The notes under the pieces: model-generated
Databases searched by the model: none
Told to the model about the DNA's origin: nothing
Seen by the model: only the letters and a program-made list of their open reading frames with translations
Assembly (NCBI GenBank): GCA_965203905.1
Contig: CBDBDQ010000005.1
Coordinates: 5,280,001 to 5,344,000 of the forward strand
Source of the DNA: Spirochaetia bacterium
GTDB lineage: Bacteria; Spirochaetota; Spirochaetia; SZUA-6; Bin103
DNA length: 64,000 nt
Direction of reading: 5' to 3'
Part shown: positions 1-64,000 of the stretch, piece by piece
Numbering within the stretch: position 1 is the first letter of the stretch
Layout of the letters: each line of letters starts with the position of its first letter
Program-made: the position numbers and the translations under genes

Positions 1-1376
1 TGCTTGGGCCCTCTGCTACGGACTACGGAGACGTCACCCGTCTCTATTTCGACCTCGATGCCATAATCCGCCCAGTTGGCGGCCAGCAGTTGCGCAATGT
101 CAGGGAGTTGCCAGCGAGTGGAAGTGAGCATCTTGATTTGGAAGCCATTGGGGTAACCGGCATCCGCCAGCATCTGCTTCGCCTTCTCCGGGTCATACGT
201 ATACAACTCCTGGGCTGACGCGGGCAGGTCTTCTATTGGGACCCAGCCTTCCCAGCCTGTCCCCATCGGCCACATGTGATACACCGGGTCCTGTTCCATC
301 ACCATTTCACTTACGGCTGCCCGATTCGTGCCGATGAACAATGCACGCCTGACGTTGATGTCATCGAACGGCGGCTGGTCGAGCTTCAAGGCTACGGTAG
401 CTGCAAGACCCCATCGAAAGGAGTGTTTCATCAACTCGGGATTGGTTTTGTCCAACGAGGCCACGTGCGGCATATGCATCTGCAGGAAGGCATCAAGGGT
501 CGCGGTCCGCAGAGCGGCTACTACGGTGGCTTCGTCCTTGATCAGGGGTATGGTCATCTCGTCCAAGAACGGTGTGTCATATTCTTTGCCATCAATCGGC
601 GCTTTCTGCCAGTAATGAGGATTCTTGGCGTAGCCAATATGCGAACCCGGGACGTAATCCTTGATGTAGAATGGTCCGGTTCCGACCACGTTCTCCCACT
701 TGTCAGGACCGGCTTGTACGGTTTCGGGGGCGCACTGCTGACCGCCTCCACCCTGAAGGATTCCATCCCAATCGGCATGAAAATAATTGGTCTCGATTAC
801 GACCGTGTATTTGTCCTTGGCGTAGATGTGCTCCTCATACGGCTCCTTGACCCATTCAATACCTCGAAAATAGCTGCCCTGGGGCGCGTCTGGTGCCAAC
901 CGCCGGGTCAGGTTGAATACGTAATCTTCGGCAGTGTATTCTCGCCTTTCATCCATTACGGGATTTATGCTCAGACCCGACCAGTAAACACCCTTTCGGA
1001 AGTTGAATACTACCGCATCCGGGGTAATATCCCAAGATTCGACCAAGCCGCCTTTCTTGTACTTCAGAGGGAGTCCGTAGTCATTCGAAAACGTGAATTC
1101 GCCGGTGCCTCTTACCCCGTACTGGTACACGTCTCCCACGTGAATCTTCTCACAGACGTGGTTGATCCAATATACCACGGGTCCGCTTCCGTAGGCTCGG
1201 TCAGGATTTCCCAGTTTGTCCGTGGGAGCATTGATCACGGTAACCGAACCACCGTATTGGGGCTCTCCCGGCGCTGCGGCCGCTTCTACCTGTACTTCGC
1301 TTCCTCCAGTAGCATATAAGGGCAAGCTAACAAGCGCGAAACCTGCTACCAGCAAAGCCAACCATTTAGTCTTCAT
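1..1376 (-). CDS. ABC transporter family-5 solute-binding protein (partial, runs off window start)
   Basis: Not in the ORF track. N-terminus translated by hand from ATG 1376 (RBS AGGAGG): MKTKWLALLVAGFALVSLPLYATGGSEVQVEAAAAPGEPQYGGSVTV, a signal peptide plus PQYGG motif. Lies downstream of two permeases. Confidence 0.85.
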   Translation of the reverse strand, partial: MKTKWLALLVAGFALVSLPLYATGGSEVQVEAAAAPGEPQYGGSVTVINAPTDKLGNPDRAYGSGPVVYWINHVCEKIHVGDVYQYGVRGTGEFTFSNDYGLPLKYKKGGLVESWDITPDAVVFNFRKGVYWSGLSINPVMDERREYTAEDYVFNLTRRLAPDAPQGSYFRGIEWVKEPYEEHIYAKDKYTVVIETNYFHADWDGILQGGGGQQCAPETVQAGPDKWENVVGTGPFYIKDYVPGSHIGYAKNPHYWQKAPIDGKEYDTPFLDEMTIPLIKDEATVVAALRTATLDAFLQMHMPHVASLDKTNPELMKHSFRWGLAATVALKLDQPPFDDINVRRALFIGTNRAAVSEMVMEQDPVYHMWPMGTGWEGWVPIEDLPASAQELYTYDPEKAKQMLADAGYPNGFQIKMLTSTRWQLPDIAQLLAANWADYGIEVEIETGDVSVVRSRGPK

Positions 1377-1434
1377 TTCTTTCCTCCTGGTTGATCGATA
1401 AATGAAACCTTGTTGTCATTGTATCTTTATCATC

Positions 1435-2430
1435 CTATGGGCCTCCTTCAGCTAAAGATTGTCGCTCGTCGCGGCGCCATGCCCGGCCCTGGGCTCGCTT
1501 CTTTTTCAGAGCAGTCTTCCCTAGTTTCAGGCCATAGCGCCCGCCGCCGCTGCTCAACCTCGGATCCAATATGTCTCTGGCAGCATCGCCATACATGTTT
1601 ATCCCGTAGACCACGATCGCCAGGGCCAGTCCGGGCCATATCACCATCCATGGCGCCGACAGCATATAAGGCCGGGCCATGGAGCCAAGCATACCTCCCC
1701 AACTGGGTGTCGGCGGGGGTATGCCAAAGCCGAGAAAGCTCAAGCTTGCCTCCGTTACGATTACCGCCGGCACCCGCAGGCTGAAAAGGATAATTACGGG
1801 CGCCATGATATTGGGCAGGATATGTCGCGTAAGGATTCTGCTGGTGGGACAGCCGACAGCTGTCGCTGCCGCCACGTATACGTTGTTCTTGATGCCTATC
1901 ACGGCACTCCTTATGATCCTCGAGCTGGAAATACCGAATAGCACTCCCAGAGTGAGGATTACTGACCACATACCCGGTCCAATCATGGAGATTACGACCA
2001 TTAGCAGAACCAAGCCGGGCAAACACATGACGCCATCAACGAAGCGCTGCACAAGCAAGTCAAAGCGGCCACCGATATACGCGCTCAGGGTACCTATAAG
2101 GATGGCGATGAGCGTGCCAATCGCAGAACCGGCCAGACCGACGATCACCGAGACCCGAGCGCCGTAGATGACACGACTGAGCATGTCTCGCCCGAGCTGA
2201 TCGGTGCCCAGCCAGAACTGCGCGGACGGCGGTGCCAGGAAAAACCCCGTGTTGGCCTCGTTCATTCCAAAAGGAGCTAGGAAATCGGCAAAAATTCCGG
2301 TGAAGAGCAGCACCAGGCTGATGACCGCCCCGAAGGTGCCCAGCGGCTTCTCGGTGACCAGCCTGAGCACGAAGTCAACCGGCCTGGAGTGTCTCTTCTT
2401 GTTTGCCTGCACTGTCGCTCGTACTCTCAT
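1435..2430 (-). CDS. ABC permease, DppC/OppC-like
   Basis: LGTDQLGRDMLSRVIYGAR and EASLSFLGFGIPPPTPSWG motifs. Confidence 0.92.
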   Translation of the reverse strand: MRVRATVQANKKRHSRPVDFVLRLVTEKPLGTFGAVISLVLLFTGIFADFLAPFGMNEANTGFFLAPPSAQFWLGTDQLGRDMLSRVIYGARVSVIVGLAGSAIGTLIAILIGTLSAYIGGRFDLLVQRFVDGVMCLPGLVLLMVVISMIGPGMWSVILTLGVLFGISSSRIIRSAVIGIKNNVYVAAATAVGCPTSRILTRHILPNIMAPVIILFSLRVPAVIVTEASLSFLGFGIPPPTPSWGGMLGSMARPYMLSAPWMVIWPGLALAIVVYGINMYGDAARDILDPRLSSGGGRYGLKLGKTALKKKRAQGRAWRRDERQSLAEGGP

Positions 2431-3425
2431 TTTTTGGCTTCTTCATGAGTCCGGGGGTCCAGAAAGGTGTAGGTCAGGTCCACGACTATATTGATGAGCA
2501 CCAGTCCTACGCCAAAAAACAGCATGGCGCCGCTGAGCACGGGGTAGTCGCGCTGGCTGGTGGCATCCACTATCAGCGAGCCCATCCCGGGCAGCGCGAA
2601 TATGGTCTCTATGATAACCGTGCCCCCAATCATAACCGGCAACTGAAGTCCGATAATGGTAACCACTGGAATCAGCGCATTCTTGAGCGTGTGGCGGAGC
2701 ACCACCACCTTCTCCCTGAGCCCCTTTGCCCAGGCTGTCCTGACATAGTCCTGGCGCAACACTTCCAGCATCATGGTACGGGTCATGCGCATGGTCATGC
2801 CCGCCATTTCCATGCCCAGGACAGCAGCCGGGACGATGTACATTCTCAGATGACGTAGTGGATCCTCAAGAAACGAGACGAACATTATTGGTGGCATGTA
2901 GCCCCACCATATAGCGGGGAAGACCATCACCATCGTCGCTATCCAGAAACTGGGGACGGCGATAAAAATTATGGCAAAGCTACGGCCAATAAGGTCACCC
3001 CAGCTATCCTGCCGTAATGCTGAATATATCCCTATTGGCAATGCGATAATTTGGGCGATCAGGATGCCCATGAGACCAAGCTCAATGGTAACCGGCCACC
3101 TTCTCGCGATTTCTTCGACGACGGTGTAGGGTGACCAAAATGACTTCCCGAGGTCGCCTTGAAAGATGCCGCTGAATCTGCCATCGTCCTGGGGAAGAAT
3201 CCCGAACCAGCGTCCATATTGTTGCAGGATCGGGACATCCAGGCCGAGCATGTGCTCAATCTGATCTCGTGCCGAGTCGATGTCAACGCCCTGCAGGGCC
3301 AGCTCTACTGCCATCGCGTCTACGGCGTCGCCGGGAACCAGCCGTACCAACAGGAATACTATGAGGGTGACGAGAAAAAGGGTGGGTACGGCTAATAGTA
3401 GTCGTCTGATGATATAGGCACGCAT
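2427..3425 (-). CDS. ABC permease, DppB/OppB-like
   Basis: MRAYIIRRLL start, DYVRTAWAKGL EAA loop, LDPR near the C-terminus; 4-bp overlap with the next gene. Confidence 0.92.
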   Translation of the reverse strand: MRAYIIRRLLLAVPTLFLVTLIVFLLVRLVPGDAVDAMAVELALQGVDIDSARDQIEHMLGLDVPILQQYGRWFGILPQDDGRFSGIFQGDLGKSFWSPYTVVEEIARRWPVTIELGLMGILIAQIIALPIGIYSALRQDSWGDLIGRSFAIIFIAVPSFWIATMVMVFPAIWWGYMPPIMFVSFLEDPLRHLRMYIVPAAVLGMEMAGMTMRMTRTMMLEVLRQDYVRTAWAKGLREKVVVLRHTLKNALIPVVTIIGLQLPVMIGGTVIIETIFALPGMGSLIVDATSQRDYPVLSGAMLFFGVGLVLINIVVDLTYTFLDPRTHEEAKK

Positions 3426-3505
3426 GTTGTCAAAAGATCACGCTTGCAGGCCCAAGACTAGAGCATTTCACAGTAGCAGAACCATCGATTCAAACAGGCC
3501 CGCGA

Positions 3506-3538
3506 GAAAAACAGAGTGCTGACTGTTCTGTCAGCACT
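3506..3538 (-). terminator. Probable rho-independent terminator of the 3696-7937 operon
   Basis: Perfect 9-bp stem AGTGCTGAC-N6-GTCAGCACT (3515-3538), followed on the minus strand by CTGTTTTTC. Confidence 0.65.
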
Positions 3539-3695
3539 GCTGGCCGCAAGATGGCAGTCCAACGCGCGGCTAGAACCCGAGGATGCCCATAAACGCACAG
3601 TTTAGCATACGCGGAACCGCTGTCAACCGCGCGAATCCGACCCGGTGACCCGGTGCCGCCGGCGGCCCGCGCCCGTCGTCGCTGCCCGATTCCTA

Positions 3696-4808
3696 TCACC
3701 GTCGGTACGGATCTGCAGCGTCGCGCAGTCCGTCCCCGACGAAATTGAACGACAGTACCGTGAGGATCACGAACAGCCCCGGTATGAGGAGCCAGGGGGC
3801 CAGAGCGAGGGCGTGGACGTTCTGCGCCTCACTTAACAACACTCCCCAACTGACTACCGGTGGTCGCAATCCGAGCCCGAGAAAACTCAACGCCGTCTCC
3901 GCCAGGATCATCTCCGGCACCGCCAGGGTCAGCGCGACAATGATGTAGCTCAAGATGCCGGGGAGCAGGTGACGCGCGATGATCGCCGTGTCTTTGGCGC
4001 CGGCGATCCGGCCTGCCATGATATAGTCCTCCTTGCGCAAGGACAGGGACATGCCTCTGACCACGCGTGCGATCCGGGTCCAGCCGACCACCGAGAGAAC
4101 GATGGTGATACCGAAATAGACCCGCAGCGGCGGCCACCGGGGAGGTACCGCCGCCGCCAGCGCCATCCACAATGGGAGCGTTGGGACCGAGCGCATGAAC
4201 TCGATCAGGCGCTGGAGAAGATCGTCGATCCGCCCGCCGAAATACCCGGAGATACCGCCCACGGCCAGGCCGATGACGAAGCTGAGCAGCACGCCGACCA
4301 GACCGATCGAGAGGGAAATCCGGGAGCCATACACCACGCGGCTGAACATGTCCCGCCCGAGGCCGTCCGTGCCGAACAGGAATATGGTTCCGTCCCTGGT
4401 CCCGAACAGGCGCACGGCACTGTCGAACTGGCCCCACAGTTCATACTCCGAACCGCGTACGAAGAAGTACACGGGATGCTTCTTGCTGAGATCCGGCGTG
4501 TAGGTCTTTCTGAAGGTAACCGGATCCCGGGTGAGCTGTAGCCCATACACGAAAGGTCGCAGGTGGAATCCGTTCTCGTCGATGAAGCGGATCCGCTGGG
4601 GCGGTGCAGAAAGGTGATCGCGATGGCGTTCTGCTACCGTGTAAGGCGCAATGAACTCGGCGAAGATCGCCCCAAGGTAGAGAACGATAACAACCGTTCC
4701 GCCGACTTGGGCCAGCACGTGGCGGCGTAGCCGCAGCCACGTGAGTCGGAAATGCGAGGCCAGGTAATACTGCTCTGCGGCGGTGGTCTTTGGCCTAGCG
4801 CCGGACAT
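3696..4808 (-). CDS. ABC permease, DppC/OppC-like
   Basis: Start re-called at ATG 4808 (MSGARPKTT, TGATG coupling); FGTDGLGRDMFSR, ETALSFLGLG, GDGLRDAADP. Confidence 0.9.
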   Translation of the reverse strand: MSGARPKTTAAEQYYLASHFRLTWLRLRRHVLAQVGGTVVIVLYLGAIFAEFIAPYTVAERHRDHLSAPPQRIRFIDENGFHLRPFVYGLQLTRDPVTFRKTYTPDLSKKHPVYFFVRGSEYELWGQFDSAVRLFGTRDGTIFLFGTDGLGRDMFSRVVYGSRISLSIGLVGVLLSFVIGLAVGGISGYFGGRIDDLLQRLIEFMRSVPTLPLWMALAAAVPPRWPPLRVYFGITIVLSVVGWTRIARVVRGMSLSLRKEDYIMAGRIAGAKDTAIIARHLLPGILSYIIVALTLAVPEMILAETALSFLGLGLRPPVVSWGVLLSEAQNVHALALAPWLLIPGLFVILTVLSFNFVGDGLRDAADPYRR

Positions 4809-5806
4809 CAGTCGCCTTCCATCCGGATTCGAGGATCCAACAGTGCCAGCAATATGTCGGAGATAAAGGTGCCTACGATGGTGAGCACCGAGAGCAACAA
4901 TATGAAAGAACCGGCGAGAAACATGTCCTGACTGAGCAACGATCGCAACAGAATCGGACCGGTCGTCGGGAGGCTCAGCACGACCGCCACGATCGGCGCG
5001 CCGGAGATGACCATGGTGAGGCTCCAGCCCAACGTGCTGACGATCGGGTTCAATGCAATGCGCACCGGATACTTGAAGATGAGATTGCGTTCGCTCAGGC
5101 CCTTGGCGCGGGCGGTAACCACATACTGCTTGCCCAACTCGTCGAGCAGCATCGCCCTCGTGATGCGGATCTGTTCCGCGGTTCCCGCGGTTCCCAATAC
5201 GATTACCGGAATCCACAGGTGAGCAAGGAGGTCGCCAACTTTCGCGATGCTCCAGGGAGCCTCCAGGTATTGCGGCGAGAACAGCCCACCGACACTTGCT
5301 CCAAAATATCTGAAGCCGATAAACATCAGGATAAGTGCCAGCATGAAGTTCGGGGTCGCCAATCCGGCGTATCCGAGAGCCGTGAAGGCGAAGTCCCCGG
5401 GAGAGTATTGGTGCAGTGCCGAGTAGACCCCGAGGGGGATAGCCACCGCGTAGATGAACAGCGTTGTCATCATCGCCATGATGGTGGTGAGGGCGATTCG
5501 CTCTCCTATCAGCTCGTTCACGGGCCTGTTCCACTCCATCGAAAACCCGAGGTCACCGCGGCTGACGATGTTCCAGACCCATTTCAGGTATTGCGCAGGG
5601 AACGGCCGGTCGAGGCCGTACTGATGGCGCAGCGCTGCGACCTCCTCCGGAGACATGACGTCTTCTCCTCCTCCGGTGTCGCGTTGCGCCTGGATCGTCG
5701 TGATGAAGTCTCCCGGAGGCAGTTGAATCAGGACAAACGCCACGACCGAGACGAACACGAGAGTCGAGACCATGTAGATCAGCCGGCGCATGACGTAACG
5801 TAGCAT
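4808..5806 (-). CDS. ABC permease, DppB/OppB-like
   Basis: LIQLPPGD, YVVTARAKGL, LDPRIR. Confidence 0.92.
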   Translation of the reverse strand: MLRYVMRRLIYMVSTLVFVSVVAFVLIQLPPGDFITTIQAQRDTGGGEDVMSPEEVAALRHQYGLDRPFPAQYLKWVWNIVSRGDLGFSMEWNRPVNELIGERIALTTIMAMMTTLFIYAVAIPLGVYSALHQYSPGDFAFTALGYAGLATPNFMLALILMFIGFRYFGASVGGLFSPQYLEAPWSIAKVGDLLAHLWIPVIVLGTAGTAEQIRITRAMLLDELGKQYVVTARAKGLSERNLIFKYPVRIALNPIVSTLGWSLTMVISGAPIVAVVLSLPTTGPILLRSLLSQDMFLAGSFILLLSVLTIVGTFISDILLALLDPRIRMEGD

Positions 5807-5891
5807 CGACCTACCTGAACGCGTAAAAAGGTAGGGGGACCCCCGCAGCGCGGCAGGCCCCCCGGTTTGTCAGAGCCGGACTACCGGCCGA

Positions 5892-7937
5892 TCAATTCGC
5901 CCAGAACCATGTCTCGGGAGCCGTATTGTAGAACCACGCTCCTTCCGGCCAGTATGCATCGCGCTCGGGGACGTTCATCAAACCGTTTTTTACAATTACC
6001 GGCTGTGGAGCTCGTCCCCCAGCACCGATCTGATACAGATTATTGGTGTTGCGGGTCAGGATTTCCTTGCCCAGCCGTTCTGATTCTGCAGACAGGAGGG
6101 GTGTCACTTGCCACTGGTCGATCATGTTCTGCAGCTCTTTGATCTCCGCGGGCGGCTCTTCGCCACTTGCCCCACCGGTCGTTTTCCAAAGGAACCATGC
6201 CGGAGCCCAGTGCCTGTGTGGCTGCAGTTCGGCCATCGCGTGTGATACCCATCCGCGTGGGAAGTCACCTTCGTCATAGTGATGGCCACCCATCTCGAAC
6301 TCGTTGTTTATGTGCATCAGATAGTTGTTCTCCCTGGTGACCTCCTTGAGAATCATCTCGATGCCAATGTCTTCCAGGTACGTCTTCGTGAGCTCGGCGA
6401 TCGGCCACTTCGGCCCCTCCTGGCGGAAGTTTATGTAGAGAACACTCAGACGCTCCCCGTCGGGCCGCAGGCGCCAGTTCCGCTCTGCATCCCACTGCAA
6501 GCCCATCTCGTCCAGCAGCTCGTTGGCTCTGTCCGGGTCGTGCTCAGCCATGTGCTTCACCATCCAGTCTTCGACGTACGGGTTCAAAGATGGTGGCGGT
6601 GTGGCCTGGCCCTGATCCGCCTCGCCGTGGAATACCGCCTTGTTGATGTCGTCCCGGTCGATGGCAAGCGATACCGCTTGTTTGAAGCGAACATCGTTGA
6701 AAATCTCTCTGAGCACGGGATCCTGCGCCGTATGGTTGAAATGGAATACCATCTCCATCCGCGCGGAGTCCCAGAGATGCGCGCGATAATCACCGCGTTC
6801 CTCGTTCTCCTTGTACAGCGGCCAGTCCTGGAGCGTAAGCGCGAAGCTTGAAACGCTGGCTTCACCGGAAATTGTCTTCAATGCCACCACCTCCTGGCTC
6901 TCGACCAGCAGCAGGACGTTTCGGTCCAGGTAGGGGAGCTGCTGTCCTGCGGTATCGACTTTGAAGTAGTACGGATTGCGCTCGTAGAACTTGTTGCCCG
7001 CGTCATCTATGCGGGTCTGCACCCACGGCTCGTGCCAGGCGTAATTGACGTTCGGCGAGGCGTCCTGCTCGGGATTGAACTCAAACAGGAACAGCTTGCT
7101 CCAGTCCTCGAATCCGCGCTCCTTTGCCAGTTCGTTCGCCTTTGAGTTATGCGTGATGTGAAACTGCTTCAAGTAATGTGCCGGTGCCAGGATTGCACCG
7201 TTCTTCCTCCGCAGTCCGATCTGGTCCCCGAACCGGACCATCATGGTGGGATTCGGCGCGGCAAATCGAAACCGAACGGTATAGTCATCCAGCTTGTCGA
7301 CTACCATGACTTCGCCACCGGGTCTGAACTCCGCTCGAACCGTCGGGAAGAGGTCCTCGTTCAACATGATGTCTTGGTACCAGAACACGAAGTCATCCGC
7401 CGTCGTGGGCGCGCCGTCGCTCCACCTGAGCCCCTCTCGGAGATTGATGATCAGCGCTTTGAAGTCGTCCTGCCACTCGGAGCTTTGGGCGATGTTGGGA
7501 ACATCGTAGGTCTGCAGGTCAGGGGACGGCCCGAACAAGTTCTGCATCCGTGTCCACTGGAAATCCGCCGCCGACTCGAACGGAGCGGACATGAAACCGG
7601 TCCAGTCCCCGCCATAGGTGCCGATCCCGTGGAGCGGATCTATGACCACCGGCTCTGCCGGCACCCGCTCTTCGACTGGCGGGAGCTCCCCACTGGCCAC
7701 CCTCGCCGCGAGCGAGGGAGCTTCCGTGTAGGGCGGTAGAGTCCTGCCGGTGGTGCTCTCGAACTCGGTTCGAGTCCCATAAAAGACAAGCTGGCCGGGG
7801 ACGACGACCTCGGCCATCGTGGCTGCACCGGCAACATCAGGCGCCTCTTCGGCTGCCGCGCCGTACGCCGCAACCGATGCGAGCAGCACCAGGATCGTAG
7901 CGAGTCCTGGTACCGTATGTTGTTTGTTCACAACCAT
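5892..7937 (-). CDS. ABC family-5 solute-binding protein
   Basis: Signal peptide; LPPVEERVP, LRWSDGAP, ERNPYYFKVD, QLPYLD, AIDRD motifs. Confidence 0.92.
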   Translation of the reverse strand: MVVNKQHTVPGLATILVLLASVAAYGAAAEEAPDVAGAATMAEVVVPGQLVFYGTRTEFESTTGRTLPPYTEAPSLAARVASGELPPVEERVPAEPVVIDPLHGIGTYGGDWTGFMSAPFESAADFQWTRMQNLFGPSPDLQTYDVPNIAQSSEWQDDFKALIINLREGLRWSDGAPTTADDFVFWYQDIMLNEDLFPTVRAEFRPGGEVMVVDKLDDYTVRFRFAAPNPTMMVRFGDQIGLRRKNGAILAPAHYLKQFHITHNSKANELAKERGFEDWSKLFLFEFNPEQDASPNVNYAWHEPWVQTRIDDAGNKFYERNPYYFKVDTAGQQLPYLDRNVLLLVESQEVVALKTISGEASVSSFALTLQDWPLYKENEERGDYRAHLWDSARMEMVFHFNHTAQDPVLREIFNDVRFKQAVSLAIDRDDINKAVFHGEADQGQATPPPSLNPYVEDWMVKHMAEHDPDRANELLDEMGLQWDAERNWRLRPDGERLSVLYINFRQEGPKWPIAELTKTYLEDIGIEMILKEVTRENNYLMHINNEFEMGGHHYDEGDFPRGWVSHAMAELQPHRHWAPAWFLWKTTGGASGEEPPAEIKELQNMIDQWQVTPLLSAESERLGKEILTRNTNNLYQIGAGGRAPQPVIVKNGLMNVPERDAYWPEGAWFYNTAPETWFWAN

Positions 7938-8124
7938 ACTGTCCTCCTCACCTTGGATTGATTCAACTGTGCGGGTAACCGCTCAGCAACTCTCGGTGAA
8001 CGGGCGAGTAGCGGTTTATCAGGATGCGCCGGCTGCGTCACCGCTACCCGGTGGCGGCCCGGAGCGTGCTGTTACGCGTATCCGTCCCCGTAACCGCACA
8101 GGCTAACAATGCGCGGCAGCACCG

Positions 8125-8748
8125 TCAACAGAGCGTTGCCGTGCAGCGCTCCCTCCACAGCGTCTCTACCTGGTCGCGCAGGCGATCCAGGCTGCCGCTG
8201 TTGTCGATGACGACGTCGGCGTAGGGGAGCCGTTGCTCCGGCGTGAGCTGGGCCTCGATCACCGCCCGGATGGTGGCTTCGCTCATGCGGCCGCGGGCAC
8301 GCACCCGCTCGATCACCTGCGGCTCCGATGCCGTGACCACCCAGATCTGGTCGAACATCCGCGTCCACTCCGATTCGCTGCGGATCGCCTCGATCAGCAG
8401 CGGCACCTCGGCAACCACGACCTTCGTCCCTTGGCGCTGCAGGCCGGCAATCCGTTCGCTCAGCAGGCGGCGCACCAGCGGATGGACGATCGCATTCAGC
8501 TTGTTGCGGGCGTCTGCGTCGTGGAACACGATCGCGGCGAGCTTCTTGCGGGAGATGCTGCCGTCGTCGTGAAGGATGTTGCGGCCGAACGTGGTCACGA
8601 TCTGGTGCCAGCCCTCGGTTCCCGCCCGGTACACCTGGTGTGCGGCGGTGTCGGAATCGACGACGGCGGCACCCCGTTCCGCCAGCAGGCTCGCCACCAC
8701 CGATTTACCGCTGCCGATTCCCCCGGTGAGGCCGATTACCAGGCTCAC
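8125..8748 (-). CDS. coaE: Dephospho-CoA kinase
   Basis: IGLTGGIGSGKS P-loop, LNAIVHP, EVPLL, ADVVIDNSGS; start re-called at GTG 8748. Confidence 0.92.
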   Translation of the reverse strand: MSLVIGLTGGIGSGKSVVASLLAERGAAVVDSDTAAHQVYRAGTEGWHQIVTTFGRNILHDDGSISRKKLAAIVFHDADARNKLNAIVHPLVRRLLSERIAGLQRQGTKVVVAEVPLLIEAIRSESEWTRMFDQIWVVTASEPQVIERVRARGRMSEATIRAVIEAQLTPEQRLPYADVVIDNSGSLDRLRDQVETLWRERCTATLC

Positions 8749-8840
8749 GGCAGCGGCCACCGGGCGACAGGATGGATCGGCGGCTCCTCGCTCATGGGAT
8801 GGAATCGATGATGGGCGGAGTCGGAAACGGTATGCAAGGA

Positions 8841-8883
8841 CCGGCTCCAAACGTTGACACGCGGCGAGCCGGCAGCTTAGCGT
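8841..8883 (+). promoter_or_regulatory. Sigma70-like promoter of the mgs operon with a flanking inverted repeat
   Basis: TTGACA (8854-8859), 18 bp, TAGCGT (8878-8883); CCGGCTC...GAGCCGG inverted repeat brackets the -35. Confidence 0.45.
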
Positions 8884-8904
8884 GCCCTCGGCACGGATGG
8901 GCGT

Positions 8905-9807
8905 ATGTGCGGGATCGTTGGGCTGTATCTGAAAGACCGGCGCATGGAGCGCGAGATGGGCAGTCTGTTCGCCACCATGCTGGTGTGCATGAGCGACCGC
9001 GGGCGCGACAGCGCGGGGTTCGCCGTGTACGGCAACGAGCCGCCCGAGGGCTTCGTCAAGGTCACGGTGCGCCACTCGGGAGACGGCTACGACTGGCAGG
9101 CGCTGAGCGGGCAGCTCGGACGGCGCTTCTCGTGTGAGGCGCGGCTGCAGGTGAACGCAAACTACGCGGTGATCGCGGTACGGGCGGCCGCCGGCGAGCT
9201 GCGTCGCGCGCTGGCCGAGCTGGATCCCGGCCTGGCGGTGATGAGCATCGGCCGCAGCATCGAGATCTTCAAGGAGATCGGGTCGCCCGCTTCTATCGTC
9301 GAGCGCTTCTCCATCCACAAGCTGCGCGGCTCCCACGTCATCGGCCACACCCGGATGGCCACCGAGAGCGCGGTGACCACCGACGGCTCGCATCCCTTCT
9401 CCACCGGCATGGACCTGTGCCTGGTGCACAACGGGTCGCTCAGCAACCACAACCGGCTGCGCGCCCGCCTGCAGCGCCGCGGCATCGAGATCCGCACCGA
9501 GAACGACTCTGAGGTCGCGGCCGGTTACCTGATGTGGCGCCTGCAGCAGGGCGATTCCCTGTCCGCAGCGCTGCACGCCTCGCTCGAGGACCTGGACGGC
9601 TTCTACACCTTTGCCATCGGCACCTCCGGCGGTTTCGCGGTGCTGCGCGACCCGATCGCCTGCAAGCCCGCGGTGCTGGCGGAGACCGGCGACTACGTCG
9701 CCATGGCCAGCGAGTTCCAGGCGCTGGCGGCGCTGCCGGGGATCGATGCCGCCCGCGTCTGGGAGCCCAAGCCGGCACAGGTCTATACCTGGGACCGCGC
9801 CGCGTGA
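8905..9807 (+). CDS. mgsA: N-methylglutamate synthase subunit A (class II glutamine amidotransferase, GlxB)
   Basis: N-terminal MCGIVG, GHTRMATES, HNG, ENDSEV; operon context. Confidence 0.88.
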   Translation: MCGIVGLYLKDRRMEREMGSLFATMLVCMSDRGRDSAGFAVYGNEPPEGFVKVTVRHSGDGYDWQALSGQLGRRFSCEARLQVNANYAVIAVRAAAGELRRALAELDPGLAVMSIGRSIEIFKEIGSPASIVERFSIHKLRGSHVIGHTRMATESAVTTDGSHPFSTGMDLCLVHNGSLSNHNRLRARLQRRGIEIRTENDSEVAAGYLMWRLQQGDSLSAALHASLEDLDGFYTFAIGTSGGFAVLRDPIACKPAVLAETGDYVAMASEFQALAALPGIDAARVWEPKPAQVYTWDRAA

Positions 9808-10526
9808 GCGCCGGGGCTGCGACCGCCGGAGCCGCGACCGCCGAGGTGTTCGACCTGGCCACCGGCACCCTGCGCGAGCTCAACCAGCGGCTGCACGACC
9901 TGACCCCGGAGACGGCGCGCATCCCGTGGCGCATCCTGCACCCGCGCGGCGCGCACGCGGTTGCGGCCGGCGTCGACGCGGCGGTACGGATCGAGATCGA
10001 GGGGCACGTCGGCTACTACTGCGCCGGCATGAACCAGCAGGCGGAGATCACCGTCCACGGCATGGTCGGCGTCGGCGTGGCCGAGAACATGATGTCGGGC
10101 GTGGTGCGGGTCAAGGGCAACGCCAGCCAGTGCGCCGGAGCCACCGGGCACGGCGGCCTGCTGGTGATCGAGGGCGACGCCTCTAGCCGCTGCGGCATCT
10201 CCATGAAGGGCGTCGACATCGTGGTGCACGGCTCGGTCGGGCACATGAGCTGCTTCATGGGCCAGGCCGGCACCCTGGTGGTGTGCGGCGATGCCGACGA
10301 GGCGCTCGGCGACTCGCTCTACGAAGCGAACATCTTCGTGCGCGGCCGGGCGCAGGGGCTGGGCGCCGACTGCGAGGAACAGCCGCTGGAAGCGGCGCAC
10401 CGGGAGCTGCTGGGCGAGCTGCTGGAACGGGCGGCGGTGCGCGGCGCCCGGGTCGACCAGTTCCGCCGCTACGGCTCGGCGCGCCGGCTGTACCACTTCC
10501 ACGTGGACCACGCGGACCAGTACTGA
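9804..10526 (+). CDS. mgsB: N-methylglutamate synthase subunit B (GXGXG domain, GlxC)
   Basis: GYYCAGMN, AENMMSG, RCGISMKG; GTG start overlaps the mgsA stop. Confidence 0.88.
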   Translation: MSAGAATAGAATAEVFDLATGTLRELNQRLHDLTPETARIPWRILHPRGAHAVAAGVDAAVRIEIEGHVGYYCAGMNQQAEITVHGMVGVGVAENMMSGVVRVKGNASQCAGATGHGGLLVIEGDASSRCGISMKGVDIVVHGSVGHMSCFMGQAGTLVVCGDADEALGDSLYEANIFVRGRAQGLGADCEEQPLEAAHRELLGELLERAAVRGARVDQFRRYGSARRLYHFHVDHADQY

Positions 10527-10534
10527 GCGCCAGC

Positions 10535-11881
10535 ATGTCCTCCGACCGGCCCCCTCCCGGCCTGCGCGAGTCCGCCACCTTCGACCGCTACACCATCCAC
10601 GAGATCCAGCGCGCGGCGCGCACCGGCATCTACCACATCCGCGGCTGGGGCGCGAAACGGCCGCTGCCGCACTTCGACGACCTGGTGTTCCTCGGCGCCA
10701 GCATGTCGCGTTATCCACTGGAAGGCTACCGCGAGCGCTGCGACACCGACGTGGTGCTGGGCACGCGCCACGCGCGCAATCCGATCCATCTCGACATTCC
10801 CGTCACCATCGCCGGCATGAGCTTCGGCGCGCTCTCGGCGCAGGCCAAGGAGGCGCTGGGCCGCGGCGCCAGCGCCGTGGGCACCAGCACCACCACCGGC
10901 GACGGCGGCATGACCGCCGAGGAGCGCGCCCACTCGCGTACCCTGGTATACCAGCTCCTGCCCTCCCGCTACGGCATGAACCCGGACGACCTGCGCCGCG
11001 CCGACGCCATCGAGGTGGTGCTCGGCCAGGGCGCCAAGCCGGGCGGCGGCGGGATGCTGCTGGGACAGAAGATCAGCGAGCGGGTGGCCGAGATGCGCAC
11101 CCTGCCGCCCGACATCGACCAGCGTTCCGCGTCACGCCATCCCGACTGGACCGGACCCGACGACCTGACGATCAAGATCGTCGAGCTGCGCGAGATCACC
11201 GACTGGCGGCTGCCGATCTTCGTCAAGATCGGCGCCACCCGGACCTACTACGACACCCTGCTGGCGATCAAGGCCGGCGCCGACGTGGTGGTGCTGGACG
11301 GCATGCAGGGGGGCACCGGCGCCACCCAGGAGGTGTTCATCGAGCACGTCGGCATCCCCACCCTGGCGGCGCTGCGCCAGGCGGTGGAGGCGCTGAACGA
11401 GTTGGAGATGCACCGCAAGGTGCAGTTGATCGTGTCCGGCGGCATCCGTAGCGGCGCCGACGTGGCCAAGGCGCTGGCGATGGGCGCGGACGCCTGCTCC
11501 ATCGGCACCGCGGCGCTGATCGCCCTGGGCGACAACAGCCCCGAGCTCGACGCGGAGTACCGCAAGATCGGGTCGGCGGCCGGGTTCTACGACGACCTGC
11601 AGGACGGCCGCGACCCCGCGGGAATCTCGACCCAGGATGACAACCTGGCCCGGCGCCTGGACCCGGAGGTGGGCGGGCGCCGGATCGCCAACTACCTGCG
11701 GGTGATGACCATGGAAGCCCAGACCATCGCCCGCGCGTGCGGCAAGTCGCACGTGCACAACCTGGAACCGGAGGATCTGGCCGCGCTGACCGTGGAAGCG
11801 GCGGCGATGGCCAGGATCCCCCTGGCCGGGACCGACTGGGTACCGGGTGCCGGGGATCACCACCCCGAGACGAAACGCTGA
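10535..11881 (+). CDS. mgsC: N-methylglutamate synthase subunit C (FMN-binding glutamate synthase domain, GlxD)
   Basis: IAGMSFGALS, GQGAKPGGGGMLLGQK, RHPDWTGPDDL; start re-called at ATG 10535. Confidence 0.9.
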   Translation: MSSDRPPPGLRESATFDRYTIHEIQRAARTGIYHIRGWGAKRPLPHFDDLVFLGASMSRYPLEGYRERCDTDVVLGTRHARNPIHLDIPVTIAGMSFGALSAQAKEALGRGASAVGTSTTTGDGGMTAEERAHSRTLVYQLLPSRYGMNPDDLRRADAIEVVLGQGAKPGGGGMLLGQKISERVAEMRTLPPDIDQRSASRHPDWTGPDDLTIKIVELREITDWRLPIFVKIGATRTYYDTLLAIKAGADVVVLDGMQGGTGATQEVFIEHVGIPTLAALRQAVEALNELEMHRKVQLIVSGGIRSGADVAKALAMGADACSIGTAALIALGDNSPELDAEYRKIGSAAGFYDDLQDGRDPAGISTQDDNLARRLDPEVGGRRIANYLRVMTMEAQTIARACGKSHVHNLEPEDLAALTVEAAAMARIPLAGTDWVPGAGDHHPETKR

Positions 11882-11894
11882 AAGGAGCCATGTG

Positions 11895-13253
11895 ATGGCC
11901 GATCGTGACGCAGTACGGAAACGCCTCGCCGACGAGGGCATCGAGTTTCTCCTCGTCCAGTTCGTGGATGTGACCGGCGCCGCCAAGGTGAAAATGGTGC
12001 CGGTAGCCGCCTTCGACGACGCCCTGGAGGTGGGCGCGGGATTCGCCGGCGCCGCGCTGTGGGGCATGGGGCAGGGACCCCACTCCCACGACATGCTGGC
12101 GCGCATCGATCTCGACTCCTACACCCGGCTGGCCTGGCAGCCCAACACCGTGCGCTTCGCCAGCGACCTGTTCGTCGACGAGGAGTCGCATCCGTTCTGC
12201 GCCCGCACCAACCTCAAGCGGGTGCTGGACGACGCCCGCGCCCGCGGCTACGTGTTCAACGTGGGGATGGAGCCGGAGCACTTCCTGGTGAGCCGCGGCG
12301 ACGACGGCGCGATCCGGCCGTGGGACCCGGACGGCGTCGACTCGCTGGCCAAGCCCTGCTACGACTTCCGCTCCATGTCGCCGGCGATGGCCTACCTGCA
12401 GGAGCTGACCCTGGCGCTCAACTCGCTGGGCTGGGGCGTCTACCAGTGCGACCACGAGGACGCCAACGGCCAGTTCGAGGTCAACTTCGAGTATGCCGAC
12501 GCCCTCACCAGCTCCGACCGCATCATCTTCTTCAAGATGGCCACCTCGCAGGTCGCCAAGCGCCACGGCGCCATCGCCACCCACATGCCGAAGCCGTTCG
12601 CCGACCGCACCGGCAGCGGCCTGCACGTGCACTACCACCTGGCCGACGCCGCGACCGGCGAGAACGTGTTTCTCGATTCCGCGGACGCGCGCGGCCTGGG
12701 CTGCTCGCGGCTGGCCTACCACTTCATCGGCGGCATCGTGCATCACGCCCGCGCCCTGTGCGCGGTGACCAGCCCCACGGTCAACTGCTACAAGCGCCTG
12801 CAGCTCGGCGCGGGGCTCTACTCCAGCCGCTCGGGCTTCACCTGGACCCCGGCGTTCATCACCTACGGCGACAACAACCGCACCCAGATGATCCGCACGG
12901 CGGGGGAGGGCCACTTCGAGGACCGCACCGTGAGCGCCGCCGCCAACCCCTACCTGGCGCTGGCCGCCTACCTGAGCGCCGGCCTGGACGGCATCGACCG
13001 CGAGCTGGAGCCGGGCGAGCCCAACCTGGGCAACATGTACGAGCGCTCGCTGGACGAGATCCGCGCCTCCGGGGTGGGGGTGCTGCCGCAGTCGCTGTCC
13101 GAGGCGGTGGACGAGTTGCGGAGCGACCAGGTGGTGCAGGCGGCGCTGGGGCCGATCGCGGCGGAGTTCATCGCGTGGCAGGCCGCGGAGTGGGCCGCCT
13201 ACGACAGCCAGGTGAGCCGCTGGGAGGTGGACCGCTACCTGACCTCCTTGTAG
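11895..13253 (+). CDS. gmaS: Gamma-glutamylmethylamide synthetase (GlnT/type III GS-like)
   Basis: GFAGAA, KPCYD, DHEDANGQFEVNF, MPKPF, NNRTQMIR; RBS AAGGAG; sits between mgs and mgd. Confidence 0.85.
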   Translation: MADRDAVRKRLADEGIEFLLVQFVDVTGAAKVKMVPVAAFDDALEVGAGFAGAALWGMGQGPHSHDMLARIDLDSYTRLAWQPNTVRFASDLFVDEESHPFCARTNLKRVLDDARARGYVFNVGMEPEHFLVSRGDDGAIRPWDPDGVDSLAKPCYDFRSMSPAMAYLQELTLALNSLGWGVYQCDHEDANGQFEVNFEYADALTSSDRIIFFKMATSQVAKRHGAIATHMPKPFADRTGSGLHVHYHLADAATGENVFLDSADARGLGCSRLAYHFIGGIVHHARALCAVTSPTVNCYKRLQLGAGLYSSRSGFTWTPAFITYGDNNRTQMIRTAGEGHFEDRTVSAAANPYLALAAYLSAGLDGIDRELEPGEPNLGNMYERSLDEIRASGVGVLPQSLSEAVDELRSDQVVQAALGPIAAEFIAWQAAEWAAYDSQVSRWEVDRYLTSL

Positions 13254-13333
13254 GAGGCTGCCGGCGGGCCGCCTGCCGTCGCCCGCGCGCGGCGGGTGCT
13301 TCGTGGGCCGGTCCGCCTGCCGTGGTCCAGACG

Positions 13334-14578
13334 ATGCCGTTCCGTCTCCTGAAATTCGGGCTCTCCAAGGAGTATCGGGAGCCGCGCATGTTCCGTTCGC
13401 CGGAGCGTCTGCGCGACCGCTACGACGTGGTGATCATCGGCGGCGGTGCGCACGGCCTGGCGGCCGCCTACTACCTGGCCACCGAGCACAACATTCGCGA
13501 CGTGGCGGTGCTGGAGCAGCGCTACATCGGCCACGGCGGCACCGGCCGCAACACCGCCATCATCCGCTCCAACTACCTCACCGAGGAGGGCGCCCGCTTC
13601 TACCAGTTCAGCGTCGACCTGTACCGCGACCTGGCACGCCGCCTCGACTACAATCTGTTCTACTCCGAGCGCGGCCACTTCACCCTCGCACATTCCTCGG
13701 CGGCGCTGCGCACGCAGCGCTGGCGGGCGGCGGTCAACAAGCACCTGGGGATCGACTCCGAGGTGGTGGGCCGGGAGTTCATCAAGCGCACCATCCCCGA
13801 GATCGACCTGGACTGCGGCGGCCACCAGCCGCCGATCGAGGGCGCGCTGTACCACCCGCCGGGCGCCATCGCCCGCCACGACGCGGTGGCCTGGGCCTAC
13901 GCCCGCGGCGCCGACAAGGCGGGCGCGGAGATCCACCAGCAGACCACGGTCACCGGCATCGAGCTGGCCGACGGGAAGGTCGCGGGGGTGCACACCGACC
14001 GCGGCTACGTCGCCACCGGCAAGGTGCTGAGCGCGGTGGCCGGCTGGACGCCCCAGGTCACGCGCATGGTGGGGTTGCGCACCCCGCTGGTGGTGCATCC
14101 GCTGCAGGCGTTCGTCACCGAGCCGTTCAAACCGTGGCTGGACGCCATCGTGGTGTCGGCCAGCCTGCACACCTACATCAGCCAGTCGGCGCGCGGTGAG
14201 CTGGTGGCGGGGGCCTCGCTCGACCCCTACGAGCTCACGGACATGCGCTCCACGCTGGACTTCGCCGAGGGGCTGGCCGGGCACATGCTGGACCTGTTCC
14301 CCTGCCTCGCCGACGTGCGCGTGCTGCGCCAGTGGGGCGGACTGGCGGACATGACGCCCGACTTCTCGCCGCTCATGGGCACCACCCCGGTGCCGGGGTT
14401 CTACCTCGACGCCGGCTGGGGCACCTGGGGCTTCAAGGCCTCGCCGGCCAGCGGCTACACCATGGCCGCCACGGTGGCGGCGGACGCCGACCATGAGCTG
14501 ATCGAGGCGTTCAACCTGTCCCGGTTCCGCAGCTTCGACCTGGTGGGCGAGAAGGGGGCGGCGTCCGTTGGTCACTGA
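13334..14578 (+). CDS. mgdA: N-methylglutamate dehydrogenase subunit A (SoxB-like FAD oxidoreductase)
   Basis: IIGGGAHG, TGRNTAIIRSNY, ARHDAVAW, GWGTWGFKA; start re-called at ATG 13334. Confidence 0.85.
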   Translation: MPFRLLKFGLSKEYREPRMFRSPERLRDRYDVVIIGGGAHGLAAAYYLATEHNIRDVAVLEQRYIGHGGTGRNTAIIRSNYLTEEGARFYQFSVDLYRDLARRLDYNLFYSERGHFTLAHSSAALRTQRWRAAVNKHLGIDSEVVGREFIKRTIPEIDLDCGGHQPPIEGALYHPPGAIARHDAVAWAYARGADKAGAEIHQQTTVTGIELADGKVAGVHTDRGYVATGKVLSAVAGWTPQVTRMVGLRTPLVVHPLQAFVTEPFKPWLDAIVVSASLHTYISQSARGELVAGASLDPYELTDMRSTLDFAEGLAGHMLDLFPCLADVRVLRQWGGLADMTPDFSPLMGTTPVPGFYLDAGWGTWGFKASPASGYTMAATVAADADHELIEAFNLSRFRSFDLVGEKGAASVGH

Positions 14579-14590
14579 GGGGAGGATGCG

Positions 14591-14845
14591 GTGAAGGTCC
14601 TGACCTGCCCGGTCAACGGCCCGCGGCCGCTCGACGAGTTCTACTTCGGCGGCGAGGTGCGGGAGATGCCGGATCCGGCCGCGGCGGGCGACGCGGAGTG
14701 GGCCGACTACGTGTGGTGCCGGCAGGGCGAGCCGGGGCGGCGCCGCGAGTGGTGGTACCACGTGCCGAGCAGCACCTGGTTCGTGGCCGAGCGCGACACC
14801 GAGCGCGACGAGGTGCTGCGCACCTACCTGTGGGGGCAGTCGTGA
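14591..14845 (+). CDS. mgdB: N-methylglutamate dehydrogenase subunit B (SoxD-like)
   Basis: CPVNGPR, EWWYHVPS, ERDT. Confidence 0.85.
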   Translation: MKVLTCPVNGPRPLDEFYFGGEVREMPDPAAAGDAEWADYVWCRQGEPGRRREWWYHVPSSTWFVAERDTERDEVLRTYLWGQS

Positions 14846-14906
14846 AGCCGCGCGCCCGTGCCCTGGCGCCGCGGCACGCGGCTGGTGGGCGCCCCGGGGG
14901 CCCGCC

Positions 14907-17903
14907 GTGAGCGAGCGCCTGCCGCCGCAGCCGGGCGAGTGGATCGATCGCTCGCGGCCGCTGGAGTTCCGCTTCGAGGGACAGCCGTTGCGCGGCTGCG
15001 CGGGCGACGTGATCGCCAGCGCGCTGCTGGCCAACGGCGTGCGGGTGCTGGGGCGCAGCTTCAAGTACCACCGGCCACGCGGCCTCGTCAGCCTCGCCGG
15101 ACACGACGCCAACGCTATGTTCACCGACGGCGTGCGCACCAACCTGCGCGGCGCCGGCACGCCGCTGGAGGCGGGCATGGAGCTGCGCGCCGTCAACACC
15201 GTCGGCGGGGTTCGCCGCGACCGGCTGCAGTGGCTGGAGCGGCTGGCGCGGTTCATGCCGGTGGGCTTCTACTACAAGGCGTTCCACCGCCCGCGCTGGC
15301 TGTTCCCCCGCTTCGAGCGGGCGACGCGGCGCCTGGCGGGACTGGGCCGCATCGACCGCGCGGCGGCGCCGGCCACTGCCGCCGGTGCCTATGCCTGGTG
15401 CGACGTGCTGGTGGTGGGCGGCGGGCCCGCCGGGCTGGAGGCGGCCCTGGCCGCGGGCCGGGCGGGCGCGAAGGTGCTGCTGGTGGAGGAGCAGGCACGG
15501 CTGGGCGGCAGCCTGGGGTGGCAGTACGGCGCCTGCGAGGATGCGCGGGCTGCGCTGGAAGAGCTGTGCCGGGAGCTGGCTGCGCTGGAGAACGTGGAGA
15601 TCCGCTGCTCCACGACGGCCGGCGGCCACTACGCCGACCACTGGGTGGCGCTGTTCGACGCCCGCCGCATGACCCGCGTGCGCGCGCGGGCGGTGGTGTA
15701 CGCCACCGGGGCCATCGAGCAGCCGGCGGTGTTCGGCAACAACGACCTGCCCGGCGTGCTGCTGGGATCCGCCTGCCAGCAGCTCGTGCGCTGGTACGCG
15801 GTGCGGCCGGGCCGGCGGGTGGTGGTGCTGGCGGCCAACCGCGACGCCTACCGGGTGGCCCTGGACCTGCAGGCCGCCGGCAGCGAGGTGGCGCTGATCG
15901 CCGACCTGCGCCCGGACGGCGAGCCGTCGCCGCTGGGCGCGGAGGCGCAGGCGGCGGGGATACCGGTGCTGGCCGCCTGCACGGTGTACGAGGCGCAGGC
16001 GGACCGGCGCACCGGATGGGTGGAGAGCGCGCTGGTCGCCCGGCTGGGGGTTGCACCGGCCGCCGGCAGCGGCGCGGCAGGGCGGGCGGTGGACCTGGAC
16101 TGGCGTGCCCGGATCGCCTGCGACACAGTCGTGCTGTCGGTCGGCTGGACGCCCAACGCGATGCTTCCCAGCCAGGCAGGGGTGCGGTTCCGCTACGACG
16201 AGGAGCGCGCGCAGTTGCTGCCGGCGGAGGTGCCCGATGGCGTGTTCCTGGCGGGGCGGGTACGCGGCGTCTACGAGCTGGCAGCGCAGCGGAAAGATGG
16301 CCGCGGCGCCGGCCTGCGCGCCGCGCGGGCCGCCGGGCTGGGCGACACCAAGGATCCGGAGCCGGCGCGCGGCGAGTCCGATCCCATGGTCCCGCAACCG
16401 GGGCACACGCATCCGGAGCTGGCACCCGTACCCGCGGACCGCGCACCGCGCAGTCATCCCTATCCCATCTTCGAGCATCCGGGCCATAAAAACTTCGTCG
16501 ACCTGGACGAGGACCTGCACCTGGCGGACCTGGCCAACGCCCACCAGGAGGGGTTCGACAGCGTCGAGCTGCTCAAGCGCTACAGCACGGTGGGCATGGG
16601 GCCGAGCCAGGGCAAGCTTGCCAACCTCAACGCGGCGCGCGTGGTGGCGCAGCTCAACGGACACTCCCTGGCGCAGACCGGCACCACTACCGCGCGCCCT
16701 TTCTACCAACCGGTGCCACTGGGCCACCTGGCGGGGATGCGTCACCATCCCATGCGCCGGACGCCCCTGCACGAGTGGCACCAGCAGGCGGGCGCGGTCC
16801 TCGTCCATGCCGGCGACTGGTACCGACCGGAGTACTATCCGCGCCCCGGCGCCGACCGCGGCGCCTGCATCGTGCAGGAGGCGCGGCAGGTACGCGAGGG
16901 CCTGGGGATGATCGACGTGAGCACCCTGGGCAAGCTGCTGGTCAACGGCCCGGACGCGGCCGAACTTCTGGAACGCATCTACACCGGCCGCTTCAAGAAA
17001 TTGGCGGTGGGGCGCTGCCGCTACGGCGTGGCCCTGGACGAGAGCGGCATCGTGATCGAGGACGGCGTGATCGCGCGCCTGGCGCCGGACCGTTTCTACG
17101 TCTCGGCGACCAGCAGCGGCGTGACTGCCTTCTACCGTGAGATGACCCGCTGGGCCACGATCTGGGGGCTGGATGTGACGCTCAGCGACGCCACCGGCCA
17201 CTACGCGGCCCTCAACCTGGCCGGCCCGCACAGCCGCGAGGCGCTGCAGCCACTGGCGGATCTCGACCTGAGCGCCGAGGAGTTCCCCTACCTGGCGGTG
17301 GCAGAGGCCACGGTGTGCGGGGTGCCGGCGCTGGTGCTGCGGGTGGGGTTCGTGGGGGAGCTGGGCTTCGAGGTGCACGTTCCAGCGTGGCACGGGATGC
17401 ACGTGTGGCGCACCCTGTTCGAGGCGGGTGCCGAGTGGCAGGTGTGCCCCTTCGGCCTGGAGGCACAGCGCCTGTTGCGCCTGGAGAAGGGGCACCTGAT
17501 CGTGAGCCACGACACCGACGCGCTGACCCATCCCACCGAGGTGGGACTCGACTGGGCGATCGGCAAGGGCAAGCGGTTCTTCGTCGGCCAGCGCAGCCTG
17601 CCACTCCACGCCGCCCGTCCCGCGCTGCGCACCCTGGTCGGCGTGCGCTGGCCGGACGGCCACCAAGGTCCACTGCCGGAAGAGTGCAACCTCATCATCC
17701 ACGCTGGCCGCATCGCCGGCCGCATCACCAGCATCGCCCCGGTGTCGACGCAGGGCTATCCCCTCGGCATGGCGTTCGTGGAACCCGCGCTGGCCGCCGC
17801 CGGCACCCGCGTGGGAGTGCGGCTCGACGACGGCACGACCAGCACGGCCGAGGTCGCCGAGCTGCCGTTCTACGACCCCGCCGGCGAGCGGCAGCGGCTA
17901 TGA
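14907..17903 (+). CDS. mgdC: N-methylglutamate dehydrogenase subunit C (SoxA-like, GcvT domain)
   Basis: GRSFKYHRPRG, GGGPAGL, KRYSTVGMGPSQGK, DVSTLGK, LRLEKGH. Confidence 0.88.
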   Translation: MSERLPPQPGEWIDRSRPLEFRFEGQPLRGCAGDVIASALLANGVRVLGRSFKYHRPRGLVSLAGHDANAMFTDGVRTNLRGAGTPLEAGMELRAVNTVGGVRRDRLQWLERLARFMPVGFYYKAFHRPRWLFPRFERATRRLAGLGRIDRAAAPATAAGAYAWCDVLVVGGGPAGLEAALAAGRAGAKVLLVEEQARLGGSLGWQYGACEDARAALEELCRELAALENVEIRCSTTAGGHYADHWVALFDARRMTRVRARAVVYATGAIEQPAVFGNNDLPGVLLGSACQQLVRWYAVRPGRRVVVLAANRDAYRVALDLQAAGSEVALIADLRPDGEPSPLGAEAQAAGIPVLAACTVYEAQADRRTGWVESALVARLGVAPAAGSGAAGRAVDLDWRARIACDTVVLSVGWTPNAMLPSQAGVRFRYDEERAQLLPAEVPDGVFLAGRVRGVYELAAQRKDGRGAGLRAARAAGLGDTKDPEPARGESDPMVPQPGHTHPELAPVPADRAPRSHPYPIFEHPGHKNFVDLDEDLHLADLANAHQEGFDSVELLKRYSTVGMGPSQGKLANLNAARVVAQLNGHSLAQTGTTTARPFYQPVPLGHLAGMRHHPMRRTPLHEWHQQAGAVLVHAGDWYRPEYYPRPGADRGACIVQEARQVREGLGMIDVSTLGKLLVNGPDAAELLERIYTGRFKKLAVGRCRYGVALDESGIVIEDGVIARLAPDRFYVSATSSGVTAFYREMTRWATIWGLDVTLSDATGHYAALNLAGPHSREALQPLADLDLSAEEFPYLAVAEATVCGVPALVLRVGFVGELGFEVHVPAWHGMHVWRTLFEAGAEWQVCPFGLEAQRLLRLEKGHLIVSHDTDALTHPTEVGLDWAIGKGKRFFVGQRSLPLHAARPALRTLVGVRWPDGHQGPLPEECNLIIHAGRIAGRITSIAPVSTQGYPLGMAFVEPALAAAGTRVGVRLDDGTTSTAEVAELPFYDPAGERQRL

Positions 17904-18451
17904 ACGAGACACGCAGCAGCCCGTTGCGGACCCTGGTCGCCGCCGCCCCGGCACCGATCCGGGAACTGCTCAGCCACCCCTCCGAGCTGGTGAAACGCGG
18001 GGTGAAGGGCCCCGGCGTCGCGGCCTGGGCCCAGCGCCACGACCTCCCCCTGCCGGCCACCCGCTATGCCGTGCTGCCGGTGGGCACCACCGGTGTGGTG
18101 GCACGGGCAGGGGAGGGCGAGCTGATCCTGGAGTGCCCCCCGCAGGATGCGCTGTGGCAGCGTTGGCAGGAGGCGCTGGCCGAGGCCACGGAAGGCGTCT
18201 ACGACATGCCGCAGCAGTCGGTCACCCTGGAGCTCAGCGGACCGCACGCCCCGCAGGTCCTGGCCCGGAGCTGCGCCGTGAACCTGGCCGCGGAGCCGGT
18301 CGACACCATCCTCTACACCAGGATCGCCGCAGTCTCGTGCGCCGTGCTGCCACGGGGGGAGGAGGCGTCACGAACCTATCGCCTGTGGGTCGACTACAGC
18401 CTCGCCCCCGACCTGTGGACCGCCCTGGCCGAACTCGCTGAAGACCTGTAA
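17900..18451 (+). CDS. mgdD: N-methylglutamate dehydrogenase subunit D (SoxG-like)
   Basis: ATGA-coupled to mgdC; GVKGPG and YRLWVDYSLAPDLW; operon position. Confidence 0.75.
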   Translation: MNETRSSPLRTLVAAAPAPIRELLSHPSELVKRGVKGPGVAAWAQRHDLPLPATRYAVLPVGTTGVVARAGEGELILECPPQDALWQRWQEALAEATEGVYDMPQQSVTLELSGPHAPQVLARSCAVNLAAEPVDTILYTRIAAVSCAVLPRGEEASRTYRLWVDYSLAPDLWTALAELAEDL

Positions 18452-18456
18452 GACCG

Positions 18457-18474
18457 CGGCTCCGCGCGGAGCCG
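18457..18474 (+). terminator. GC hairpin after the mgd operon
   Basis: CGGCTCCGCGCGGAGCCG palindrome just after the mgdD stop; weak U-tract. Confidence 0.4.
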
Positions 18475-18651
18475 ATTCCGTGTGCGAACGCGCTGATCCC
18501 GTGTGCGCTCTGGCCCCACCCGCGGCATTGCCGCCAAGCCCTGGTACCGCGGCGCAGGCGCCCAGCTTCCAGAGCAGGGAAGCCGCGGCAAGTAGTGGCT
18601 CGGTCACTCGGCTTGGTAAGTCAGCGCCGTGTGCGCCGCGTCGCCGGTGGC

Positions 18652-18977
18652 TCAGGGAACGCCGGCGCGGGTCACGGTAGCCGGCGGCTCCCCAACCGGA
18701 AGTTCCCACAGCGCGTCGAGCGCCGCTGTCACGTTCAGCGACTCGCCGTACCACTCGGGGGTAGCGGTGTGCGGCCCGATGCGAATGCCGGCCCCCGCCA
18801 GCCGCGCCACGGTCGGCGCCAGCGGGTCCCCGCCACCCTTCCACCGTGGCGCCGGCGGCACCGCCGGCAACGGCGCGCCATCCGGGCGCAGGAACTGGAA
18901 CCCCCCTGCGCCATTGGCGACTACCTGAAAGCCTCCTCGTGCAGCGCGCGGTGATGGAATCGGCACACGAGGCGTAA
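18652..18977 (-). pseudogene. C-terminal fragment of the DUF222/HNH nuclease gene split by the 12.3-kb insertion
   Basis: Minus strand from 18977 reads TTA CGC CTC GTG TGC CGA TTC CAT CAC (LRLVCRFHHRALHEE), continuing the HNH motif from 31319. A 1-bp frameshift near 18932 leads into the GFQVV...FLRPDG...PEWYGE tail. Confidence 0.8.
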
Positions 18978-19001
18978 TGCGAAGCGTCACATTATGAGAA
19001 G
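18975..19001. repeat. Orphan RIT-type terminal repeat
   Basis: TAATGCGAAG-CGTCAC-ATTATGAGAAG has the same length and pattern as the RIT end TAATGTAAAG-TGCGGG-ATTATGTGAAG (25387-25413). Confidence 0.65.
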
Positions 19002-19005
19002 GAGT

Positions 19006-19075
19006 CTATCCGAGCTGGCCGCGCGAACGGCTGGCGCGCTGGCCGTTGCCCCGTGGCCGGGGCCAGTTCGGATAG
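19006..19075. repeat. 70-bp branched hairpin (copy 1)
   Basis: CTATCCGAGCTGGCC...GGCCAGTTCGGATAG basal stem with two internal hairpins. Confidence 0.75.
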
Positions 19076-19335
19076 GGTTGATTGAACTAAACCGCGCGCC
19101 TATGGAGATTGGAACGCCGGTATTCCGGTGGCGGCGGAGTGCTGGGCGTGCTCGGGCAGGCGGGAACTCGCGGAGCAGAACGGGGAGCTGGGTGACAGCG
19201 CCGCATGACAAGGCGGCGACGAGCGGTTGACGGGCAGATCGCGACCGGCGCCGCGCAGGGGTGCGCAGGAGCAACGGCACGGCGGCGCGAAGGGATGCGT
19301 GATGAGATCGAACCGACGGTGTTCTGGAGATTGAG

Positions 19336-20305
19336 TCATGCGGCCTCAGGGGGAGCGCGGCGACCAGGCAGGTACTCATACTCCCAGGTGGGTTGAGAGC
19401 AGAAGTCCTGGATGCGGCGCATGGTTCCTGCATGGCACACCGGACAGCGTTGGTGATCGTCGCCGGGGGGTTCGAGAGAAACTGAGAGATCAGGTGCAGT
19501 GATCAGGTCCTGGCCGGAGGCTTGGGCAATCAGATAGCGGCACAGCGGCAGTTTTTCCTTGCGTGCACGATTGGCAAGAAAGCCGTAGTGACGAATGCGG
19601 ACGAAGCGATCGGGCAGGACGTGCAGCAGGAAACGACGCAGAAACTCGACCGCATCAAGTTTCATCATCCGGTGCCGGCGGCCACGGGCATAGTCCCGGT
19701 AGCGGAAGCTCACCGAGTCCGCGTCAGCAGCGGTGATTCTGCTGTTGGCGATGGCGACGCGATGGGTGTAGCGGGCGAGATACTTCAGCACCTGCTCGGG
19801 GCCGCCGAAGGGAGGCTTGGCATACACCACCCACTGCTTGGCGCGCAGTTGCTGGCACAGTGCGCGGAAGCGAGCGGGATCAGCCAACTCGGCAAGGGCA
19901 CCGTGGAACTGGAGTTGGTCGGCAGCGAAGCGTTGCTTGAGCGCCGCCAGCATCTTGCCGCGAAACAGCTGTGAGAGGACTCGGACCGGGAGGAAGAAAT
20001 CGTCGCGGCAGGATATCCAGGTGGCCGCGTCAGGTGCCAACCCACCGCCGGGGATGACGCAGTGGATATGAGGATGGTGCAGCAGCGTTTGGCCCCAGGT
20101 GTGCAGCACGGCGATGAAGCCGATGTCAGCGCCGAGATGCTTGGGATCGGCGGCGATGGTCCTGAGGGTAGCGGCGGTGGCAGCGAACAGGGCGCCATAG
20201 ATTTCGCGTTGGTTCTGCAGCGCCAGCGGCGCCAGTTCCGCCGGCAGGGTGAAGACGACGTGGAAATAGGGGACCGGCAGGAGATCTTGGCAGCGCTTCT
20301 CCAGC
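19336..20305 (-). pseudogene. IS91-family Y2 transposase, 3' part of the disrupted copy
   Basis: Identical to the C-terminal part of 29764-30978 (HPHIH, YLARY). Confidence 0.9.
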
Positions 20306-20428
20306 TGTTTCCAGCCAGCCGGGAGTGCCAAACCCCGCCAGTCAGCGTTGCCACGACGCGCCTGGGGCTGATGCCGAGGATCGCCAGGGTCGGGCGCGGC
20401 GACCTGAGCCGCGGCGCGCCGCGCAAGG

Positions 20429-21226
20429 TCAGTCGAAGAGGTCATCGGTGACGACGTTGGTGGAGTCGATGATGGTGATGTCGTGGGCGGCGGCATGCAG
20501 GATGGAGCGGTAGCAGAGAGCGTTGACGAGGCGCGGCACGCCGCCGGCGTGGCGGTGGATGTCCGCTTTGGCGTCATCGGCGAAGATCGAGGCCGGGCGC
20601 CCACAGCGAGCGGTGTGGTGGTCGATGTAGGAGCAGGTCTCCTGCAAGGTCAGGGGCGGCATGTGATAGGAGATGCGGATGCGCTGACGGACGGCAGCGA
20701 AGGGAGCGTACTTGAGCAATTCGCGCAGTTCGGGCTGGCCGGCGAGGACGAAGGTGATGGCGGTGCGGGAGTCGAAGTGAAAGTTCACCATGCCCTTGAT
20801 GGCGGTGAGAGCGGTGCCGGCGAGGTCCTGAGCGTCATCGATGACGACGACCGGTCTCCGGTTCAGTTCGGGAATGGTCTTGAAGAACAGTTGGCTGGCC
20901 TGGCCGGAGAAGAAGGGGGGATCGATCTTGAGACCTTCGAGGACCGCCTTGACCAGCCCGGCGGCGGAGAGGCCGGAGCCGCGGACGTAAAGCGGGCTGT
21001 AGCGGTTGCTGTCCAAGGCGGCGACGAAGGCGGCCAGAGCGACCGACTTGCCGCAGCCGATGGGGCCGGAGAGCAGCAGCAGGTCCTCGTCGGCGACGCC
21101 GAAGGAGAGCCGCGAGAGGGCCTCCTGGTGGGCGCTGGACGGGAAGGTGTCGGTGGGCGTGAGGTGCTTGCCGAACGGCAGGCGGGAGAAGCCGAAGAAG
21201 GAAAGGACTTGATCATGCATCGGCAT
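20429..21226 (-). CDS. ExeA/TnsC-like AAA+ ATPase (transposition helper)
   Basis: FGFSRLPF, Walker A GPIGCGKS, Walker B VVIDDAQ, LAGQPEL, RQRI; start re-called (RBS AGGAG). Confidence 0.88.
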   Translation of the reverse strand: MPMHDQVLSFFGFSRLPFGKHLTPTDTFPSSAHQEALSRLSFGVADEDLLLLSGPIGCGKSVALAAFVAALDSNRYSPLYVRGSGLSAAGLVKAVLEGLKIDPPFFSGQASQLFFKTIPELNRRPVVVIDDAQDLAGTALTAIKGMVNFHFDSRTAITFVLAGQPELRELLKYAPFAAVRQRIRISYHMPPLTLQETCSYIDHHTARCGRPASIFADDAKADIHRHAGGVPRLVNALCYRSILHAAAHDITIIDSTNVVTDDLFD

Positions 21227-22634
21227 CGTGGTGCTCCTGGTTGTTGTTTTTGTCGTCGTCGGTGGACTGGAAGCGGGTGAACGAAGTCTGATTGCGGTCG
21301 CGCAGCGCGGCGTGGTGCTGCTCGCGCAGGCGGGTGAACCAGGCGCGCGCCGCGGCCGACACCTGCGCCGGCTTGGCGGCGGACTCGGCGGGGACGTTGG
21401 GTACCTGCGCGGTGACCTGCCTGGAGGCGCTGGTGGTCTCCAGCAGCACGCCGGATGAGTCGTAGATGGCAAGCTGTACCAGGTCGTAGGGATCGAAGCG
21501 CACCTCGACCACGGTGCCGTGGGCGACGCTGGTGACCGGATACTGATTGCCGTGCAGCTTGATCTTGCCGTACTTGCTGACGGTGCGCCGAGCGCGCCAC
21601 AGGAACAGTGCGTTGAAGGCATCGAGATCGGTGATGCGGCGATGATCGGGCGGCAGGCCGTCGCGGAAGCGGGCATCGGGACTCTGCCCGGTAGCAGAGT
21701 GGACGCGGGTGTTGTACTCCAATTCCATCCAGGCCCAGAAGGCGGAGTTCAACTCGTCGATGGTGCGCATGCCGGCGACCTGGGCCTCGCGTTGGAACTG
21801 GTTCTTGATGGTCTTGTTGGCGGCCTCGATTTTGCCCTTGCAGTAGGCCTGATAGGGCGGGTGGCGCACCCGCTTGATACGCAGCTCGACCAGGATGGCG
21901 AGCAGGTGGCGGGCGAGATAGACCTTGCCGCCGTCGACGTAGACGCGCACCGGGATGCCGTAGCGCAACAGGCAGTAGCGGAAGCTGTCGAGCAAGGCAG
22001 GCAGCTTCTCGTCGAAGTAGTATTTGCCGAACAGGATTTTGCGGGAGAAGTCGTCGAGCCACAGGAACAGGTAGGTCTTCTTGCGGCCAGCGGGAGTGTC
22101 GAGCCAGATGCCGTCGCGGGCGTCGGCCTGTACCAGAGCCAGGGTGTGGGGCGCCTCGAAGGAGCGGAAGGAGGTGCGCGCATCGTCGCCGAGCATGAGG
22201 TAGCGGGTGCTCTTGGTGAGGCCGTGGTCGGCCAGGAAGCGGTACAGGGTGCGATCCGAGATACGCTTGATCTTGGGGCCGAGCTTGGCGTCGGCGGCGA
22301 TCAGCTTGCGCAGTTGCGAGACGCTTCTGGTGGGCACTTCGTTGATCAGGTTCAGCAGCTTGGCACGCAGCGCCGGATCGTGGACCCGCGGCGAGGTGGG
22401 CCGCGGGCGGTAGAACAGCAGGCCGCGAGGTCCCTGTTTCCGATAACGGTGCAGGTAGCCGCGGATGGTACGGTCACCGACTCGGTGACGTTCCTGGTAG
22501 AGCCGTTGCTCGGCCCGTTTGTCGGCCTCCGGCAGCAGCGGATCGAGCAGTATCTCGACCAGGTGGAGGCGCTCGCTGAATGCCTCCACGACCGCGTCCG
22601 GGAGCTGCTCCCAATTGAGGTCGCCGCCGCTCAT
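21213..22634 (-). CDS. DDE (rve) transposase with Mu-transposase C-terminal domain
   Basis: QADARD, VYVDGG and KGKIE catalytic motifs; C-terminal RTVSKYGKIKLHGNQY...VRFDPYDL; ATGA-coupled start. Confidence 0.88.
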   Translation of the reverse strand: MSGGDLNWEQLPDAVVEAFSERLHLVEILLDPLLPEADKRAEQRLYQERHRVGDRTIRGYLHRYRKQGPRGLLFYRPRPTSPRVHDPALRAKLLNLINEVPTRSVSQLRKLIAADAKLGPKIKRISDRTLYRFLADHGLTKSTRYLMLGDDARTSFRSFEAPHTLALVQADARDGIWLDTPAGRKKTYLFLWLDDFSRKILFGKYYFDEKLPALLDSFRYCLLRYGIPVRVYVDGGKVYLARHLLAILVELRIKRVRHPPYQAYCKGKIEAANKTIKNQFQREAQVAGMRTIDELNSAFWAWMELEYNTRVHSATGQSPDARFRDGLPPDHRRITDLDAFNALFLWRARRTVSKYGKIKLHGNQYPVTSVAHGTVVEVRFDPYDLVQLAIYDSSGVLLETTSASRQVTAQVPNVPAESAAKPAQVSAAARAWFTRLREQHHAALRDRNQTSFTRFQSTDDDKNNNQEHHDADA

Positions 22635-23224
22635 TCGAGATCCTCGTGTTCGCCGACGACGGCGCGCCGCAGCAGCTGATCGCGGTAGTCGCACCACGCC
22701 TCGTGCAGGCACAGGCCCGCCGGGCGCGTGCAGATCTCGCGCAGCCGCTCGACCTCCTCGGCGAGCTTCTGCAGCAGCACGTCGAGGACCAGCTCCAGGT
22801 GATCGGCCTCGCTGTGCCGCGGGGTGTCGGGATCGAGGAACAACTCCAACACCCAACTGCACAGGAACGAGAGCCGGTCAGCCAGTTCTTGCAGCAGCGC
22901 TGCCAGGAGCCCGAACTCCTCCAGCAGGCACGGCGGGGTATCGAGCAGCAGAGTCAATAGCCGCTCCCGCACCAGTGCGTCCTGCCGTCCGAACGCCGTC
23001 TGCCGGCGCCAAGTGCCGGTCAGCAAGCCGGCGACGCCGGTGTGCCGGTAGCGCGCCAGCGCCTGCCACAGGTCGCGCTCATCGTCGCCGCGGCGCCGGC
23101 ACTGCTCCAGCAGCCAGCCGCGCCGGCGTGGCGGTGGCGCCGGTTCTTGCAGAATCCGTCGTATCAAAAGCAGGTGCTCTTCCAGGCGAGCCACCTGGTG
23201 GGGAGAAACCAGTATCGCATCCAC
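22631..23224 (-). CDS. Hypothetical helical protein of the transposon
   Basis: RBS GGAGG before GTG 23224; coupled to the transposase; RYRHTGVAGL resembles the transposase HTH segment RYRKQGPRGL. Confidence 0.6.
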   Translation of the reverse strand: MDAILVSPHQVARLEEHLLLIRRILQEPAPPPRRRGWLLEQCRRRGDDERDLWQALARYRHTGVAGLLTGTWRRQTAFGRQDALVRERLLTLLLDTPPCLLEEFGLLAALLQELADRLSFLCSWVLELFLDPDTPRHSEADHLELVLDVLLQKLAEEVERLREICTRPAGLCLHEAWCDYRDQLLRRAVVGEHEDLE

Positions 23225-23250
23225 GTTGATGCCTCCAAGGCGTGAGATGC

Positions 23251-23895
23251 TCAACTGGTATCGAACCAGAGCCAGTACCGTAAGACCTGATTCAATGGTA
23301 GTGCCAGCGGGCTGCGGGCGCGCACCACCACGTAGCACAGACGCAGGCAGCCGATGACCCCGAGCGCGCCGCCTCGACCCTGGGCGCGGCGTCTGGCAAG
23401 CGCGAGCGCTACCAGGTAACGATGCAACTCAGCCAAGCCGCTTCCGCCGGCGCGCACCTCAGGCAGCGCCGCGAATGGCGCCAACTCCGCCAGCAGTGCG
23501 CTTGCCGCCAGCGTGCTGGTCGCGATCAGGTGCCCTACCCACTCCAGATGACGCGTTATGGTGTGCTCGCAGAAGCTGCCGATCACGCCCGCAGCGCGCT
23601 CATAGGCCAGCTTGATGCCGACCTCCGGCCCCTTCGGATGCCGTGCCACCAGCTGGTGCAGGTTCATCGCCAGGTCCAGCCGGATGTTGCATTCCGGGAT
23701 CACGAACCACGGCAGCATGCGCTTGGTGTATTGCTTGCCCTGTCGCCGCGCCTTCTCACAGATGCACGACAGGATCAGAATCCGGTGGTTCCTGCCATCC
23801 GCGCAGCGCACCAGACGCTCACACCAGGCGTGGATGCGCAACGCATGCACACACCCGCACAGCAGGCATGGGTGCTGCGCGGCGGCGCCGGTCAC
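23251..23895 (-). CDS. DUF6431-like Zn-finger protein of the transposon
   Basis: CLLCG...H...C...LPWFVIP pattern; first gene inside the element. Confidence 0.6.
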   Translation of the reverse strand: MTGAAAQHPCLLCGCVHALRIHAWCERLVRCADGRNHRILILSCICEKARRQGKQYTKRMLPWFVIPECNIRLDLAMNLHQLVARHPKGPEVGIKLAYERAAGVIGSFCEHTITRHLEWVGHLIATSTLAASALLAELAPFAALPEVRAGGSGLAELHRYLVALALARRRAQGRGGALGVIGCLRLCYVVVRARSPLALPLNQVLRYWLWFDTS

Positions 23896-24103
23896 CGTCG
23901 CCAGATATACTTGAATGTCGAAACCTGCAAGGTTAGGATGTGCCAGTTCTCTTGGTGGGGGTCACCGTGTACCGGGCAAAGTACAGGCGGTGGCCCCTAT
24001 CTCTTTTCTTGGTCTCCGGAACCGCTTCCGGGCGAACCTATCCTATCCCTGCTGGCGGGGTTGTACAGAACCAGGAACTCTCACTTGGCGGGCAACATCC
24101 AGC

Positions 24104-24348
24104 CACTTGGCGCGCTGCTGCGCCTGGCACTTCGGACAGTGACGATTGCGGCAGGAGTTGTACGATACGCGTAGTTCACCACAGGCGTCGCAAGCATCGA
24201 CGTGGCCGCCGAGCTTGGCAGTACGGCAGGCTGTGAGGTCGCGCATGACGCGCTGTTGTGCCTGCGACACCCGCAAGCCTGGCACGCGACCGTCGGTAGT
24301 GGCCAGGGTACGGATGACGTCGGCCACCTCGAAGGGTGGCTGGTGCAC
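24104..24348 (-). pseudogene. IS91-family transposase, 5' part (Zn-binding domain) of the disrupted copy
   Basis: CRTAKLGGH, SCRNRHCPKCQ, identical to the start of 29764-30978. Confidence 0.9.
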
Positions 24349-24355
24349 GGATCGC

Positions 24356-25198
24356 TCAGCGCAGCGGTGGCAACGACTCCAGTGGGCTCTCGACTGCGCT
24401 GATGCGCTTGCGGGTGACGTGGGTATAGATCACGGTACTCCTGATCGAGGCATGTCCGAGCAGCGCCTGGACGGTGCGCAGATCGGTGCCGGATTCCAGC
24501 AGGTGGGTGGCGAAACAGTGGCGCAAGGTATGCGGGGATACGGGCTTGCCGGCGACGACGTGGCGCACCTTGGCGATGGCCTGCGCCACCGCATCCCTGG
24601 TGACGTGGCGGTCGCGATAGGTCCTGCTGGGAAACAGCCAGTGGCGGGGCCGATAGCGTCGGTAGTGGCAGCGCAAGTGGTGCAGCAGGAGCGGCGCCAA
24701 GGTCACCAAACGATCCTTGCGGCCCTTGCCTTGCACGACGTGCAGCAGCATCCGCTCGCTGTCGATATCGGTAATCCGCAGGGAGACCGCCTCGGAAACG
24801 CGCAGCCCGGCGGCATACAGGGTCATGGCAATGACGCGGTGCTGCGGGTTGGTGATCGCATCGAGTACGGCGCGCACCTGGTCCTGGCTCAAGACCAGCG
24901 GCAGCTTCTTGGGCTGCTTGGCGAACGGGATGGACTCGATGTGCCAGTCCTTGCCGAGGGTCTTGAGGTACAGGAAGCGGAGAGCGCAGACCGCCTGATT
25001 GAAGCTGCCCCAGCCCAGATTTCGCTCCTGCACCAGATGCAGTTGATAGGCTCGTATTTCGTCGAGCCCGAGCAGTTCCGGAGAGCGGTTGAAGTAGCGC
25101 GCAAACAACGCGACCTGGCGGACGTAGTACTCGATGGTGTGCGGGGACAGGTTGCGCACCCGCATGTCTTCGATCATTCTCTGGCGCAGTGGTGTCAT
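24356..25198 (-). CDS. Tyrosine recombinase (IS91-associated integrase), copy 1
   Basis: GLRVSE, KGRKDR, HTLRH, LGHASIRSTVIY; start MTPLRQRM with RBS AGGAG. Confidence 0.92.
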   Translation of the reverse strand: MTPLRQRMIEDMRVRNLSPHTIEYYVRQVALFARYFNRSPELLGLDEIRAYQLHLVQERNLGWGSFNQAVCALRFLYLKTLGKDWHIESIPFAKQPKKLPLVLSQDQVRAVLDAITNPQHRVIAMTLYAAGLRVSEAVSLRITDIDSERMLLHVVQGKGRKDRLVTLAPLLLHHLRCHYRRYRPRHWLFPSRTYRDRHVTRDAVAQAIAKVRHVVAGKPVSPHTLRHCFATHLLESGTDLRTVQALLGHASIRSTVIYTHVTRKRISAVESPLESLPPLR

Positions 25199-25518
25199 GA
25201 TGGACTCCTCCTGGTGTAGAGACGCGTGGTCCATCAGCCCCCGGAGCGCCGTTACGCTCCGGGGGCAACCACCCATCTCCCGTTAGTAGAGGTCAGACAC
25301 CATATAGGGGTTGTACGTGGGAAGGGCTCCGCGCCTCGAGACGGCCGACGCCACCCCTACCGCGAAGCGGTTTAGTTCTAGTCAGCTAATGTAAAGTGCG
25401 GGATTATGTGAAGTAGATGGCAGGACGGGTCCATTTGATGGGCTCCAGGCAGCATTAGCGGGTAATTGCGGTAGCCAGGACTTCGCATTATCGCGCTCCT
25501 TCAAGCAAGGAGGCATCC

Positions 25519-26748
25519 ATGCTTGAAGACCATCTCAAGTTGGCGAGCACTTGTCGCAGACTCCGTCGTGGGCCCGCGTGCGCGTATATAGACGGCTTCG
25601 CCGACTGGCTCCATGAGCGCGGCTATCAAGCCAAGTTTGTCCTGCGTACGTTGGCGGGATGGACCGACTGGCTCACCGCGAAATCGTTTACTGATGAGGC
25701 TTTCGTAGCCGGGTACGAGGCGTGCCGGAAGGAGTTGTCTGAGCGAGGCCGTGTCCGCTATCAGCGGGGACCCAACCGAAATTCACTGTGGGCCGCCACG
25801 GTGTTCATCCGGTTCTTGCGGGAGCAGGGCGTCGTGGCCGTCGAGCAGCGGCTGATTCTGAGCGAACGCTGGCCACTGCTGAAGCAGTTTCGGCAGTGGA
25901 TGCTGCAACACCGAGGCGTGACACACAGCACCATGGACGGCTACGAGCGCTACGTAGCCGATTTCATCGAGGCTCTGGGAGTTGTTCCGGCGCACTACAG
26001 CGCCGCTGCGGTGCGCGGCTTTGTGATCAAGCGCTGTGACGGTCATAAGGTCAAAACGGCTCAGTCGATCACCACGGCGGTGCGTGCCTTCTTGCGGTTC
26101 CTCGCCGCCACCGGGCAGTGCTGCGACGGCCTGCGGCACGCGGTGCCACGCTTCGCGTGCTACCAGCTCGCCGCCACGCCGCGGTTCCTTGAGCCTGAGG
26201 ATCTGGAGAAGGTAGTCGCCAGTTGCACCGATGAGGATGCAGTTGGGGCCAGAGATCGGGCGGTAGTCCTGCTGCTCGCTCGGCTAGGCCTGCGCGCCAG
26301 CGAGGTCGCCGAGCTGACCTTCGATGCGGTCGACTGGCAGCACGGGCGCATCGCCGTCTGCGGCAAGGGTCGGCGCCAACACTGGCTGCCGCTTCCGCAG
26401 CAGGTCGGCGACGCCATCGTCACCTATCTGCGCCGCGGACGCCCGCCGTTGCCGGTGCCACAGGTGTTCATCTCGGCTGTGGCGCCGCGTCGCCCGATGA
26501 CTCGACAAGCCGTGTCCGGTGTCGTGTGCAAAGCTCTCCGTCGCGCAGGCATCAAGGCGCCCCACCACGGTGCACATCTGCTGCGCCATTCGGCCGCCAC
26601 CGCCATGCTGCGCAACGGGGTGTCCCTGGCCGGTATCGGCAGTGTCCTGAGGCACCGCTCCCCGCAGACCACCGCCCACTACGCCAAGATCGACTTCGAG
26701 CTGCTGGGCGAAATCGCCCAGCCGTGGCCGGAGGCACCATCATGCTGA
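25519..26748 (+). CDS. ritA: RIT tyrosine recombinase A
   Basis: LARLGLRASEV, HLLRHS, HRSPQTTAHYAK. Confidence 0.88.
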   Translation: MLEDHLKLASTCRRLRRGPACAYIDGFADWLHERGYQAKFVLRTLAGWTDWLTAKSFTDEAFVAGYEACRKELSERGRVRYQRGPNRNSLWAATVFIRFLREQGVVAVEQRLILSERWPLLKQFRQWMLQHRGVTHSTMDGYERYVADFIEALGVVPAHYSAAAVRGFVIKRCDGHKVKTAQSITTAVRAFLRFLAATGQCCDGLRHAVPRFACYQLAATPRFLEPEDLEKVVASCTDEDAVGARDRAVVLLLARLGLRASEVAELTFDAVDWQHGRIAVCGKGRRQHWLPLPQQVGDAIVTYLRRGRPPLPVPQVFISAVAPRRPMTRQAVSGVVCKALRRAGIKAPHHGAHLLRHSAATAMLRNGVSLAGIGSVLRHRSPQTTAHYAKIDFELLGEIAQPWPEAPSC

Positions 26749-27653
26749 ACGACCACGTAGAGCGCTATCTCATGCTGCGGCGATCCCTCGGTTACAAGCT
26801 GCGGGACACAGCCCGCCATCTCCAGGCGTTCGCAGGTTTCGCCAGCGACAGGGGCGATACCCATGTCCGCGCCGCTACCGCCGTGGAGTGGGCAGCGCAG
26901 GCGTCCTCGCCGCTCATGCGCCATGTTCGACTCCATGACGTCGTCCTGTTGGCCCGCTTCTTGTACGCCGAGGACGCGACCCACGAGATACCCCCAGCTC
27001 GCTACTTCCAGGTCCGTGTGGTGCGCCAGCCGCCCTACATCTACACGCCGGCTGAGATCGGCCAACTGCTGGTGGCGGCGCACCGTCTGCCCTGCTCCTA
27101 CGCGCTGCGCCGGCCCGTCTATGCGACCCTGATCGGGCTCATCGCCGCCACCGGACTGCGGGTCTCGGAGGCGCTCGACCTACGCTTCGACGACCTGCTT
27201 CCCAACGCCGTTCTGCGCATCCGCCAAACCAAGTTCGCCAAGAGCCGACTGGTGCCGCTGCATGCGACCTCGGTCGACGCACTGACTGCGTACTTGCAGG
27301 AGCGGCAGCGCTTCGCCAGCGCCGACGACCATCTGTTCGTGTCAGCGAACCGCCGGCGCATCCCGACACCAATGGCCAGTACTACCTTCCAAAAAGTGAT
27401 CCGGCTCGCAGGCATCGCTCCTGGCCGCCAGCGCCGCCCCCGACTGGCGGATCTGCGTCACACCTTTGCCACCAGATCCCTGCAACGCTGTGCGGTCCAG
27501 CGCGATTCGGTGGCGCGCCACTTGGTCGCGCTCTCCACCTACCTCGGTCACGCTAGCCCCGCCTACACCTACTGGTACTTGGAGGCGACCCCGGAATTGA
27601 TGGCCGACATCGCCACGGCCGGCGAGAACCTGGTTGCCGGGAGGTTGGCATGA
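26742..27653 (+). CDS. ritB: RIT tyrosine recombinase B
   Basis: RRSLGYKL, TGLRVSEA, TKFAKSRLVPLH, LSTYLGH...TYWYL; start re-called at ATG 26742. Confidence 0.88.
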   Translation: MLNDHVERYLMLRRSLGYKLRDTARHLQAFAGFASDRGDTHVRAATAVEWAAQASSPLMRHVRLHDVVLLARFLYAEDATHEIPPARYFQVRVVRQPPYIYTPAEIGQLLVAAHRLPCSYALRRPVYATLIGLIAATGLRVSEALDLRFDDLLPNAVLRIRQTKFAKSRLVPLHATSVDALTAYLQERQRFASADDHLFVSANRRRIPTPMASTTFQKVIRLAGIAPGRQRRPRLADLRHTFATRSLQRCAVQRDSVARHLVALSTYLGHASPAYTYWYLEATPELMADIATAGENLVAGRLA

Positions 27654-28642
27654 CTCCCATCGCACCCCTGATCACCCACTTCCTGCGCGACTACCTCCCT
27701 GTGGAGCGCGGCTATAGCCCGCATACCTGCGAGAGCTACGCCTATGCCTTCCGTCTGTTGTTCACCTTCGCCGCCGAACGCCTCGGCGTCAGACCGTCGG
27801 CGCTTCACCTTGAACATCTCGACGCACCGCTCATCGTCGCTTTCCTGACCCACTTCGAGGTGGATCGTGGTGGCAGCCCCGCCAGCCGCAACGTCCGCCT
27901 GGCAGCAGTGAAAGCCTTCATGCGCTATGTCGAGTTCCGCCACCCGGCGGCACTCGACATAGCCAGGCAGATCCTCGCCATCCCCTCCAAGCGCCATGAT
28001 CAGCCGCTCGTCCGCCACCTCACCATGGACCAGATCAACGCGATTCTGGACGCTCCCGATACCTCCACCCGGTTCGGCATCCGCGACCGCGCCATGCTCC
28101 ATCTGTGTTTCGCCGCTGCGCTGCGCGTGTCCGAACTGGTGACGGCGCAGGTAGCAGATCTGTCGCTGCGCGGAACTGCGAGTATCCGAGTCCTTGGCAA
28201 GGGCCGCCGTGAGCGCTGTCTCCCGCTGTGGAAGCAGACCACCGCTGACCTGCGCGCTTGGCTCGCCGTGCGCGGAGAGGTTTCCACGCCTGAGCTGTTT
28301 CTGAACGCTACCGACAGGCCGATGGGTCGCGCCGGGTTCAAGCACCTCCTGAACAAGCATGTGCGCGCTGCCGTAGCGGACTGCCCCTCGCTGGCCGGAC
28401 GCTCGATCTCGCCTCACCAGCTCCGCCACAGCTGCGCCGTCATCTTGCTCCAGGCTACCGGTGATATCCGCAAGGTGGCACTGTGGTTGGGGCATGCCGA
28501 TGTGCGCACCACCGAAGTCTATCTACGCGTCGATCCCACCGAGAAGTTGGAGGCCGTCGAAGCCGTGCTGCCACCGGAACTACGTCGCGGTCGTTTCAAA
28601 GCCCCTGACGCTCTGATCGCCGCGCTCCTGGACCCGAGATAA
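27650..28642 (+). CDS. ritC: RIT tyrosine recombinase C
   Basis: SPHTCESY, RNVRLAA, GKGRRER, HQLRHS, LGHADVRTTEVY. Confidence 0.88.
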   Translation: MTPIAPLITHFLRDYLPVERGYSPHTCESYAYAFRLLFTFAAERLGVRPSALHLEHLDAPLIVAFLTHFEVDRGGSPASRNVRLAAVKAFMRYVEFRHPAALDIARQILAIPSKRHDQPLVRHLTMDQINAILDAPDTSTRFGIRDRAMLHLCFAAALRVSELVTAQVADLSLRGTASIRVLGKGRRERCLPLWKQTTADLRAWLAVRGEVSTPELFLNATDRPMGRAGFKHLLNKHVRAAVADCPSLAGRSISPHQLRHSCAVILLQATGDIRKVALWLGHADVRTTEVYLRVDPTEKLEAVEAVLPPELRRGRFKAPDALIAALLDPR

Positions 28643-28913
28643 TGTGCAGCGATCTTGGACACAACTTACTTTCCTGGCAGGAGTTAAGTAGCGCTACTTT
28701 ACATAATCCCGCACTTCACATTAGAGGATCATTGAACTAAACCGCTTCGCGGTAGGGGTGGCGTCGGCCGTCTCGAGGCGCGGAGCCCTTCCCACGTACA
28801 ACCCCTATATGGTGTCTGACCTCTACTAACGGGAGATGGGTGGTTGCCCCCGGAGCGTAACGGCGCTCCGGGGGCTGATGGACCACGCGTCTCTACACCA
28901 GGAGGAGTCCATC

Positions 28914-29756
28914 ATGACACCACTGCGCCAGAGAATGATCGAAGACATGCGGGTGCGCAACCTGTCCCCGCACACCATCGAGTACTACGTCCGCCAGGTC
29001 GCGTTGTTTGCGCGCTACTTCAACCGCTCTCCGGAACTGCTCGGGCTCGACGAAATACGAGCCTATCAACTGCATCTGGTGCAGGAGCGAAATCTGGGCT
29101 GGGGCAGCTTCAATCAGGCGGTCTGCGCTCTCCGCTTCCTGTACCTCAAGACCCTCGGCAAGGACTGGCACATCGAGTCCATCCCGTTCGCCAAGCAGCC
29201 CAAGAAGCTGCCGCTGGTCTTGAGCCAGGACCAGGTGCGCGCCGTACTCGATGCGATCACCAACCCGCAGCACCGCGTCATTGCCATGACCCTGTATGCC
29301 GCCGGGCTGCGCGTTTCCGAGGCGGTCTCCCTGCGGATTACCGATATCGACAGCGAGCGGATGCTGCTGCACGTCGTGCAAGGCAAGGGCCGCAAGGATC
29401 GTTTGGTGACCTTGGCGCCGCTCCTGCTGCACCACTTGCGCTGCCACTACCGACGCTATCGGCCCCGCCACTGGCTGTTTCCCAGCAGGACCTATCGCGA
29501 CCGCCACGTCACCAGGGATGCGGTGGCGCAGGCCATCGCCAAGGTGCGCCACGTCGTCGCCGGCAAGCCCGTATCCCCGCATACCTTGCGCCACTGTTTC
29601 GCCACCCACCTGCTGGAATCCGGCACCGATCTGCGCACCGTCCAGGCGCTGCTCGGACATGCCTCGATCAGGAGTACCGTGATCTATACCCACGTCACCC
29701 GCAAGCGCATCAGCGCAGTCGAGAGCCCACTGGAGTCGTTGCCACCGCTGCGCTGA
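28914..29756 (+). CDS. Tyrosine recombinase (IS91-associated integrase), copy 2
   Basis: Identical translation to 24356-25198. Confidence 0.92.
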   Translation: MTPLRQRMIEDMRVRNLSPHTIEYYVRQVALFARYFNRSPELLGLDEIRAYQLHLVQERNLGWGSFNQAVCALRFLYLKTLGKDWHIESIPFAKQPKKLPLVLSQDQVRAVLDAITNPQHRVIAMTLYAAGLRVSEAVSLRITDIDSERMLLHVVQGKGRKDRLVTLAPLLLHHLRCHYRRYRPRHWLFPSRTYRDRHVTRDAVAQAIAKVRHVVAGKPVSPHTLRHCFATHLLESGTDLRTVQALLGHASIRSTVIYTHVTRKRISAVESPLESLPPLR

Positions 29757-29763
29757 GCGATCC

Positions 29764-30978
29764 GTGCACCAGCCACCCTTCGAGGTGGCCGACGTCATCC
29801 GTACCCTGGCCACTACCGACGGTCGCGTGCCAGGCTTGCGGGTGTCGCAGGCACAACAGCGCGTCATGCGCGACCTCACAGCCTGCCGTACTGCCAAGCT
29901 CGGCGGCCACGTCGATGCTTGCGACGCCTGTGGTGAACTACGCGTATCGTACAACTCCTGCCGCAATCGTCACTGTCCGAAGTGCCAGGCGCAGCAGCGC
30001 GCCAAGTGGCTGGAGAAGCGCTGCCAAGATCTCCTGCCGGTCCCCTATTTCCACGTCGTCTTCACCCTGCCGGCGGAACTGGCGCCGCTGGCGCTGCAGA
30101 ACCAACGCGAAATCTATGGCGCCCTGTTCGCTGCCACCGCCGCTACCCTCAGGACCATCGCCGCCGATCCCAAGCATCTCGGCGCTGACATCGGCTTCAT
30201 CGCCGTGCTGCACACCTGGGGCCAAACGCTGCTGCACCATCCTCATATCCACTGCGTCATCCCCGGCGGTGGGTTGGCACCTGACGCGGCCACCTGGATA
30301 TCCTGCCGCGACGATTTCTTCCTCCCGGTCCGAGTCCTCTCACAGCTGTTTCGCGGCAAGATGCTGGCGGCGCTCAAGCAACGCTTCGCTGCCGACCAAC
30401 TCCAGTTCCACGGTGCCCTTGCCGAGTTGGCTGATCCCGCTCGCTTCCGCGCACTGTGCCAGCAACTGCGCGCCAAGCAGTGGGTGGTGTATGCCAAGCC
30501 TCCCTTCGGCGGCCCCGAGCAGGTGCTGAAGTATCTCGCCCGCTACACCCATCGCGTCGCCATCGCCAACAGCAGAATCACCGCTGCTGACGCGGACTCG
30601 GTGAGCTTCCGCTACCGGGACTATGCCCGTGGCCGCCGGCACCGGATGATGAAACTTGATGCGGTCGAGTTTCTGCGTCGTTTCCTGCTGCACGTCCTGC
30701 CCGATCGCTTCGTCCGCATTCGTCACTACGGCTTTCTTGCCAATCGTGCACGCAAGGAAAAACTGCCGCTGTGCCGCTATCTGATTGCCCAAGCCTCCGG
30801 CCAGGACCTGATCACTGCACCTGATCTCTCAGTTTCTCTCGAACCCCCCGGCGACGATCACCAACGCTGTCCGGTGTGCCATGCAGGAACCATGCGCCGC
30901 ATCCAGGACTTCTGCTCTCAACCCACCTGGGAGTATGAGTACCTGCCTGGTCGCCGCGCTCCCCCTGAGGCCGCATGA
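29764..30978 (+). CDS. IS91-family (Y2/HUH) transposase
   Basis: Zn domain SCRNRHCPKCQ, YFHVVFTLP, HUH HPHIH, Y2 YLARY, RIRHYGFL. Confidence 0.92.
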   Translation: MHQPPFEVADVIRTLATTDGRVPGLRVSQAQQRVMRDLTACRTAKLGGHVDACDACGELRVSYNSCRNRHCPKCQAQQRAKWLEKRCQDLLPVPYFHVVFTLPAELAPLALQNQREIYGALFAATAATLRTIAADPKHLGADIGFIAVLHTWGQTLLHHPHIHCVIPGGGLAPDAATWISCRDDFFLPVRVLSQLFRGKMLAALKQRFAADQLQFHGALAELADPARFRALCQQLRAKQWVVYAKPPFGGPEQVLKYLARYTHRVAIANSRITAADADSVSFRYRDYARGRRHRMMKLDAVEFLRRFLLHVLPDRFVRIRHYGFLANRARKEKLPLCRYLIAQASGQDLITAPDLSVSLEPPGDDHQRCPVCHAGTMRRIQDFCSQPTWEYEYLPGRRAPPEAA

Positions 30979-31238
30979 CTCAATCTCCAGAACACCGTCG
31001 GTTCGATCTCATCACGCATCCCTTCGCGCCGCCGTGCCGTTGCTCCTGCGCACCCCTGCGCGGCGCCGGTCGCGATCTGCCCGTCAACCGCTCGTCGCCG
31101 CCTTGTCATGCGGCGCTGTCACCCAGCTCCCCGTTCTGCTCCGCGAGTTCCCGCCTGCCCGAGCACGCCCAGCACTCCGCCGCCACCGGAATACCGGCGT
31201 TCCAATCTCCATAGGCGCGCGGTTTAGTTCAATCAACC

Positions 31239-31308
31239 CTATCCGAACTGGCCCCGGCCACGGGGCAACGGCCAGCGCGCCAGCCGTTCGCGCGGCCAGC
31301 TCGGATAG
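31239..31308. repeat. 70-bp branched hairpin (copy 2)
   Basis: CTATCCGAACTGGCC / GGCCAGCTCGGATAG (14/15 paired); inner GCCCCG-GCCA-CGGGGC and AACGGC-N10-GCCGTT hairpins. Confidence 0.75.
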
Positions 31309-31318
31309 ACTCCTTCTC

Positions 31319-32886
31319 AAATTGCTGAGCTCTGTCGCCCCGCCGTCCGCCCAATGCACGACGTGATGGGCGTCGCAGTGGCGGGAGTTGCAGCCGGGAA
31401 ACTGACAGCCGTTGCGATCCCGGCCTTCGAGAGCACGGCGCATCGCGGTCGGAACCGTCCGGGTCCGGCGCCCCACGTCGAGTACGCCGCCGTCGGGGGC
31501 GTGGATCAGCACCAACCCCCCGGAGTCGCAGCCGATGCGGCGTGCGGCGTGCTTGCCCAGGTGGATGCCTCCAGCCTGCTCAATTACCGCCTGGCCGGCG
31601 TCAAGGCCGGATCCCGCCGCGGCGTGGTGGTGAGCGTCCGCGGTGTCGACATGCGTCTGGCCCGCAACGGCATCCGCCGGCGCCGCAGGTCCCGAGGCCG
31701 CTTCGCGGGCCGCCTGCGTTTCCGCGGAAGTGGCCGCCGTGGGGGCGTCCACCGCGGGACCTTCACGTCCCGCGGCCGCCGGGCAGGTCGCGGACGTTTC
31801 CGCGGAAGTGTCCACTGTAGCGGCGTTCGCCGCGGGGTGTGCAGGTTCCGGGACCGTCGGGCGGGTCGCGCGCGATGCCGCGAAAAGGTCCGCGATGGCC
31901 GCGTTCGCCGTGGGGGCTGCAGGTTCCGGGGACACTGGGCGGATCGTGTGCGTTTCCGCGGAAGTGTCTGCCGTGGCGTTGATGGGCTCGCTGGAGCGAA
32001 GGGTCTCCGCTTCGACGTGCACGGTTACCTGGAAGCGGTCGCCGGGCCTGCCCGGATCGAGCCCGCCGGCCAGCGCGCTCTCGGCCACCAGCCCCAGCGC
32101 ATCCGCACGCCGCTGCGCGATGCCCGCTTCTTCTCCCTCGGCCCCCGCCGGCACCTGCTCCAGCGCCGCCTCCAGGGCGCGCAGCACTACCGCGCCCACC
32201 TCGGGAGTCAGCCGCGCCCGCAGCACCACCATACCATCCTCGTCCACCCGCGTGCTCAGCGCGCGTCGCGCCAGGCGCGCCTTCTCGGCGTCCGGCAACG
32301 CCTCCCGGTCCGCCTGCCGCCACGCACGCACCAGGCGCTCCACCTGCGCGCCGGTGGCACAGCAGGCAATGGCGACCAGGTGCGCCTCGTTGTCGGGGGT
32401 AGCCACCCGCGTCAGGCCGCGTACCACGGAATAGGACAGCCGGCCGCAGGCCATGGCCGCGGAAAGGTGGTTGAGATCGGCCAGGGCGGCGGCGACGCGC
32501 AGCTTCTCGCGCGCGGCGCCCAGGTCGAGGCCGGTGCGCCAGTTGAGCCAGTGCGCACAGGAGCGGAAGCCCTCCCAGCCGTAATGGCAGTCGAACTCGC
32601 GCAGGTAGCAAAGCAACTCGTAGGTGGCGGCCTGGATGCGCGCGGACAGCTCCGCGATGCAGTTGCCGAGCCGGCCCAGGTCGGGTGGTTGCTGCGGATC
32701 GGACGGCGCCGGGCGCTCGCTGTCGGCGGCGGCGGGCGCGCTCACGGCACCGGCGGGCGGAGTCCCAGTTGTGACTGGCGCTTCCAACGTGGTGGCCGCC
32801 GTGACCGCGGTCGGCTCGGTGGTCGCCGAGTCGGGCGAAGCTGTCGGGATCGGCGGGCAGGCAAGGGTGCTGGTGCGGGGTGTCAT
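31319..32886 (-). pseudogene. DUF222 (13E12-like)/HNH endonuclease, N-terminal part, interrupted
   Basis: SCAHWLNWRTG, QRRADAL, LDVGRRTR, RDRNGCQFPGC...DAHHVVHWADGGATELSN; probable start ATG 32886. Confidence 0.85.
31720..31963. repeat. Four 78-bp (26-aa) tandem units with palindromic TTCCGCGGAA core, inside the DUF222 gene
   Basis: Cores at 31720, 31798, 31876 (degenerate) and 31954, exactly 78 bp apart; encode TSAET. Confidence 0.8.
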
Positions 32887-33299
32887 GCCACCATGGTACA
32901 CCCGGTTTCCGGCGCCCCCGTGCTGGCCAGTGGACGAGCCGATCGTCCAATTTCGGCTTTCCGACCCGATAACGGGCGCGGCGTACCGACAGCGTGCGGT
33001 GAGGGCCGAAAAGAGACCATAGTCTGCAGGGTCGGGAACATGCCGAAGTCGCGCGCTCAGATCCATGTCAACCCCTTCAGCCAAAAAACAGCGACAATTT
33101 CAGCTATTCTCGCACCCTTTGGCGGCATGGTGATCTACGAACCGGACATCGTCAGATCGAATTCGGCTGGCATCGCAGAATCGGTGCGTCTCGGCTCCGC
33201 ACTGAGCTGCATTGTCGCGGCCCATCGGGGCGCGGCATGATCCGGGTGCGAGACAAGTCAAGCTCGACACGCCGATGCAGCATGACAGTCACGACGTCT

Positions 33300-34171
33300 A
33301 TCCGTTTGGAGCGGACGGCGCGCGACGTCGACGTGTGCGCGCTGCTGCCGCACGTCGCGGTGCGGGTGTACGTGATGGGCGCGCATGCCCTGGCGCTGGA
33401 ACGGCCACCGCGGACGACATCGCCCGGATGCGGGAGATCACCGCCGCCGCCGCGCGCGCGGGCGCGTTCGGGGTGTCGACCAGCCGCACCACCAGCCACC
33501 GGAGCCTGAACGGCGAGTTCATACCCACGCTGCGCGCCTACCAGGAGGAGCTCCAGGAGCTGGCGCTGGGGGTACGCGACGGCGGTCGCGGTCTGCTGGA
33601 AGTGGTCACCGAGTGGATCCCGCCGAACCCGGCCGAAGAGTTCGGGATGCTGTGCCGGATCGCCGAGCGCAGCGGCCGGCCGGTGCTCTACTCGCTCACC
33701 CAGTACCACGAACAGCCGGACGACTACCGCGTGATCCTCGGCCTCAACCGGCAGGCGGCGGCGCGCGGGGTGCCGATTCGCCCGGTGGTGGCGCCGCGTG
33801 CGATCGGGGGTGCTGCTCGGCCTGCAGGCCAGCCAGACGCCGTTCTCCGGTTGCCCCACCTTCCGGGCGCTGGCCGGCCTGCCGCTGCCCGCCCGCGTGG
33901 CCAGACTGCGCGACCCCGGGGTGCGCGCCGCCATCCTGGCGGAGGACCCGGTCAGGGACAGCACCTTCCCCCTGCTGCGTTCGAGCCGCCCCGTGTCGAG
34001 CACGACCTGCCGGCCGGCGGTTCCCGCCTGATGCAGGGCGCGCGCGGCTACCGCTGCACGGTGGTGGCAGGCCGGGTGACCTGGCGCGACGGCCAGCCCA
34101 CCGGCGTACTGCCCGGCAAGCTGGTGCGCGGCATGCGCGTGGCGGCCGCGACCGTTGACAAAGGTGGCTAA
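33300..34171 (+). pseudogene. N-acyl-D-amino-acid deacylase (amidohydrolase) remnant
   Basis: LPHVAVRVYVMG, GVSTSRT, HDLPAGGSRLMQGARGY, TGVLPGKLVRG; frameshifts near 33403 and 33806, N-terminus missing, internal deletion near 33980. Confidence 0.75.
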
Positions 34172-34187
34172 CTTAGCTACTTATACC
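34155..34187 (+). promoter_or_regulatory. TA promoter with palindromic operator
   Basis: TTGACA at 34155; near-perfect palindrome GTGGCTAACTTAGCTAC (34164-34180) just upstream of the antitoxin ATG. Confidence 0.6.
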
Positions 34188-34191
34188 GGTT

Positions 34192-34497
34192 ATGAAATCT
34201 GTCGGCATCAAGGTACTCAAGGATAATCTCAGCAAGTATCTGAGGATGGTCCGCGACGGCGAGATCGTTCTGGTGACCGACCGCGACGAGGTGATCGCGG
34301 AGATCCAGAGCCCACAACGACTTGTCTCCGCCTCCGTGACGCGTTGGGACCTGTTTCTCAGACAGGAAGAGCGCCGCGGTAGTGTGCGGCGCGCGAAGGC
34401 CGGGCCGGTCCCCTCGATCGACGATCTCCGTAAGCTGCCACGTCCGGTCGAGAAGGTCGATCTCCAACGGTTGCTCGACCAGATCCGCGCGGATTGA
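34192..34497 (+). CDS. Phd/YefM-family antitoxin
   Basis: MKSVGIKVLKDNLSKYLRMVRDGEIVLVTDRDEVIAEI. Confidence 0.88.
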   Translation: MKSVGIKVLKDNLSKYLRMVRDGEIVLVTDRDEVIAEIQSPQRLVSASVTRWDLFLRQEERRGSVRRAKAGPVPSIDDLRKLPRPVEKVDLQRLLDQIRAD

Positions 34498-34961
34498 TGA
34501 TCTGCTACTTCGATACCAGCTTCATACTCTCTGCCGTGCTGGAGGAGCGCCCGCAGGAAGACCATGCCGCTTGGGACCAGGCCAGCGAGCGGCTGGCGTC
34601 TGACCTGCTGCGCTTCGAGTGTTGGGCGGGTCTGCGACAGGCCGCGCTGCTGGAGCCCAACGCCGGGCGCGACGCATGGACCTCCGCCCGCGGTACTCAG
34701 ATCGACCGGTTCCTGGACAAGATGACATTCAAGTCCATCGACGACGCGATAGAACGGATAGTCCGTGGCGAGAGTGGACTGGCAGGCTGCCGGACCCTGG
34801 ATGCCATCCACGTCGCGACGGCGCTCTACTTTGCGCCTCATCTTGACCAACCGCTGATCATCTGTAGCTTCGATCGGCGGCTGCGCAGTGTAGCTGAGGG
34901 ACTGAAGTTGCAGACTCACCCGAGACTCGGCGACGGCGCCGAGGAGGAGGCCGGAGGATAG
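34494..34961 (+). CDS. vapC: VapC-like PIN toxin
   Basis: YFDTS, RTLDAIHVATA, SFDRRL; overlaps the antitoxin. Confidence 0.85.
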   Translation: MMICYFDTSFILSAVLEERPQEDHAAWDQASERLASDLLRFECWAGLRQAALLEPNAGRDAWTSARGTQIDRFLDKMTFKSIDDAIERIVRGESGLAGCRTLDAIHVATALYFAPHLDQPLIICSFDRRLRSVAEGLKLQTHPRLGDGAEEEAGG

Positions 34962-35037
34962 CTCGTAGAGCGGCGATCGCGAAACCGGACACAGGCACAC
35001 AGCGCTCGACGCGGGCCTGTGGGTATGCTGTGGTGGA

Positions 35038-35874
35038 ATGGAAGTTAGCGAAGGAGCAGTACGAGTGGCGTCACAATGCAGACGATTCGAGGGAAAGTCG
35101 GCCCTGGTGACTGGCGGTGCCAATGGCTTCGGACGCGCGACCGTGCATCGACTGGTCGACGAGGGACTGGATCAGGTCATTATCGTCGACCGTGACGGTG
35201 CGGCGGCCGCCGCCGAGGTCGAGAAGGTCAGAGCGAACGGCGGCCGCGGATTCGCCATCGAGTGCGACGTGTCGGACGTGGGGGCCGTCGAGGAGATGGC
35301 ACGCGAGGTCGCGTCCCGTTGCGAACGGCTGCATGTCCTGGTCAACAGCGCGGGGATCAGCGGAAGCAGTCAGGGGCGGCTCGAAGGCGACTTCCTGCCC
35401 ACGTGGGACGCGGTGATGAACGTCAACCTGCGCGGTACCGTGCTGGTGGCACGGGCGCTGCTCCCGCTGTTGAAGATGGGCGGCGGAGCGATCGTCAATA
35501 TCTCTTCCGACGGCGGCCACTGCGGCCGGCGCGGCGCCCTGGTGTATGACGCAAGCAAGGCCGGTGTGGCTCAGGCCACCAAGTCGATGGCCTGTGAATT
35601 GGTCGACTACGGCATTCGGGTCAACGACGTGGCGCCCGGATATGCCATCACCGAGTTCCACTTCGCGCACGCCCCGGATCCCGCCGCTCGCAAGCGGGAG
35701 CTGGAGGAGATGCAGCCGGATTCCTGTCTCATGCAGCGTCTGGCGCGGCCGCACGAAGTGGCTGCGGGCATCGCGTTCCTGGCCAGCGAGGACGCCTCGT
35801 TCGTCACCGGCACCACGCTCTGCATCGACGGTGGCCGAGTCGGCCTCGACACCCGCAGGCCGGCCCAGACGTAA
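35038..35874 (+). CDS. SDR oxidoreductase
   Basis: TGGANGFG, VNSAG, YDASK, IDGG. Confidence 0.92.
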   Translation: MEVSEGAVRVASQCRRFEGKSALVTGGANGFGRATVHRLVDEGLDQVIIVDRDGAAAAAEVEKVRANGGRGFAIECDVSDVGAVEEMAREVASRCERLHVLVNSAGISGSSQGRLEGDFLPTWDAVMNVNLRGTVLVARALLPLLKMGGGAIVNISSDGGHCGRRGALVYDASKAGVAQATKSMACELVDYGIRVNDVAPGYAITEFHFAHAPDPAARKRELEEMQPDSCLMQRLARPHEVAAGIAFLASEDASFVTGTTLCIDGGRVGLDTRRPAQT

Positions 35875-36026
35875 TCACTCGAAGTCCCGCAGAGCACGAT
35901 CCATCGCGTCGGCCTGCTCACGCGTCCAACTGCCGATGAAGTAATCCAGCGACGATCCGACGGTGCCGCTCGCGCCGTGCTCGGCGGCGAGACCGGCACC
36001 GCGCCGGAGGAGGCCCAGCAGCGCGC
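35875..36026 (-). pseudogene. Antitoxin C-terminal remnant
   Basis: ALLGLLRRGAGL...VGSSLDYFIGSWTREQADAMDRALRDFE resembles small VapC-associated antitoxins; no start codon and no toxin. Confidence 0.5.
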
Positions 36027-36967
36027 TCGTTCTCGGCGACCACCTGGTGCTGGCGGGGGCCATTACCGTCGGCTCGGTGTTCGCAACCGTGCGGCTGTTG
36101 GATCTCATTATGAGGCCGTTGGAGACGATCAATCGGCAGGCGGCGAGCATTGCAAAGGCGCTGGCCAGCACGAGTCGGATCGAGTCCCTCCTGGAGGGCA
36201 GCCGCCCGGCCTCGGCACAGTCGGCGGGCACCCGGATCAGCAGCGCTCCAAGGATCGGGTTGCAGGGCGTGAGTTTCGCATACCCGGACGGAACCACGGC
36301 GCTTTCCGGCATCAGCTTCGAGCTGGCAGCGGGAGGATCGCTGGGGATTGCGGGCGCCACCGGGAGCGGGAAGTCGACCCTGTTGGCGTTGCTGTCCCGA
36401 ATCAATGCGGCGGACGAGGGCTCGGTTACCCTGGATGGGATCGATATCGGCCGCTACGCGGCGGAGGATTTCGGGTGCAGCGTAGTCAGCATCGGTCAGT
36501 CACCGTGGGTATTCCACGGAACGGTTCGCGACAACATCCGCATCTTTGCGGATGTCGAGGCTGCTGGGCTCAAGCGCGTTGTTCAAAGACTCAATTTCGA
36601 GAGTTGGATATCGACACTCTCGCGTGGCCTCGATACGGAGATTTCCCCCGACAGCGTGTCGCGCGGTGAGCAACAGTTGATCGCCGTTGCCAGGGCATTC
36701 GTCAGCGATCCTGCGCTGGTGCTGCTGGACGAACCTACCGGCGCACTGGATGGCGTAACGGCCGCCAGCGTCGCCGAGGCGGCGTTGGCCTTGCGTGGCG
36801 GCCGCACCACCGTGATCGCGTCGCACGACCTTGGGCTGCTCGACCGGATGGACAACATCGTGGTGCTCGCGCGCGGCAGGATCGTCGAGATGGGATCGCC
36901 TCGGGCTCTGAAGGCGCAACCGGGATCCGCCTACTACCGCATGATCAGGACGCGAGTCATCTCTTGA
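36027..36967 (+). pseudogene. 5'-truncated ABC exporter (last TM helix + NBD)
   Basis: AGAITVG...PLE, GATGSGKST, SRGEQQ, LLDEPT; most of the transmembrane domain is missing. Confidence 0.7.
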
Positions 36968-38673
36968 CTGGGCCGCTGTGTGCCACCGTCGCCAGCTTCG
37001 TGCGGCTGCGATTCGGCCTCTATGTTCTGTGCATCGGCATGGCCGGCATCATCTTCTATTTGCTGCCGCTGCTGCCCGGGCCTGTCCTGAAGCTGGCGTT
37101 CGACGGGCTGGCCGCCGGCCAATCACGAGCCGTGACGGCGGCCGCTGCCGCCCTCGTGCTGGTCGAAACGGTGCGCGTCATCTCGCTGTGCCTGTCGAAT
37201 CTGGCCATCACGAGTTTGGGTTACCGCATCACCAACGACGTCCGGCAGACCGTGTTGGGCCGCCTCTACGCCGACCCTGGCGCGGCGGTGTCGGGCGCAC
37301 GCTGGCTGCATCGCCTGTCGACGGATGCGGAGGCGGTCAGCCGCTTCGTGGCGAGCACCTACGGCCCGGTGGGACAGGTGTTCGCAATCGGCGTAGCCGT
37401 CGCCGTCCTCGCGAACGTGGACTACCGCATGAGCGTAGCCGCGATCCTCCCGGTGCTTATCGTCGCCATTGGCGGCCGGGCGCTCGGCAAGTGGGTGCGC
37501 CGCACGCAGGTACGAGAACGGACGGCCAGCGACCGCTTGATCACTTGGCTGGCCGACGTATTTCGCGGTATCGCCGCGGTAAGGCGCGGGATGCCAAGCC
37601 GGATACTGGCGCGCTTGGAACAGCTCTCGGCGGGGCGCGCGCAGGCCGCCCGGACAGCAGCCATCGCACAGTCCATGCTGGAGCATCTCTTTGCAGCAGT
37701 TGCGTATTGGGCCACCGCCGGGATGGCGCTGGTGGCCGCGACGATGCTCTCCGGCACCGGCGAGTCAGCGGGGGAGCTGGCATTGTTCGTGTCGTACGTC
37801 GCATGGATGTGCCGGGTCGCGGCAGAGACGGCCTCGTTCCTGTCGCAGGCGGCCGCGACCGAAGTGGCGCTCGGTCGGCTGGGCCTTGGACCCGGTAGCG
37901 TTGCACGTCCAGGCGGCGAGGTGCCGGCGCCCGGCGGTGACTGGCGGCCGGGCGACGAGCTGCGCGCGATCGAGCTCGATGGGATATACGTGTCGCCGGA
38001 GGGAGAAGAGCAACTCAGAGATGTCTCGTTCGCCGTGGAACGCGGCTCACTGGTCGTGGTCACCGGCCGGGTAGGGGCCGGCAAGTCGACGTTGATCGGC
38101 TGCCTCGCAGGGTTCGAGGACGTTACGGCGGGCGAAGTACGCTGGAACGGACGCCCGATCGTGATTGGCGGTCACGCCTCCCGCCCTCCGTGCATGGCGT
38201 TCCTGCTGCCGCGGCCGTTCATCTTCGCTGGATCGGTCGGTGACAACATCCTGCTGGGACGCGGGGAGTCGGAGGACGCGCGGGAAGCGCTGCGACAAGC
38301 GCAGTTCGACCTGGCGGCGGAGGGAATGGTACGCGGCCTCGCAACCAGAGTCGGCGCGAACGGATCGAAGCTTTCGGGCGGCCAGAGTCGCCGGCTGGCG
38401 TTGGCGCGGGCCCTGTCCAAGCGAGCCCAGATGTACGTCCTCGACGAACCGACTACCGGGCTGGACGTCGAAACCGAGCGCCGGCTCATGACGGGACTTC
38501 GAGCCAGCAATACGACGGCTATCATCGCTTCGTCGAGCCCTGGGGTGCTCCGGTTTGCCGATCAGGTCGTGCTGCTGTCCGGCGGCACCGTCCGAGCGGT
38601 CGGTTCGGTGGCGGAGCTGCGCGCGAGCTCGGAGGAGTTCCGACGCCTGCTACTGGGCGCGGGTCAGAAATGA
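36964..38673 (+). CDS. ABC exporter, fused permease/ATPase
   Basis: N-terminal TM helices; GRVGAGKST, LSGGQ, VLDEPT. Confidence 0.85.
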   Translation: MTGPLCATVASFVRLRFGLYVLCIGMAGIIFYLLPLLPGPVLKLAFDGLAAGQSRAVTAAAAALVLVETVRVISLCLSNLAITSLGYRITNDVRQTVLGRLYADPGAAVSGARWLHRLSTDAEAVSRFVASTYGPVGQVFAIGVAVAVLANVDYRMSVAAILPVLIVAIGGRALGKWVRRTQVRERTASDRLITWLADVFRGIAAVRRGMPSRILARLEQLSAGRAQAARTAAIAQSMLEHLFAAVAYWATAGMALVAATMLSGTGESAGELALFVSYVAWMCRVAAETASFLSQAAATEVALGRLGLGPGSVARPGGEVPAPGGDWRPGDELRAIELDGIYVSPEGEEQLRDVSFAVERGSLVVVTGRVGAGKSTLIGCLAGFEDVTAGEVRWNGRPIVIGGHASRPPCMAFLLPRPFIFAGSVGDNILLGRGESEDAREALRQAQFDLAAEGMVRGLATRVGANGSKLSGGQSRRLALARALSKRAQMYVLDEPTTGLDVETERRLMTGLRASNTTAIIASSSPGVLRFADQVVLLSGGTVRAVGSVAELRASSEEFRRLLLGAGQK

Positions 38674-38732
38674 CTGGCCGCTGGTCAAGCCGGTCGCGGC
38701 AGGGCAGGTCCGCTGGCGCGCGCGTGGAGATT

Positions 38733-38762
38733 TTGACAGCGGCGCAGCCCGGCTACTATGCT
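38733..38762 (+). promoter_or_regulatory. Sigma70-like promoter of the GH4-cupin operon
   Basis: TTGACA, 18 bp, TATGCT. Confidence 0.5.
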
Positions 38763-38824
38763 ATCCGACCCGTGGGCGTCTGTTGGCGCATGACCGGCGT
38801 TGACCTCGCCCGAAGGAGGCCAGC

Positions 38825-40135
38825 ATGGCAAAGGTTGTCATCATTGGGGCGGGCAGCGGCTTTGGCAGCCGGCTGTCGATCGATATTCTGGCGCGGCCCA
38901 GCCTTGCCGACTCCACCATCGCCCTGTGCGACATCCACGAGGGGCGGCTGCGCCAGGTGCACGACTACGTGCAGCGCGCCATCGACGTGCACGGGCTGCC
39001 GGGCAGGGTGGTGGCCGGCACCTGCCGCGAGGAACTGCTGCCGGAGGCCGACTGCGTGGTGACCGCGGTCTCGGTGGGCGGCCCCGCGTACTGGGGCGAG
39101 CCCTACCGGTCGGAGGTGGAGATCCCGCTTCGCTACGGCGTGGTGCAGACGGTGGCCGATACCGTCGGGGTGGGCGGCGTGTTCCGCTTCCTGCGCACCG
39201 CCGGCCAGCATCTGCAGTTCGCACGCGACATGGAGCGGCTGTGTCCCGACGCCATCATGCTCAACTACACCAACCCGATGTGCATGTTGACCTGGCTGCA
39301 CTCGGTCGGCTCCTCGGTCCACAACGTGGGGTTGTGCCACAGCGTGCAGAGCACGACCAAGAAGCTGGCCGGGGCGGTCGGCGCCGCGTACGAGGAGGTC
39401 AGCTACCTGGTGGCCGGGATCAACCACCAGGCGTGGGTGCTGAAGCTGCGCCGCGGCAAGCAGGACCTGTATCCCCGGCTGCGGGAGATCCTCGACACCC
39501 ACGAGGCGTTCGCCGAGGACCGCGTGCGCGCCGAGATGACGCGCCAGTTCGGCTACTTCGTTACCGAGAGCACGCGCCACAACTCCGAGTACCTGCCTTA
39601 CTTCAACCGCACCCCGGAGCTGCGCGAGCAGTACGGCGTGGTCGGAACGGCGCCGGTCCCGATGGAGAACACGCGGGTGCGCGCATGGATGAAGGATAGC
39701 GGTGTCGACTCCGCGGGCGACGAAGAGATCCCGCCGCTGGCGCCCTCCCACGAGTACGCCTCGATGATCATCGAAGCGCGCCTCATCGGCACGCCCTTCG
39801 CCTTCAACGGCAACGTGATGAACCACGGCTCGATCACCAACCTGCCCGACCGCTGCTGCGTGGAGGTGCCGTGCCTGGCGGACGCGGAGGGGATCCATCC
39901 CACCTACGTGGGAGCCCTTCCGGCGCAGTGCGCGGCGATGAACATGAGCAACATCGCGGTGCAGGAGCTGGCGGTGCAGGCGGTGCTGGAACGCGACCGG
40001 GAGGCGGCCTTCCACGCCTGCGCGCTCGACCCGCTGACCGCGGCGGTGGTTCCGCTGCCGCGGATCAGGGAGATGTTCGAAGAGCTGTGGGCCGCGGAAG
40101 GCGACCGGCTGGCATACTTCGACCAGGAGGAATGA
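38825..40135 (+). CDS. GH4 alpha-galactosidase/glucosidase (MelA-like)
   Basis: IIGAGSGF, NYTNPM, GLCHSVQ, AGINH, GYFVTES.HNSEYLP. Confidence 0.9.
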   Translation: MAKVVIIGAGSGFGSRLSIDILARPSLADSTIALCDIHEGRLRQVHDYVQRAIDVHGLPGRVVAGTCREELLPEADCVVTAVSVGGPAYWGEPYRSEVEIPLRYGVVQTVADTVGVGGVFRFLRTAGQHLQFARDMERLCPDAIMLNYTNPMCMLTWLHSVGSSVHNVGLCHSVQSTTKKLAGAVGAAYEEVSYLVAGINHQAWVLKLRRGKQDLYPRLREILDTHEAFAEDRVRAEMTRQFGYFVTESTRHNSEYLPYFNRTPELREQYGVVGTAPVPMENTRVRAWMKDSGVDSAGDEEIPPLAPSHEYASMIIEARLIGTPFAFNGNVMNHGSITNLPDRCCVEVPCLADAEGIHPTYVGALPAQCAAMNMSNIAVQELAVQAVLERDREAAFHACALDPLTAAVVPLPRIREMFEELWAAEGDRLAYFDQEE

Positions 40136-40950
40136 GCATGCGGATAGCCCACGTACGGCGTGAGGAGATGGTGCTCGGCGTCAGTCACGAGGGCGCCGGG
40201 CCCAGCTACTTCAAGAGCTGTTTCGATAGTGACCTGGAGAAGCCGTGGAACTTCATCCACGCGGTGTTCTTTCCGCCCGGCAGCGGCATCGGCCACCACA
40301 CCCATACCCACGCCGAGGAGATCTTCGTCAGCGTCGACAACGCGATGCAATTCACCCACAACGGGCGTACCGCGGAGGTGGTTGGCGGCGCCGCGGTGCC
40401 GCTGCGTTCCGGCGAGTCTCACGGCATCTACAACCACACCGACCGCGATACCCTGTTCTTCAACTTCCAGTGCTTCGACAACACCCGTGAGCCGAGCTCC
40501 GAGGACTTCGGCGACAACCGCGTGGGCGTACCCCTGGAATCCACCGATCGACTGCCGGTCGGGCGCTTCGACCGCTCGCTGCTGGCGCCGGTGCGCTGCC
40601 ATGGAGGCAGGGGCGAGGTGGGATTCCGCGAAGTGTGGGGCACGCGCGATTTCTCCACAAACTTCGAGTACCTGAGCCACCTGCTGCTGCCGCCGGGCGC
40701 CTCCGTCGGCTATCACCGGCATGACGGCGTCCAGGAGGCCTACATAATCATGAGCGGGAGCGGACGGGTGACGGTGGATGAGGAGACCGCGGAGGTGGGG
40801 CGCGGCGACGTGATTCCCAACCGCCTGGGCGGCGCGCACGGCATCTTCAACCACGGCCCCGCCGACCTGGAGCTGTTCGTAGTCGGCGTCAGCCGCAGCA
40901 AGGGACAGGTGGACGCCACCGACCTGGGAGACGACCTGGCGGCCCGATAG
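40132..40950 (+). CDS. Double-cupin domain protein
   Basis: Two cupin motifs, GHHTH..EE..HGIYN and GYHRH..QE..HGIFN; ATGA-coupled. Confidence 0.8.
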   Translation: MSMRIAHVRREEMVLGVSHEGAGPSYFKSCFDSDLEKPWNFIHAVFFPPGSGIGHHTHTHAEEIFVSVDNAMQFTHNGRTAEVVGGAAVPLRSGESHGIYNHTDRDTLFFNFQCFDNTREPSSEDFGDNRVGVPLESTDRLPVGRFDRSLLAPVRCHGGRGEVGFREVWGTRDFSTNFEYLSHLLLPPGASVGYHRHDGVQEAYIIMSGSGRVTVDEETAEVGRGDVIPNRLGGAHGIFNHGPADLELFVVGVSRSKGQVDATDLGDDLAAR

Positions 40951-40962
40951 ACTGGTCCGCCG

Positions 40963-43900
40963 CTACGCGGGCGCGGGGGGAGGGCGGCCTTCCAGGGCCG
41001 CGAGCACGGTGGGGACGTAGCGCATCTGCTGCGACAGGCGTTTGCCGAGGTCGCGGTGGCCTTCCAGGTCCGGGAGCTGGCTCAGCGCCGGCAGCGCCCG
41101 CCGCAGGCAGTCCCCCAGCTCGGTGTCGCCGGAGAGCGCGTAGGCGTCGGCGATGCCCTCGATCACGATCTGGGTGTTGCCGGCCTCGCCGCGGCTCAGC
41201 CGCTGCATGGTGGCGCAACTGCCGCCGATGAACAGGCCGTTTTCGCGGTCCAGCGTCTCCCGGATCAGCCAGCGGGCGCCGGCCACGATCGACTCCGCCA
41301 CCGCGGGATCGCCAGTGAGGTCGTGGTAGCGCTTCATGCCCGACAGCAGCACCGTGACCATGAAGGCGATGTTGCCGCGGCAGTGGGGGTAGCCGCACCA
41401 GCAGTGGCCGGAGGTGAGCATCCGGGTCCAGGCGCCGCCGGCGTCCTGCTTCTCGAGGATCCGGCGTACCACGATGGCGGCGCCGTTGCGGGCGCGCGGG
41501 TCGCCGGTGGCGGCGGCCAGGGTGGAGAGGTGGATCAGGTGCCAGCCGGCTTCGCGCACCGCGCTGAACTCGTAGTGGTCGAGCCGCTCCGGCTGCAGCA
41601 GCCAGTCGGCGGTGCGGGAGAGCGAGTCGCGCACGCCCTCGTCGCCGCTCAGCAGGTAGTGCAGCAGGGCGCCCTCCAGCCAGGTGTGGGACGGGATGCC
41701 GCGGGTGCCGTTGACCTTGCTGCGGAACAGCGGCGGCAGGTAGCCGCCGACGTGGGCCGGCATGTGCAGCGCCTGCAGGCCGACGCAGGAGGGGGTCGAG
41801 AAACAGTTCACCGTGTCCACGTCGGCCAGGTGGCGGGCGGCGGCGGCGCCCCAGCGGGCCCAGGCGGGGTCGCCGCCGCGCAGGAACTCCCAGTAGGCGC
41901 CGTAGGGGGTGTCGTACTCGTTGTTGCCCCAGCACCAGTCGCCCTCGCCGTACCAGTCGCCGAAATTCAGGTGGCCGTAGGCGCGGTTGGCTTCGCGGTC
42001 CTCCTGCAGCAGGCGCAACGCCTGCGCGGTCAGGGCCTCGTAGTCGGGCAGCGGCGAGCCATCCTTGGCGGCCAGGCGCGGCAGGGCGCCGGTGCCGTTG
42101 CTGTAGGCCGGCAGCGGGCGCACCACCGGCGGCTCCTCCAGCCAACGGAACAGCGGCTCCGCCGCGGCAGCGGCGGCGGGGAAGCCGATCAGGACCTCGG
42201 TGGTCAGGGCCAATCCTTCGCGCAGCAGGTAGCGGTCGCCGTCGAGCCAACGGTACAGCCGGTGCCATGCCTCGGCGTCCCCGGGCAGCTCGGCGTCGGA
42301 TCGCGGCGCCAGCAGTTCCAGCATGACCTCGCCGGCGTTGACGCGGAGGCCCTTGGGGTAGGTCTGCCAGAAGTTGCGCACTCCCAGGGCCAGCAGCCCA
42401 CTGGCCCCCTCGACCACGACGTGGCCGTGCGCTCGTCCCGAGCGCTCACTCGGAGCGGCGGCCGGACCGACGCGGTGCCCCAGGTCATGCTCGTGGCGCA
42501 GCAGCCACGGTTGTTCCTGTTCGACCGAGTGCAGGCGGCCATCGAACCGCACGGCGCCGGCGCCGCTCCACGGCAGTCGCAGTGCGCAGCAGCGCACCGG
42601 CAGCAGGGTCTCCCGCTCGTCCGTGGCTTCGGCCTCGTACGGCGCCGCGCCGGGGTCGGCGCACACGACCAGCAGGCGGTGGACCAGCCTGCAGAACGGT
42701 TGGCCGGCATGGACGTGCAGCCGCAGGTCGCTCCGCAGGCGCTCGTGTCCAGCGCGGTCGCGGTGCGCGACGAGCAGCTGCACCACCGCATGGACGCCAC
42801 CGGCGTGCTCAAGCGCTGGCGGCCTGGCGGCCGAGCTACTCAGCGGAGTCCCGTCGCCCAGCCGCACCTCGCAGGCTTCCGCGAGCGGCCCGCCGGCCAG
42901 CAGCTCCTTCCATCCGCCGGCTTCGGTGCGCCGTTCCAGGCGCAGCCACGAATCGCCGGCCGGCGGCGTTCCGTCCGCTTGCGGCGGCGTGCCGCGCACG
43001 GTGACTCTCAGGCGGTCGCCGCGTACCGTCACGGCGTCCGCGTCGCAGGAGCAGGTGAGGGGGCCTGCCGGCTCCGCGCCGCCGGCGCCGCCCAGGTGGA
43101 GCCGCAGTAAGCGGAAGCCCTGTGCGGTGCCGTCCGGCGCCGCTTCCGGGACGGTGGCGTCCACCAGCACCCAGCGCGCGGAACCGTCGGGCCAACGGCT
43201 GTGGATGCGGGTCTGCGCGCCGCGGGGCGCGGCTCCCTCCGCCTCGAGCGTGGCACCGGGAGCACGATGCAGCATGGCGCGTGGGACCGGCACGCCGAAC
43301 CGCAGCGGCAGCCCGGCCAGGGCAGCGGCGGCGCCGCCGGTGGGGGCAGCCAACTCCAGCTCCGCCGTGAGCGGCCGGTCCGGCGGCGCCCCCTCCCGGC
43401 CGGTGTTGACCGTCCGGGTGACCTCCGAGGCGGCTCCAGCCTGCTCGATCGCCTTGACCCGCACGGTATAGGTGCGCGCGGGCAGCAGTGCCGGCAGCGC
43501 CAAGGCGTGCAGTGTCGAGCGTCCCTCTTCCACGGCCCGGACCGGCGCAGCGCCCGGAGTGCGCGCCGTCACCTCCAGGCGCGCGGGCGGGTAGGTGACG
43601 CAGTGCACGGTGGCTGCGCCTCGTGCGCCGTCCGCGCCGCTTGCGGCGGCCACCTCCAGGGCTTCGATCGCCGGTTTGAACGAGCTCGCGCGCGGACACT
43701 CGGCCAGCAATGCCAGGCGCTCCAGGCGGCACGCGCCGCGGCAGGTGGCGGCGGCCTGCACCCACTTAACCGTGGAGTCGAAGCGGATCGCACGCTCCAG
43801 CACCAGCAGGTGGCGGCGGTTGTCGTGGCGGTGCGCCGCGACGACGCCCACCGGGTCGGCACCGAGGCCGATCTCGAAGGCCAGCTCTTCGCCGGCGGCG

Positions 43901-44175
43901 TCGTACACCAGCAACGCCAGGAAATAGGTTCCCGGCAGCTTGGGGTTCTTCACCGGTACCCGGAACCGGTGCCGCACGGTCGACCGCACGCCCGCCCGCA
44001 CCACGCTCGGCGGGCGGTATACGCTCGGGTTGGCGTAGCCGGTCAGCCCCAGGTCGGGTACGAACCCGTCCAGTGCCTCGCAGTCGAGCGCCGGCCAGAA
44101 GTGGTTTCGCGGATCGTCGAGCAGCGCCTGGATCCGCGCTTCCTCGGCGACGTCGACGCAGCCGGGCAGCGGCAT
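40963..44175 (-). CDS. Large PcRGLX/YetA-like (alpha/alpha-barrel) putative carbohydrate-active protein
   Basis: RWPDGSARWVLVD, RNFWQTYPK, GHLNFGDW, WGNNEYD, HLADVD, SHTWLEG; start re-called at ATG 44175. Confidence 0.7.
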   Translation of the reverse strand: MPLPGCVDVAEEARIQALLDDPRNHFWPALDCEALDGFVPDLGLTGYANPSVYRPPSVVRAGVRSTVRHRFRVPVKNPKLPGTYFLALLVYDAAGEELAFEIGLGADPVGVVAAHRHDNRRHLLVLERAIRFDSTVKWVQAAATCRGACRLERLALLAECPRASSFKPAIEALEVAAASGADGARGAATVHCVTYPPARLEVTARTPGAAPVRAVEEGRSTLHALALPALLPARTYTVRVKAIEQAGAASEVTRTVNTGREGAPPDRPLTAELELAAPTGGAAAALAGLPLRFGVPVPRAMLHRAPGATLEAEGAAPRGAQTRIHSRWPDGSARWVLVDATVPEAAPDGTAQGFRLLRLHLGGAGGAEPAGPLTCSCDADAVTVRGDRLRVTVRGTPPQADGTPPAGDSWLRLERRTEAGGWKELLAGGPLAEACEVRLGDGTPLSSSAARPPALEHAGGVHAVVQLLVAHRDRAGHERLRSDLRLHVHAGQPFCRLVHRLLVVCADPGAAPYEAEATDERETLLPVRCCALRLPWSGAGAVRFDGRLHSVEQEQPWLLRHEHDLGHRVGPAAAPSERSGRAHGHVVVEGASGLLALGVRNFWQTYPKGLRVNAGEVMLELLAPRSDAELPGDAEAWHRLYRWLDGDRYLLREGLALTTEVLIGFPAAAAAAEPLFRWLEEPPVVRPLPAYSNGTGALPRLAAKDGSPLPDYEALTAQALRLLQEDREANRAYGHLNFGDWYGEGDWCWGNNEYDTPYGAYWEFLRGGDPAWARWGAAAARHLADVDTVNCFSTPSCVGLQALHMPAHVGGYLPPLFRSKVNGTRGIPSHTWLEGALLHYLLSGDEGVRDSLSRTADWLLQPERLDHYEFSAVREAGWHLIHLSTLAAATGDPRARNGAAIVVRRILEKQDAGGAWTRMLTSGHCWCGYPHCRGNIAFMVTVLLSGMKRYHDLTGDPAVAESIVAGARWLIRETLDRENGLFIGGSCATMQRLSRGEAGNTQIVIEGIADAYALSGDTELGDCLRRALPALSQLPDLEGHRDLGKRLSQQMRYVPTVLAALEGRPPPAPA

Positions 44176-44179
44176 GCGG

Positions 44180-45595
44180 TCAGAACGGGCTGTCCGGCGT
44201 GGTGATCGGGCACCAGCGCGCCACCGCCAGCCAGTCCAGCAGCAGCTCGGTGGCGGCGGGCGTTCGCAGCCGCCGCAGCGCCTCCGCGGTGAGGCCGCGC
44301 AGGTAACGGTTGCGGCTCTCCAGGTAAGGCGCAAGCAGCCCGGTGATGCGGGCGCCGGCGGCGGCATCGAGCCGCGGCGCCAAGCGGACGATGGCCTGCG
44401 CGGCAATCTGACGCCGGTAGCCGTGGTCTGGAAGATCCGCATCCAGGGTTGCTTCCAGCGCCACGATGGATGCTTCCGCATCGCCGTCGGAACAGGTGCC
44501 GAGGGCCGTGGCGGCCCAGGTGCGTACCTGTTCATCGTCGTCGGCCAGCGCCCGGCGTAGCGCCTGCGCCGCAGGCGCGATGGGGCCTCCCATCTCGGCC
44601 AGCGCCTGCGCGGCGCGGCCGCGGACCTGGGAGGAGGCATGTTCCAGGGCTGCTTCCAGCGCCGGCACGGCGGCGGCGCCCAGGGCCGCCAGCGCGTAGA
44701 CGGAGCGGTTGACCGTGGCCGCGCAGTCGCCGGCCAGCGCGTCGCTCAGTTGCGCGGCGACCGTGGAGGCGTCGCCGTTGGCCGCCGCCGCGACCGCATA
44801 CGCGGCTTCCATGCCGCACTGAACGTGGGGGTCGGCCAACCCCGTGAGGTCGGCGGCGGCGGCGCCGTTGGCGGCCGCCGAGGCCCCGTTGCCCGCGGGT
44901 ACGGCCTCGCCTGCCGCTTCGCCGCGATGCCAGCACCACATGGCGCGCCAGAGCGAGCACTCGGTATCCCAGTCGGGATCGGCCGCGTCCCATTCCGGCG
45001 CCTGCGGTTCCTGCATCCGGTGAAGCAGGAACTTCATCATGTAGCGCGGGCGCTGCGCGCGGTTGGCGGTGGCGCCGTGCCACAGCTCGTAGTGGGTGAT
45101 GGTGACCGTACCGGCGGTGCCGGTCAGCGACAGCACGTCCACATCCTCGGGACGGTCCCGGTAGTACTGGCTGCCCGGCAGTACGCCAGTGGGCCCCAGA
45201 CGCTCCGGGGTGTCCTGGGGATAGTAGAGCAGCAGCACCTTGCGGGTGCGGTGATCACCCTGGCTGCCGCCATCCTGGTGGATGCGCTGCGGCTCGCTGC
45301 CCGGCTGGTTGGCGTGGCAGTAGCGGTGATCGTCCAGCAGGTAGCCCGGTCCGAGAATGCTGGTCAGGGCGCCGTGCACCGCCGGGTCCGCGAGCATCCT
45401 CGACAGCTCCGGGATCCGCGGCAGCAGGTTGTTGCCGGGATTCGGCTCGGCGCCGAGCAGCGCGTCGGTTTGACGGCAGATCGAGGTGTGGAACTCGTCC
45501 GGCAACGAGGTCTGCACCGTCACGTAACCGTTGCGGATGAAGTCCTGCATCTGCCGGTCCGAGAGCAGAGGCGCGGTCTGACTGTTGGCGGCCAT
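44180..45595 (-). CDS. Phytanoyl-CoA dioxygenase (PhyH) family protein fused to HEAT repeats
   Basis: HQD, YYPQD, GPTGVLPGSQ, LWHGATAN; C-terminal VR..AA.AL repeats. Confidence 0.8.
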   Translation of the reverse strand: MAANSQTAPLLSDRQMQDFIRNGYVTVQTSLPDEFHTSICRQTDALLGAEPNPGNNLLPRIPELSRMLADPAVHGALTSILGPGYLLDDHRYCHANQPGSEPQRIHQDGGSQGDHRTRKVLLLYYPQDTPERLGPTGVLPGSQYYRDRPEDVDVLSLTGTAGTVTITHYELWHGATANRAQRPRYMMKFLLHRMQEPQAPEWDAADPDWDTECSLWRAMWCWHRGEAAGEAVPAGNGASAAANGAAAADLTGLADPHVQCGMEAAYAVAAAANGDASTVAAQLSDALAGDCAATVNRSVYALAALGAAAVPALEAALEHASSQVRGRAAQALAEMGGPIAPAAQALRRALADDDEQVRTWAATALGTCSDGDAEASIVALEATLDADLPDHGYRRQIAAQAIVRLAPRLDAAAGARITGLLAPYLESRNRYLRGLTAEALRRLRTPAATELLLDWLAVARWCPITTPDSPF

Positions 45596-45656
45596 GGCGG
45601 TCCCTCCCGGCTCCATTCTACCGTTCAGCGGCCGAAGGGCCACCCCGTGTCGCGGT

Positions 45657-46184
45657 TCACATCTTCATGATGACACCGCAGGCGATGCGTCCGCCCGCAC
45701 CGCCGATCGGCTGAGTGAGGTGGTCGTCGGGGTTTTCGTGAATGATCACCGTCGAGCCGTCCTCGTCCAGCAGCGCCGGCATGTCGCCGTCGGCGACCGA
45801 CACCAGCACGGTGAAGAACTCCGCCCGCGCGGAGCCGTCGGCGGCGACGTACAGGTTGGGCAGGTCGCCGTGGTCAGGGCCCTCCGGATGCCGCAGGCCG
45901 TGCGGCACGCCATCCGGGTTGATGTGTCCGGTTGCCGCCGTGAAATCCGGCGTGCAGGCGCCGACGGCGTGCAGGTGAATGCCGTGCGCGCCCGGAGGCA
46001 GGCCCGTAACCTCGACGTACATCAGTACGCCGTGGGGCGTCTGCTCGAACGTGGCCTTGCCAATCACGGCGCCTCCCGTATCGATCATCTCCGCTGCGGC
46101 CGTGTCGGCCGCCAGCAGGCCGGGAGCCGCAAGGGCCGCCAGCATCAGGACCATCGTCACCAGGCACTTTCTGTTGAGTTGCAT
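45657..46184 (-). CDS. sodC: Cu/Zn superoxide dismutase
   Basis: HGIHLH, HGDLPNL, IIHENPDD, GGRIACGVI; signal peptide. Confidence 0.92.
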   Translation of the reverse strand: MQLNRKCLVTMVLMLAALAAPGLLAADTAAAEMIDTGGAVIGKATFEQTPHGVLMYVEVTGLPPGAHGIHLHAVGACTPDFTAATGHINPDGVPHGLRHPEGPDHGDLPNLYVAADGSARAEFFTVLVSVADGDMPALLDEDGSTVIIHENPDDHLTQPIGGAGGRIACGVIMKM

Positions 46185-46299
46185 CTTCTCCGTCCTCCGG
46201 GTCGATTAAAGACATGCCGTCCTGAACCAGTCAACCGGCACCCATGCGACGCGCACGATCGTCAGTTAGACTGGGCGCTACCCGCAAGGAGGTATCCGC

Positions 46300-47718
46300 A
46301 TGTCGCAGCAGCAACCGTCCGCTTCCGAGCAGTCGCGTTCCCCGAACTTCGTGGTCATCTTCTGCGACGACCTGGGCTACGGCGACCTGGGCTGCTACGG
46401 GTCGCGCGACCATGACACGCCGCGGCTCGACCGGATGGCGGCCGAGGGCACCCGCTTCACCAACTTCTACGTGCCGTCGCCGGTGTGCACGCCGTCGCGT
46501 GCCGGGCTGCTCACCGGCTGCTACCCGAAACGGGTGGGGCTGGACAGCGGCGACCGATTCGCGGTCCTGCTGCCCGGCGACCCCATCGGGCTGTCCACCG
46601 ACGAGCAGACCATCGCCTCGCTGCTGCGCGGGCAGGGCTACGCTACCAAGATGGTGGGCAAGTGGCACCTCGGGGATCAGCCGGAGTTCCTCCCCGACCG
46701 CCACGGCTTCGGCGACTACTTCGGGCTGCCCTACAGCAACGACATGCTGCCCGACCACGGCATTGCCGGCCACAAGCCGTTTCCGCCGCTGATGCTGCTG
46801 CGCAACGAGAAGGTGGTGGAGACCGACCCCAACCAGGTGTCGCTCACCGACCGCTACCTGGTCGACGCGCTGCGCTTCATCCACGACAACCGCGACCGGC
46901 CGTTCTTCCTCTACCTGGCACACATGTACGTGCACGTGCCGATCTATACGCCGATGAACTACCACCGGGACTCGCGCAACGGCCCGTACGGGGCCGCCGT
47001 GGCGCACCTGGACTTCACCACCGGGGCCATCCTCGACACCCTGCGCGACCTGGGACTGGACGACAACACCATCGTGCTGTTTACCTCCGACAACGGCGCC
47101 GGGGTGCCGCGCACGCCCGACGGGGTGGACGCGCTGCGCCTCAGCCGCGGCGGCGTCGGCAGCAACCTGCCGTTGCGCGGCGGCAAGGGCAGCACCTGGG
47201 AAGGCGGCATGCGCGAACCGTTCATCGCCTGGGGACCGGGCCTGGTGCCGGCGGGCGCCACCTGCGACGAGATGTGCTCCACGCTCGACCTCCTGCCCAC
47301 CCTCGCGCGCCTGGCCGGCACCACCGAGCCGCGCGACCGGATCATCGACGGCGCCGACATCGGACCGCTGCTCACCGGGCAGCCCGGCGCCGCCACGCCC
47401 CACGAGCAGTTCTTCTACTACGGCACCGGCAGCCACACCCTCGATGCCGTGCGCGCCGGGCGCTGGAAGCTGCACCTGGACAAGGACGAGCTGTACGACC
47501 TGGACGCCGACGTCGGCGAGACCACCAACCTCTTCGACCGCCACCCTCAGGTAGTGAGCGAGTTGCGCGACCGCGCCGACGCCTGCCGCGACGACCTGGG
47601 AGACGCCCGCACCGGCATCGCCGGTGCCAACTGCCGGCCCGTCGGCCGGGTGGAGAATCCCCGCACCCTGCTGCCGGTTACGGAAGACGATATCTGGGTG
47701 CGCGCGGTCTACGACTGA
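46300..47718 (+). CDS. Sulfatase (Cys-type)
   Basis: DDLGYGD, CTPSRAGLLTG, GKWHLG, FTSDNG. Confidence 0.93.
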   Translation: MSQQQPSASEQSRSPNFVVIFCDDLGYGDLGCYGSRDHDTPRLDRMAAEGTRFTNFYVPSPVCTPSRAGLLTGCYPKRVGLDSGDRFAVLLPGDPIGLSTDEQTIASLLRGQGYATKMVGKWHLGDQPEFLPDRHGFGDYFGLPYSNDMLPDHGIAGHKPFPPLMLLRNEKVVETDPNQVSLTDRYLVDALRFIHDNRDRPFFLYLAHMYVHVPIYTPMNYHRDSRNGPYGAAVAHLDFTTGAILDTLRDLGLDDNTIVLFTSDNGAGVPRTPDGVDALRLSRGGVGSNLPLRGGKGSTWEGGMREPFIAWGPGLVPAGATCDEMCSTLDLLPTLARLAGTTEPRDRIIDGADIGPLLTGQPGAATPHEQFFYYGTGSHTLDAVRAGRWKLHLDKDELYDLDADVGETTNLFDRHPQVVSELRDRADACRDDLGDARTGIAGANCRPVGRVENPRTLLPVTEDDIWVRAVYD

Positions 47719-48707
47719 GCCGTGGTCGGTGCAGTGGCCGCACGACCGTTGCCAGCGGCCCCGCCGTTCGCCGTCGCCCCCGCACCGGCTTGCGGCGGGC
47801 CGTCGGCGAACGCGAACCCGCGCATGGCGTCGATCTCGCGCCGGCTGCGGGCGATGTAGTCGCGCAGCTCCTCCAGGCCGTAGGCGCGCGCGAGTTGGCG
47901 CGCGCTCACGCCGGACTGCCGTGCCCTGAGCACGAACCAGCTCTCCAGCTCCATCCACAGTTCCTGTTCGACCGCGTCGCCGTGCTCGGCGAGCAGGCGG
48001 TCACGCTTGTCGAGGTTGTAGTTGCTGTGGTAGATGCCGCGATCCAGGTCCAGGGTGATCCGCGACACGTTGAACCCGGCGGTCTGCTCGTAGAGGAGCT
48101 GCCGGCCGGTGATGTCGTACACGAGGCAGTCGCAGGTATGGGTGGAGGTCACGATGTAGAAGTGGTGGTTCAGCGCGTGCGCCTGCAGGGAAGTCCCGGC
48201 CGAGTAGGCACTCGGCCAGATCACCAGATCGGCCTCCTGCTCGGCCAGCCGCTGCCACACTTCCGGGAAGTTGACGTCGAAGCAGGTGGTCATGCCGATG
48301 CGCCCCAAGTCGGTGTCGAACACCGGCACCGTGGTGCCGACCCCCACCGGCGGGGTCACGTCGAACTCCGACCAGTAGGTGAACACCTTGTCGTAGCAGC
48401 CGGCGACCTCCCCGCCGCGGTCGATCAGCACCGCCGTGTTCAGCCGCCGGGATCCTTCGATCCGATCGATGGGGCATACCACGTAGGCCGCGTGGCGGCG
48501 TGCCAACTCGCCCATCAGGGTGACGCTCGGGCCGTTCAGATCCTCGGGCTCGTGGTCGGCCTGTCCCATCCAGGTCTCGGGCAGGGCGATCAGGTCGCAG
48601 CCGCGCGCGCCCTCGGCGTCCACCGCCGCGGCGACCCGCCGCGGGTCGGTGCCGACCGGGAAGCTGAGCGACGCGATCCGTACCGGCCGTCCTGCGTTGG
48701 TTGCCAT
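47709..48707 (-). CDS. Carbon-nitrogen hydrolase (nitrilase superfamily)
   Basis: LPE, YDK, TCFDVNFPE (E-K-C triad); start re-called at ATG 48707. Confidence 0.85.
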   Translation of the reverse strand: MATNAGRPVRIASLSFPVGTDPRRVAAAVDAEGARGCDLIALPETWMGQADHEPEDLNGPSVTLMGELARRHAAYVVCPIDRIEGSRRLNTAVLIDRGGEVAGCYDKVFTYWSEFDVTPPVGVGTTVPVFDTDLGRIGMTTCFDVNFPEVWQRLAEQEADLVIWPSAYSAGTSLQAHALNHHFYIVTSTHTCDCLVYDITGRQLLYEQTAGFNVSRITLDLDRGIYHSNYNLDKRDRLLAEHGDAVEQELWMELESWFVLRARQSGVSARQLARAYGLEELRDYIARSRREIDAMRGFAFADGPPQAGAGATANGGAAGNGRAATAPTTAQS

Positions 48708-48732
48708 CTGCTCCTCCTCGGTTCCGGCGCCG

Positions 48733-49716
48733 TCACTCCCCGGCCAGCGTGGCAATGGCCAGGATCTTCTCGGCGACGTCCATGGTCTTGACGCAGTCGC
48801 GGAACGGCGAGCTGGTCACCTCCCGGCCGCTCTTCAGCGAGTCGATGAACTCGCGGTTCTTGGCCTGGAAGCCGCCCAACACGAAGCGCTCGCTGCTGCC
48901 GGCGACTTCCTCGGTGGCATACTCCACTCCGTCGTAGTCGCCGTCCGCGTAGAGGTAGGCCTTGGCCTCCAGCTCGGCGTCGACGTAGATGCGGGGCGCG
49001 TGCATCTGCACGCGGAACACGCGCCGGCCGCTGGACCAGCTATTGATCACGAACCCGGTGGCGCCGTTGTCGAAGTAGAGCATCGCCCCGATCCAGTTGA
49101 TGTCCGGGGTGCCGACCCGACGGCAGCGGCTGTCCAGGTCCTCCACCTCGCCGCCGCACATCCAGCGCACCGTGTCGATGGAGTGGGTGCAATCGTCCAT
49201 CATGTGGTCGCGGGCGGTGTAGTGAGGGTCCGGCTCGCACTTGTAGAACTCGCACACCGAGTGAGTGATCGGTCCGCGTTTCAGGCACTCCTCCCGCATC
49301 TTCACCAGGAGCGGGGCGCTGCGGCGCTGGTGACTCACCTGGGTGACCGCGCCGTGCTTCTCCGCCAGCTCGGTCAGGATCAGGGCCTGGTGGCGGCTGA
49401 GTCCCATCGGCTTCTCGATGTAGAGATTGAGCCCCTGCTGCAGGCACCAGATCCAGATGTCGATCATGATGTTCGGATGCCCGATCGCGTACACGCCGTC
49501 GGGCTTCACCTCTTCCACCATCTTGCGGTAGTCGGTGTAGCGGCGCTCGATTCCGTAGGAGTCGGCAGTCTTGGCCAGCCGGCTCTCGTCGAGGTCGCAG
49601 ATGCCGCCGAATTCGACATCCGGAAACGAGGCCAGCGACGGGTAGTGGACGTTATTGGCCATGCTGCCGGCACCGATCATTGCGACTCGCACCACGTCGC
49701 GTCCCTGCTGCGCCAT
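48733..49716 (-). CDS. Gfo/Idh/MocA oxidoreductase
   Basis: IGAGSMA, IEKPMG, DDCTHSID. Confidence 0.9.
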   Translation of the reverse strand: MAQQGRDVVRVAMIGAGSMANNVHYPSLASFPDVEFGGICDLDESRLAKTADSYGIERRYTDYRKMVEEVKPDGVYAIGHPNIMIDIWIWCLQQGLNLYIEKPMGLSRHQALILTELAEKHGAVTQVSHQRRSAPLLVKMREECLKRGPITHSVCEFYKCEPDPHYTARDHMMDDCTHSIDTVRWMCGGEVEDLDSRCRRVGTPDINWIGAMLYFDNGATGFVINSWSSGRRVFRVQMHAPRIYVDAELEAKAYLYADGDYDGVEYATEEVAGSSERFVLGGFQAKNREFIDSLKSGREVTSSPFRDCVKTMDVAEKILAIATLAGE

Positions 49717-49874
49717 CCGTTGGCACCTCCTGCGAGCGTGGGTAAGTATATCATCAATCCTCGAGGAACATGGAGGATAGAAAAGCCTGATATGCCCGTA
49801 CCGACACGGATGCTTCCCCTACGCCGCGCTCGCGCCGGGGCGCACGCCCGAACAGCTTCGCGAAGAGCAGAAGG

Positions 49875-50087
49875 TCAGCAGCCGCCGTCAGCCGTGTCCA
49901 GTTGCTGCTTCAGGCGCCGGAATGCGGCCTCGTCGATCCCGGTAGCCGCCTCGATGGCGGACCACGGCAAATCCTGTCGCAGGAAGCCCTCGATCGTTTG
50001 GATCTGGCCTTCCTGTCGGCCCTCCTGCCGGCCTTCCTGCCGGCCTTCCTTTCGGCCCTGCTCAATCAGCTCCTCAACGTAGTTCAT
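49875..50087 (-). CDS. Putative intragenic RpnS antitoxin (70 aa)
   Basis: GGAGGAG RBS before an in-frame ATG; MNYVEELIEQGRKEGRQEGRQEGRQEG... Confidence 0.6.
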   Translation of the reverse strand: MNYVEELIEQGRKEGRQEGRQEGRQEGQIQTIEGFLRQDLPWSAIEAATGIDEAAFRRLKQQLDTADGGC

Positions 50088-50462
50088 CAGGTCTCCTCCC
50101 CGTCCCGGCACGTTTCTCCGCAACGCCTCGGCAAAGTATTTCCGGTTTTCTTCCGGCTGCGTCGCCAATACGTACTCCACGTACAGCAGCACCGGCACCT
50201 CGTCGCCGCCTTCCCGTTCCACCGAGAACAGCAGGTCCGCCTCGCTGTCGTGCCAGTCGTCGCTGACGAAGCGGCCCGGCAGGTGGGTGAGCGTCGACCA
50301 GCGCAGCGTCCGCCCGAGCGCCGGCGGCACGCAGGAGCGCAGCAGGCTGGCGGCGTCCTCGGTATCGGAGAACACCTTCTGGAAGTACTTGTCATGCGGT
50401 CGGCTGACCTCCGGCTGCGGTGCGCCGGGGTCCGCCTGCTCCGATGCCGGTTGGTCGGCCAT
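49875..50462 (-). pseudogene. Rpn/YhgA-like nuclease with in-frame internal deletion
   Basis: PHDKYFQKVFS, FVSDD...EADLLFSV, then VLLYV joined directly to EYVLATQ (EHQS motif and core absent); only 195 aa. Confidence 0.8.
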
Positions 50463-50681
50463 GGGCGGAGCGCGAACGTAGCCACGGGTTGCCCCGCTGT
50501 CAACGTGAGGCAAAAGGGCAAAAGGGCAAAAGGGCAACAGGGCGGCAGCGGCAGCAACGGTGCATTCCCATCTTGTGGTAGCCACGCTGGTACTCGCCGC
50601 GATCCAATCCCGCGCGTGCTCTGGCGGCTGGCGCCACAATACCGGAATGCGCCCGCCATCCATCGCCATCCACGCGTTTCG

Positions 50682-50710
50682 TTGAGCGGCCAATTCACCC
50701 GTGGTAGGCT
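50682..50710 (+). promoter_or_regulatory. Sigma70 promoter, copy 1
   Basis: TTGAGC, 17 bp, TAGGCT with TG extension; conserved in the duplicate. Confidence 0.55.
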
Positions 50711-50790
50711 GCCGGCCAGCCGTCGTGGCGACGGCCAATCTTTGCAGCTCCGAGCGCAACGAATCGCGCCGGGGCCCTGAGGAGGCGCTC

Positions 50791-52845
50791 ATGTCGTGCC
50801 TGAGAAAGCCCGGATTCGCCGGGTTTGCAGTGGCGGCCACGCTGCTGTTCGCAATCCTGACCGTCGACGCAATCGCCAGCGGGGACGATGAGTCCGCGGG
50901 TGCTACGGCGGCCGCCGCATCCACCGCGGCAATGACAGATTTTGCGCTGGCGCCGGGACACTACAACCTGGACACCTACGAGCAGGCGGCGGGAGCCAAG
51001 ATCGCGAGCTTCCAGCAGTCGCCGTTTCTGGAGGGTCGCGGCCTGCCGCCGGTCGAGGATCGGCTTCCCGACAATCCACTGGTGATGGTGCCGTGGGAGC
51101 AGCTCGGCACGTTCGGCGGCACCATGCGGATCCAGAACTTCACCGCCGAGATGCGGCGCATGGGCTCGGCACCGCTCTACGAGACCCGCCCCGGACCCGG
51201 CGTGGGCCGCGAGGGCAAGCGCCTGCAGGCCAAGCTGGAGCCGGGCGTCATGGAGTGGTGGGAGGTCAGCGCCGACGGCAAGACGGTCACCACCCGCATC
51301 CGCAAGGGGCTCAAGTGGTCGGACGGCAACCCGGTCACCACCACCGACGTCGAGTACTACTGGCACGACGTGCTGAACAACGAGGACCTGACGCCGGTGC
51401 TGCCGCAGGCGTTCCTGGTGCGCGCGCCGGTCTCCCTCGACATCATCGATGAGCAGACCTTCCGGCTGGACTTCACCTCGCCGTTCGGCCCCTTTCCCAA
51501 CGCCATCGACAACTTCTTCCTGGAGCCGTTCTACCTGTTGCGCCCGGCTCACTACGCCAAGACCTTCCACCAGGACCACGTGCCGGAGAAGGAGCTGCAG
51601 GATCGCATGAAGGCCGAAGGCTACGCGCTCGACAACTGGCCCAAGTACTACCTCGACATGCAGGGGCGGTCCTACCCGGCGGGTCAATTGATCGCCAGCC
51701 CCGTGGGAACCGAGATGCCGAACCTGTTCCCGTGGTACCCGGTGGCGATCGAGGAGGGCGTTGCGGTCCAGTGGGAGCGCAATCCGTACTACTACAAGAT
51801 CGATCCGGCGGGAAACCAGCTTCCTTACGTCGACAAGATCCAGATGGACCTGGGGGGCCGCAACCTCGAGAACATCAACCTGAAGATCATCAACGGGCAG
51901 ATCGACTACATCGCCGAGGGGCTGCCGCTGGAGAACCTGCCGCTGTACACCGAGAACGAGGAGTCGGGCGGCTACAAGGTGATGCTGCTGCCCTATTGGC
52001 GCAGCTTTCCCAACCTCGTCTTCTTCAACTACGTGGCGCCCGACGATCCCGAGCTGACCGGGATTTTTCAGGATCTGCGGTTCCGGCAGGCGGTGTCGCT
52101 GGCTATCGACCGTGAAGAGATGAACGAGGCGCTGTACCTGAACCTGGGCAAGCCGATCCAGTACTCGCCGTCTCCGTCCAGTCCCTGGTACCGGGAGGAG
52201 TTCTCCCAGGCCTCGGCCGCCTACGATCCCGACAAGGCGAACGCCCTGCTGGACGAGATGGGCATCACGTGGGAGGAAGGGAAGGAGTTCCGCACGCGGC
52301 CCAACGGTGAGCCCTTCATAATCGACTTCACCGCGGTGAACTACGATCCATGGCGGCGCGATCACGAGATGCTGCAGCAGTACTGGAAGGAAATCGGAAT
52401 CGACGTGCAGATGAGGACGGTGGACGGTGGCGCCTACTGGTCGATGTACGGGGGGCAGCAGATCGAAGCCACCATCAACTGGTCGGCCGAGCCCGAGCCT
52501 ACCGACCGCGGCATATTCTCGCACCCGGCGCGCGTGGTGCCGGGCTGGGCCACCTGGGTGTCAACCAACGGCGAGCGCGGCGTGGAGCCGCCGCAGTGGG
52601 TGCAGGACGTGTACACGGCGCGCGACGTGATGTTTTCGACCGCGGACAAGCAGGAGCAGCTCGAGGCCGGCTTCAAGATCTCCGAGGCCCAGGCCAAGTA
52701 CCTGTGGTACATCGGCACGGTAGGCAGACTTCCGGTGCCGGCGGTCTACTCCCTGCGGATGGGCAACATCAGCGTCGCCGAGGAGATGGGAGTGCACTCC
52801 TACCTGGTGCAGGAGTTCGCCCCGCAGTGGTTCATCAAGCAGTAA
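50791..52845 (+). CDS. ABC family-5 solute-binding protein, copy 1
   Basis: LPPVEDRLP, LKWSDG, ERNPYYYKID, GNQLPYVD; RBS GGAGG. Confidence 0.92.
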   Translation: MSCLRKPGFAGFAVAATLLFAILTVDAIASGDDESAGATAAAASTAAMTDFALAPGHYNLDTYEQAAGAKIASFQQSPFLEGRGLPPVEDRLPDNPLVMVPWEQLGTFGGTMRIQNFTAEMRRMGSAPLYETRPGPGVGREGKRLQAKLEPGVMEWWEVSADGKTVTTRIRKGLKWSDGNPVTTTDVEYYWHDVLNNEDLTPVLPQAFLVRAPVSLDIIDEQTFRLDFTSPFGPFPNAIDNFFLEPFYLLRPAHYAKTFHQDHVPEKELQDRMKAEGYALDNWPKYYLDMQGRSYPAGQLIASPVGTEMPNLFPWYPVAIEEGVAVQWERNPYYYKIDPAGNQLPYVDKIQMDLGGRNLENINLKIINGQIDYIAEGLPLENLPLYTENEESGGYKVMLLPYWRSFPNLVFFNYVAPDDPELTGIFQDLRFRQAVSLAIDREEMNEALYLNLGKPIQYSPSPSSPWYREEFSQASAAYDPDKANALLDEMGITWEEGKEFRTRPNGEPFIIDFTAVNYDPWRRDHEMLQQYWKEIGIDVQMRTVDGGAYWSMYGGQQIEATINWSAEPEPTDRGIFSHPARVVPGWATWVSTNGERGVEPPQWVQDVYTARDVMFSTADKQEQLEAGFKISEAQAKYLWYIGTVGRLPVPAVYSLRMGNISVAEEMGVHSYLVQEFAPQWFIKQ

Positions 52846-52927
52846 TTCGGTAAGCACCGGCGGGGGCAGGTACACGGTGCCGTCCATCGGTCCCCGCCGG
52901 GTGCTGCTAGGTGCTGCTCCAGCTTCG

Positions 52928-52956
52928 TTGCGTGGCGAATCGGCCCGTGGTAGTCT
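52928..52956 (+). promoter_or_regulatory. Sigma70 promoter, copy 2
   Basis: TTGCGT, 17 bp, TAGTCT with TG extension. Confidence 0.55.
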
Positions 52957-53036
52957 GGCAGCCAGCCGTCGTGACGACGGCCCAATCTTTGCAACTCCGA
53001 GCGCAACGAATCGCGCCGGGGCCGAAGGAGGCGCTC

Positions 53037-55091
53037 ATGTCGTGCCTGAGAAGACCCGGACTCGCCGGGTTCGCAGTGACAGCCGTGCTGCTGTTCGCAA
53101 TCCTTACCGTCGACGCAATTGCCAGCGGGGACGATGAGTCCGCGGAAGGTACGGCGCCGGCCGCGGACGCCGCCATGGCCATGGAGTTTGCGCTGCCGCC
53201 GGGGCACTACAACCTGGACACCTACGAGCAGGCGGCGGGAGCCAAGATCGCGAGCTTCCAGCAGTCGCCGTTTCTGGAGGGGCGCGGCCTGCCGCCGGTC
53301 GAGGACCGGCTCCCGGACAATCCGCTGGTGATGGTGCCGTGGGAGGAGCTCGGCGTGTTTGGCGGCACCATGCGGATCCAGAACTTCACCGCGGAGATGC
53401 GGCGCATGGGCTCGGCACCGTTCTACGAGACCCGTCCCGGACCCGGCGTGGGCCGCGAGGGCAAACGCCTGCAGGCGGAGCTGGAACCGGGCGTCATGGA
53501 GTGGTGGGAGGTCAGCGCCGACGGCAAGACGGTCACCACCCGCATCCGCCAGGGACTCAAGTGGTCGGACGGCAACCCGGTCACCACCGCCGACATCGAG
53601 TACTACTGGAACGACGTGCTCAACAACGAGGACCTGACCCCGGTGCTGCCGCAGGCGTTCCTGGTGCGCGCACCGGTCTCCCTCAACGTCATAGATGAGC
53701 AGACCTTCGGGCTGGATTTCACTTCGCCCTTCGGCACCTTTCCCAACGCCATCGACAACTTCTATCTGCAGCCGTTCTACCTGTTGCGCCCGGCTCATTA
53801 CGCCAAGACCTTCCACCAGGACCACGCGCCGGAGAAAGAGCTGCAGGACCGCATGAAGGCGGAGGGCTACGCGCTCGACAACTGGCCCAAGTACTACCTC
53901 GACATGCAGGGGCGGTTCTATCCCGCGGGTGGATTGATCAGCAGCCCCGTGGGAACCGAGATGCCGAACCTGTTCCCGTGGTACCCGGTGGCGATCGAGG
54001 AGGGCGTCGCGGTCCGGTGGGAGCGCAATCCCTACTACTACAAGATCGATCCGGCGGGGAACCAGCTTCCCTACGTCGACGAGATCCAGATGGACCTGGG
54101 GGGCCGCAACCTCGAGAACATCAACCTGAAGATCATCAACGGACAGATCGACTACATCGCCGAGGGGCTGCCGCTGGAAAACCTGCCGCTGTACACCGAG
54201 AACGAGGAGTCGGGCGGCTACAGGGTGATGCTGCTGCCCTATTGGCGCAGCTTTCCCAATCTCGCCTTCTTCAACTACGTGGCGCCCGACGATCCCGAGC
54301 TGACCGAGATTTTTCAGGATCTGCGGTTCCGGCAGGCGGTGTCGCTGGCCATCGACCGTGAAGAGATGAACGAGGCGCTGTACCTGAACCTGGGTGAGCC
54401 GATCCAGTACTCGCCGTCTCCGTCCAGTCCCTGGTACCGGGAGGAATTCGCCCAGGCCTCGGCTGCCTACGATCCGGACAAGGCGAACGCCCTGCTGGAC
54501 GAGATGGGCATCACGTGGGAAGCCGGCGAGGAGTTCCGCACGCGGCCCAACGGCGAACCCTTCAAGATCGACTTCACCGCGGTGAACTACGATCCATGGC
54601 GGCGCGATCACGAGATGCTGCAGCAGTACTGGAAGGAAATCGGAATCGACGTGCAGATGAGGACGGTGGACGGCGGCGCCTACTGGTCGTTGTACGGGGG
54701 CCAGCAGATCGAGGCCACCGTCAACTGGTCGAACGAGCCGGAGCCTACCGACCGCGGCCAGTACTCGCACCCGGCGCGGCTGGTGCCGGGCTGGGCCACC
54801 TGGGTGTCAACCAACGGCGAGCGCGGCGTGGAGCCGCCGCAGTGGGTGCAGGACGTGTACACGGCGCGCGACGTGATGTTCTCTTCCGCGGACAAGCAGG
54901 AGCAGCTCGAGGCCGGCTTCAAGATCTCCGAGGCCCAGGCCAAGTACCTGTGGTACATCGGTACCGTCGGACGACTGCCGGTGCCTTCGGTCTACTCCCT
55001 GCGGATGGGCAACATCGGCATCGCCGAGGAGATGGGAGTGCACTCCTACATGGTGCAGGAGTTCGCCCCGCAGTGGTTCATCAAGCAGTAA
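53037..55091 (+). CDS. ABC family-5 solute-binding protein, copy 2
   Basis: Same length (684 aa) as and near-identical to 50791-52845; offset 2246 bp. Confidence 0.92.
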   Translation: MSCLRRPGLAGFAVTAVLLFAILTVDAIASGDDESAEGTAPAADAAMAMEFALPPGHYNLDTYEQAAGAKIASFQQSPFLEGRGLPPVEDRLPDNPLVMVPWEELGVFGGTMRIQNFTAEMRRMGSAPFYETRPGPGVGREGKRLQAELEPGVMEWWEVSADGKTVTTRIRQGLKWSDGNPVTTADIEYYWNDVLNNEDLTPVLPQAFLVRAPVSLNVIDEQTFGLDFTSPFGTFPNAIDNFYLQPFYLLRPAHYAKTFHQDHAPEKELQDRMKAEGYALDNWPKYYLDMQGRFYPAGGLISSPVGTEMPNLFPWYPVAIEEGVAVRWERNPYYYKIDPAGNQLPYVDEIQMDLGGRNLENINLKIINGQIDYIAEGLPLENLPLYTENEESGGYRVMLLPYWRSFPNLAFFNYVAPDDPELTEIFQDLRFRQAVSLAIDREEMNEALYLNLGEPIQYSPSPSSPWYREEFAQASAAYDPDKANALLDEMGITWEAGEEFRTRPNGEPFKIDFTAVNYDPWRRDHEMLQQYWKEIGIDVQMRTVDGGAYWSLYGGQQIEATVNWSNEPEPTDRGQYSHPARLVPGWATWVSTNGERGVEPPQWVQDVYTARDVMFSSADKQEQLEAGFKISEAQAKYLWYIGTVGRLPVPSVYSLRMGNIGIAEEMGVHSYMVQEFAPQWFIKQ

Positions 55092-55107
55092 CCCGTTAAC
55101 CGTTGGT

Positions 55108-55139
55108 GGGGGCTGGTGCGGCGCCGTTCGCCAGCCCCC
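55108..55139 (+). other. Intercistronic stem-loop after the SBP gene
   Basis: GGGGGCTGG...CCAGCCCCC 9-bp stem, no U-tract. Confidence 0.45.
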
Positions 55140-55197
55140 GCCTGGTGATGCACGGGATTCCGTTGCCCGATCCACAAGCGGCCTGCCGATCTGACTC

Positions 55198-56202
55198 ATG
55201 TGGTCGTACCTGAGCCGACGTTTCCTCTACATGGTGATCCTGCTGGTGGTCATCTCGATGATCGCGTTCGCCATCATCGAGCTGCCGCCGGGAGACTACC
55301 TCGACACCTACCTGAACGAGCTGGAGAACCGCGGCACCATGTTCGACGAGGCCCAGATCGCGGCGTTGCGCAAGCAGTTCGGCCTCGACCTCCCCCTGTA
55401 CCAGCGCTACCTGCAATGGGTGACCGGAATCATGCGCGGCAACTTCGGACGCTCCTTCCAGTGGAACCGTTCGGTCGGCGAGCTGATCGCCAAGCGGCTG
55501 CCGTGGACGGTGATGATCTCGATCCTCACCCTCCTGTTCACCTACCTGGTCGCGATCCCGGTGGGAATATACTCGTCGCTGCGCCAGTACACGTTCTCCG
55601 ACCACTTCATCACGGCCTTCAGTTTCCTGGGCCTGGCGACGCCGAATTTCCTCCTCGCCCTGGTGCTGATGTTCCTCACCTTCAACCTGTTCGGGTTCAA
55701 TCCCAGCGGGCTGTTCTCGCCCGAGTACAAGATCGCGCCGTGGAGCGTGGCGCGCTTCATCGACCTGCTGAAGCACCTGCCGATCCCGGTAATCGTCATT
55801 GGCACCGCCGGGATCGCCGGCCTGATCCGCGTGATGCGCGGACTCATGCTCGATGAATTGCGCAAGCACTACGTGGTCACCGCCCGCGCCAAGGGGCTGC
55901 CCGAGCGCGAGCTGCTGTTCAAGTACCCGGTGCGGGTGGCGATCAACCCGATCGTCAGCACCATCGGCTGGAGCCTCGCGGCCATCGTGTCGGGGGAGGC
56001 GATCACGTCGATCGTGCTCGATCTTCCGACCATCGGCAACATGCTCTACCAGGCGCTGTTGAGCCAGGACACCTTCTTCGCCGGCACCACCGTGCTGCTC
56101 CTGAGTCTGCTCACCGTGGTCGGCACCTTTCTCTCGGACGTGCTGCTGGTGATCGTGGACCCGCGCATCCGGCTGGACAAGGCGAGCGCGGAGACCGCAT
56201 GA
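55198..56202 (+). CDS. ABC permease, DppB-like
   Basis: IELPPGDY, YVVTARAKGL, VDPRIR. Confidence 0.92.
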   Translation: MWSYLSRRFLYMVILLVVISMIAFAIIELPPGDYLDTYLNELENRGTMFDEAQIAALRKQFGLDLPLYQRYLQWVTGIMRGNFGRSFQWNRSVGELIAKRLPWTVMISILTLLFTYLVAIPVGIYSSLRQYTFSDHFITAFSFLGLATPNFLLALVLMFLTFNLFGFNPSGLFSPEYKIAPWSVARFIDLLKHLPIPVIVIGTAGIAGLIRVMRGLMLDELRKHYVVTARAKGLPERELLFKYPVRVAINPIVSTIGWSLAAIVSGEAITSIVLDLPTIGNMLYQALLSQDTFFAGTTVLLLSLLTVVGTFLSDVLLVIVDPRIRLDKASAETA

Positions 56203-57323
56203 GGGCGACCACCGGCCAGATGCGCGCCGCGCGCCAGCGCGAGGACTACTACGTCGCCTCGCAGTGGCGCCTCATGCGCCAGAAATTCGTGCGTCACAAG
56301 CTGGCGGTGGTCGGCGCCGTGCTGCTCGGCTGTTTCTACCTGGCGGCATTGTTCGCGGAGTTCGTGGCGCCCTACGACCCCATCCAGCGCAGCAGCGCCC
56401 ACTACTATCCGCCGACCCGGATCCACTTCTTCGACCAGGAGGGAAGATTCCACCCGCTCGGCTACGTGTACGACGTCAAGAAGACCTTCGACGTCAAGAC
56501 GCGGCGCGCCCGCTTCGTCGAGGACCTGGAGCAGGGGGCGCCGATCCGATTGTTCGTGCGCGGCGACGAGTACAAGCTGTGGGGGGTGTTCCCCGGCGAC
56601 CTGCACCTTTTCGGCGTTGCCGGCGAGCCGCGGGTGTTCCTGTTCGGCACCGAGAGCCTGGGGCGCGACCTGTTCTCGCGTATCGTCATCGCGGCGCGGA
56701 TCTCGCTCTCGATCGGCCTGGTCGGCGTGCTGCTGAGCTTCCTGTTAGGGTCGCTCCTGGGCGGTCTGTCGGGGTTCTACGGGGGCGCGGTCGACAACCT
56801 GATTCAGCGCACCATCGAGCTGCTGCGCTCGATCCCGACCATTCCGCTGTGGATGAGCCTGGCGGCGATCATCCCGCGCGACTGGCCGATCCTGCGCACC
56901 TACTTCATGATCACGGTGGTGCTGTCGTTCGTCGGCTGGACCGGCCTCGCGCGGGTGGTGCGCGGCAAGCTGATCAGCCTGCGCGAGGAGGACTTCGTGC
57001 TCGCGGCCAAGCTCGCCGCCACCCCGGACTGGCGTATCATCGTCGTGCACCTGATCCCCTCTTTTTTCAGTTACCTGATCGTGGATCTGACCCTGGCGAT
57101 TCCCTACATGATCCTGGGCGAGACCGCGCTCAGCTTCCTCGGCCTCGGCATTCAGCCTCCCGCGGTGAGCTGGGGCACGCTGCTGATCGACGCGCAGCGG
57201 GTCACCGTGGTGGCGCACCACCCCTGGCTGCTGATCCCGGGCGCGTTCATCGTGGTGGCGGTGCTCGGCTTCAACTTCCTCGGCGACGGCCTGCGCGACG
57301 CGGCCGATCCCTACCACGTGTGA
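56199..57323 (+). CDS. ABC permease, DppC-like
   Basis: FGTESLGRDLFSR, ETALSFLGLG, GDGLRDAADP. Confidence 0.92.
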   Translation: MRATTGQMRAARQREDYYVASQWRLMRQKFVRHKLAVVGAVLLGCFYLAALFAEFVAPYDPIQRSSAHYYPPTRIHFFDQEGRFHPLGYVYDVKKTFDVKTRRARFVEDLEQGAPIRLFVRGDEYKLWGVFPGDLHLFGVAGEPRVFLFGTESLGRDLFSRIVIAARISLSIGLVGVLLSFLLGSLLGGLSGFYGGAVDNLIQRTIELLRSIPTIPLWMSLAAIIPRDWPILRTYFMITVVLSFVGWTGLARVVRGKLISLREEDFVLAAKLAATPDWRIIVVHLIPSFFSYLIVDLTLAIPYMILGETALSFLGLGIQPPAVSWGTLLIDAQRVTVVAHHPWLLIPGAFIVVAVLGFNFLGDGLRDAADPYHV

Positions 57324-58258
57324 CGGGGTCAGATCCGTTCCCCGGATTCGGCGGCTTTTCCTACCGTCCGGCACTGCGGTACGAGGCGGGCGTGAGCCGG
57401 CGCGACCCGAGCCCGGTGGTGCGCGCGGGCGGCCGCTACCACGCGTGGTACTCGCGCTCCACCCACGACGCCAGCGGCTACCGGGCCACCGTCTGGTACG
57501 CCACCTCGGGGGACGGGTTGCTCTGGGAGGAGCGCGGCGAGGCGCTGGGGCGGGGAGGGCGCGGCGCGTTCGACGAGCACGCGGTGTTCACGCCCACCGT
57601 GATGCTGGCCGAGGGCCGCTGGTGGCTGTTCTACACCGCGGTGCCGGAGCCGTTCACCAACGCCGGCGGCGGCCCGGCTGGCACCGCGACCCGGATCGGC
57701 GTGGCGGCCGCCTCCGCGCCGGACGGGCCGTGGGAACGCGTGGGGGCGGATCCGATCCTGGAGCCGAGCGCGGCGGCCGAGGGCTTCGACAGCCATCGCG
57801 TGGACGACGCCTGCCTGGTGCGCTGGGGCATGGAGTACCGCCTCTACTACAAGGGCCGGCAGCGCGGCCTGGCGCCGAATCAGACCCGGATGGGCCTGGC
57901 CATCGCCTCGCGTCCCGAGGGTCCTTACACCCGCCACCCGGGCAACCCGGTGCTCGACTCCGGCCACGAGGTGTGCGTGTGGCCGCACGGCACCGGCGTG
58001 GGCTGCATCGTCGCTCCGAGCGGCCCCCAGGGCAGCACGCTGCAGTACAGCGAAGACGGCCTGCGCTTCCGGCGCGTGCGCGCCATCGAGCCGCCGCGCG
58101 CCCCCGGCCCCTGCCGCGAGGACCGCTGGCAGGAGGGCTGCGCTCCGGGCATCTCCTGGGGCCTGTGCCAGGACACCGCCTCCCCCTGGCCCTGCCTGCT
58201 GCGCTTCGACACCGACCTCCGAGCCCCGCGCGGCGCCGCCGCTACCGCAGCCCGGTAA
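57320..58258 (+). CDS. GH117-like five-bladed beta-propeller glycoside hydrolase
   Basis: RRDPS, WYATSGDG, VFTP, RVDD, LYYKG, SGHEVCVWP; GTGA-coupled start. Confidence 0.75.
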   Translation: MTGSDPFPGFGGFSYRPALRYEAGVSRRDPSPVVRAGGRYHAWYSRSTHDASGYRATVWYATSGDGLLWEERGEALGRGGRGAFDEHAVFTPTVMLAEGRWWLFYTAVPEPFTNAGGGPAGTATRIGVAAASAPDGPWERVGADPILEPSAAAEGFDSHRVDDACLVRWGMEYRLYYKGRQRGLAPNQTRMGLAIASRPEGPYTRHPGNPVLDSGHEVCVWPHGTGVGCIVAPSGPQGSTLQYSEDGLRFRRVRAIEPPRAPGPCREDRWQEGCAPGISWGLCQDTASPWPCLLRFDTDLRAPRGAAATAAR

Positions 58259-58336
58259 CTGCGCTGCCGCTCAAGTAGCGCCGCGCGCCGCGGCCGGCGA
58301 GCACGAAGCAGGGCCGCCCTGCCGGCGGCGTGCGGC

Positions 58337-60022
58337 TCATCTTGACGGCGGGCGCGGGATCACCGGCAGGCGCAGGTGCGATGGGCGGCGCGGGCCGTGG
58401 TACACGGTCTGGCGCGCGGTGCGGAGTTCCCGGTCCACTCCGAACTCGTTTCCCGTGTTGGGGTTGCGGTCGAAGCGCGGGAAGTTGGAGGAGGACACCT
58501 CCAGCCGGATGCGGTGGCCGGCGCGGAACAGGTTGCCGGTCACGCCTACCTCGATCCGGTACTCGCAGACCGCCCCCGGCTCCAGCAGCGCGGTGTCCGC
58601 CATGCCCTCGCGGTAGCGCGCGCGGATGATGCCGTCGCACAGGTTCCTGGCATACCCGGTCGGCGCCACGTCGACCAGCTTCGCCGTCCAGTCGGTGTCG
58701 CGTCCGTCGGTGGCGGCATACAGAACCAGCTCGACCGGCCCGGTCACCTCCAGGTCCTCGGCCAGCGGGTGCGACGTGTAGCACAGCACGTCGGGTCTCA
58801 TCTCCACGCCGCGCTGGTCGTACGGCCCCCAGGGCACGATCTCGGGCGAGCAGCAGTTGTTGCCGCCTACCGTCTGCACCGGGTAGCGGGGCTCGTAGGT
58901 GAAGCGGTCTTCCGCATCGTCCGCCGGCGCGGCGAACGTCAGCCGGCCATCGCCGCGCAGGGTGTTGGCGCTACCGCCCGAGTCGAGGTAGGCGCAACGC
59001 CACTCGGTGCGGGCCAGCGGCCACTCCCACTCGTCGCGCCACTCGCCGGCGCCCATGATGAACAGCTTCAACGGCGGCTCGTCGGCGATGCCGTTGGCCT
59101 CCCCCTTGAGCCAGTAGTCCAGCCAGCGCAGTTCCTCGGCCTCGAGGTCCCACCGCGACTGCGGCCCGAAGTCCACGTCGCCGACGCGGTCCGATGCGCT
59201 CAGGGCATGCACCCACGGACCGACGATCAGCCGGCTGCGCCGCGCCTCGGCCGTGCGTCCGTGCCGCCGCATGCCGGCGAAGCTGCGAAAGCTGTCGTTC
59301 ACGAACAGGTCGTACCAGCCGCCCATGACGTAGGCGGGCGCCGCGATCTCCGGGTACGGCTCGGGGTTGGCCAGATCCCGCCAATAGTCGTCGAACAGCG
59401 GGTGCCGCACCCAGTCCTTCCAGAACGCCACGTCGCGCCCGGCGGCCTGGTCGAGGGCGATGATCGGCAGGGTGTGGAACGCCTCGGTCCAGTTGTGGTA
59501 GTCGATGCTCTGGCCGGTGCGGGCGTTGGTACGCATGCCCCAGGTGAGCATCACGCCCAACTGGAAGGCGCCCCCCGGATAGGCGAGGCCGCCGTGGAAG
59601 TCGGGGCTTATCACGCGCGGGGCCATGCACGCCAGGTGGCTGCTGCGCAGCGGCGCCGCGGTCCACTGCACCATGCCCAGGTAGGAGGCGCCGACGGTGC
59701 CCAGCCTGCCGTTGCACCACGGCTGCCGCCCCACCCACTCCTGGGTGTCGTAGCCGTCGGCCGCCTCGCGGAACGGGTAGAACTCGCCGTCCGAATCCCA
59801 ACGCCCGCGGCAGTCCTGGATCACGCACGCGTAGCCGTTGGCCGCCAGCCGCCGTCCCTGTTCGATCAGCGAGTCGTTGTTGTTGCTGTAGGGGGTGCGG
59901 ATCAGCACCGCGGGAGCGGGCGGCGCGCCGCGCGGCAGGTAGATGTCCGCCGACAGGCGCACCCCGTCGCGCATCGGCACCTTGACATCCAGGTTCATCG
60001 CGATGTCGTAACTTGCCATCAT
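58337..60022 (-). CDS. CocE/NonD (peptidase S15) hydrolase
   Basis: MRDGVRL, RTPY, QDCRGR, GASYLG, GGWYD, GPWVH, SSNFPRFDRN. Confidence 0.92.
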   Translation of the reverse strand: MMASYDIAMNLDVKVPMRDGVRLSADIYLPRGAPPAPAVLIRTPYSNNNDSLIEQGRRLAANGYACVIQDCRGRWDSDGEFYPFREAADGYDTQEWVGRQPWCNGRLGTVGASYLGMVQWTAAPLRSSHLACMAPRVISPDFHGGLAYPGGAFQLGVMLTWGMRTNARTGQSIDYHNWTEAFHTLPIIALDQAAGRDVAFWKDWVRHPLFDDYWRDLANPEPYPEIAAPAYVMGGWYDLFVNDSFRSFAGMRRHGRTAEARRSRLIVGPWVHALSASDRVGDVDFGPQSRWDLEAEELRWLDYWLKGEANGIADEPPLKLFIMGAGEWRDEWEWPLARTEWRCAYLDSGGSANTLRGDGRLTFAAPADDAEDRFTYEPRYPVQTVGGNNCCSPEIVPWGPYDQRGVEMRPDVLCYTSHPLAEDLEVTGPVELVLYAATDGRDTDWTAKLVDVAPTGYARNLCDGIIRARYREGMADTALLEPGAVCEYRIEVGVTGNLFRAGHRIRLEVSSSNFPRFDRNPNTGNEFGVDRELRTARQTVYHGPRRPSHLRLPVIPRPPSR

Positions 60023-60211
60023 CGTGCCTCCTCCGCCCGGAGCCATACTACCAGACGGCCTGTTCGGACGCGTGTTCGACGCAACCTATCTGGAACGCAA
60101 GATCCTCCACGGCTTTCGCCACTCGACGGCGTGCTCAGCCCATTATGTTCCCTCCGCACTCATCTGCTTCCAGCTACCCATGCTCCCCGGAGCGCTATCC
60201 GATTTCCCGCT

Positions 60212-61462
60212 TCATGGCGGCCGCCGAAACTGCTTCTCCGGGGCTTGGTTCGCCGGCGTGACCCGGGCACGGTTGTGAGCAGCGCAGAGTAGACGCAAGT
60301 TGTCGGCGCTTGCCGATCCACCTGTCGAATACGGCTGAATGTGATCGATCTGAACCAGGTGCCGCGATCCGCAGCACCGGCCGGACTCCGGATCCCGGTA
60401 GGTGCACCGCCCACGATCTCGCAACCAGATGTGCCGTCTGACCGCTGCCGGAACCGTGCGCGTCACCGTCGCTGCCGGGCGACGGCCGTCTGAGCCACGG
60501 CTGCACTGCGAAGAAGCATCGCTGCGCTTTTGCGCAAAAGCGCGGCGTGCGTCGGCATCTTTGCGCTGCCGTTCGGGCGTGTCAGGTGGGCCAGTCTCGG
60601 TTGGCGAGGCAGACGACGCGGCCGACTTTCGCCTGCGCCGAACCGGCTGTCGCGCCGGGTCGTACTTTGCCACGGCGTCCGCCACCAGCCTCTGCAGGAG
60701 TTCGCCGTGCTCCATCGCCGGGTTGACGTGCGACAGCCATTGGCGGAGTTGCTCCAGCCCGCGCCGGCACTCTCCATCGACCACCGCCTTCAGTTCCCAC
60801 CGGTCGTGTCCCAGCGCCCGCAGCCGCTCTCGCGGTCGTATCAGATCCGGATCGAACTCTGCGATCAGCTCGTTCACCTGCCGCGTCGTCTTGCCCCGCG
60901 CCCGCTCGATCAGGTCCCGCTTGACTCTGTCGCTCAGCGGCGTTCCGGCCGACTCGGCCGGCATTGATGCTTCCAAGTCGGTGCCGAGGGCCCGGGCCGC
61001 TTTCGCGGCGTCGCCCGGCGGCAGCGCAGCGGACGCCTCAGCGACGCCATCCGGCTGCCGGCCTCCCGCTCCACTCTTGCGCTGCTCCCGCACCAGTTGC
61101 CGATGCCGCCGGTCGTGGCGGTCGAAAGCGCTCTGGAGGGATCCCATGGAGGTTATTGACAGTTCCCCGTCCTGGAGGTCCTGCTTCAATTCCGGGTATT
61201 CGGTACACAGCTTCAGCGCCTGGATCCGCTGGTAGGCGGAGCCCTCGCCGAACCCCAACTCCTTCACCGCGTAGTCGAACAGGCCCGAGAACCCGGCCCG
61301 AAGATGCAGGCCGCGAGCGGCGATTTCGCGGAGATGATCGATGATCTGGGTGTTGATCCAGCGCTCCTGACGCGCAAGCTCTTTGATGTTGGCGAGCAGT
61401 TGCTGGTCGTTTAGGCGCGACACGTCGAGCGTCCCTGTGATAGTCATCACTGTCGTCGTCAT
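60212..61462 (-). CDS. HNH endonuclease with helical (DUF222-like) N-terminus
   Basis: RDRGRCTY...C...IDHIQP..GG...NLRLLCAAHN; N-terminal GFSGLFDYAV..LG.GEGSAYQRI. Confidence 0.85.
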   Translation of the reverse strand: MTTTVMTITGTLDVSRLNDQQLLANIKELARQERWINTQIIDHLREIAARGLHLRAGFSGLFDYAVKELGFGEGSAYQRIQALKLCTEYPELKQDLQDGELSITSMGSLQSAFDRHDRRHRQLVREQRKSGAGGRQPDGVAEASAALPPGDAAKAARALGTDLEASMPAESAGTPLSDRVKRDLIERARGKTTRQVNELIAEFDPDLIRPRERLRALGHDRWELKAVVDGECRRGLEQLRQWLSHVNPAMEHGELLQRLVADAVAKYDPARQPVRRRRKSAASSASPTETGPPDTPERQRKDADARRAFAQKRSDASSQCSRGSDGRRPAATVTRTVPAAVRRHIWLRDRGRCTYRDPESGRCCGSRHLVQIDHIQPYSTGGSASADNLRLLCAAHNRARVTPANQAPEKQFRRPP

Positions 61463-61823
61463 CGGATACCTCTGCCGTAATTTGTTATGACGTAATTATA
61501 CACATGGATTCCTCGGTGCCACTTTGGAGAGTTCCCGGAGCATCGGGCACCAAGCGCGTAGCAACGTGCCAGGGCCTGTTGATGGCTCTTGGAGAGTGCA
61601 AGTGGGGTTCCGGAAACCAAACTGGACCACAAGGCCGTCATGGGGCCGGGACGGAAGGGACAAACTTGCGTCAAGTGTTTTCTTCGAATTTCTTTGGTTT
61701 TGTTCGAAAATACTGAAGTTGCCGGTGGCCAACCGGGCGTTGCCGGCACGTGCCTCTCGAATTGGCAGCGCGTTGCGCGCGACGACCCGGCGCGCTTGCA
61801 GCAGGCTGGCGCCCGCGGATCCG

Positions 61824-63029
61824 TCAGGCGAAGCCGATGCAATGCAGCGGGACACGGTGGCCCGGGGTGTAGTCCTGGTCGTCAGCATGGAACAGCACCA
61901 CCTTGCGGTCGTAGGTCAGGCCCTTGAACTGGGAGCGTCCCTTGCTGCGGCCGCCCACCTCGATGACGTGGTCGCGGCCGTCGAGAGCGACCACGAAGTC
62001 GGGAGTCTTGGCGCCGCGGGTCGACTTGGCGTAGCGAAACGGCATCCCATGCTGAGCCATCGCCAGGGCGAAGAAATCCTCGCGCAGTGCTCCGATGCAG
62101 TCCTCGTAGGAGCGGTACAGGAGCCGGTAGGGGGGCTCCATGAAGACCTTCGGCTCGCGCAGGACGTTGGCGCCCGCGGGAAACGCCTGCCGCAGCAGAA
62201 ACGCCCGTTCGAGGGCACCGACGTACTGCGCCGCCTTGTACTTGGTGATCGCCAGGTTGCGCGCCAGCGAGGTGTAGTTGATGCCGTCGATGGGCGAGCG
62301 ACCGACGAACTTGAGGAGTTGCTCGATGTTGGCGAGGTCCGCTCCGGTGAGATTGGGATCGTGCGCCGGCAGATCACTGCGGATCACCTTCTCGGCGATG
62401 TTGCCGAACAGGTCGAGTCCATTGCCGGCCTCCAGCACGAACGGATAGAGACCGCCGGCCAGGTACTCCGTGAAGCGGAACGAGGTTCGCAGGTATGCCG
62501 CCGGGATATCAGCGCCCAACGCGGTGGCGAGCGGAAGAGATGGCAGGGGCTCGCCGCCGGCGAACTCCAGGAACTCACGGAATGCGAACGGCAGCAGCTC
62601 CAGGATGCGCACGCGGCGCGACAGGTCAGCCGCCGAGCCGTACAACGAGACGGCCACGGAGCTGGTGAACCAGATGCGCACCGGCAGGAAGTCATGGATC
62701 TCCTTGAGCTCGGCGGCGTAGTCGCGCAGGTAGTGAATCTCGTCGACGAAGAACGCTTGCACCCGGTACCGATCCAGGAACGAACGCACCAGGTCGACCA
62801 GTCGGTCGCCTCGATCCAGGGTATCCGCGGAGACGTAGAGTGCGTCCTTGGTACGCGCCCGCAACTGGCGTAACATGACGGTCTTGCCGGTCCCCCGTGG
62901 TCCAACGAGCGCAACGAACGGTCTGCCCGATGTCTGTTGGAGTTCCTGGAACAGGAGCCGGGTTCGCGGGTACCGGCGGGCGTCCCGAACGGCCAGCGCG
63001 TCGCGGTCCAGCAGGTGGTTTGCGTTCAC
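61824..63029 (-). CDS. AAA+ ATPase with DUF4143-type C-terminus
   Basis: GPRGTGKT, FVDEIHY, DLSRR, TPDF...IEVGG; start re-called at GTG 63029. Confidence 0.85.
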   Translation of the reverse strand: MNANHLLDRDALAVRDARRYPRTRLLFQELQQTSGRPFVALVGPRGTGKTVMLRQLRARTKDALYVSADTLDRGDRLVDLVRSFLDRYRVQAFFVDEIHYLRDYAAELKEIHDFLPVRIWFTSSVAVSLYGSAADLSRRVRILELLPFAFREFLEFAGGEPLPSLPLATALGADIPAAYLRTSFRFTEYLAGGLYPFVLEAGNGLDLFGNIAEKVIRSDLPAHDPNLTGADLANIEQLLKFVGRSPIDGINYTSLARNLAITKYKAAQYVGALERAFLLRQAFPAGANVLREPKVFMEPPYRLLYRSYEDCIGALREDFFALAMAQHGMPFRYAKSTRGAKTPDFVVALDGRDHVIEVGGRSKGRSQFKGLTYDRKVVLFHADDQDYTPGHRVPLHCIGFA

Positions 63030-63165
63030 TATCGAGCACTTTAGCAAACCGCTTACCAAAATGATAGCCACTATAGACATCAATTTGCCAAAATGCGCGG
63101 ATGTCGAGCGGTATGCCGCCGTCGCGACGATTGATCCATTAGCGCAGTCATGTTCAAACTGCTGC

Positions 63166-63408
63166 ATGGTGTGGATGCAGATTCAGCTTCCGAATGCGCT
63201 GTACGAAGAGGCGAAGCGGGTAGCGCGCGAACGTGAGATGTCGCTGGCGGAAGTGGTGCGCCGCGGGGTCGAGTACATCACGCAGGTGTATCCGCCCCTT
63301 GGGAGCGGCGAACCGTGGCGCCCGCCGGCGCCCAGCGACGTTGGCCCCTTCAAGGCGCCGCAGGAGGATTGGCGTCGGATCGTGAACGATCCGGCGGAGT
63401 ACGATTGA
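63166..63408 (+). CDS. RHH/CopG-type antitoxin
   Basis: MQIQLPNALYEEAKRVAREREMSLAEVVRRGVE. Confidence 0.75.
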   Translation: MVWMQIQLPNALYEEAKRVAREREMSLAEVVRRGVEYITQVYPPLGSGEPWRPPAPSDVGPFKAPQEDWRRIVNDPAEYD

Positions 63409-63412
63409 CGCA

Positions 63413-63460
63413 GTGGTATCGATCGATACCAATCGGATTCTCGCGCGTGTGGAATCCCGC
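63413..63460 (+). pseudogene. Collapsed vapC toxin remnant
   Basis: N-terminal VVSIDTN abuts, out of frame, the C-terminal IGFSRVWNP. Confidence 0.65.
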
Positions 63461-63518
63461 GGCAGTCGGCAAGAACAGTAACGAGAGCACGCCCCCGCGG
63501 TCGTAATAACATACGCCC

Positions 63519-64000
63519 ATGAGCGCGATCGAGATCCTGTGGGACGAGTACGGCATTCCGCACATCTTTGCGCCGGACCACCGTGGCCTGTTCTATGCCT
63601 ACGGCTACGCGCAGATGGAGGCCCACGGCGAGCTGCTGGCGCGGCTGTATGCGCAGGGGAGGGGACGTGCCGGCGAGTTCTACGGCCCCGCCTGGCTGGA
63701 GGATGACCGCTGGGTGCGCACCAACGGCATCACGCGGCGGGCCGCGCGCTGGGCCGCGCAGCAGAGCGCCGGGTTCGCCGCGTTGCTGGGCGCCTTCGTC
63801 GCCGGGCTGAACGCGTCTGCGACGGCTCAGGGCGAGTCGCTTGGTCCGGCGGCGCGCCGGGTGTTGCCGTTTACGGTGACCGACGTGCTGGCGCACACGA
63901 TGCGCGTGATCCACTTCGACTGGCTGGCGCGCCGGCAGCGAGTGGCACGCAGCGAATCGAATGGCTGGGCCATCGGCCCGTCCAGGTCCGCCTCCGGCCA
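63519..64000 (+). CDS. Penicillin/AHL acylase-family Ntn hydrolase (partial)
   Basis: Not in the ORF track; WDEYGIPHIFA, YGYAQ, and beta-chain start SNGWAIGPSRSASG. Confidence 0.88.
   Translation, partial: MSAIEILWDEYGIPHIFAPDHRGLFYAYGYAQMEAHGELLARLYAQGRGRAGEFYGPAWLEDDRWVRTNGITRRAARWAAQQSAGFAALLGAFVAGLNASATAQGESLGPAARRVLPFTVTDVLAHTMRVIHFDWLARRQRVARSESNGWAIGPSRSASG

Follow-up and report, generated by a model that had tools for sequence, protein, structure and literature searches.

Composition of the locus

The window, i.e. the whole stretch of 64,000 nucleotides analyzed here, contains a nest of mobile elements. A block spanning from 18975 to 31319 splits one DUF222/HNH endonuclease gene. The central element of this block, 3.3 kb in size and with 31-bp terminal repeats, was classified as a RIT element since it carries three tyrosine recombinases. 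It is framed by two long inverted repeats, the first formed by 18990-20305 and 30009-31324 and the second by 24098-25378 and 28734-30014. On both sides a copy of another element was found, here named element X. It is 2.6 kb in size and codes for a 306-aa IntI-like tyrosine recombinase and a 404-aa Y2 transposase. Copy 2 is intact, and copy 1 is inverted and split by a further transposon of 3.8 kb. All coordinates are summarized in Table 1.

The N-terminal part of the interrupted gene gave Pfam matches to DUF222 (1.5e-15) and to positions 4-32 of the 47 positions of the HNH profile, where it is truncated at the insertion. It ends with ...HWADGGATELSN at 31321, and the C-terminal part picks up at 18974 with RLVCRFHH. 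Excising X copy 2 together with its leading TT joins 28724-28731 to 31320-31321 and restores the codons AAT TTG ATC CTC beside the RIT tip. Eight paralogous copies of the C-terminal remnant (18704-18968) are present in the genome with 78-87% identity.

A first-pass annotation of the window had described a 14-bp repeat, a 6-bp spacer, a hairpin of 70 nt whose basal stem measures 15 bp, and a RIT-like 27-mer at the outer end of copy 1. All of these, coordinates included, are present in the sequence.

Table 1. Features of the nested locus in the window
Feature	Position	Strand	Basis or remark
HNH endonuclease, C-terminal remnant	18654..18974	-	translation; starts RLVCRFHHRALHEEAFR, then stop and frameshift
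20-bp near-palindrome, TAATGCGAAG and CGTCACATTA	18975..18994	.	two RIT outer half-sites, tail to tail
X copy 1, inverted, split	18995..25380	-
X copy 1, terminal 11 nt (ACTCCTTCTCA, element sense strand)	18995..19005	-	same in 4/4 genomic copies
X copy 1, hairpin, 70 nt	19006..19075	+ (best-folding strand, antisense to transposase)	fold, covariation, covariance model
X copy 1, spacer GGTTGA	19076..19081	-
X copy 1, right 14-bp inverted repeat TTGAACTAAACCGC	19082..19095	-
X copy 1, Y2 transposase gene, 3' part, cut by insertion	19336..20305	-	inverted-repeat arm match
3.8-kb transposon within X copy 1	20306..24097	-	AAA_22 ATPase and rve/Mu-transposase-C gene; TGTT... ends; TCCAGC on each side
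X copy 1, left part	24098..25380	-	transposase 5' end, integrase, terIS-like palindrome, left repeat
X copy 1, integrase	24356..25276	-
X copy 1, left repeat GCGGTTTAGTTC, then TA	25367..25380	-
Spacer GTCAGC (6 nt), X copy 1 to RIT tip	25381..25386	.	compared with RIT relatives
RIT element, bipartite terminal repeats	25387..28723	+	Pfam PF00589 in all three ORFs
RIT terminal repeats	25387..25413 and 28697..28723
ritA	25519..26748	+
ritB	about 26745..27653	+
ritC	27650..28642	+
HNH gene residue, 8 nt, between RIT tip and X copy 2	28724..28731	-
X copy 2, intact	28732..31319	+
X copy 2, left repeat	28732..28745	+
X copy 2, integrase	28836..29756	+
X copy 2, Y2 transposase	29764..30978	+
X copy 2, right repeat GCGGTTTAGTTCAA	31219..31232	+
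X copy 2, spacer	31233..31238	+
X copy 2, hairpin	31239..31308	+
X copy 2, tail ACTCCTTCTCA	31309..31319	+
DUF222/HNH endonuclease, N-terminal part	31320..33084	-	ends ...CDAHHVVHWADGGATELSN

Copies and ends of element X

The transposase of element X matched the NCBIfam model NF033538 'IS91 family transposase' with 446 bits (cut-off 125) and the Pfam families PF04986 (1.7e-68) and PF14319 (3.6e-31). It is a Y2 transposase with a zinc-binding N-terminal domain, as defined for the IS91 family.

In total, four copies of element X were found in the genome: the two in the window and two elsewhere with 99.8% and 91% identity. Right repeat, spacer, hairpin and tail are common to all four, which diverge after one and the same base (...CTCCTTCTCA). 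For the two copies in the window the end of the identity after ...CTTCTCA (31319) had already been noted. At the opposite end all four copies start at GAAC with TT or TA before it. Furthermore, contigs from two independent public sequencing runs break exactly at 28734 and 31319. The shared divergence points and the contig breaks place the 14-bp right repeat in a subterminal position, and the true end lies 86-87 nt farther out. The first-pass annotation had suggested that the boundary at CTTCTCA might be a cut of RIT recombinases. It is the terminus of element X itself, being identical in the four copies, and eight further tail matches were found in three related genomes with differing flanks. 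The tail pattern was present in 4/24 genomes within the family and in 2/401 genomes of the class, this genome included. A scan of metagenomes for the tail gave a single match, which lies at the start of a gene and in an unrelated context.

According to the portion of PMC13181058 dealing with the ends of IS91, terIS is found on the left side, ahead of orf121 and tnpA, and has a single subterminal palindrome beside the cleavage site, which is GTTC in IS801, IS1294 and IS1294b. The right end, oriIS, carries one or two subterminal palindromes, and the target tetranucleotide adjoins it (PMC13181058, same portion). On the bottom strand the left end of element X reads ...ACCGCGAAGCGGTTTAGTTC, which is a palindrome (ACCGC GAA GCGGT) followed by TTAGTTC, with the same boundary in the four copies. 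Like terIS, for which GTTC or CTCG is expected as cleavage tetranucleotide, it combines a subterminal palindrome with such a tetranucleotide upstream of the transposase gene. At the transposase-distal end a palindrome was found as well, since the hairpin of copy 2 is located 11 nt from the end. Based on these similarities, element X is in all probability an insertion sequence of the IS91 family, and the hairpin the subterminal palindrome of its right, oriIS-side end.

The flank on the ori side (bottom strand) was ATTA, ATAA, AATT or similar at 11 of 12 tail junctions. CTTG, the canonical IS91 target, was present at the remaining one (locus L092), and the CTTG/GTTC target preference was thus not found in element X. 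Contigs from the public runs contained no joint of the tail to the left end, and rare forms cannot be revealed by contigs.

Structure and conservation of the hairpin

The 70-nt hairpin of copy 1 folds better than its shuffled versions, with a z-score of -4.13 on the + strand of the window and of -3.70 on the other strand (0/200 shuffles as good in each case). In the minimum-energy fold of the + strand, two inner hairpins sit on the basal stem of 15 bp. A wider stretch of 151 nt reached a z-score of -1.40 only, and 19/200 shuffles were equally good.

To follow the hairpin through the family, one genome per species was scanned. This resulted in 560 relatives of the transposase, and the analysis continued with the best 78 loci. 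All 78 (best 78 of 560) encode a recombinase homologue as well. The arrangement of right repeat, long hairpin and short tail 3' of the transposase gene is kept down to about 50% identity. For example, a relative with 56% identity is present in a Bradyrhizobium genome in 20 copies that do not differ from each other, and it has the same layout of right repeat, hairpin and tail. Its left end reads GATT|GAACGAAGCCGC and its tail finishes with ...CTCAAGATT; one of the 20 copies is found in a direct tail-to-left-end tandem junction.

The right repeat could be placed at all except 6/44 loci, and 36 relatives with curated repeat positions were analyzed. Each of them (36/36) showed a stem of 13-25 bp starting 0-6 nt past the right repeat. 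The hairpin length ranged from 45 to 109 nt, so the two inner hairpins, i.e. the three-way shape of the window copies, are not conserved.

A first MAFFT alignment of the 36 sequences gave no structure with RNAalifold, because one clade was two columns out of register. It was replaced by a 22-sequence subset with a hand-written stem of 18 pairs and by a covariance model built from these 22 sequences. In the 22-sequence MAFFT alignment 95.6% of the cells were paired, compared with 74.3% after shuffling (0/500 as high) and 32-47% in slid registers, and 16/18 stem pairs showed changes on both sides, i.e. compensatory changes. An alignment fitted to the model with 57 distinct sequences gave 96.4% versus 66.9% after shuffling (0/500) and 17/18 compensatory pairs; this alignment leans to the model and the related sequences are not independent. 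The covariance model found a match on the bottom strand just 3' of the transposase gene at 59/67 related loci. Within the window it matched the two X copies alone, copy 1 with 85.7 bits. No Rfam family matched the hairpin at E up to 1. The hairpin can be regarded as a structural piece of an IS91-family end which is well supported, if ordinary.

Strand bias and a putative single-stranded circle

Within the stem, G·T wobbles are distributed unequally between the strands. On the strand antisense to the transposase, here referred to as the bottom strand, 37 wobbles were counted versus 2 on the sense strand (22 sequences), and 74 versus 2 in the set of 57 distinct sequences. The same holds for the left and right 14-bp repeats when paired with each other: 20 distinct pairs gave 249 Watson-Crick positions, and the G·T pairs, 17 in number, all belonged to the bottom strand (top strand: 0); 14 positions were of other kinds. 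Together with the covariation, this indicates that base pairing within the hairpin and between the terminal repeats takes place in the bottom strand. In part the bias could reflect cytosine deamination of an exposed strand instead of selection; the same single strand is implicated either way.

For IS91 it was demonstrated that only the bottom single-stranded circle inserts (PMC13181058, in its portion on circle insertion). Judging from the terIS-orf121-tnpA-oriIS map shown there, this bottom strand would be the one antisense to tnpA. The strand bias of element X fits such a circle. It is evidence for folding of a single strand from sequence only and agrees, independently, with the 2026 result on IS91 (PMC13181058, same portion).

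By analogy to IS91, the transposase would nick at the tail end, and the bottom strand would be displaced and closed to a single-stranded circle. Within the circle the hairpin would fold and the two 14-bp repeats would pair with each other, which would put the end-to-end joint into an internal loop between two helices. The simulated bottom-strand joint of element X folds in this way, with a repeat:repeat helix, an internal loop containing joint and tail, and the hairpin. The folded joint would then be read, presumably by the transposase, for cleavage and insertion, possibly with help of the recombinase.

RIT elements, their 20-bp palindrome and HNH genes

The RIT element of the window is located 6.4 kb from the RIT-like 27-mer. 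A second copy with 99.7% identity was found in the genome and directly adjoins X copy 3. To judge the 20-bp near-palindrome next to X copy 1, we compared 18 RIT relatives of the same bacterial family. The N-terminal part of an HNH gene, ending with N-L-x-L, was present at one tip in 13/18. At the other tip of these 13 there were 6 nt, a 20-bp palindrome and then the reverse complement of the HNH C-terminal part. The remaining five carried half a 20-mer (one), 20-mers on both sides (one), a 20-mer with a different flank (one) or the C-terminal part abutting directly (two). After subtraction of element X, both RIT elements of this genome follow the same layout.

Analogues of the 20-mer were located beside RIT elements in four related genomes (G001, G010, G016 and G018), and in total the palindrome was found together with a RIT element in HNH genes of five genomes. 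Its sequence tracks the RIT outer half-site of the respective genome. The seven RIT flanks analyzed with Pfam all matched HNH (7/7), namely profile positions 3/4-35 of 47, with the RIT tip interrupting the match. A tblastn search with the HNH N-terminal part of the window matched two RIT-flank loci only, since most flanks belong to another HNH subtype.

In the sections on their repeats, PMC3414803 and PMC5737581 describe RIT repeats of 28-9 bp or 47/51 bp and name no target. The insertion at one codon position of HNH genes in this bacterial family, together with a 20-bp palindrome of the element's own half-sites, offers a handle on the RIT mechanism.

Insertion sites of element X and the role of the recombinase

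The tail of X copy 1 abuts the tip of the 20-mer and its left end is located 6 nt from the RIT tip. In copy 3 the tail abuts the tip of the second RIT element, and the left end lies 6 nt from the 20-mer. Copy 4 sits with both ends in one degenerate site of the same shape. In copy 2 the tail is not at a tip, and 8 nt separate the left end from the other RIT tip. In related genomes the tail abuts a RIT-like mini-element of roughly 100 bp (L085) or an analogue of the 20-mer (L095), and the left ends of L097 and L099 have a 20-mer analogue and a RIT-type repeat at a distance of 6 nt. At L089 and L098 TAATG follows the tail without a full RIT-type half-site, and the left flank carries no RIT-type site.

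Overall, element X is located at an edge of a tip-6 nt-tip site at RIT borders, and this site has the form of a tyrosine-recombinase core. Sites of the type CATWA-N8-TWATG are rare by chance, with one unrelated occurrence in this 8-Mb genome. If element X travelled with the RIT element, copies 1 and 3 possibly do not count as independent insertions. Distant relatives are mostly found elsewhere, as RIT genes were nearby at 1/78 loci (best 78 of 560 relatives), and one clade sits at GATT in a different palindromic context. Target choice is therefore clade-specific.

The best family of the X recombinase was TIGR02249 'integron integrase' with 210 bits, which is below the cut-off of 265. The best solved structure was IntI4 (2a3v, E 4e-39). 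Residues 181-215 of IntI4, representing the IntI-specific segment of roughly 35 residues, have no counterpart in the X recombinase, and the identity to RitC was 30%. Due to the score below cut-off and the absent segment we regard the enzyme as IntI-like and not as an integron integrase. The data suggest a role either in end recognition or in targeted insertion.

An alternative to insertion by the transposase has to be considered here. The folded bottom-strand joint could serve as an attC-like site, with the IntI-like recombinase inserting it by one strand exchange at the core-like RIT tip-6 nt-RIT tip, and the Y2 transposase only making the circle. This overlaps with the explanation preferred above and differs in the inserting enzyme. 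The family and structure matches and the recombinase homologue at every one of the kept loci would be expected. Moreover, the distance from the left end (TT/TA) to a RIT-type tip is exactly 6 nt in 5/7 complete elements and 8 nt in a sixth, and the tail directly abuts TAATG/TTATG at 6/12 junctions, four of these six beginning a full RIT-type half-site. Element X is thereby placed where enzymes of this type cut, at an edge of the 6-bp spacer that separates two inverted arms, and at a kind of site which is rare by chance. Apart from the weak TIGR02249 score and the missing IntI segment, however, the left boundary is GTTC, as in the HUH-cleaved terIS of IS801 and IS1294, and one element is located at the canonical target CTTG. 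IS91 relies on its transposase alone for inserting the bottom-strand circle (PMC13181058, in the portion concerned with insertion). The scarcity of RIT genes beside the distant relatives argues in the same direction, and a strict pattern run against four genomes detected no tip-spacer-tip site that was still free. On balance we consider insertion by the recombinase possible but doubtful.

A hybrid of two enzymes, in which the HUH transposase peels off the bottom-strand circle, the ends snap into an attC-like site and the IntI-like recombinase inserts by a single strand exchange at the edge of the RIT 6-bp spacer, appears unlikely to us. If true, one mobile element would use the core sites of another as landing pads.

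Comparison with known systems

Element X shares with IS91, IS801 and IS1294 the Y2 transposase with zinc-binding N-terminal domain, the gene order, a left end of terIS type with small palindrome and GTTC, and a subterminal palindrome at the right end. A clear target duplication is lacking in both cases, and the strand bias fits a bottom-strand circle. In contrast to IS91, where orf121 precedes the transposase gene, this position is occupied by the gene of an IntI-like tyrosine recombinase. Conserved 14-bp inverted repeats are present, the right one 86 nt inside the end, and one long hairpin (45-109 nt in the family) is found instead of short palindromes. Furthermore, the ori flank is mostly ATTA/ATAA rather than CTTG/GTTC, and insertion takes place at borders of RIT-type elements.

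Element X resembles integron attC/IntI systems in the fold of the bottom strand, in the best family and structure of its recombinase, which are integron integrases, and in an insertion which appears to occur at one point only, at the margin of a core-like site. It differs from them by the lack of the IntI-specific segment, by the score below cut-off and by the lack of a cassette array beside intI and attI, in which attC would mark the 3' end of promoterless cassettes. In addition, its hairpin belongs to an insertion sequence that encodes an HUH transposase itself. The first-pass annotation had proposed a folded single-stranded site analogous to attC for an integrase acting on rolling-circle products, and had noted that the hairpin lacks GTTRRRY, which is correct. 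The fold of one strand, supported by covariation and G·T bias, the Y2 transposase and the IntI-like recombinase speak for this proposal; owing to the absence of the integron-specific insertion the attC analogy is functional at most.

ISfinder lists members of the IS91 family which carry a recombinase. IS200/IS605 elements and Helitrons differ from element X by Y1 and Rep-helicase transposases, respectively, by the lack of a recombinase gene and by other strand and end rules. These are HUH transposons as well, with subterminal hairpins read in single-stranded DNA or as end signals, as stated in the parts of PMC5027513 and PMC4778049 dealing with such hairpins. Among plasmid records 388 matched the pair of genes, and the best matches listed were annotated as 'IS91 family transposase' and 'tyrosine-type recombinase/integrase'. 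Our literature search gave no paper on the recombinase-carrying IS91 subgroup or its ends. With the ends of element X, the real ends of this common subgroup are now defined, and the role of the recombinase becomes testable.

Alternative readings of the hairpin and the apparent orphan RIT end

The hairpin might act as RNA, either as a terminator or stabilizer of the transposase transcript or as an antisense or insulating terminator against read-in transcription. In favor of this, it is strong and GC-rich and is located about 260 nt 3' of the transposase stop codon. On the sense (mRNA) strand, however, the wobbles, with 37 vs 2 in the one set and 74 vs 2 in the other, turn into mismatches of A·C type. 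Besides, there is no T-run after the hairpin on either strand and no match in Rfam, and the same bias joins two terminal repeats which are 2.5 kb apart and for which a local RNA hairpin is no explanation. A function as RNA is thus very unlikely.

The 27-mer at 18975-19001 had been read as a complete, diverged RIT end, and the difference between the copies had been tentatively ascribed to RIT recombinases, which might have used the outer half-site for one copy and the inner half-site for the other. Indeed, it resembles the RIT repeat in sequence and spacing. The pattern TAATGNNAAGN6ATTATGNGAAG matches without mismatch, and 0/100 shuffles of the window match even at <=3 mismatches; the test is lenient since the N positions were picked after both sequences had been seen. 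Allowing <=1 mismatch, the only other matches in the 8-Mb genome were the four true RIT repeats. The inner half of the 27-mer, TGAGAAGGAG, consists of the last 10 nt of element X itself, found in each of its copies, and is alike to the RIT inner half-site TGTGAAGTAG at 8/10 positions. Only the outer 20 nt, TAATGCGAAGCGTCACATTA (18975-18994), are of RIT type and form the near-palindrome of two RIT outer half-sites. This 20-mer is a discrete unit. With <=3 mismatches it occurs twice in the genome, both times beside a RIT copy: at the tail of X copy 1 and, without the inner half, near X copy 3, the left end of which is 8 nt away. True bipartite repeats bound ritABC at both ends of each copy, which does not apply to 18975-19001.

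Judged by these copy comparisons, the apparent orphan RIT end is the junction of the last 10 nt of element X with a RIT-associated 20-bp palindrome, one half belonging to each. A decayed RIT end is highly improbable. It is contradicted by the inner half being part of element X in 4/4 copies, by the eight tail matches with different flanks in three other genomes and by the 20-mer being a regular companion of RIT insertions.

The hairpin and tail as an independent, non-autonomous mini-element (MITE or REP-like) located beside element X by chance, as had also been considered, can practically be dismissed: short solo and duplicated tail pieces do exist, yet the solo pieces consist of the last 19-21 nt without hairpin, the hairpin occurs in this genome only inside the four X copies, and its position relative to the right repeat 3' of the transposase gene is fixed across the family.

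Regarding these tail pieces, the tail of X copy 4 is tandemly duplicated (21 bp). One related genome (G018) carries three to four tandem tail units in addition to solo tail fragments.

RIT insertion into HNH-endonuclease genes

In the bacterial family of the source, HNH-endonuclease genes are the target of the recombinase-in-trio (RIT) element, and a single fixed position within them was used (window copy with its flanks and loci L110–L152). This position lies directly behind the N-L-x-L codons and corresponds to position 35 of 47 of the Pfam HNH profile. Both orientations of the RIT body within these genes were found. On the C-terminal side of the HNH gene a 6-nt spacer and a 20-bp palindrome composed of two outer half-sites were present in 13 of 18 RIT relatives, and likewise at both RITs of the source genome.

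The sequence TWATGYRAAG was matched 22 times in the source genome, with 12 of these matches located within the two RITs or the two 20-bp palindromes. Additionally, a third half-site, TAATGCGAAG, is located approximately 95 nt inward from the left end of the window RIT. Within the DUF222/HNH gene of the window a 78-nt unit is repeated in tandem, with four copies in total and 65–72% identity to the first one.

Positions of the described features (window coordinates unless stated otherwise)
Feature	Position	Strand	Site
3.8-kb transposon	20306–24097		transposase gene of X copy 1
RIT	25387–28723		HNH-endonuclease gene
Flanks of RIT	18654–18994, 31320–33084
Third RIT half-site	25481–25490	minus	RIT
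78-nt tandem units	31674–31985		DUF222/HNH gene
Tandem tail of X copy 4	G000:C5:2165848–2165889		source genome

Sequences associated with element X and its relatives

Two loci of the related genome G008 (L085, L099) contained a gene-less mini-element of about 100 bp with RIT-type ends, reading from TAATGCGAAG to CTTCACATAATCCCGCACTTCACATAA, which looks like a non-autonomous RIT derivative. Copies of the IS91-family element X adjoin it on either side.

The Bradyrhizobium-type clade of X relatives (L020–L041, L052–L081) always showed GATT at the left flank, and the element itself terminates in GATT. Its members are placed between a GAATC and a GATTC motif that belong to a different repeated sequence; this setting is a clade-specific palindromic target.

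Judged by domain content, the transposon within X copy 1 encodes a TniB/TniA-like pair, with an AAA_22 domain in the ATPase and rve/Mu-transposase-C domains in the second protein; two or three further ORFs had no Pfam match. Its ends begin with TGTT, the inverted termini are similar and TCCAGC borders it at both sides.

The last 19–21 nt of the X tail, situated at the ori end, occur twice in tandem in X copy 4 and as three to four tandem units at locus L086 of a related genome. These duplications may be a trace of abortive events at the ori end. Furthermore, an exact 19-nt match to the tail was found on a metagenome contig (L102) in the start region of an unrelated gene, where it appears to coincide with a start codon and a ribosome-binding site; read as its reverse complement, the tail includes AAGGAG.

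Follow-up and report, generated by a model that had tools for sequence, protein, structure and literature searches.

Junctions of an integrase-carrying IS91-family element with RIT termini suggest targeting of dif-like recombination sites

How does an insertion sequence of the IS91 family come to lie against both ends of another mobile element, and which of its enzymes put it there? The question is raised by a 64,000-nt stretch of a Spirochaetia genome (the window), in which a RIT (recombinase in trio) element stands between two copies, inverted relative to each other, of an IS91-family element of 2,586 bp, here called E. The RIT element (25387..28723, + strand; 3,337 bp) carries ritA (25519-26748), ritB (26742-27653) and ritC (27650-28642), all on the + strand, with gene overlaps of 7 and 4 nt and products of 409, 303 and 330 aa that each contain a Pfam Phage_integrase domain. 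Its ends were set by a second near-identical copy found by genome search (C5:6314849-6318185), and its 30-nt terminal inverted repeats (25387-25416 and 28694-28723) each hold two direct T(A/T)ATGT(A/G)AAGT arms. RIT elements are defined, in an excerpt of PMC3414803, as ritA-ritB-ritC units of about 3.3-3.5 kb with inverted repeats of ~28-30 bp that move as a unit, and the present copy shows every one of these properties: three adjacent overlapping recombinase genes, a length of ~3.3 kb, inverted repeats and mobility as a unit.

The ends of E are marked by the 12-mer GCGGTTTAGTTC, which occurs four times in the window (19084-19095, −; 25367-25378, +; 28734-28745, −; 31219-31230, +) against 0.08 expected, a count of four being reached in none of 100 shuffles. 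The original prediction had read all four as element ends, each forming an arm-spacer-arm site with its flank, and the strings it quoted are all present in the sequence. For the inner two this reading stands: the left inner junction is GCGGTTTAGTTC-TA-GTCAGC-TAATGTAAAGT (25367-25397), the right, on the minus strand, is GCGGTTTAGTTC-AA-TGATCCTC-TAATGTGAAGT (28745-28713), and the hybrid arm-spacer-arm sites at both are real. The outer two are subterminal, with E continuing for 89 nt beyond them through a 70-nt hairpin; both have the context GCGGTTTAGTTC-AA-TCAACC-CTATCCGAACT, in which CTATCCGAACT is the 5' foot of the hairpin (31239-31308) and internal to E. The supposed outer docking sites are internal structure, identical at both ends as element sequence and not independent of one another. 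The four 12-mers are two copies of one element with a 12-bp terminal/subterminal inverted repeat. The inverted repeat between the copies extends to 18990 and 31324, and two further genomic copies keep E sequence as far as window position 31319; the docking idea gains strength when these true ends are used in place of the outer 12-mers.

The right copy is intact (28734..31319, +; 2,586 bp) and carries the integrase gene (28836-29756) and the Y2 transposase gene (29764-30978), both on the + strand. Its left end is GAACTAAACCGC plus the palindrome ACCGCTTCGCGGT, and its right end comprises the subterminal 12-mer (31219-31230), the 8-nt AATCAACC, the hairpin (predicted at -25.6 kcal/mol, top strand) and an 11-nt tail, ACTCCTTCTCA, to 31319. 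The left copy, on the − strand, has its Y2 gene split by a 3,792-bp transposon (20306..24097, −). Its distal part (18995..20305; query 1276-2586 at 100% in a BLAST of E against its own genome) holds the right, oriIS-like end at 18995, the hairpin (19006-19075), the 12-mer at 19084-19095 and the 3' part of the Y2 gene, and its proximal part (24098..25378) holds the 5' Y2 part, the integrase gene (24356-25276) and the left, terIS-like end at 25378. The inserted transposon, which went unmentioned in the original prediction, has TG..CA ends, a 6-bp duplication (TCCAGC) and genes for a transposase with rve and Mu-transposase C domains (21213-22862) and an AAA_22 ATPase (20429-21676). Four copies of E are present in the genome, three 100% identical and one at 91%, at 2.16, 5.30, 5.31 and 6.31 Mb of contig C5. 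The E-RIT-E arrangement forms a long imperfect palindrome of ~12 kb, a structure that an assembly artefact (an inverted duplication around the RIT) might produce; such an artefact, or mere chance, is a most improbable origin for the junctions, as the two palindrome arms differ by the 3.8-kb insertion with its own target duplication, the outer flanks differ, and the same junction types are found at a second locus and in other genomes, while chance is opposed by the enrichment statistics given below.

E is built on the IS91 plan, with GAAC and ACCGCTTCGCGGT at the left and a hairpin downstream of the Y2 gene at the right. The Y2 protein matches Pfam Y2_Tnp (1.7e-68) and Zn_Tnp_IS91 (3.6e-31) and NCBIfam transpos_IS91 (446 bits, cutoff 125), and HIH and YLARY motifs are visible in its translation. 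Direct repeats flanking the 10 complete copies never exceed 2 nt, which amounts to the absence of target duplication seen in the IS91 family, and six of the 10 have an identical T(T/A) dinucleotide on both sides. A hairpin in the same place, unrelated in sequence, occurs in at least nine other families, in which right ends were located by hairpin search, a strict search for the inverted 12-mer across other families having yielded few. The second protein has the integron integrases (TIGR02249) as its best family, matched in two stretches (33-209 and a later one) at 210 bits, under the cutoff of 265, and scores 149 against a cutoff of 435 for PRK15417; its nearest solved relative is IntI4 (2a3v), and its homologues align from residue 27. 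As it has neither the family-specific extra segment of IntI nor a score above the cutoff, it is not assigned to IntI. By eye, the catalytic motifs appear intact. One scan confirmed 548 relatives of the integrase, in Acidobacteriota, Alpha-, Beta- and Gammaproteobacteria, Planctomycetota and the present lineage, and its gene is adjacent to Y2 in most of 78 loci. No role for the integron-like integrase of this IS91 subgroup was described in the literature searched. According to an excerpt of a preprint (10.1101/542381), IS91-associated tyrosine recombinases belong to an integron-like subgroup without the IntI insertion.

The outer end of the left copy (18995) abuts a TAATG arm of X', a 20-nt near-palindrome (TAATGCGAAGCGTCACATTA; 18975..18994) made of two inverted RIT-type arms, its left end is separated from the RIT left arm by an 8-nt spacer (TAGTCAGC; 25379..25386), and the right copy begins, with its left end, beyond a 10-nt spacer (GAGGATCATT; 28724..28733) that follows the RIT right arm. 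X' is present only twice in the genome, and E and a RIT copy adjoin it both times. If E is taken out, X'-TAGTCAGC-RIT arm remains at the window locus and X'-CGCCTTTA-RIT arm at the second; E lies at opposite spacer boundaries, in opposite orientations, of one arm-N8-arm site (X' plus the RIT left arm) at the two loci. Three of the four genomic copies sit at RIT termini or other T(A/T)ATG arms, and only 15 RIT-type arms are found in the 8-Mb genome. A search of the host genome for unoccupied sites returned two of the form CATWA-N6-TWATG and one N8 site, none with RIT-type arms; one of the N6 sites falls in the window (954-969). The chromosomal dif was considered as a target and rejected, the terminus indicated by cumulative GC skew lying at ~5.76 Mb of C5, ~0.45 Mb or more from every E copy.

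The second locus also bears on whether the order of events was the reverse, with the RIT inserting beside pre-existing E ends or E-RIT-E moving as a composite, in which case adjacency would say nothing of the target of E. The RIT has identical copies and is therefore mobile, and in Acidobacteriota IS91-type left ends stand head to head, 10 nt apart, without any RIT; the second locus, however, has a single E whose right rather than left end is touched by the RIT arm, and X, found elsewhere on the side of the RIT, forms the left E copy's outer flank. Non-RIT T(A/T)ATG arms abut E right ends at two further loci (L124 and L129), with a near-miss, ATATG, at L130, and the positional signal at metagenomic left ends described below arises in unrelated contexts. 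On this evidence we consider the reverse order very unlikely.

Across the host genus, the right end of E directly abuts T(A/T)ATG in six of 11 junctions (binomial p about 6e-20 against a background of 2.25e-4 per position) and an inverted CAT(A/T)A arm lies 8 nt from the left end (ending 9 nt before it) in five of 19 distinct left junctions, counts that overstate independence in that junctions of G000 and G004 may partly share one ancestral insertion. The other right flanks are CAAG (one of 11), a remnant of E's own end (two) and ATATG and AATTG (two), and 14 of the 19 left junctions have no recognisable second arm. E copies in the genus relative G004 are flanked by a 97-nt mini-RIT and by an X-type palindrome, two copies of which in that genome have just 89 nt in common; the outer flanks in G000 are unrelated. 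The proposal that E docks on RIT ends and arms is thus borne out far above chance by the copies in the host genome and the mini-RIT of G004. Random flanks, or flanks with CTTG/GTTC targeting only, had been named as outcomes that would speak against it; instead, arms of the T(A/T)AT type are over-represented at a distance of exactly 8 nt from the left end and immediately beside the right end, and the classical IS91 word next to oriIS (GTTC/CTTG) appears in a single right flank, as CAAG.

These junctions could still be the work of Y2 alone, its target having shifted from GTTC/CTTG to (C/G)AT(A/T)A on the transferred strand and being perhaps read single-stranded at a hairpin foot or loop, which would favour RIT ends, X and REP-like palindromes; the integrase would in that case serve elsewhere, for instance in multimer resolution, in termination control like that of IS91 Orf121, or in excision. 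We regard this as possible, although rather unlikely. The ends of E follow the IS91 plan (left GTTC plus palindrome, right palindrome module), target duplication is nil apart from the common dinucleotide, classical CAAG is used at one junction, and hairpin-forming targets are frequent (X and the TTATCGGAATGTGG palindromes, the latter represented by 206 arm copies in one genome and 146 in another). Compared with IS91 as described in an excerpt of PMC13181058, the integrase gene stands where orf121 would be, upstream of tnpA, and the junction of the right end falls directly 3' of ...AT(A/T)A on the bottom strand, the position at which IS91 joins its tetranucleotide. A 5-nt target, however, has 3,595 sites in the genome (TWATG/CATWA), yet the three copies noted above lie at roughly a dozen RIT/X arms. 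Nor is a hairpin rule uniform, the cut falling at the 3' foot for X and on the 5' side of the loop for the RIT arm, and such arms are absent from classical IS91 members without an integrase, as far as that excerpt of PMC13181058 covers them. At some insertions the two arms are not found together: in the right insertion in the window (AATTGC) and in G004 L126a (CAAGTT), a RIT arm lies at the proper spacing from the left end but T(A/T)ATG is missing at the right end, from which it follows that the far-side arm matters on its own. We put slightly more than even confidence in the integrase, rather than Y2, as the enzyme that chooses the insertion site.

Similar positional signals recur at metagenomic left ends. 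These were accepted only where an integrase gene lay upstream, so that 35 of 80 loci were kept and 45 were left unclassified and unused; an earlier sorting by upstream palindrome alone was dropped because it mixed left ends with right-end-like modules. Among 34 metagenomic left ends, [ATG]TA[TG] starts at +9 in nine, against 0-3 elsewhere over +1 to +36 (p about 6e-8 relative to a mean of 0.78 over +14 to +36), T is found at +10 in 23 (p about 1e-7) and G precedes TT-GAAC in 25, and 25 of the 34 flanks have no recognisable second arm. Distant families in other phyla are inserted beside TTAT/TAAT arms, repeated palindromes or IS21 ends. In an Acidobacteriota family TTATCG follows the right end in six of eight cases. 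Among the other families, the element at L046 is followed by TTATGC, and that at L029 has TTCATGATTA-TTTCTG-TA on one side and TAATCATGAA on the other. No unoccupied arm-N4-12-arm sites were found in two Acidobacteriota genomes, though single arms are very abundant there. In an alphaproteobacterial family TTCC always follows the right end, and IS21-type ends, not dif-like arms, often adjoin.

The arms may instead attract E because they are occupied, with Rit proteins or host Xer bound to them and E exploiting the complex or its nicks, its own integrase not being the arm reader. The arms are indeed the RIT's own terminal repeats and resemble the XerD arm as quoted in the original prediction, and the family docking on IS21 ends meets a DDE transposase rather than a tyrosine recombinase there. 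Other phyla, however, use quite different arm sequences with no RIT within 5 kb, and the retention of the integrase beside Y2 in most loci points to a part in the cycle of the element itself; we hold this explanation to be unlikely.

Taken together, the junctions suggest that the integrase-carrying IS91 subgroup picks dif-like recombination sites and not the usual four-base target, and integrase-directed insertion of an IS91-family element at recombinase-type arms is the best overall explanation, one in which we place modest confidence. E, on this view an active IS91-family insertion sequence, combines the Y2 rolling-circle transposase and two ends of the IS91 kind, terIS-like on the left and an oriIS-like hairpin on the right, with a tyrosine recombinase like the integron integrase. 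It would enter at the boundary of arms arranged as CAT(A/T)A, 6 to 8 nt, T(A/T)ATG, the geometry of a dif-like core, such sites in the host genus being probably for the most part RIT termini and the associated 20-nt palindrome. The two-fold symmetry of the site would account for entry in either orientation, with the right end apparently always in direct contact with one arm while a spacer parts the left end from the other. Y2 would make a circular copy, probably single-stranded, whose junction (...TCA-TT-GAAC...) would unite the 12-bp repeat around the hairpin; the integrase would then read the target arms and exchange one strand at an arm/spacer boundary, and replication would complete the process, much as integron cassettes are inserted or phages integrate with the help of Xer. 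IS91 has a single-stranded circle as its functional intermediate, with CTTG/GTTC as the classical targets, in the portion of PMC13181058 consulted, where cleavage after GTTC at terIS also appears as a normal act of IS91-family Y2 enzymes and so counts against a need for the integrase. Also against its role, the junctions carry no sign of which enzyme acted, and the circle junction is unlike the target arms, so that no classical attP x attB pair sharing its arms can be seen. The many insertions without a recognisable second arm, the TTCC and IS21-type flanks of the alphaproteobacterial family and the lack of unoccupied sites in the two Acidobacteriota genomes count against the explanation as well.

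The four-base target rule and single-enzyme mechanism of IS91 are regarded as settled for the members studied, and elements of this family are known to mobilise neighbouring genes. The junctions described here make a role for the integrase testable, as landing at the arm boundaries of tyrosine-recombinase cores in either orientation, and in the host genus RIT termini serve an integrase-carrying IS91 as landing pads. Should the integrase prove responsible, the outcome would be a two-enzyme site-specific transposition pathway, possibly related to the integron cassette system; should it be Y2, this would be a retargeted HUH transposase reading far beyond four bases. Either enzyme would explain why such elements pile onto other mobile DNA and would offer a handle on the mechanics of RIT ends.

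The closest known systems include the IS91 family (IS91, IS801, IS1294) and its subgroup with an upstream phage-integrase ORF, which includes ISAzo26, ISShvi3, ISWz1 and others (ISfinder/TnPedia); we found no target analysis of this subgroup in the literature searched. ISShvi3 is noted beside an attC site in an excerpt of PMC9229058. Like IS91, IS801 and IS1294, E has a Y2 HUH transposase with a zinc-binding N-terminus and makes no target duplication, and it shares with IS91 a left GTTC with subterminal palindrome, one or more right palindromes and an upstream ORF nearly abutting tnpA. It differs from IS91 in that this ORF encodes an integron-like tyrosine recombinase, not Orf121, and from all three in its targets, which are not GTTC/CTTG but T(A/T)AT arms accompanied, at 6-8 nt, by a second arm in inverted orientation.

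Integrons, with core TTRRRY and inverse core RYYYAAC, supply the nearest family of the E integrase, IntI. The unit starts with TT-GAAC or TT-GGAC, which fits TTRRRY, a degenerate consensus, and closes with a GTYCAA box, after which come a spacer, an imperfect hairpin and a single purine just before the next TT; E reproduces the part order of an integrated cassette, with a fit of 6/7 at each box to that degenerate consensus. Natural tandem junctions read R-TT-GRAC, and GTTCAAT ... hairpin ... A-TTGAAC, compared with the attC consensus as generally given, forms only across a right-to-left junction. A single-stranded circle, as in a cassette, is the IS91 intermediate in an excerpt of PMC13181058. 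We offer, as a speculative and on balance doubtful proposal, that integrase-carrying IS91 elements are self-mobilising cassette-like units, in which a single-stranded circle made by Y2 would present an attC-like fold (GTYCAA box, hairpin, R-TT-GRAC box) for IntI-like one-strand exchange into double-stranded Xer/RIT-type cores or the ends of other mobile elements. If true, rolling-circle transposition and integron-type single-strand recombination would be joined in one element, and these elements would be candidates for the stock that gave rise to integron integrases and attC sites. Unlike integrons, E has an integrase without the IntI-specific insertion, carries its own integrase and transposase, has no attI or Pc platform and targets dif-like arms, not attI/attC.

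With IMEX, the phages and islands for which dif is the integration site, E shares a position at an arm-6/8-arm core with an ATAA/TTAT centre, and its junctions are compatible with one-strand exchange at one arm boundary without a requirement for spacer homology; IMEX, however, rely on host XerCD and lack a recombinase of their own, whereas E has its own recombinase and transposase, sites that are repeated or borne by mobile elements rather than the chromosomal dif, and a junction that does not mimic the target. The RIT in the window is typical in all respects, and the literature searched contained no description of RIT termini and an adjacent 20-nt palindrome as landing sites for another element. 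Targeting of other mobile elements' sites is familiar from IS1111/IS110 elements in attC, Tn7-like elements and the 'res hunters' of the Tn5053 type. E resembles all of these in homing to sites at which other mobile DNA recombines or transposes, and differs from them in enzyme family and in the kind of target.

Two mutually inverted copies of E, an IS91-family element with integrase and Y2 transposase genes, flank the three-recombinase RIT element, as is seen from the inverted repeats I1 and I2, the right copy being intact. In the genome of this environmental bacterium, four copies of E were found, two in the window and the others at 6312263-6314848 and 2163285-2165868; the last is 91% identical, whilst the remaining three are identical to one another, showing that E has been recently active. 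The intact copy encodes a 306-aa tyrosine recombinase (28836-29756; Phage_integrase with a SAM_4 N-domain) and a 404-aa IS91-type transposase (29764-30978; Y2_Tnp and Zn_Tnp_IS91), in which the R..K..HxxRH..H..Y residues and the HIH and YLARY motifs, respectively, were recognized by eye. The transposase scored 446 bits against the NCBIfam family transpos_IS91 (cutoff 125), and the best family for the recombinase was the integron integrase TIGR02249, matched in two stretches at 210 bits, below the cutoff of 265. Its closest solved relative is IntI4 (2a3v), and a preprint likewise assigns the recombinases carried by IS91 elements to an integron-like subgroup without the IntI insertion (10.1101/542381). 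The left copy is split inside its Y2 gene by a 3,792-bp transposon (20306-24097) with TG..CA ends and a 6-bp duplication (TCCAGC), encoding a transposase with rve and Mu-transposase-C domains, an AAA_22 ATPase and two or three ORFs without a Pfam match; this is its single full copy in the genome, with one 340-nt fragment elsewhere (86% identity).

The strings quoted in the original prediction are all found in the sequence, and GCGGTTTAGTTC occurs four times in the window against 0.08 expected. The prediction took all four 12-mers to be element ends; the outer ones prove to be internal, since all four copies share sequence to window position 31319, which sets E at 28734-31319 (2,586 bp). Likewise, the outer second arm CTATCCGAACT, proposed as part of a docking site, is the foot of E's own hairpin. 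E begins with GAACTAAACCGC and a small palindrome, ACCGCTTCGCGGT, and ends, 3' of both genes, with the 12-mer in inverted form (31219-31230), 8 nt, an imperfect 70-nt hairpin (31239-31308) and an 11-nt tail ending ...CTCCTTCTCA. This layout is that of the IS91 family, which, according to PMC13181058, has an upstream terIS with GTTC and one palindrome and a downstream oriIS with palindromes.

The RIT element (25387-28723) carries three tyrosine-recombinase genes (25519-26748, 26742-27653 and 27650-28642) overlapping by 7 and 4 nt, with a Phage_integrase domain in all three proteins. Its two ends are 30-nt inverted repeats that each comprise a pair of direct arms (recombinase-binding half-sites) of the form T(A/T)ATGT(A/G)AAGT. 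A second, near-identical copy lies on the same contig (C5:6314849-6318185), and the ends can be set exactly at TAATGT...ACATTA because the flanks of the two copies diverge past these bases. These features agree with the published description of RITs as elements of about 3.5 kb that have an inverted repeat of 28-29 bp and are found in identical copies in one genome (PMC3414803). RIT-type arms number only 15 in the genome, where the T(A/T)ATG background is 2.25e-4 per position and strand. The 20-nt near-palindrome X, two inverted RIT-type arms with no spacer, occurs only twice (window 18975-18994 and G000:C5:6312235-6312254, in the source genome), in both cases 8 nt beyond the left end of a RIT if E is taken out. 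It could represent either the target of the RIT itself or an outer arm of the RIT. Palindromes similar to X, followed by about 69 nt of common sequence, were also seen in the genus relative G004. At a further locus (L086), a RIT whose left end has two TTATGT arms interrupts the transposase gene of an IS21-type element that itself adjoins an Int/Y2 element.

In E's own orientation, the window-left copy has the left flank ...ACTTTACATTA GCTGAC TA and the right flank TAATGTGACGCTTCGCATTA, which is X, and the second locus (L002) has GCGTCACATTA (X') CGCCTT TA on the left and the RIT left arm TAATGTAAAGT on the right. The window-right copy follows the RIT right arm ACTTCACATTA, then GAGGATCA TT, and precedes AATTGC; the fourth copy (L003) lies between TTCGTTCATAA ATTCTA TT and a 21-nt remnant of its own right end, followed by TTATGTCGTGA. 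With E removed, the window-left and L002 loci both read X', 8 nt and RIT left arm, that is, inverted arms around a spacer, and E occupies opposite spacer boundaries in opposite orientations. At each, the right end of E touches one arm and the left end lies one spacer from the other. The evidence throughout is comparative; it shows the element's anatomy, junctions at fixed positions relative to the arms, and entry into one symmetric site in either orientation. Of all arguments for the arms themselves being read, this cutting of a two-fold symmetric site at one arm boundary or the other is the strongest. That the RIT instead targeted E, or that the E-RIT-E arrangement is an artefact, we regard as lesser explanations of these loci. 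One tandem 21-nt remnant (TT and the last 19 nt of E) follows the intact right end at L003 (G000:C5:2165868 onward), and three do so at L131, which suggests that insertions occurred more than once at one junction and were later deleted. Elsewhere in the window lies CATTACGGGATTTATG (954-969), with arms that are not RIT-like; unoccupied CATWA-N6-TWATG sites number only two genome-wide, and this is one of them. Directly outside the right E copy, four tandem 78-nt repeats (31674-31985; 65-72% identical to the first) sit in an ORF without a Pfam match (31354-33240), and 50735-51237 and 52982-53483 are direct repeats, some 500 nt in length, 2,246 nt apart and 86-98% identical.

Across the source genome and its genus and family relatives, T(A/T)ATG directly follows the right end at 6 of 11 junctions (window-left, L002, L124, L125, L126b and L129), the others being ATATG (L130), CAAGTT (L126a), AATTGC (window-right) and, at L003 and L131, tandem remnants of the end of E itself. 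The binomial probability of the six matches, about 6e-20, overstates the independence of the junctions, since some of those in G000 and G004 may share an ancestral insertion. On the left, CAT(A/T)A ends 9 nt before GAAC at 5 of 19 distinct junctions and 11 nt before it at a sixth (window-right); no clear arm was found at the remaining 13. GAAC is preceded by TT or TA in all 19, a dinucleotide that recurs after ...TCA in 6 of 10 complete copies. Because of this recurrence on both sides of E, the target spacer is either 8 nt or, with a shared T(T/A), 6 nt. G004 also carries a gene-less mini-RIT of about 97 nt, consisting of two direct arms, about 45 nt and one inverted arm, in two copies (L259 8665-8756 and L260 4008-4091), each next to a copy of E: one E copy has it directly against its right end, the other 8 nt away from its left end, and X-type palindromes, TTATG(T/C)GAAGCTTCACATAA, occupy the complementary positions.

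A metagenome search for the 12-mer extended by AA, which fixes the first two flank bases as AA, matched at least 119 stretches, of which 80 loci were listed. A left end was accepted only with an integrase gene upstream on the expected strand (35 of the 80), and the other 45 were left unclassified and excluded from counts. Among the matches listed, 34 confirmed ends carried 40 nt of flank or more. Numbered from GTTC along the bottom strand, these flanks have C at position 3 in 25 of the 34 (background 26%, p ~1e-8) and T at position 10 in 23 (p ~1e-7). In the same listed set, [ATG]TA[TG] starts at position 9 in nine flanks and at other positions from +1 to +36 in zero to three (p ~6e-8 against a mean of 0.78 over +14 to +36). 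Because of these biases at positions 3, 9 and 10 the flanks are non-random, and the original prediction is borne out for other copies in that a T(A/T)AT-type arm stands 8 nt out, though at only about a quarter of insertions. The metagenomes also contain gene-less miniature palindromic units (L173, L204 and L163), comprising an inverted left-end 12-mer, a hairpin and TT-GAAC..., possibly non-autonomous derivatives or fossil circle junctions. At L174, L198 and L211, a tyrosine recombinase gene about 230 nt past the E-type left end reads toward the element and may belong to another kind of recombinase-borne element serving as a landing pad; a flank arm, GTATAC(G/A)GA(A/C)C, is present in L174 and L211 and absent from L198.

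More distant families have integrases 40-57% identical, and most of the 78 loci retain the integrase-Y2 pair. GAAC(T/G)AANCCGC recurs as the left end across phyla (GGAC in one family), and at least nine families have the same order of parts 3' of Y2: a GTYCAA box and, after a short spacer, a hairpin unrelated in sequence, whose 7-11-nt tail closes on a purine and is followed by T(T/A). A gammaproteobacterial MAG (L029) reads TTCATGATTA-TTTCTG-TA, E, TAATCATGAA, a perfect palindrome, and at L046 the right flank is TTATGC. An Acidobacteriota family has a right end reading ...CTCTGCA, followed by TTATCG in 6 of 8 cases; the flank TTATCGGAATGTGG was seen twice and, with one mismatch allowed, has 206 and 146 copies in the genomes G061 and G062 (reversed-pattern control, 0). 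These arms (L261-L290) often form inverted pairs about 40 nt apart, with same-orientation runs over hundreds of kb, and look like a REP-like or attC-like Acidobacteriota repeat family on which the Int/Y2 elements land. At three loci in two genomes (L048, L058 and L067), the left end of the Acidobacteriota family stands head to head with that of a different IS91-type family, with a 10-nt spacer between them (GCGGCTTCGTTC AAACGGCTTT GGACTAAACCGC). An alphaproteobacterial family with 11 copies in one MAG always has TTCC after its right end, and in four of these (L060, L061, L064 and L065) and at L086 (7400-8040) it adjoins the multi-repeat end of an IS21-type element. Docking on other mobile-DNA ends thus seems common among Int/Y2 elements, whereas the dif-like arm pattern is, judging from these flanks, family-specific rather than universal.

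We consider it somewhat probable that Y2 makes a circle and that the IntI-like recombinase reads the target arms and inserts it at the arm/spacer boundary. The circular copy would be made as in IS91, whose active form is a single-stranded bottom-strand circle according to PMC13181058. Natural tandem or circle-like junctions read R-TT-GRAC, and at the right-to-left junction the 12-bp repeat is computed to close a stem around the hairpin. Having bound the target arms, the recombinase would carry out a single-strand exchange at the boundary, which would leave the target spacer on the left and the element tail on the right with no need for spacer homology. The main rival, which we hold to be less likely, is Y2 acting alone, retargeted to a longer recognition sequence that possibly includes hairpins in single-stranded DNA. 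GTTC cleavage at the left end and joining directly 3' of ...AT(A/T)A, both IS91-like, speak for it. Against it stand two junctions at which the far-side arm exerts a pull without a near-side motif, and the fact that copies cluster on about a dozen arms although five-base matches run into thousands. Marking of the site by other recombinases is a lesser explanation.

The integrase-carrying IS91 subgroup is already known (ISfinder). Such IS91-borne recombinases are mentioned in the preprint 10.1101/542381, and ISShvi3 is noted beside an attC site in PMC9229058. Openly searchable full texts yielded no account of target choice by integrase-carrying IS91 elements, nor of docking on RIT ends; a prior description of either, for instance in subscription-only papers or on ISfinder pages, is possible. 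The order of parts in E resembles that of an integrated integron cassette, with a TT-GAAC start, a GTTCAA box, a hairpin, a final purine and TT, and each of E's boxes fits 6/7 of the integron core consensus. By enzyme and ends alike, E belongs to the IS91 family, but its flanks show that the classical GTTC/CTTG target rule of that family fails for it.
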